Positions 1 to 20,000 of a stretch of 20,000 bases of DNA are shown here, in pieces; position 1 is the stretch's first letter, and every line of letters starts with the position of its first letter. The notes under the pieces are model-generated. The model ran no database searches. It was not told where the DNA came from and was given only the letters and a program-made list of their open reading frames with translations. Where the stretch lies: IMG/VR virus record IMGVR_UViG_3300030330_002209, positions 47,244 to 67,243 of that record, one strand, 5' to 3'. The position numbers and the translations under genes are program-made. This stretch comes from an uncultured virus (IMG/VR IMGVR_UViG_3300030330_002209). Taxonomy: Duplodnaviria; Heunggongvirae; Uroviricota; Caudoviricetes.

Positions 1-1
1 T

Positions 2-2779
2 GACTTTGACGAAACACTAATTGACAAAGGAGAAAACTTTATTATAGCTAGAAAAGACGGACAAGAAGTTAAGATTAGTTCTGGTCAATGGCCTATACAA
101 GGGCCTCAATATGCGGCTGACGGTTGGACTTTTGATTTTACAGATTTTGTAAATGTAAGAGGTGGTATTGAAGGACCGCTATTACAAAAAATGAGAAATC
201 AAATTAAAAAGTATGGACCAGAGAACGTATATGTTTTAACAGCTAGACCTGCTGAGTCTGCTACAGCTATACACGGTTGGCTAAAAACTAAAGGCATAAA
301 CATACCTTTAAAAAATATTACTGGCCTAGGCAATAGTACTGGCGATGCTAAAGCTGCTTGGTTTTTAGAAAAGTATGCAGAAGGCTATAATGATATGTAC
401 TTTGTTGACGACGCTTTACCAAACGTAGAGGCTGTTAAACACGTGTTTGATCAACTAGATATTAAAGGTAAGTCTGTTATTGTAAGACCTAGATATAGCC
501 TTGACCCAGAGTCAAAGCTTAATGAAATGTTAGAGCGTAGCAAGGGCGTTGATAGAAACCAAACTTTCAATAGAGTTCAAGCAAGAAATAAAGGTAAAGG
601 AAATAGAATAAGACAATTATTTATACCACCTAGCGCAGATGACTTTGAAGGTTTAATGTACTATAACTATGGTAAAGGAGAGCAAGGTAATGCTGATGCT
701 CAATTTTTCAAAGAAATGTTTTTTGATCCGTATAATAGAGCGGATAGAGAGCTTGACATGTATAAGCAGACGTTAAGAGAAGATGTTATGGCTATTAAAA
801 AGCAATTTCCAAAAGTTGCTAAAAAGCTTAACAAAGACTTTGCTAAAACTGGCTATACTAACGAGCAGGCTATGCGTATATACATATACAACAAATACGG
901 ATATGAAGTTCCTGGCATGTCTTTTGAAGAGGTTACTGCTATAGCAGAAGCTGTAGCAGCAGACTCTGAAATGGCTGCGTTTGCTGATCTAATGGACAAA
1001 GCAATGAAGATGGACTTTTACGTTCAACCAAGATTAGGTTGGAACGCCAGCTCTTTCAATGGTGATATGGCTGATGCTGCTAGAGCAAAAAGAGAAATAT
1101 TCTTACAAGAGTGGGTAGAAAATATAGACGCTACTTTTACTCCTGAAATGCTTAACAAGCTAGAAGCTATACATGGCTCTGGCTATAGAAGTGCTCTTGA
1201 AGACTCGATAGCTCGTATGAAGTCTGGAACTAATAGACCTACAATTAAGAATAAACAAGTTAATAATTTCTTAGACTGGCTAAACGGTTCTGTTGGTGCT
1301 ATTATGTTCTTTAATGCTAGATCTGCTGTACTACAGACTTTATCTACAGTTAACTTTATTAACTTTGAAGACAACAATGTGTTTGCAGCTGCTAGAGCGT
1401 TTGGTAACCAAAAACAATATTGGGCAGACTTTGTGTTTTTGTTTAACTCTCCTATGCTTAAACAACGACGCGGCGGTATACAGTCTGACCTAAATGCTTC
1501 AGAGCTTGCTAGACTAGCAGAGAAAGGTGGTGTTAGGGCTGTTATAGGTAGATTACTTCAGTTTGGTTTTACTCCTACGCAGATAGCGGATAGCTTTGCT
1601 ATTGCGGCCGGTGGTTCTACATACTATAGAAACAGAGTTAATAAGTATGTTAAAGAAGGTATGAGTCAAACAGAGGCTGAAACAAGAGCGTTTGAAGACT
1701 TTCAAGAAATAGCAGAAGCTACTCAGCAGTCTAGTAGGCCAGATAAAATATCTCAAGAGCAAGCTTCGGTATTAGGTCGTTTGATACTAGCGTTTCAAAA
1801 TACGCCAATGCAGTATAACAGGCTTATAAAGAAAGCAGCGCTAGACTTAATTAACGGTAGAGGTGATTGGAGAAGTAATGTGTCGAGAATAATTTACTAT
1901 GGAGCTGCTCAAAATATTATATTCTCAGCCCTTCAAAACGCTTTGTTTGCTGTAATGTTTGATGATGACGATCAAGATGATGAGTTTTTAGATACTAAAG
2001 TACAAAGAATAGGTAATAGTACATTAGACTCACTTCTTAGAGGTTCCGGTATATATGGCGCTATATTATCTACAGCTAAAAATACCATCATGCGATTTAT
2101 GTATGAAAGAGAAAAAGGCAAACGAGCGGATCATGGTAGAACTTTAGTTGAAGCTTTAAATGTATCTCCACCTCTTGGTTCAAAAGCTAGAAAAATGTAT
2201 TCAGCTATGACTACAGATAAGTGGGATAAAGATATTTACGATAAAATACCTTTGTACAATATTGATAATCCTATATGGGCTGCTGCTGGTAACGTTGTAG
2301 AAGCTTTAACAAATATTCCAGCTGGACGTATACAAAGAAAAATATCTAATTTAAAAGCAGCTTTAGATAATGAGACTGCTACGTGGCAAAGATTAGCTTT
2401 ATTTTTAGGTTGGGACAAGTGGAGTTTAGGACTTGAAGAGCCAGAAGAAATAAAGCAAGCTGAAGAAGAAGCTAAAGAAGATAAAAAGAAAAAGAAAAAA
2501 GAAGATAAAAAGATAGAAGATAAACAAAAAGAGCAAGAGTTTTTACAAGATCAAAAAAGAGAAAAAGAAGAAGGAGAAAAGCCTAGATGTGCTGCTGTCA
2601 CTAGAAGCGGAACAAGATGTAAAGGAACTCCTGTAGACGGAACCTACTGTACTATACATACAAAAACAGAAAAAAGGAGTGATGGTAAAGAAGTACAATG
2701 TAAAAAAATAAAATCTAACGGTGATCGCTGTAAGATGAAAACAACAAATAAATCTGGATTATGTTATTATCACGACTAA
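2..2779 (+). CDS. Giant virion/ejection-type (polyvalent) protein, 5'-truncated: HAD-superfamily phosphatase domain, long helical region, charged linker and two C-terminal CCCH zinc fingers
   Basis: The frame is open from position 2 (DFDETLIDKGENF...GPLLQK) into the listed ORF at 191, so the gene begins upstream of the window. HAD motifs DFDET, LTAR, K (DAKAAW) and FVDD are present. The helical C-terminal half (QQSSRPDKIS...AFQNTPMQY) resembles phage ejection proteins. It ends with C-x9-C-x9/10-C-x2-H twice. Confidence 0.7.
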   Translation, partial: DFDETLIDKGENFIIARKDGQEVKISSGQWPIQGPQYAADGWTFDFTDFVNVRGGIEGPLLQKMRNQIKKYGPENVYVLTARPAESATAIHGWLKTKGINIPLKNITGLGNSTGDAKAAWFLEKYAEGYNDMYFVDDALPNVEAVKHVFDQLDIKGKSVIVRPRYSLDPESKLNEMLERSKGVDRNQTFNRVQARNKGKGNRIRQLFIPPSADDFEGLMYYNYGKGEQGNADAQFFKEMFFDPYNRADRELDMYKQTLREDVMAIKKQFPKVAKKLNKDFAKTGYTNEQAMRIYIYNKYGYEVPGMSFEEVTAIAEAVAADSEMAAFADLMDKAMKMDFYVQPRLGWNASSFNGDMADAARAKREIFLQEWVENIDATFTPEMLNKLEAIHGSGYRSALEDSIARMKSGTNRPTIKNKQVNNFLDWLNGSVGAIMFFNARSAVLQTLSTVNFINFEDNNVFAAARAFGNQKQYWADFVFLFNSPMLKQRRGGIQSDLNASELARLAEKGGVRAVIGRLLQFGFTPTQIADSFAIAAGGSTYYRNRVNKYVKEGMSQTEAETRAFEDFQEIAEATQQSSRPDKISQEQASVLGRLILAFQNTPMQYNRLIKKAALDLINGRGDWRSNVSRIIYYGAAQNIIFSALQNALFAVMFDDDDQDDEFLDTKVQRIGNSTLDSLLRGSGIYGAILSTAKNTIMRFMYEREKGKRADHGRTLVEALNVSPPLGSKARKMYSAMTTDKWDKDIYDKIPLYNIDNPIWAAAGNVVEALTNIPAGRIQRKISNLKAALDNETATWQRLALFLGWDKWSLGLEEPEEIKQAEEEAKEDKKKKKKEDKKIEDKQKEQEFLQDQKREKEEGEKPRCAAVTRSGTRCKGTPVDGTYCTIHTKTEKRSDGKEVQCKKIKSNGDRCKMKTTNKSGLCYYHD

Positions 2780-3795
2780 TAGTTATATTGGTTTTAATAT
2801 GTAGCACGGCTAGTGCTCAAACGTTAAAAAAAGCTTTTAAGTTTTCTACGTTCTACGTAGCGGCTAACGGTAACACATCGCTGGCTGATAGAGATATATA
2901 CTCTGTGCAAGATGGCGCTGTGCTGTATGATACGGTGTTTACTCCATTTGACTATTCGTTAGTTATGGGTATACGTAAGATAAAACGTTTTCAATACGAA
3001 GGCACGTCACCATTTAAAGATGGTACTGAATCTGCTTACGGAGATGCTGCTAGTGTAGGTTTATCGCCGTTTGAATACTTGTTTGAAATAGATTATAAAC
3101 GTCAAGAGGGTATAGAATATATAGATCAACAACATTTCATTAGATACGCTAAAAACAAATGGTTGGCTAAAGTAGAATATGTTAAAGACGGTTTTGCAGA
3201 TATAGAGTATTTTGAAAGCACACAGAGACTAAGGTTGCGAGGTAAAAAGAAGTTGTCTTTTAATATAGGCGCAGTACAAAGGTTAGCCGAGCCTTATGGA
3301 TTTGATCCGTTAGAGCAGTGGCAACTTGAAAACAATTACTTACATTATACATGTCTAGCTATTGAAGAAGGTTATTCAGTAGACGTATATGAAAACGAAT
3401 ATAAAGATCCTGACGGTAATATAGTAGCAACTAGCGCTGATGTTTGGAAGCAAGTTGTTATACCTGAAGTCTTAGAAAATTATGTTGAAAAGAAAAGAAA
3501 CGAACTACCTAATCAATGGCAACAGTCTTTAGTTGTTGGCTTTGATTATTATCATTATACTAAAAACTTTTGGTTACATAGCTGGGGTAATTTAATGCCT
3601 TATCACTATGATGATGGTAACAGTTATTCATATCATAATTTCGTTGGAGGACAGTGGTATGATTATTCAGGTGGTTTAATATTTGGAACTAAAATAAATA
3701 AACATTTAGGCTTGTTTGTTGAAGGCAAGTATAATAAGTACTGGAATCGTGAGTGGTACGATTTTAAGTGCGGTATCAACTATGTAATATTCTAA
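2761..3795 (+). CDS. Putative outer-membrane beta-barrel protein with signal peptide
   Basis: Sec signal peptide ending ASA|Q. Many amphipathic, aromatic-rich strands (SLVVGFDYYHY, NFWLHSWGN, LGLFVEGKY). The C-terminal strand FKCGINYVIF ends in Phe, like a BAM beta-signal. Confidence 0.65.
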   Translation: MLLSRLIVILVLICSTASAQTLKKAFKFSTFYVAANGNTSLADRDIYSVQDGAVLYDTVFTPFDYSLVMGIRKIKRFQYEGTSPFKDGTESAYGDAASVGLSPFEYLFEIDYKRQEGIEYIDQQHFIRYAKNKWLAKVEYVKDGFADIEYFESTQRLRLRGKKKLSFNIGAVQRLAEPYGFDPLEQWQLENNYLHYTCLAIEEGYSVDVYENEYKDPDGNIVATSADVWKQVVIPEVLENYVEKKRNELPNQWQQSLVVGFDYYHYTKNFWLHSWGNLMPYHYDDGNSYSYHNFVGGQWYDYSGGLIFGTKINKHLGLFVEGKYNKYWNREWYDFKCGINYVIF

Positions 3796-3798
3796 GGT

Positions 3799-4077
3799 AT
3801 GGCAACTGAAATAGGTAAAGACACAAAAGTAAAATTAAGCTTGGAAACTATCATTTCTCTAGGAGTTGTGTTAGTAAGTATGACTGGCATGTGGTTCACG
3901 CTTCAAGCAGATATTGCTGAAGCTAAAGAACTTCCTGAACCACCAGCTCCAGAAGTTACACGTATGGAATTTCAAATGAAAGATGAAATGATACGTAACA
4001 CTATCATGACAACCCAAGAAGACGTTAAAGAAATTAAAGAGTCTATTGGAAAAATAGAAGACAAACTCTATCAATAA
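3799..4077 (+). CDS. Small single-pass membrane protein with C-terminal coiled coil (holin/spanin-like or cassette accessory)
   Basis: One hydrophobic segment (IISLGVVLVSMTGMWFTL), a Pro-rich linker and a heptad tail (VKEIKESIGKIEDKLY). TAATG-coupled to the next gene. Confidence 0.55.
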   Translation: MATEIGKDTKVKLSLETIISLGVVLVSMTGMWFTLQADIAEAKELPEPPAPEVTRMEFQMKDEMIRNTIMTTQEDVKEIKESIGKIEDKLYQ

Positions 4078-4421
4078 TGAAAGTTTGTATAGCAAAATAC
4101 TTGTATGCGCTAATCATGATATTAGTGTTTACAGCAGCTACAGCTTTTAGTCAAGTAAAAGTAATACACTTTAATGCTGGCTGGAACTCAGCAAACGACG
4201 TTGAGTGGTTTAATAAACTGTCAGATGCTGGTAAGAAAAGCTTAAGTATAGACGATCAAAATATACAAAAAAAATATGCTATTGCTATTGTACCTACTAT
4301 CATTGTGTTTGATGACGGCGAAGAAGTAAAACGTTTTCAAGCAGACCTTAGTTTTAAGATGGTTGCAACTCGCGAAGAAATACAAGAATATATAGACGAA
4401 CTTATTATAAGTAAATTCTAA
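4077..4421 (+). CDS. Exported thioredoxin-fold protein lacking CxxC
   Basis: Signal peptide ending AFS|Q. VIHFNAGWNSAN aligns with the thioredoxin VDFWAxWCxxC motif. KKYAIAIVPTIIVFDDGEEVKRF matches the cis-Pro loop and beta hairpin. The mature part has no Cys. Confidence 0.75.
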   Translation: MKVCIAKYLYALIMILVFTAATAFSQVKVIHFNAGWNSANDVEWFNKLSDAGKKSLSIDDQNIQKKYAIAIVPTIIVFDDGEEVKRFQADLSFKMVATREEIQEYIDELIISKF

Positions 4422-6418
4422 TGAAGAGATTATTTACATTTTTATTTTTATTTAACATTGCTTTTGCTCAGTGTCCTCCAAACACTTGGGGTTTAAATGT
4501 TACTATAAACCCTGACCAATATCCACAAGAAACATCTTGGTATATTATGACTTTCTTTGGTGATACACTTTTAGAAGGCGGGCCATATACTAACATAATA
4601 GACTATGAACCACAGTATGCTAGTATTTGTTTACCTGTTGATAGTTTTTACTTTGTATTAAACGACACATACGGAGATGGTGTAGCAGGTAGTTTATGGG
4701 GTGGTAACGATGGCTCTGTGTACATAGAACAATGTGGTGACACGTTGTGGGAGCTGCCAGTAGCAGACTTTGGCAATCAAATATGGGACGTAATATATAC
4801 GTCTGGTTGTCCTCCGCCACCGCCAGTGTTTGGTTGTATGGACTCTAGCTATGTAGAGTTTGACATAGCAGCTACAGCAGACACAGGTATGTGTTTCACG
4901 CCAAAAATATATGGTTGTACAGACTCACTAGCGTATAATTATATAGACTCAGCTAATACAGATATAAATATAGATAGCTGCATGCATGAGTTAGAATTAA
5001 CAGATTTAGCTGGTAACGGTTGGGCTGGATCTAGTTTAAAGTTAGCGCAAGCTACAAGTTTAATACCACCGTTTAATTATCAAGACATCGGCACGTACAC
5101 ATTGCTAGATGGTTTTGATACTACGTTTTTCGTAAACTTAGCAGCAGGATATCCTGTTAGAGCGGTATTTGAAATAACACAGCAGTCAGATTTTACTGCG
5201 GTGCAATGCGGTTATAGCTTATACTCTGAAGATTATGTATCTATAGATATTGAAGGAGGTTTTGTAAATCCTATACCACCATTTTTCCCTATTATAGGTG
5301 AACCATATTGTGGTAATACTTGTGTTGAAAGAGTTTATGGCTGCACAGATGTAGCAGCTTTAAACTACAACGCTTTAGCTAACACTGATGATAGTACTTG
5401 TTACTACTTAGTGGGTTGTACAAACCCTATATATTTGGAGTATAATCCTGCAGCTGATTATGATGATGGTAGCTGCGCTACGCTAGTTGTTGTTGGTTGC
5501 ATGGATTCTACTGCTTTTAATTATGATCCAGCCGCCAACGTAGAACTAGCAGGCTCTTGTATACCTACAGTACTAGGTTGTATGAACGAGTTTGCTTTTA
5601 ACTATAATCCATTAGCAAACACACCTGATACTTGTATAGCTGTTGTTGAAGGTTGTATGGATGCCACGGCAATGAACTATGATTCATTAGCAAATGTAAG
5701 CGATAACTCTTGCATTTACTATGCTTATGGCTGTACAGATCCAACGGCATTTAACTATGATCCGCTGGCAAACACAGACGATGGTAGTTGTGTAGAAGTA
5801 GTTTACGGTTGTATGGACGCAACAATGTTTAATTTTAATCCTGACGCTAACACAGACAATGGCAGTTGTATACCTTTTTACTATGGTTGCATGGACAGTA
5901 CCGCGCTCAATTACGATGACGATGCTAACACTGATAACGGTTCTTGTGTCTATGCTATTTATGGTTGCAATGATCCGACTGCTATTAACTACGATCCGCT
6001 TGTTAACACACCTGACTCAACATGTGAATATTCTGCTGGTTGCGCTATTGGTGACGTCTATACTTTACCTAATGATTGTTTTGCTTGGGTTATAGAAGTT
6101 GACGAATATTGTTGTGATGTAGCTTGGGACCCTGGTTGTATTAGTTTATACGAATATTGTCAAGACGGTTGGTCAGGCCCTACAGATATAATAGAGATTA
6201 GATATGGCCTTATTACATATCCAAATCCTACAAGTGATTATATATACATAAATAGTAGATTAAAAGTTGACATTACAGTCATTAATATGCTGGGGGATAT
6301 AGTTATATCTAAGAAAAAAGTTAATGTCTTAGATGTCTTTAAATTAACTCCTGGCGTATACAATTTAATAATTGAACACGAAAATATAAAAGTTAATAAA
6401 AAAATAATAAAAAAGTAA
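4421..6418 (+). CDS. Secreted Cys-rich repeat protein with type-A T9SS (Por secretion) C-terminal sorting domain
   Basis: Signal peptide ending AFA|Q. N-terminal domain of the type DQYPQETSW...NDTYGDG. Eleven GC[TMN][DN]...C repeats. The C-terminus YPNPTSDYIYI...VINMLG...LTPGVYNLII...KKIIKK has the YPNP, G, GxY and KxxK hallmarks of type-A CTDs. Confidence 0.85.
   Translation: MKRLFTFLFLFNIAFAQCPPNTWGLNVTINPDQYPQETSWYIMTFFGDTLLEGGPYTNIIDYEPQYASICLPVDSFYFVLNDTYGDGVAGSLWGGNDGSVYIEQCGDTLWELPVADFGNQIWDVIYTSGCPPPPPVFGCMDSSYVEFDIAATADTGMCFTPKIYGCTDSLAYNYIDSANTDINIDSCMHELELTDLAGNGWAGSSLKLAQATSLIPPFNYQDIGTYTLLDGFDTTFFVNLAAGYPVRAVFEITQQSDFTAVQCGYSLYSEDYVSIDIEGGFVNPIPPFFPIIGEPYCGNTCVERVYGCTDVAALNYNALANTDDSTCYYLVGCTNPIYLEYNPAADYDDGSCATLVVVGCMDSTAFNYDPAANVELAGSCIPTVLGCMNEFAFNYNPLANTPDTCIAVVEGCMDATAMNYDSLANVSDNSCIYYAYGCTDPTAFNYDPLANTDDGSCVEVVYGCMDATMFNFNPDANTDNGSCIPFYYGCMDSTALNYDDDANTDNGSCVYAIYGCNDPTAINYDPLVNTPDSTCEYSAGCAIGDVYTLPNDCFAWVIEVDEYCCDVAWDPGCISLYEYCQDGWSGPTDIIEIRYGLITYPNPTSDYIYINSRLKVDITVINMLGDIVISKKKVNVLDVFKLTPGVYNLIIEHENIKVNKKIIKK
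5339..6025 (+). repeat. Tandem array of nine ~26-aa GCxD-type Cys-bracketed coding repeats; two more copies lie at 4832-4981
   Basis: Examples: GCTDPTAFNYDPLANTDDGSC, GCMDATMFNFNPDANTDNGSC, GCMDSTALNYDDDANTDNGSC. Period is about 78 nt and the copies are diverged at DNA level. Confidence 0.9.
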
Positions 6419-6768
6419 TGGCAGTACTATCAGTTCAAGATATTACGGAAGCTGGTTTAACACCTTCGTTTGCAGCTGCTACTAACGGCACTGACAACGT
6501 TATAAACACTGGTGTTGAGTTTTTAGTAGTTAAAAACGGGCATGGCTCTGCTACTAGGACAGTTACCGTTACAGCGCAGACAACAAGTGTTGTTGATGCT
6601 ACGTTTGGCGTGTTAGCTAAAAGTAATATAGCTAAAACAATAGCGGCTGGTGCTGAAGCATATATAGGTCCTTTTCCTGTAGCTGCTTTTAACAACGCTA
6701 GTAGTCAAATAGTCATTACATACTCAGATTCAGCTGCCGACATAACGATCGGAGCTTTTAAATTATAA
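6418..6768 (+). CDS. Small beta-rich putative virion structural/decoration protein
   Basis: 116 aa, rich in Ala/Thr/Val, no signal peptide. The pattern NTGVEFLVVKNG...TVTV...IAAGAEAYIGPF resembles phage head-associated proteins. Confidence 0.5.
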   Translation: MAVLSVQDITEAGLTPSFAAATNGTDNVINTGVEFLVVKNGHGSATRTVTVTAQTTSVVDATFGVLAKSNIAKTIAAGAEAYIGPFPVAAFNNASSQIVITYSDSAADITIGAFKL

Positions 6769-6787
6769 AGATTAAAACAATAATAAA

Positions 6788-7159
6788 ATGGCAACATTAA
6801 CACCAACATTAACATTAGCTAGTACAGACGCTACTTCTGACACTGCTTTTACTTTTACAGTAACAGATGCTTTAACAGTAGACAACGCTGGTCCTTTTCA
6901 AGGCTTATCTAGAAAAACTATAACAACTGCAGATAATCAAGAGCTAGTAGACGAAGCAACTAGTGGAGTATTTTACTTCTATGCTAAAAACATTGACACA
7001 ACTAACTTTGTAGTACTTCAAACTACAGCTAGTGTTCAGTATGCTAGACTAAGCCCAGGAGAATTTTGCTTTTTTCCTATAAACGATGGAGCTGGTTTAG
7101 AAGCTAGAGCTGATACTGCTAGTTGTGTTTTAGAATTTGCGTTCTTTAAAAAAGGATAA
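6788..7159 (+). CDS. Small beta-rich putative virion structural protein
   Basis: 123 aa, Thr/Ala-rich, starts MATLTPTLTL, with YFYAKN...RLSPGEFCFFP motifs of a beta-sandwich type. It lies in the late-gene arm. Confidence 0.5.
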   Translation: MATLTPTLTLASTDATSDTAFTFTVTDALTVDNAGPFQGLSRKTITTADNQELVDEATSGVFYFYAKNIDTTNFVVLQTTASVQYARLSPGEFCFFPINDGAGLEARADTASCVLEFAFFKKG

Positions 7160-7626
7160 TGCAGTTAGAAGTATTAAGATTTAGTTCTCAAGCTGACTCT
7201 ACATCTGGTTTGTTATTTGAGTTAACAGACTTAGGTAGAAAGTTCATGTGTTACACGCTTGAAGACGAGCGTAGAGCTTTAAAAGTAAAAGGTGAAACAC
7301 GTGTACCTGCTGGTACTTATAAAATTGAATTAAGAACTGAAGGTGGTTTTCATGGTAGATACACTAAGAAATATCCTGGTATACACCGTGGTATGCTTCA
7401 TATCACTGATGTTCCTAACTTTGAGTATATTCTTATTCATACCGGAAACACCGATGAGCACACGGCAGGGTGCCTTATTGTCGGTGACGCGCAAGAAAAC
7501 AATTTACTTTTACCCGATGGTTTTGTTGGTAAGAGTGTTAATGCTTATAAGAGAATATATCCGTCTATTGCGAAAGCAATTGCAGACGGAGAAGAAGTAA
7601 CAATAACATATAAAGACTACGACTAA
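7159..7626 (+). CDS. DUF5675-like protein with YkuD/L,D-transpeptidase-like His-Cys motif; putative endolysin
   Basis: CYTLED, VPAGTY and ILIHTGNTDEHTAGCLIVG match the family pattern (HxGN...TxGC). Confidence 0.75.
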   Translation: MQLEVLRFSSQADSTSGLLFELTDLGRKFMCYTLEDERRALKVKGETRVPAGTYKIELRTEGGFHGRYTKKYPGIHRGMLHITDVPNFEYILIHTGNTDEHTAGCLIVGDAQENNLLLPDGFVGKSVNAYKRIYPSIAKAIADGEEVTITYKDYD

Positions 7627-7847
7627 TGGCGTACAAGATGAAATATAAAGGGTACATTGGCAAAGGAAAATCACCAATGAGAATTTTAGGGATGAGTAGA
7701 GAAGAGCAGCTAGATAAGCAGCATGAAGATAAAATTAAAAAAGATAAACAAGTTCTAGAAGAACAAAAATTAACAACTGATATAGCTGAACTAGATAAAA
7801 GATTTAGAGATGCTATGGTAGTTAATCCTGCTTCTAGAAATAGGTAA
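7626..7847 (+). CDS. Small hypothetical protein with MAYKMK leader
   Basis: 73-aa ORF, TAATG-coupled to the upstream gene and abutting the next. Confidence 0.6.
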   Translation: MAYKMKYKGYIGKGKSPMRILGMSREEQLDKQHEDKIKKDKQVLEEQKLTTDIAELDKRFRDAMVVNPASRNR

Positions 7848-8225
7848 ATGGCTTACATACAAAAAAATAATCCATTTCCAGTTACGCCTTGCGGTAGACG
7901 TAGAGCTGGTGGTATTGGTAAAGGCTTTAACAGTAGCTTTACTAAGAAGCCTGATGTACGTAGAACAATAGGTCCTGGTAAAAACTTTAATAAAGCAAAA
8001 TCAACTGGCACCGGTGGTGCTGCTGGTGGCGGTATGACACAGAAAGGTGTTGATGAGTATAAAAGAAAAAACCCAGGTAGCAAACTACAAACAGCTGTTA
8101 CAACTAAACCATCTAAACTAAAACCAGGTAGCAAAGCTGCTAAGCGTAGAAAAGCTTTTTGCGCTAGATCTAAAAAATGGAAAAGTAAAAGAGGTTTAGC
8201 TGCTAGACGCAGGTGGAACTGTTAA
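7848..8225 (+). CDS. Basic Lys/Arg/Gly-rich phage protein (DUF6321-like)
   Basis: GGMTQKGVDEYKRKNPGSKLQTAV...RRKAFCAR...RRRWNC is a pattern I recall from marine phage proteins; not verified by search. Confidence 0.6.
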   Translation: MAYIQKNNPFPVTPCGRRRAGGIGKGFNSSFTKKPDVRRTIGPGKNFNKAKSTGTGGAAGGGMTQKGVDEYKRKNPGSKLQTAVTTKPSKLKPGSKAAKRRKAFCARSKKWKSKRGLAARRRWNC

Positions 8226-8236
8226 AATATATAGAC

Positions 8237-8656
8237 ATGGCTTTTAAAATGAAAAACAAAGAACTTAAAAAAATTATTGGCGAACTTAAAAACGCTAGTA
8301 AACTACACGCTGGCCAAGCTGAAAAACTAGAAGATATGTCTAGCTCAAGCGGGTCTCCGTTAAAAAAAATATCTGCTGCTTGTAAAGCTGCTGCAAAACG
8401 TAAGTTTAAAGTTTGGCCATCTGCTTACGCTTCTGGTTGGGGTGTTAGATGTACTAAAGCTGGTGGGCCTGGTAAAATGGGTAAAGGTAAAAAGAAGTCA
8501 TCATTAAAAGTAGGACCTAGAGGACAAGGAGGTATTTATAATCCTAGAACTCAACTAGATCTATACAAAAAAGGAATTACTGTAGCGGGAACTAAACCTA
8601 CTGCAAAAGAAACTTCTACTACAACAGAAACTACAGAAGTCAAAAAAGATGCTTAG
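8237..8656 (+). CDS. Basic modular phage protein with KVWPSAYASG motif
   Basis: The start is better placed at 8237 (MAFKMK) than at 8213, which overlaps the previous gene. Contains the module CKAAAKRKFKVWPSAYASGWGVRC. Confidence 0.6.
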   Translation: MAFKMKNKELKKIIGELKNASKLHAGQAEKLEDMSSSSGSPLKKISAACKAAAKRKFKVWPSAYASGWGVRCTKAGGPGKMGKGKKKSSLKVGPRGQGGIYNPRTQLDLYKKGITVAGTKPTAKETSTTTETTEVKKDA

Positions 8657-8918
8657 CCCTATACAGAAAAAGAAAACAGCTAAGTCTATTACATGGCATG
8701 ATTCAGACGCGCCTGACGCAAAAGGTAAGTTTAAAAGTTTATCGCCATCAGCTCTCGCTAGTTGGTTAATTAAAACTAGAAAAGGTAACTTACAAAAAGT
8801 AATTAGTAGTTTAAATCAACAGTACGTTTTTAATAGACAAAAAAATCCTAGCTATGCTCGCAAGATGAGAGCAACCATGAACATAGTGAGGAGAAGATTA
8901 AAAAAGAAAGATGAGTAA
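8649..8918 (+). CDS. Basic hypothetical protein
   Basis: 89-aa Lys/Arg-rich ORF with 8-nt overlaps to both neighbours. Confidence 0.6.
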   Translation: MLSPIQKKKTAKSITWHDSDAPDAKGKFKSLSPSALASWLIKTRKGNLQKVISSLNQQYVFNRQKNPSYARKMRATMNIVRRRLKKKDE

Positions 8919-10152
8919 AGCTTATAGAGGTGTATTAAAAGCTCGTATATCAAAGCTGTATGGTGGAGATGTAACTATAGCTAAAGCTAAAGCTTTAAAA
9001 AATAGAAAAGATGCTACACCTAGAGATAAGCAATTAGCAAATTGGTTTATTAACATGCAAACAAACAGGCCTTCATTTAAAAAGTTTAGCTTAAAAGGTT
9101 TTGACTACAACATGAAGTCACCGCCTAAAGATCACTCGCCTGAAACTTTAGCTGAAATAAAAGAGCTAACTAAAATACCTGACAACGATAAGTTTGTTAA
9201 ATCAAAAGATAAAGTTAGAGATTCTTTCAAAGAATTATTTGATAAAGAAGGTATTGAATATCCTAAACAGCTTGTAGATGATATGATAGACGAAGCAGAT
9301 CCTATCATCATGAAGTTTAAAAACAAGTTTAAAAGACCAAGACCTAAAAAAATTGCTGATAAAAAAGGTATCAAGATAAATTACCTTGAACTTAAAACAA
9401 TGAAAACACCTTCATATCCTTCTGGCCATAGTACAAGTTCTAAACTTATAGCCGAGGTGTTAGGTAAAAAATATCCCAAGCTTAAATCTAAGCTTAACAA
9501 AGTAGCAGAAGATATATCTTATAGTAGAAATGTAGCTAAAGCGCACTACAAATCAGATAGTGAAGAAGGTAAAAAACTAGGTAAAGCTATGAGCGATTAC
9601 GCATCGTCGTTTACAAAACGAAAAGATCCTGTGGTTGGTACAGGTAAAAAGCCAAAAGGCTCTGATAGACGTTTATACACAGACGAAAATCCCAAAGACA
9701 CTGTATCTATTAAGTTTGCAACTGTTGCTGATGCTAGAGCTACTATAGCTAAAGTAATGAAGATAAACAAACCTTACGCTCGTAAGATACAAATACTAAC
9801 AGTATTAGAACAACGAGCTGAAGTTATGGGTAAAATGCAACAAGCTAGACTTGCTAAAGCTGCTAAGAAAAAATTAAAAGCTCAAAAAGAAAAATCACCT
9901 ATGACAAAACAAAAAGGCGGTGGTACTAAAAAGGTTTGTTTACCAGCTGCTAAAGTTCGTAGTATGTCTTCTTCAGAGCGAGCTAGTGTTGTAAGAGCTA
10001 AAAGAAAAGCCGCTGCTGGCGGTAAGTATAAAAGATCTAGTAAGTCAAACGTCAAAGGCGCTAGGAAAAAAGGAGCTACACTAAGAGACTGGTTTGAAAA
10101 AGAAAACTGGGTACAAGTTGGTAACCCAAGTAAAAAGTGTGGAGAAAAATAA
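8911..10152 (+). CDS. Basic multi-module protein with PAP2/haloperoxidase-superfamily phosphatase domain
   Basis: All three PAP2 motifs are intact: K-x6-RP (KNKFKRPRP, 9319-9345), PSGH (9418-9429) and SR-x5-H-x3-D (SRNVAKAHYKSD, 9523-9558). Three additional Lys-rich modules flank the domain. Confidence 0.8.
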   Translation: MSKAYRGVLKARISKLYGGDVTIAKAKALKNRKDATPRDKQLANWFINMQTNRPSFKKFSLKGFDYNMKSPPKDHSPETLAEIKELTKIPDNDKFVKSKDKVRDSFKELFDKEGIEYPKQLVDDMIDEADPIIMKFKNKFKRPRPKKIADKKGIKINYLELKTMKTPSYPSGHSTSSKLIAEVLGKKYPKLKSKLNKVAEDISYSRNVAKAHYKSDSEEGKKLGKAMSDYASSFTKRKDPVVGTGKKPKGSDRRLYTDENPKDTVSIKFATVADARATIAKVMKINKPYARKIQILTVLEQRAEVMGKMQQARLAKAAKKKLKAQKEKSPMTKQKGGGTKKVCLPAAKVRSMSSSERASVVRAKRKAAAGGKYKRSSKSNVKGARKKGATLRDWFEKENWVQVGNPSKKCGEK

Positions 10153-10170
10153 AGGGGCCGAAGCCCCTTT
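10151..10170. terminator. Bidirectional intrinsic terminator between the convergent arms
   Basis: Perfect hairpin AAAGGGGC-CGAA-GCCCCTTT, which reads as a C(UUCG)G tetraloop on the - strand. T-tract on the + side and A-tract upstream. It sits at the convergent stops 10152 and 10175. Confidence 0.9.
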
Positions 10171-10174
10171 TACT

Positions 10175-10366
10175 TTATGCAGCGACTGCATTTTTAATTT
10201 CTTGAACTTCAACCCGAACTTCTTGAGCCATATTTTTAATCTCTTGCATAGCTTTACGTATGCGTGTTCCAGCTGATTTATTACCTTGATGAAACTTTTC
10301 AACATCAACAGCTGTTGCGATTAGTGTTTTCATCATGTCGTTCATTTTAGAATCTAATTCGTTCAT
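10175..10366 (-). CDS. Histone H1-like (Hc1-family) small protein
   Basis: DVEKFHQGNKSAGTRIRKAMQEIKNMAQEVR matches the GNKxAGxRxRK signature of Bacteroidota Hc1-like proteins. Confidence 0.8.
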   Translation of the reverse strand: MNELDSKMNDMMKTLIATAVDVEKFHQGNKSAGTRIRKAMQEIKNMAQEVRVEVQEIKNAVAA

Positions 10367-10375
10367 AATATTAAA

Positions 10376-12244
10376 TTAAAGATTAGTTACTTCACAGCTA
10401 CCACCAGCACAAGCAAGCTCGCCTGATAGATCTGTGTTATCGTTCATTTCTACCACATTTTCAAGATTAACTATAGATAAATGTTTCATACGCTCATTAT
10501 ACTCTTTTTTAGATATGTCTTCAAACGGAGCTTGAGTATATGTACCACCATCATAAGGCAACACTGATAAACCGTTGTAGCAGTCACGGTTATTCCACAT
10601 CCACTCACCAGCTTTATCCCACTCATCTTCTTTTAAAGATATTGTAGCAGATACATTGTGAGTGTTGCTTCCAGCTCTGTGGCCAGGCTTAACCCACTCA
10701 TCAGAAACTTGTTTAACTCTTTCGAGTAAATCAAACGCGGACTCAGTTCGGACAATAGAACCTTTTGGCGCGTGTTGTGGTATTTCAATTACAGCGGTAT
10801 CGTGTGGTCTGAAATATTCATCTTTGATTAACTCAGGAAGATGAACCGATAGATACGAATATATCGCTTCGTTTTTTCCTACGCGTAATCTACGAACATA
10901 ATAATCATTATGCCACGCATGAATACCGGATGAAGTTCCGAGTACCAGAGAAGTCGTCCCTGCAGGCTTCACGCAGGTTGTACGTGCAGCTTTATTAATG
11001 CCAATTAACTTAGCTACTCTTGTGTTTTCACGTTTTACCATCTCTGCGGCTTTCTTCATATCAAGCTCTAGCACCTTTTTAGAAGCTATCCCTGTCATTG
11101 ATACACCAATGAGAGCGTCTTTTTCAGTTGTCTCTCTCCAGACTTCACGTAAATAATGAAAGTCTGTGTAACCAGCTTGCAATGTACCTATAAACGCAGC
11201 AGCCTTAACTCTTGTGTTAAGATCATCTTGATCTGCTACATCTGATACATTAACTTCACATAAGTTACAAAACTGATAAGGACGTAATGCTATTTCACAG
11301 CACGGGTTTGTACCCCAGTCTTTATCGTTATTAAGGTAGATACCAGGCTCACCTGAACCAGACAGCTCAATACGTTTCCATAAGTCCATAAAGAACTCTT
11401 TTGTAATTTTGTGTCTAATAAGTACAGCTGAGTTATTAGCTCTACCACGCTGTGGGTTTGTTTCCCACCAGCTACCTGACTTACAGGCAATCATTTCTTC
11501 ATCATAAGCTGAAAACAAAGATATTAAAGCTGCCCTTCTAATGCCGCCAGCAAGTACAGCGTCAGCAATGTGGCAAATAATATCATGAGCTTCAAGAGTT
11601 GTGAGTTTTGTTCCGTCTTCTTTTGCATCTAATATACCTTGAATTTTAACTAAACATTCCTTTAATGGTTGAGGTCCTGGCGCTTTGCCTCCAGAGGTCA
11701 CAAGTCTAGCCCCCTTTGGTCTAATATCAGAATAATCAAACTTGATCTTAGATGATCTCTTAGAGCCCAAATAAGACTTAATTAAAACCTTAACTGCATC
11801 AGACCAACCTTCAATACTATCGCCAATAACAAAACGTCTTTCACGTTTGGTAAATGGTTTAATAATTGATGGTAGTTGCTTTACGTGGTGATGTTGTACT
11901 GAATAACCAACACCACAGCCAGACAATAATAAGAACATACACTCGTTAAAAGAGTCTATAGAGTCAATAGGTAAATATGAACAGTTATACAACCTGTTAG
12001 GTGATAACTCAATTGGCTTACCTGAAAACTGAAGGCTACGCATGGAAGGCAAAACCTTCTTAGCGTAAACCAACTTATATACGTTCTCAATATCGTCAGC
12101 TAACTTAGGATATTTTTTTTGATGCATCTCTTTATTACGAGTTACAAGCTCTTCCCAAGNNNNNNNNNNCTCTCTCCTATTTAATTCAGGAATATATTTA
12201 GCGTACTTCATGTGTACGGTAATATCCGACAATATATCTTTCAT
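10376..12244 (-). CDS. nrdJ: Class II (adenosylcobalamin-dependent) ribonucleotide reductase, monomeric RTPR-like
   Basis: Motifs LPSMRSLQ, NC, GCGVG, GGIRRAA, TNPCCEI (radical Cys), VKPAGT and C-terminal redox Cys pair ACAGGSC. No adjacent beta-subunit or activase gene. Contains a 10-N gap at 12160-12169. Confidence 0.9.
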   Translation of the reverse strand: MKDILSDITVHMKYAKYIPELNRREXXXXWEELVTRNKEMHQKKYPKLADDIENVYKLVYAKKVLPSMRSLQFSGKPIELSPNRLYNCSYLPIDSIDSFNECMFLLLSGCGVGYSVQHHHVKQLPSIIKPFTKRERRFVIGDSIEGWSDAVKVLIKSYLGSKRSSKIKFDYSDIRPKGARLVTSGGKAPGPQPLKECLVKIQGILDAKEDGTKLTTLEAHDIICHIADAVLAGGIRRAALISLFSAYDEEMIACKSGSWWETNPQRGRANNSAVLIRHKITKEFFMDLWKRIELSGSGEPGIYLNNDKDWGTNPCCEIALRPYQFCNLCEVNVSDVADQDDLNTRVKAAAFIGTLQAGYTDFHYLREVWRETTEKDALIGVSMTGIASKKVLELDMKKAAEMVKRENTRVAKLIGINKAARTTCVKPAGTTSLVLGTSSGIHAWHNDYYVRRLRVGKNEAIYSYLSVHLPELIKDEYFRPHDTAVIEIPQHAPKGSIVRTESAFDLLERVKQVSDEWVKPGHRAGSNTHNVSATISLKEDEWDKAGEWMWNNRDCYNGLSVLPYDGGTYTQAPFEDISKKEYNERMKHLSIVNLENVVEMNDNTDLSGELACAGGSCEVTNL

Positions 12245-12247
12245 TTA

Positions 12248-12388
12248 TTAGTCTTTATAAATTGTTAAACAAATATCTAAGAAACCTAAATAAATTACAT
12301 GATTGTTTCTTAGCTCTTCTCTGTATGTTCTCATGCCGAACAATAACCCTGGAAACGTTCCAAAGCTTAATTCCCAATTATCTTTCAT
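12248..12388 (-). CDS. Small hypothetical protein (46 aa, below the ORF-track cutoff)
   Basis: MKDNWELSFGTFPGLLFGMRTYREELRNNHVIYLGFLDICLTIYKD* fills the gap between the endonuclease and nrdJ. Confidence 0.6.
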   Translation of the reverse strand: MKDNWELSFGTFPGLLFGMRTYREELRNNHVIYLGFLDICLTIYKD

Positions 12389-12836
12389 TTCTTTTTTTTA
12401 AAATTAATTCTATTACTTTGTCACACTCCTTTTGGTTCTGAGGTTTATATAAAGTTACATGAGGCAGCTTGTCTTTAACTAGATTTTTAAACAATTTCCA
12501 ACGTATCGGAAACGTATCATTAGCTCGACCTTTACACTCAATTATAAACTCATCTGTAAGCCCAATAAAATCAGGAGTATACTTAATACCAAGTATTTTT
12601 TTACAGCCTCTATTAACAAGATCGCCTTTACCGTTTGCTTGTCGTTCATAACTTTCGTTATCAAACATAAATCCTGGTAGTACCTCGTATGTAATACCTT
12701 CATAAGCGGCTTTGATTTTGTTTTTACGCAAAGCTATATACATATACTTCTCAAGACCTGAAGCAAAGGTTATGCCATCGTACACAACCTTTTTTGCTCT
12801 TACAGGACCTCGTTTACGTTTAAAACGCTTCTTCAT
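12378..12836 (-). CDS. T7 endonuclease I-like PD-(D/E)xK nuclease (Holliday junction resolvase)
   Basis: FASGLE...YTPDF...IIECKG matches the endonuclease I catalytic pattern. Confidence 0.8.
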   Translation of the reverse strand: MKKRFKRKRGPVRAKKVVYDGITFASGLEKYMYIALRKNKIKAAYEGITYEVLPGFMFDNESYERQANGKGDLVNRGCKKILGIKYTPDFIGLTDEFIIECKGRANDTFPIRWKLFKNLVKDKLPHVTLYKPQNQKECDKVIELILKKRNER

Positions 12837-13128
12837 CGTCGTTAAACTTTTGTATTAAAGCTTCTTCAGATAAATCACGCAACTCTTCACGTGCGGTTTG
12901 TATATATAATACGGCATCCATTAGCTCTTCTTGTACATCACGTAAATAGTCTTGTAGTGTTTTCATACGTGTACTACGCTCTGTATCTAATGTTTGTCCA
13001 TACTTTTTGTAACCTACATCAGATCGTTTAACAAACTCATCACACACGTGTCTAACTACTGGATCTCTAAATTTATAACTCTTAGTTTCTACATTATCCA
13101 TACTGTCATATATTTCTCTACTACTCAT
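12820..13128 (-). CDS. Small all-alpha phage protein, possible nucleotide pyrophosphohydrolase
   Basis: RSDVGYKKYGQTL...VQEELMDAVLY carries an EExxD acidic helix typical of MazG/all-alpha NTP-PPase-like proteins, and it sits among nucleotide metabolism genes. Confidence 0.5.
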   Translation of the reverse strand: MSSREIYDSMDNVETKSYKFRDPVVRHVCDEFVKRSDVGYKKYGQTLDTERSTRMKTLQDYLRDVQEELMDAVLYIQTAREELRDLSEEALIQKFNDDEEAF

Positions 13129-13129
13129 A

Positions 13130-13960
13130 TTAATTATCTTTTACAAATGTTCCGTTAACCATTTTACCTGTACGCTTGTTAATAACGTTGTAAGCTTCTT
13201 GAATACAGTCTTCTATAGGTATACCAACAAGCTCAGCTAAATTAGTTAATACAACTACAGCATCACCAATACCATCAACTATTTGTTCTGTATCTTTTTT
13301 AAGTATAGCTCTACCTATCTCACCAGTCTCTTCCATCAACTTAATGTATTGTGTTTTAACATCACCTTTATCATATAAGCCTCTTTCGTTAGCCCATATT
13401 CTTATACAGTCAAATATATTCTCACCACAATCATCACATTGCGTATCACAGGTTTCAACCGTATCTTTATATATGCTAGCGTATGAATCAACCTTGTTGT
13501 TATCAAACCATCTAGCAAACGCCTTGTTATAAACATAGCATCTACCAGTGGTATATTGCGATGACTTAACGTTATTCATTATCCACTTAATAGATTCTTT
13601 TGTAATCATTACGCGGCCAGCATCTGTTTCCCATCCCATACCTATGTTATCCATAAGTTGGCCTTTTAGTTTATTGACTGGACATGGGAATGTCGTAGTC
13701 ATTTCAGTTATGTTTATATCCATATTTTTTAATTCTATAAAATTGTTATTAAATATATCTTTGTATAGTTGTCTATCAACTCTGTAGCCATGACGCTCTT
13801 GCAAATACAGCTCGCGCTTAGATATATAATCTATATCATCAGACATTTCTAGTATTTCATACTCGCCTGGCTCATAACCTTGTTGCTCTTCAACTCTACT
13901 TTTAATATTGTTTGTTACACCGATTTTAACACCGGGTATGTGATAAATAGCATACGTCAT
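13130..13960 (-). CDS. Fusion of a GIY-YIG-like N-terminal domain and a C-terminal MazG-like NTP pyrophosphohydrolase
   Basis: N-terminus YAIYHIPGVKIGVTNNIKSR...ELYLQ. C-terminus WANERGL...QYIKLMEETGEI...IVDGIGDAVVVL has the MazG EExxE...DxxxD pattern. Confidence 0.75.
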   Translation of the reverse strand: MTYAIYHIPGVKIGVTNNIKSRVEEQQGYEPGEYEILEMSDDIDYISKRELYLQERHGYRVDRQLYKDIFNNNFIELKNMDINITEMTTTFPCPVNKLKGQLMDNIGMGWETDAGRVMITKESIKWIMNNVKSSQYTTGRCYVYNKAFARWFDNNKVDSYASIYKDTVETCDTQCDDCGENIFDCIRIWANERGLYDKGDVKTQYIKLMEETGEIGRAILKKDTEQIVDGIGDAVVVLTNLAELVGIPIEDCIQEAYNVINKRTGKMVNGTFVKDN

Positions 13961-14646
13961 AAGTGATACATCATTTCTTTTTGTTCTGGTAATTTATCAT
14001 TATATAAATGTAAGTTGTGTGCGTAGTGATAATATATACCAACTGGTATATCTAACTTCTGAGCAACATACATTTGTAAATTTGAAAACTGATACTGATC
14101 ATTGCAGAAACCATACCAGAGATCATTAGATCGCATTAGAACAGACATATCAAGCTTATCATGTAATATCGTAAACTGTACAGCGTAAGTACACGGCGTA
14201 TCTGTTTTGTAATCTGGATGTTCTTTAGCATCGTATATAGATATTGCTGCTTGTCTAGTTTCAGGATTATTTTTTAACAAATCAATAACATAATCTAGTT
14301 GAGATTTGTGGTTGTAGCCACGTTGCCATTGATAACCATAGTTAGAGTTTACATTACCTTGCTCGTCAGCCATACGTTTCCATATAGCTGGCACTTTACC
14401 GTACAGCTCGCCAAGCTTTTTAATGTTACGATCGCCAGATAAATACCACTGCCATTCGGCTTCAGCATATTCTACAGACCAGTTACGTTTAACTTTACTA
14501 TCATTAATAGTATTTAACGCAGGGTTTTCAATATAAAAACCAGCATTAAACAAAGCTTTAGTACCAGCAAAAGATACACCGTCACGTACAATACGCCAGT
14601 ATAAATCATGGAACGCTTCGTTGGCTGTTTTGAAGTTGTTATGCAT
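13957..14646 (-). CDS. Thymidylate synthase-superfamily enzyme resembling T4 gp42 dCMP hydroxymethylase
   Basis: Motifs EWQWY, VNSNYG, catalytic PCT, MRSNDLWYGFCND and NLHLY. Asp occupies the specificity position that is Asn177 in E. coli ThyA. Confidence 0.8.
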   Translation of the reverse strand: MHNNFKTANEAFHDLYWRIVRDGVSFAGTKALFNAGFYIENPALNTINDSKVKRNWSVEYAEAEWQWYLSGDRNIKKLGELYGKVPAIWKRMADEQGNVNSNYGYQWQRGYNHKSQLDYVIDLLKNNPETRQAAISIYDAKEHPDYKTDTPCTYAVQFTILHDKLDMSVLMRSNDLWYGFCNDQYQFSNLQMYVAQKLDIPVGIYYHYAHNLHLYNDKLPEQKEMMYHL

Positions 14647-14737
14647 AGTATTTTCCGTTTATTTTGTACCATACTTTTACTGTATTAGGATTTTTAATTT
14701 CACCTAGTATATATGTCTTACCGTTTCTAGTAAGCAT
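14639..14737 (-). CDS. Possible 32-aa hypothetical protein
   Basis: MLTRNGKTYILGEIKNPNTVKVWYKINGKYYA* fills an otherwise empty gap and overlaps the next start by 8 nt. Confidence 0.4.
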   Translation of the reverse strand: MLTRNGKTYILGEIKNPNTVKVWYKINGKYYA

Positions 14738-14747
14738 AACACTTTTA

Positions 14748-15014
14748 TTATTTAGTATTTTTATTGTATTTGTCATAATAGTATTTATAATATTCAAGTT
14801 GTTTAATTAATACTTCGTTTTTTCTAAAACTAGGACTAAAGTTTGATTTACCATTAATAATTATTTCAACACAGAAGTCGTAACCTCCAGTATCTGCTTT
14901 ACGAGCAGGTACGACACAGCATGCTATACTGTTATTTATACACCATGAAATAATTTTGTAATCTTCTTTTGTCCAGTCGTAATAACCAGGTTTGAAAGGC
15001 CTACGCTTTGCCAT
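14748..15014 (-). CDS. Hypothetical protein
   Basis: ORF on the operon strand. The likely start MAKRRPF at 15014 is TAATG-coupled to the primase-helicase stop. Confidence 0.6.
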   Translation of the reverse strand: MAKRRPFKPGYYDWTKEDYKIISWCINNSIACCVVPARKADTGGYDFCVEIIINGKSNFSPSFRKNEVLIKQLEYYKYYYDKYNKNTK

Positions 15015-16726
15015 TATTCCCAAGGCATTGGCTCAGCTTCGGCTTCAGTACCAACGTGCGGTACAAAGCAGCCAGAGCGTGGCTCCCACGTAAAAAAAGA
15101 CTCAGCTCCGTTTTCACCGAGGTTTTGAAACTTAACTTTAAGAACTTTAACCTTAGTCGTTTTAGCTTCATAATCTCTATGAACTAGTAAGCCGTGATAA
15201 CTAGCATCATACCACTCACCACCACCTTTAATATTATACATTGTTGGCTCTTCCATTTTACCGTCTTGGCCTTTGTACATTTTAGTTGGGTGTGCTACAA
15301 TGAAAGTTAAGACGTCATACTTTTTACAGAACGTTTCTATCTTTTGTAGGTAATCCATCGTATAACGGTTGACATCATCTGAGTTAGCGTTTGTATCTCT
15401 AATCTTGTTAAATGGATCAAGAACTAAACATTTAATACCTTTACGTTTAACGAGCTCAGCGCCCTTGCGTAATACTGCTTCTAAATTGTATTTGTCCATA
15501 TCAATAAAAAAGTAGTTGTCATTAACATGTTCAGTAACTTGTTCCCATTTATTACCACCAATGTCGCCTACGGCTGGCATGTCTTGCCAATGTTTACGCA
15601 TTAGTTTGTGCGCGTGTAGATAGACTGGTTGGTTTTCTGGACTAGCATACGCAGTCTTCCAACCGTAAAGTTGATTATAGCCCACAACCATTTGGTCAAC
15701 AAAGTCAGACTTCCCGCTACTGGGTACGCCAGTAACAGTAATAAACTGACCGGTGTAAGTAGAGAAAATAGAATCAAAGTTCTTAAGTCCGATTTGAAAG
15801 CCGGGCTTAAACCCATTTTTAACAAAGTCTTTAAGTTCATCTTCAATATCCCTTAATGTAGACACGCCTTCAAGAGGTACGGGTCTAACGTTATCAATAA
15901 CATGTCTGAGAGCAGACTTTCCATACTTAACTAAATAATCGTTTGCGTCTTTACAATCATCGAAATCGACTAGATAACAAACCTCAGCACCAAGACGACG
16001 AATAAATTCTTGTCGTAATGCTTGACCAGCTTCATCAGCGTCTACCGCTAATATAACTTTTTCTTTGTCATCAAAATAGTCTATGCAATTATCTAAATAA
16101 TCGAGGTTGTTTGAGTTTAACGTAGCACCATTAGGTACTGATATAACGTTTTTAACTCCCGCTTCGTGCATTGCAAGCACGTCCATCTCACCTTCAACTA
16201 TGACACAAGTATCATAACCAACAATACTATTTATGTTGTAAAATACTTTTTCAGCTCCTTTATATAACTTAAAGTTTTTACGACCATCACGGTATTTAAT
16301 GTTTATGAGTTGATCACCCATGTAATAGTTAAACTGAATGGTATTTTCAGTCTTACCTGTTTGTGGCATAAACTCTTGGCCTTCACCTATACACAGGTCA
16401 GCCAAGGTTTGTTTAGTTATGCCGCGTTGTTTAAACCACTCTTCAACTTTAGTACTAGTAGGATTAAACTCAACCTGCGGTCGAGCATAAACTTTTTCGC
16501 TAGCACCTTTACGTTGATACGTGTGTAGTTGAAAACTAGTATCACAATTATGACAGGTACCAAGACCACGTTCCCAATCATAAGAAGCGCATTTAGCTTT
16601 CTTATTTTCAGGCTTCCTAGTGTGAGAACACAAAGGGCAAATACCCTGTGTCTTCCCAACTTCTAGGCCATGCTGATTGAACTCGTCAATCGCAAATCCA
16701 TTGATCTCTCTGTCTTGTACGTTCAT
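15014..16726 (-). CDS. Bifunctional DNA primase-helicase (T7 gp4/Twinkle-like)
   Basis: Zinc-binding CPLC...CHNC, TOPRIM EGEMD and DADEAG, SF4 helicase Walker A GVPSSGKS, LVLDP, VAHP and KVKF. Confidence 0.92.
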   Translation of the reverse strand: MNVQDREINGFAIDEFNQHGLEVGKTQGICPLCSHTRKPENKKAKCASYDWERGLGTCHNCDTSFQLHTYQRKGASEKVYARPQVEFNPTSTKVEEWFKQRGITKQTLADLCIGEGQEFMPQTGKTENTIQFNYYMGDQLINIKYRDGRKNFKLYKGAEKVFYNINSIVGYDTCVIVEGEMDVLAMHEAGVKNVISVPNGATLNSNNLDYLDNCIDYFDDKEKVILAVDADEAGQALRQEFIRRLGAEVCYLVDFDDCKDANDYLVKYGKSALRHVIDNVRPVPLEGVSTLRDIEDELKDFVKNGFKPGFQIGLKNFDSIFSTYTGQFITVTGVPSSGKSDFVDQMVVGYNQLYGWKTAYASPENQPVYLHAHKLMRKHWQDMPAVGDIGGNKWEQVTEHVNDNYFFIDMDKYNLEAVLRKGAELVKRKGIKCLVLDPFNKIRDTNANSDDVNRYTMDYLQKIETFCKKYDVLTFIVAHPTKMYKGQDGKMEEPTMYNIKGGGEWYDASYHGLLVHRDYEAKTTKVKVLKVKFQNLGENGAESFFTWEPRSGCFVPHVGTEAEAEPMPWE

Positions 16727-16727
16727 A

Positions 16728-17030
16728 CTAGAATGGTAAGTCTTCTTCTACTTGCTGTGGAGCTGGCGCTGGTCGATCTTCTCTTGGAGCAGTATCAACA
16801 TTATTACCGTTAGTCCATACAACTTTTACATTGCCAAGGTATGTTTTAGGAGTCTTAGCATCTCTCTCCTCTTTTGATTGCTCAACAACTACAGGGCCTT
16901 GATTACCGAACTGATCGGGCTCATCATTTAGTGTAATTGTAATAGGTAAGTATTTACCCTTTTTACCTACATAGATTTTATCTTTAGGTATATCATTAAG
17001 GTTAATACTTGTTTTAATAATACTTGCCAT
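16728..17030 (-). CDS. ssb: Probable single-stranded DNA-binding protein
   Basis: Short beta-rich core, Pro-rich linker and acidic C-terminal tail EEDLPF. Located between the exonuclease/ERF pair and the primase-helicase. Confidence 0.7.
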   Translation of the reverse strand: MASIIKTSINLNDIPKDKIYVGKKGKYLPITITLNDEPDQFGNQGPVVVEQSKEERDAKTPKTYLGNVKVVWTNGNNVDTAPREDRPAPAPQQVEEDLPF

Positions 17031-17197
17031 TAGTAATTATTTATTTGGTTAAACATTCTTCTTAACTGATCTTTGCTGGCACCAGTAACTCTCCGTAAAT
17101 TATCAACAGCTTTAACATGGCTTTGATTTGTGTAAAAATTCTTTTCAGACGTTTTTAATCCTGTAACGTCACACACTCTAGTTTTAGTTCTAGGCAT
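17030..17197 (-). CDS. Small hypothetical protein (55 aa, below the ORF-track cutoff)
   Basis: MPRTKTRVCDVTGLKTSEKNFYTNQSHVKAVDNLRRVTGASKDQLRRMFNQINNY* fills the gap and is TAATG-coupled to ssb. Confidence 0.6.
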   Translation of the reverse strand: MPRTKTRVCDVTGLKTSEKNFYTNQSHVKAVDNLRRVTGASKDQLRRMFNQINNY

Positions 17198-17201
17198 TGG
17201 T

Positions 17202-17936
17202 TTAAAGGGTTTTAGTTAATAAATGTTGCTTGCTATCAAAATTATCTGTCTGATAAAACAGCTCGTACGCATCACAAGCTCTACGTACTTTATCTTCACC
17301 GCGACTATAAAAATCAGGCGAACAATCGAATAAACCTATTTGATGCGTTTCTTTGTCGATTACAATAAATAGCATTTCGTATCCAAATAAGGTTGAGTAT
17401 ATGAAAGCTTGACTGTCATAATTGAACTTGCTAGCTGACCATTGGAACCTATCAATATCGCTAGTTGTCTTCAGATCAATAACAAGTTTTTCTTCATGAT
17501 TTATTATATCAGCTTTACCTTTCCACATTTGACCGTGAATTTTGCCAACACGTGGCTCTTCATATTCTACTTCATTTAATACTGGTTTAATTAAGTCTCT
17601 ACAAACATCATTGTCCATAATAGCTTCAGTCATAAGCATAGTCTTATCGACTTCGTGTTGTAATAAACATAGCTCACCGTCACTAGCTTCTTTATATGCT
17701 TTAGTATTACGAGTTGTAGATTCAATAACTTTAAACCGTTTGAGTTTATCAGGCTCAAGTATTGCGGTATGAAAGTAACCGCCAACTAAAAACGCTGGAC
17801 TACTAGGTTTTGGTTTATGCAAGTCTTTAGGATTTTTAAGCAATACACTTATATCCGAGTTGCTTAGAAACTGTTTACCAAAATCACCGTAGTAATGTTC
17901 GTCGTCTCTTAGTTTAGTGTAAATTTCTTTTGTCAT
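17202..17936 (-). CDS. PD-(D/E)xK exonuclease (RecE/ExoVIII, DUF3799-like)
   Basis: LSNS, GGYFHTAILEP, KGKADII...IDLKTT and YDSQAFIY; adjacent to ERF. Confidence 0.85.
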   Translation of the reverse strand: MTKEIYTKLRDDEHYYGDFGKQFLSNSDISVLLKNPKDLHKPKPSSPAFLVGGYFHTAILEPDKLKRFKVIESTTRNTKAYKEASDGELCLLQHEVDKTMLMTEAIMDNDVCRDLIKPVLNEVEYEEPRVGKIHGQMWKGKADIINHEEKLVIDLKTTSDIDRFQWSASKFNYDSQAFIYSTLFGYEMLFIVIDKETHQIGLFDCSPDFYSRGEDKVRRACDAYELFYQTDNFDSKQHLLTKTL

Positions 17937-18478
17937 TAAGCTAGTTGTTTAATTTGCGCTGGCGTTAATTCATATTTCTTTTTAATAGCATCAACTGATC
18001 CGCCGTCTTTTACAAACTCAATAGCTTTAGTCATTTGCTCTTTAGTTATTTTAGCTTTCTTTTTAGCTGTAACTTGTTGAGCCTTACCGTGTTGATTAGT
18101 AGCGTCAGCATCTTCAGTATCATCAATTAAAAATAAATTACCAAGTGCATATTTTTTAGCATAGGTAGATGCTGCACCAAATTGTTGAGCAGTCTGCATA
18201 CCTTTCTGTTGAAGATCAACACCAACTACAGCTGTAGCATGTATTGAATCTTTACCGTCACTTATTGTAGCGGTTGTTTGTATCATAGGCATAGGTTCTG
18301 CGGCTATTAGCTCTTCTGATACTGTAACGTAAATGTTGTGTTGTAATAAAAATGGCTTTACGCCCTCTAGAATGTCTTCAGCTTTGCGGAAGTAGTATTT
18401 TCCAAAGCTATTATATGAAGACTTTTTTGCTTTTAACTTAGTCTGTACATCAGCTAGTTTTTTAGTTAATTCTGTCAT
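17936..18478 (-). CDS. erf: ERF-family single-strand annealing protein
   Basis: NSFGKYYFRKAEDIL...AQQFGAASTYAKKYALGNLFLIDDTEDAD is the ERF signature. Confidence 0.9.
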   Translation of the reverse strand: MTELTKKLADVQTKLKAKKSSYNSFGKYYFRKAEDILEGVKPFLLQHNIYVTVSEELIAAEPMPMIQTTATISDGKDSIHATAVVGVDLQQKGMQTAQQFGAASTYAKKYALGNLFLIDDTEDADATNQHGKAQQVTAKKKAKITKEQMTKAIEFVKDGGSVDAIKKKYELTPAQIKQLA

Positions 18479-18538
18479 TGGTATATTGGTTTAGATATAT
18501 ATATAATTACACGTTAATTTAATTATTTAACGAGTAAC
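18479..18538 (-). promoter_or_regulatory. AT-rich intergenic region, candidate promoter for the recombination/replication operon
   Basis: The only sizeable non-coding gap in the - arm. It reads TTAACGTGTAATTATATATATATC on the - strand upstream of erf, with no canonical TAnnTTTG element. Confidence 0.35.
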
Positions 18539-19291
18539 TTATAGATAATCAATCACTTGCGAGTAATCTAAAACGTTTTTTAACTTATCAATAGCTTGCT
18601 TTTTTAATTGCGAAACACGTACGTAAGAACTAACACCACTCATGTTTAAGTAATGCGCTATATCTTTAGCAGACTTTTTATCGCAGTTAATACCATAACT
18701 TAATCTTATTACGTGATATTCTTTTTCAGTTAAATGATCTTTCATTATACCTATAAGCTTATGGCTTAAGTTTTCTTTTTTCATGGGATCATCTGAAGTA
18801 TCTGGTATTTGCATCAACATATTTTCTTCATCACCTATAGTAGCATCAATACTTTGAAACATTGAATTAAAAAATAACTCTGAATTTTTTTTATTTTCAA
18901 AATTATTTCTTATGTCATTCAGCTTGTGCTCAGGTATACGCATACCACTACGATTAGCATCTGTAGCTCTACGTATAGCGCCGCGAATACGTTTAGCAAA
19001 ATAAGATTTTAATGTACGCTCAGGATCTTTCGACATTAATATTTGTTTCCATATTATTTTGTCAACAGCTTTAATTAAGCCAATATGGCCAAACTGTATA
19101 CGATCAGATAAAGATACCACACCGTTAGCCGCATCGCTATCTTTAAATTTACGAGCTATATTTTCTACAAGAGGAAGAAACTTAATAATAAGTTCATTTC
19201 TAGTATATTCGTTAAATGGTTTTGTTTTTGGCTGAGATGCTTTAACGTCTTGTTTGTACCTACTAAAATTAGTTTGATTATACTTTTTCAT
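18539..19291 (-). CDS. Phage sigma-70-family RNA polymerase sigma factor
   Basis: Region 2 (RNELIIKFLPLVENIARKF...DRIQFGHIGLIKAVDK...RIRGAIRRA...MRIPEH) and region 4 (LTEKEYHVIRLSYG...IAHYL...RVSQLKKQAIDKLK). Confidence 0.88.
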   Translation of the reverse strand: MKKYNQTNFSRYKQDVKASQPKTKPFNEYTRNELIIKFLPLVENIARKFKDSDAANGVVSLSDRIQFGHIGLIKAVDKIIWKQILMSKDPERTLKSYFAKRIRGAIRRATDANRSGMRIPEHKLNDIRNNFENKKNSELFFNSMFQSIDATIGDEENMLMQIPDTSDDPMKKENLSHKLIGIMKDHLTEKEYHVIRLSYGINCDKKSAKDIAHYLNMSGVSSYVRVSQLKKQAIDKLKNVLDYSQVIDYL

Positions 19292-19916
19292 ATATCTTTT
19301 TTAATTCAATATTTAGTAATTCTTTTTCTCTACGTAAGTCATCGCACATAACACGATATACTGTACGGCTAGATACGTCCAGAAGCCCTGCGATACGTCC
19401 TATCGTAATTTTTTTACCCATGTCATGCATATCTATCATACATTCATAAATGTCGTCAGAGCATATCCTAGGGCTTTGACCTATTAACTGACCTACTATA
19501 GATAATTTTTGTTCTTTTGTCAAACCTGTAAATGGTTTAAATATTACTTTACGTAACTTATTTTTTGGTGGTTTGTCAAGATCAGACATGCTAACCTCAT
19601 ATATAACTTTGTCTAGTAAACGTTCTGATACGTTGAAACTTACGAAGCCATTTGGCTTGTACACTATATATTTTGCTAGAGCTGTAAAGTCGTCAGGCGT
19701 GAGGTTAGAGTTTAAATACCATAGAACAAGCAAATGCCATTTAAGCGATCGATACGTAGTAATCTTTGCAGACGACCTAAACAACTCGTAACATTGATGA
19801 GTGCCGTCTTTAAAGTACATAAATTCTTTGGTATCAATATCAGGTTTATCTGTTATAGGTAAACGTCTGTATATTACACGCTTGTTATTAAGGTATGTTA
19901 GGTTTCTTTGTGACAT
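19278..19916 (-). CDS. Hypothetical protein with C-terminal helix-turn-helix
   Basis: ITIGRIAGLLDVSSRTVYRVM is an HTH pattern. The N-terminal part was not recognised. Confidence 0.65.
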   Translation of the reverse strand: MSQRNLTYLNNKRVIYRRLPITDKPDIDTKEFMYFKDGTHQCYELFRSSAKITTYRSLKWHLLVLWYLNSNLTPDDFTALAKYIVYKPNGFVSFNVSERLLDKVIYEVSMSDLDKPPKNKLRKVIFKPFTGLTKEQKLSIVGQLIGQSPRICSDDIYECMIDMHDMGKKITIGRIAGLLDVSSRTVYRVMCDDLRREKELLNIELKKIYEKV

Positions 19917-19926
19917 TAGCCTATTA

Positions 19927-19998
19927 CTATTTATTCTTAGGGGCTGTTGTCACAGTCCCTACTGGTTTTAACGATGCTATAATAATTCTATTTGATTT
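19927..19998 (-). CDS. Possible 3' end of a gene starting beyond the window
   Basis: Open frame KSNRIIIASLKPVGTVTTAPKNK followed by three consecutive in-frame stops (TAG TAA TAG). Confidence 0.35.
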   Translation of the reverse strand, partial: KSNRIIIASLKPVGTVTTAPKNK

Positions 19999-20000
19999 AT

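Follow-up and report, generated by a model that had tools for sequence, protein, structure and literature searches.

The stretch of DNA analysed here (the window) comprises 20,000 nucleotides of an uncultured virus (positions 47,244 to 67,243 of IMG/VR record IMGVR_UViG_3300030330_002209) and covers the right-hand end of the late arm in a marine podophage genome of roughly 63–67 kb. It carries a block of four genes, whose products we refer to as p344, p92, p114 and p665, and, in the same operon and 0.7 kb downstream of p665, the gene for p155 (Table 1). The original prediction had described the four genes as tightly coupled, and both their coordinates and their junctions were borne out by the open reading frames: p344 and p92 are separated by a gap of 3 nt (TAA GGT ATG), and TAATG overlaps join p92 to p114 at 4077 and p114 to p665 at 4421. 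The ATG of p344 lies within the last 19 nt of an upstream 3155-aa ORF, and further TAATG overlaps are found at 6418 (p665/p116) and 7159 (p123/p155).

Table 1. Position and predicted nature of the block genes and of the downstream candidate endolysin gene (window coordinates)
Product	Position	Strand	Description
p344	2761-3795	+	exported, predicted 12-14-strand outer-membrane beta-barrel
p92	3799-4077	+	predicted bitopic inner-membrane protein
p114	4077-4421	+	predicted signal peptide and thioredoxin fold without CxxC
p665	4421-6418	+	predicted signal peptide, Cys repeats, T9SS type A sorting domain
p155	7159-7626	+	DUF5675 protein, candidate endolysin

The late-arm context claimed for the block held up as well, with terminase, portal and virion protein genes upstream on the same strand and the replication genes on the other strand. 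Relatives of the phage include Flavobacterium Elemovirus and Cellulophaga phages, and since its host uses the T9SS, this host belongs to the Bacteroidota. The closest cultured relatives are members of Elemovirus (terminase identity 45%); in Elemovirus and in a freshwater podovirus (62%) the late arm ends at a giant protein without the four-gene block. No cultured phage with the barrel was found by tblastn of three barrels (those of the window, P0133 and P0166) against 50,697 deposited phage records, and megablast of the whole window gave a single match of 76 nt, which is of chance size. The concern that the block might be a chimeric host insertion was addressed with exact Logan contigs from four marine runs of two studies. 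These cross the left border within 1708–2856 or 1500–2853 and the right border within 6328–6802 or 6383–6813. As exact contigs bridge both ends, the borders are real and the block is not chimeric.

Predicted folds and locations of the four products

It had been proposed that the four products are distributed over four layers of the envelope. Cleavage-type N-termini are present in p344 (...STASA↓QTLK), p114 (...TAFS↓QVKV) and p665 (...IAFA↓QCPP, the complete signal-like N-terminus being MKRLFTFLFLFNIAFA↓Q). The corresponding N-termini of relatives differ in sequence yet remain signal-like, which supports the predicted export; all four products look exported or placed in the envelope, and the assignment to individual layers keeps the standing of a prediction.

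Whether the 344-aa protein is a transmembrane barrel was a point on which the original prediction could have failed. The AF2 model of p344, computed with 37 sequences (pLDDT 75.0, pTM 0.68), is a predicted beta-barrel carrying an insertion with helical content (about residues 177–250). A Foldseek search of the PDB with this model returned 31 matches at E<=1e-3, and all among the matches listed are outer-membrane barrels, the best being NanC (2.7e-6). A wide comparison using VIA-align gave the EstA barrel at Z 11.2 (192 aa, 4.5 Å), followed by Tsx (10.8), NalP (10.7), NanC (10.7) and KdgM (10.5). The protein ends in ...GINYVIF with Phe as its last residue, the final residue of relatives being F, L, R or Y. 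With a signal peptide, a closed antiparallel barrel in the model and an aromatic C-terminal residue, p344 is by prediction an outer-membrane beta-barrel protein. A signal-like N-terminus is present in all 78 full-length relatives; 53 of them show the pattern x-x-x↓Q, 21 a lipobox together with a PKxCC motif, and the other four end in Q by eye. The 21 lipidated relatives are lipoproteins with a Cys-bearing N-terminal peptide, while p344 of the window has a signal of the signal-peptidase-I type (ASA↓Q).

On the sequence level the barrel stands apart. It has no match in Pfam (E<=0.01), PHROG or NCBIfam, and its profile gave 0 matches to PDB sequences at E<=10. This includes PorP_SprF (PF11751), which was found neither in the Pfam scan of p344 (E<=0.01) nor in a six-frame search of the genome (E<=1), and likewise PF24653 (Phage_OMP) and every porin family (E<=0.01). 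PF24653 appears as a feature-space neighbour of p344 only, and its value (0.93, 151 shared features) is below the level typical of true members. Polar invariant residues are few in the wide alignment of the barrel family (E105 and R156, with H273 and E321 at 90%), so that no catalytic site stands out. We also considered an OMPLA/LpxR-like enzyme, given structural rows with Z 8.4–8.5, but the wide alignment keeps no Ser/His/Asp-type set and this assignment is unsupported.

According to a hydropathy scan, p92 consists of a short N-terminus, one hydrophobic segment (about residues 11–34), a Pro-rich linker and a charged C-terminal tail. The tail of about 45 residues is conserved and holds most of the 15 invariant columns in an alignment of 25 relatives. 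The predicted periplasmic part measures about 58 residues and would be too short to span the periplasm alone. No Pfam, PHROG or NCBIfam entry was matched by p92, including the spanin families of PHROG and Pfam. The p114 gene always adjoins the p92 gene.

The description of p114 as an exported thioredoxin without cysteines proved accurate. The profile of its family matches thioredoxin 2vim in the PDB (E 6.7e-8) with a 5-residue gap at the position of CGPCR, and the family alignment reads FNAxWNxxN with a gap in place of CGPC, N33 and N37 being invariant. PF00085 is matched by 31 of 33 family members at E<=1 (best 5e-8), the p114 of the window itself reaching E 0.018, which is below the curated cut-offs. 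Judged by these profiles, p114 has a thioredoxin fold from which the redox-active CxxC site is missing; the mature part contains 0 Cys, and 73 of 75 relatives carry Q-type N-termini.

The fourth product, p665, is composed of a signal peptide, two beta-sandwich-like modules, about 10 Cys-bearing repeats of ~30 aa and a sorting domain (residues 600–665). The sorting domain scores above both curated cut-offs, with 35.7 bits for PF18962 (cut-off 27, residues 600–663) and 32.4 bits for TIGR04183 (cut-off 23), and matches the type A model only. PF18962 is also found in 24 of 30 relatives at E<=0.01, in 17 of these 24 over the cut-off, and 59 of 67 p665-like ORFs have a signal-like N-terminus. As originally claimed, p665 is hence a credible T9SS cargo from its sequence. 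The mature protein contains 35 Cys. Its relatives range from 600 to 1130 aa and vary in their N-terminal modules; a model of the N-terminal 320 aa of p665 (pLDDT 62.3) shows two beta-sandwich regions, for which Foldseek against the PDB gave 0 matches at E<=1e-3 and generic sandwich rows only. Repeats of the p665 type recur in 15 large proteins of relatives, which lack a signal peptide and are encoded in the structural region. Since the repeats also occur in these large, apparently virion proteins, p665 probably binds something on the cell surface.

Recurrence of the trio and its lysis-gene neighbours

The original prediction would have failed if the four genes did not co-occur in related phages, but they do. 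Among the IMG/VR loci in which the p344 ORF was called (79 of 80), p92 is present in 74, p114 in 75 and a p665-like ORF in 67, most of the missing partners falling at locus ends. The barrel family comprises 424 IMG/VR stretches, 3550 clusters at 90% identity and 396 representatives at 50% identity. For the barrel clusters, the sole name among the 120 matches listed is 'hypothetical protein' and the largest contig is 66 kb. In 185,579 species genomes the barrel was found at only 6 loci, all in MAGs with discordant labels. The family looks large and restricted to phages.

As a trio, barrel, membrane protein and thioredoxin fold are found again in barrel clades that share only 25–39% identity. 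With two distant barrels as queries we fetched 86 loci, in which HMMs detected the barrel (85 loci), the thioredoxin fold (71) and the membrane protein (69); overall, the full trio is present in 141 of 172 loci. Two further distant barrels, P0250 and P0166, retrieved no IMG/VR locus when used as queries. Conservation of the trio is high, at 67% mean column identity, and that of the barrel is very high with its loops included. Next to the trio in the two other clades, a sorting-domain HMM, which was built from the window clade only and may miss divergent domains, gave 0 matches in the 86 loci, and seven representatives of the neighbouring proteins had no Pfam match. As the trio recurs in these loci without detectable T9SS cargo, it does not depend on such cargo. 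Full-text literature searches retrieved no paper that describes the trio.

We then turned to the lysis genes. In the genome of the window, p155 matches PF18925 (E 1.1e-26) and phrog_1501. A recent preprint (bioRxiv 10.64898/2026.04.11.717860) likens DUF5675 to C82, the L,D-transpeptidase family of peptidases, and selects it as a candidate lysin, a call that rests on structural similarity; in a comparison of p155 with the PDB, L,D-transpeptidases were not significant (E 0.57). p155 is the sole recognisable candidate endolysin of the genome. A holin-like gene (phrog_3427, 2e-4) is located ahead of the terminase gene at genome position 17735–18157, some 32 kb upstream from the trio. This distance counts against a role of the trio in lysis, as it leaves the DUF5675 gene as the only lysis gene near the trio in this genome. 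The 265-aa ORF that follows the holin-like gene (genome 18159–18956) was considered as an endolysin and rejected: it has no Pfam or PHROG match, belongs to virus-only clusters without a family in the Atlas, and gave a short CagY repeat match only in the PDB. A census of the 89 ORFs of the genome by hydropathy and lipobox revealed neither a lipoprotein nor a spanin pair. It flagged only the holin-like protein, a 48-aa ORF, a 213-aa protein, p344, p92 and p114, besides a single internal hydrophobic segment in each of two proteins that otherwise look soluble. In other genomes, a small Pro-rich lipoprotein (cluster of 6) follows the barrel in the five loci listed.

Across loci the trio is accompanied by endolysins of three unrelated families. 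In 28 loci, the gene directly downstream of that for the thioredoxin fold encodes Peptidase_M15_3 (phrog_894 endolysin, 8e-31); DUF5675 occurs close to the trio in 38 loci and a PG_binding_1+Amidase_2 protein in 4. A phrog_3427 holin (2e-30) is found near the trio in 40 loci. Small two-TM proteins are encoded within the trio in two further groups, one of 47 loci, called holin-like from its topology alone, and one of 7 loci that matches the phrog_9987 holin (5e-4). For a quantitative view, we regarded loci as evaluable when they contained the whole trio and at least four ORFs on each side. Within four genes of the trio, 34 of the 65 evaluable loci, which are not independent because most come from two large lineages, have an endolysin-class gene, 36 a holin-like gene and 46 either of them. 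Counted by barrel lineage, an endolysin-class gene is nearby in five of eight and a holin-like gene in seven. No recognisable lysis gene lies within this distance in 19 of the 65 loci and in one of the eight lineages (the P0150 clade). Both the lysis genes and the trio are located at the ends of late operons, and some of the linkage may therefore reflect shared timing only. The trio stays constant while the endolysin family and the flank on which it is encoded change. That lysis genes are the steady companions of the trio points to lysis more than to remodelling of the cell surface, the purpose originally suggested for the block.

A proposed lysis-linked envelope module and competing explanations

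From synteny and the structure predictions, we infer the locations of the proteins, possible contacts within the trio and a role in lysis, and propose that the block is a lysis-linked envelope module, spanin-like in function but built from non-homologous parts, to which a lineage-specific T9SS accessory has been added. We assign this reading a probability slightly below one half (0.48). Late in infection, the four phage proteins would leave the cytoplasm. The beta-barrel of p344 would be inserted in the outer membrane, and p92 would be anchored in the inner membrane with its conserved, presumably helical tail in the periplasm. p114 would reside in the periplasm as a redox-dead thioredoxin fold, maybe as an adaptor, while p665 as a disulfide-rich repeat protein would be handed to the T9SS of the host. 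p344, p92 and p114 would form one conserved, phage-only unit and, within the lysis programme, the part that acts on the envelope: once holin and endolysin (the latter probably p155) have done their work, the trio may breach or destabilise the outer membrane. It would thereby be a functional analogue of a two-component spanin in which an outer-membrane protein replaces the small lipoprotein. p665 would be an accessory of this lineage, its place being taken in other clades by different Cys-rich exported proteins.

The comparison with two-component spanins of the lambda Rz/Rz1 type reveals likeness and difference. In the available text of Kongari et al. (2018, PMC6139136), such spanins have an inner-membrane subunit with an N-terminal TM anchor and a helical periplasmic tail together with an outer-membrane subunit, are encoded by adjacent, translationally coupled genes in or beside the lysis cassette, and are a phage-only system. 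The trio resembles them in gene arrangement and apparent restriction to phages and, by prediction, in having a subunit in each membrane; p92 shows one N-terminal hydrophobic segment and a conserved charged tail, which may be helical. Sequence similarity is absent, however, and the outer-membrane part would be a 344-aa barrel rather than a lipoprotein of ~60 aa (PMC6139136). The lipobox that defines an o-spanin is absent from p344 of the window, which is six times the size of an o-spanin, although 21 of 78 relatives are lipidated. The third obligatory member of the trio, the redox-dead thioredoxin fold, has no counterpart in spanins, and the periplasmic tail of p92 is presumably much shorter than that of Rz. 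The same census, as far as its available text goes, did not find a spanin in about 13% of the phages of Gram-negative hosts, including Bacteroides and Croceibacter phages (Kongari et al. 2018, PMC6139136), and its authors raise the possibility themselves: 'an OMP could act as an o-spanin'. For the passage of Bacteroidota phages through the outer membrane at lysis, where that census found no spanin in Bacteroides or Croceibacter phages (PMC6139136), a conserved and abundant trio amid endolysins and holins in several lineages is a concrete candidate. If the proposal is true, the lysis toolkit would gain a new architecture, a large share of the flavobacterial phages of the ocean would receive a lysis annotation, and studies of envelope biogenesis would have a barrel-based, outer-membrane-active module of interest. 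A bolder version, which we consider doubtful, is that marine phages of Bacteroidota, in their thousands, get through the outer membrane by a third machine, neither spanin nor disruptin, in which a dead thioredoxin links a BAM-inserted barrel to an inner-membrane helix protein, and that some lineages add a T9SS-displayed repeat protein of receptor-binding type on the dying cell, perhaps against trapping of progeny by debris.

The original prediction viewed the block as a T9SS surface-display or remodelling module serving superinfection exclusion, receptor masking or adhesion. On this view, p665 would have its carrier in the barrel, as a PorP/SprF- or PorV-like protein, and p114 would act as chaperone of the Cys repeats. 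The cargo part of this explanation stood: p665 combines a signal peptide with a type A domain over the cut-offs, PF18962 recurs among its relatives, its gene is coupled to the trio here and adjacent in most loci of the window clade, and repeats shared with large proteins of the structural region suit surface binding or receptor masking. There is also precedent, because phage-encoded T9SS type A cargo has been published for one phage, 'Cryophage' (Bellas 2020, PMC7468147), a single case which p665 widens. In both phages a type A sorting domain is encoded by a phage gene that varies among related phages, and the secretion system of the host is presumed to be used (PMC7468147). Glycoside hydrolases and a PA14 protein make up the cargo of Cryophage, in contrast to the Cys-repeat protein with two beta-sandwich modules beside the trio described here, and the available account of Cryophage makes no mention of the trio (PMC7468147). 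Hence, the statement that no system of this kind had been described was right for the trio but not for phage-encoded cargo as such. The carrier part found no support. p344 resembles PorP/SprF proteins as an outer-membrane barrel encoded beside a T9SS substrate, but PorP-like barrels anchor type B cargo according to the available text of PMC9143113, whereas p665 is type A; the barrel has no PF11751 match and also occurs without detectable sorting-domain cargo, at 86 loci of two other clades when searched with the window-clade HMM, which may miss divergent domains. In addition, the highly conserved trio is set against a p665 that varies in length and N-terminal modules, and late, lysis-linked expression, as we would expect it here, suits exclusion poorly. 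We therefore regard surface display as the purpose of the whole block as unlikely.

The neighbourhood of lysis genes that favours a spanin-like role of the trio would also fit a pair that sets the timing of lysis. T4 T and RI are a holin and its secreted periplasmic antiholin; by analogy, p92 could be a T4-type single-TM holin or its partner and p114 a secreted antiholin-like binder, with the barrel being a sensor or unrelated. The p92 gene always neighbours that of p114, with a TAATG overlap between the two, and the predicted topologies of their products, a membrane protein with a periplasmic tail and a small secreted protein, are those of such a pair. Yet the barrel belongs to the fixed set at 141 of 172 loci and a pair of holin and antiholin can do without a component in the outer membrane, many loci already contain one or two other holin-like genes, and neither p92 nor p114 has sequence similarity to any holin or antiholin family of Pfam or PHROG, which makes this explanation distinctly improbable.

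Other phage genes for outer-membrane barrels exist. Phage_OMP (PF24653) of cyanophages is likewise a phage gene for a host outer-membrane beta-barrel, to which p344 has no sequence match, and lambda Lom is a phage-encoded outer-membrane barrel. To our knowledge, both occur as single genes that lack partners of the p92 and p114 kind and show no tie to lysis cassettes. That p344 is a phage porin or channel which assists uptake or efflux during infection as an auxiliary gene product, clustered with unrelated exported 'moron' genes, would agree with its best structural matches (the small substrate channels Tsx, NanC and KdgM, and autotransporter barrels) and with the existence of the cyanophage family, a distant feature-space neighbour only, but is very improbable given that p344 matches neither PF24653 nor a porin family at E<=0.01, that a channel leaves p92 and p114 without a role, and that a fixed three-gene association over clades and very high conservation extending into the loops are unusual for a porin.

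The gene block and its borders

ORF listing and translation agree exactly on the four plus-strand genes originally predicted, which we name by product length in amino acids (p344, p92, p114 and p665). The predicted junctions are likewise present, namely TAA-GGT-ATG at p344/p92 and TAATG overlaps at p92/p114 and p114/p665. The start of p344 overlaps the end of an upstream 3155-aa ORF by 19 nt, and further TAATG overlaps at 6418 and 7159 extend the coupled gene string into p116, p123 and p155.

Genes of the coupled string (positions in the window)
Gene	Position	Strand	Basis or annotation
p344	2761–3795	+	ORF listing and translation
p92	3799–4077	+	ORF listing and translation
p114	4077–4421	+	ORF listing and translation
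p665	4421–6418	+	ORF listing and translation
p116	from the 6418 region (6418–7159 with p123)	+	weak phrog_16194 'tail protein' match, 1e-5
p155 (DUF5675)	7159–7626	+	only recognisable candidate lysin of the genome

The block is no chimeric host insertion or assembly artefact, an explanation against which the original prediction had cautioned: it is ruled out by exact Logan contigs bridging both borders together with the relatives in IMG/VR. These contigs stem from four marine runs of two studies and match the window without difference over 1708–2856 or 1500–2853 at the border between the giant gene and p344, and over 6328–6802 or 6383–6813 at the p665/p116 border. The window thus adds direct proof, at read level, of a genuine block. 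Relatives of p344 occur on 424 IMG/VR stretches, and among the 80 loci kept, p92 is found in 74, p114 in 75 and a p665-like ORF in 67, with most missing partners falling at locus ends; the predicted co-occurrence in related phages therefore holds. Contigs of the same marine runs also contain the joints 3794>7848 (p344 stop to a DUF6321 gene) and 4421>8237 (p114 stop to the next basic-protein gene). These match the alternative order of loci L002, L008 and L034, where p344 is followed by DUF6321 genes and p92–p114 lie further along. In the population, the barrel gene is separable from p92–p114.

Predicted products of the four genes

The AlphaFold2 model of p344 (37 sequences; pLDDT 75.0, pTM 0.68) is all-beta with 13–14 long strands and an inserted region (177–250) carrying a long helix. 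Foldseek returned 31 PDB matches at E≤1e-3, all of those listed being outer-membrane barrels; NanC ranked first (2.7e-6), with low TM-scores of 0.34/0.51. An independent all-against-all aligner again retrieved the barrel class, with the EstA translocator at Z 11.2 (192 residues, 4.5 Å), Tsx at 10.8, NalP and NanC at 10.7 and KdgM at 10.5. Both structure comparisons of the model thus concur with the prediction of an outer-membrane beta-barrel. At the sequence level, p344 matched nothing in Pfam, PHROGs, NCBIfam or the PDB. All 78 full-length relatives possess a signal-like N-terminus, and 21 of the 78 carry a lipobox followed by a PKxCC peptide.

The barrel family comprises 3550 clusters at 90% identity and 396 representatives at 50%; among the best 120 of the 3550 cluster rows, the sole name was 'hypothetical protein' and the longest contig measured 66 kb. 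A scan of 185,579 prokaryote species (one genome each) yielded six barrel loci, all from MAGs or uncultured bins, under the labels Sphingobacteriales, Parvibaculum, Nitrosopelagicus, Flavobacteriales, Rickettsiales and 'uncultured bacterium'. Such discordant labels are the pattern of mis-binned phage contigs, and the family hence looks phage-only and uncultured.

p92 shows a single hydrophobic segment near its N-terminus in a hydropathy scan, a Pro-rich linker and, in the alignment, a conserved charged tail; it has no family match in Pfam, PHROGs or NCBIfam. The prediction that p114 is a Cys-less thioredoxin fold was borne out, as a profile of 33 relatives matched thioredoxins in the PDB (2vim, 6.7e-8) with a gap precisely at the CGPCR position, and mature p114 contains no Cys. 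PF00085 is touched at E≤1 by 31 of the 33 family members; the window's own p114 stays under the PF00085 and NCBIfam cut-offs.

p665 scores above the curated cut-offs for both models of the type A sorting domain and is a credible T9SS cargo, as predicted. PF18962 is found at E≤0.01 in 24 of 30 relatives, 17 of these above the cut-off. A phage-encoded T9SS cargo has been published once, for Cryophage (PMC7468147). The first 320 residues of p665 form two beta-sandwich regions modelled at modest confidence and gave no PDB match (Foldseek, E≤1e-3). The protein has 35 Cys and a Cys repeat of about 30 aa (GCxDxxAxNY...DDGSC), which in the window's genome is confined to p665. Two to six copies recur in 15 large proteins of relatives (1082–1588 aa, without signal peptide, in the structural region; L033, L039, L041, L042, L046–L051, L120, L124, L125, L131, L132), which are probably fibres. 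For the repeat in relatives, Pfam gave weak sub-threshold T4_Y03C matches only. The sharing of the repeat with large structural-region proteins hints that p665 may be a surface-binding module.

Neighbours of the trio and a lysis-linked reading

We next consider the trio formed by p344, p92 and p114. Two full-length barrels 30–33% identical to p344 (P0150 and P0133) extended the survey by 86 IMG/VR loci, carried on contigs of 5–169 kb. By HMMs from our own alignments, 85 of these loci have the barrel, 71 the thioredoxin fold and 69 the membrane protein; our sorting-domain HMM matched none of the 86. p665 is the variable, replaceable member of the block. We clustered the 1337 ORFs that lie no more than four genes from the trio across all 172 loci. 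Of the clusters, 82 representatives were annotated against Pfam; 19 proteins, namely p92, two ORFs of the window's genome and 16 neighbour ORFs, were annotated against PHROGs.

Recurrent neighbours of the trio
Product	Match	Loci	Position
Peptidase_M15_3	phrog_894 endolysin, 8e-31	28	directly after thioredoxin gene in 26
DUF5675	PF18925	38	upstream or downstream of trio
PG_binding_1 + Amidase_2	Pfam	4	within four genes
3-TM holin	phrog_3427, 2e-30	40	within four genes
Two-TM protein, ~70 aa	no family match	47	mostly between barrel and membrane protein
Second two-TM protein	phrog_9987 holin, 5e-4	7	inside trio
SNase-type nuclease	Pfam, PHROGs	29	within four genes
Cys-rich exported protein	no Pfam or PHROG match	75	position of p665 here
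Pro-rich lipoprotein, 61–63 aa	no PHROG match	6	immediately after barrel

A typical clade-2 string (L151) reads barrel, Cys-rich protein, two-TM protein, membrane protein, thioredoxin fold, M15 endolysin and 3-TM holin. Of the 141 loci with a complete trio, 65 were evaluable, having four or more ORFs to each side of it. Within four genes, 34 of these 65 hold an endolysin-class gene (M15_3 18, DUF5675 14, Amidase_2 2) and 36 a holin-like gene; one class or the other is present in 46 and both are lacking in 19, counts that are not independent trials as the loci are related to one another. By barrel lineage (single linkage at 72%), an endolysin-class gene is nearby in 5/8 and a holin-like gene in 7/8; the P0150 clade has neither class within four genes. 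More telling than the counts, the trio stays constant while the nearby endolysin varies in family and in the side on which it lies. The window contributes a clade in which the trio is coupled to a T9SS cargo and a DUF5675 candidate lysin.

The original prediction had read the block as a T9SS surface-display or chaperone module with its own partner barrel, serving to remodel the host cell. The underlying observation is confirmed and the interpretation supported in part: masking or adhesion stays alive for p665 alone, through the shared repeats, but the best fit to the data is an envelope module linked to lysis, having one protein per membrane and a small periplasmic protein between. From its synteny we infer a lysis role for the trio, which we rate as a putative envelope-spanning lysis accessory; our literature search found no matching described system. 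In principle it resembles a two-component spanin in placing one protein in each membrane. Membership among spanins is nevertheless rejected: the outer-membrane component is a barrel carrying a signal-peptidase-I signal, nothing in spanins corresponds to the thioredoxin fold, and sequence similarity is absent. The spanin census puts phages of Gram-negative hosts without identifiable spanin at about 13%, Bacteroides and Croceibacter phages included, and remarks that 'an OMP could act as an o-spanin' (PMC6139136).

When 89 ORFs of the window's genome were screened by hydropathy and for lipoboxes, neither a lipoprotein nor a spanin-like pair emerged. The screen picked out the three trio proteins (p344, p92 and p114) together with the holin-like protein, one ORF of 48 aa and one protein of 213 aa, as well as single internal hydrophobic stretches in a 236-aa virion protein and the MazG protein; the shorter signal of p665 fell under the threshold. 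The holin-like gene (phrog_3427, 2e-4) lies distant from the trio, ahead of the terminase. The DUF5675 domain of p155 is grouped with C82 peptidases, among candidate lysins, in a 2026 preprint (bioRxiv 10.64898/2026.04.11.717860); a PDB search with p155 gave L,D-transpeptidase rows only, all non-significant.

The Pro-rich lipoprotein, o-spanin-like in appearance, occurs in L102, L105, L107, L111 and L112, from a cluster of six clade-2 loci. The Cys-rich exported protein (190–305 aa; L100–L179, between barrel and membrane protein) carries the motif ...W(E/D)DCVDASDE, by eye like LDL-receptor class A. The nuclease is a staphylococcal-nuclease homologue of about 120 aa without signal peptide (PF00565, 1e-9; phrog_452, 2e-35) and follows the thioredoxin gene in L017, L063, L078, L104, L112 and others. 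p116 and p123 are small, Thr/Ala-rich and without signal peptides, their genes following that of the cargo and preceding that of the candidate lysin; p123-like genes lie near the trio in 47 loci.

Nearest phages and the remainder of the genome

The IMG/VR record comprises 67,243 bp, the window being its bases 47,244–67,243. Its Pfam and PHROG content outside the block is that of a phage, in agreement with the predicted late-arm setting: the plus strand encodes GroEL/GroES, large terminase (phrog_6681), portal (phrog_6547), virion proteins and the 2023-aa and 3155-aa proteins, and the minus strand RNR, ThyA, MazG, primase-helicase, Erf, an exonuclease and a sigma factor. p344 had no tblastn match in 50,697 phage records. 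By terminase, the closest deposited phages are a freshwater podovirus (62%) and the Flavobacterium Elemovirus (45%), followed by Cellulophaga, Tenacibaculum and Maribacter phages. In the first two, a giant protein closes the late arm and the block that comes after it here is absent.

That giant 'structural protein' sits at the place equivalent to the 3155-aa ORF (window 2–2779, genome 40555–50022), whose final ~70 residues are Cys/His-rich with a sub-threshold DUF5763 match. At the end of the late arm, window 7848–10152 encodes a series of very basic small proteins (DUF6321, phrog_10346/727), which may be internal or ejected virion proteins; the last, of 413 aa, has a sub-threshold PAP2 match and a basic tail. 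Runs of N occur within the ribonucleotide reductase gene (10 N, window 12159–12169) and at genome 23770–23779. The first 3,734 bases of the record align with the last 3,733 at 91% identity (one blastn alignment; genome 3–3734, window 16268–20000), and the same four ORFs (244, 180, 250 and 212 aa) lie at both ends. The 'linear' record probably represents a genome of about 63.5 kb that is circularly permuted and was closed on a second strain.
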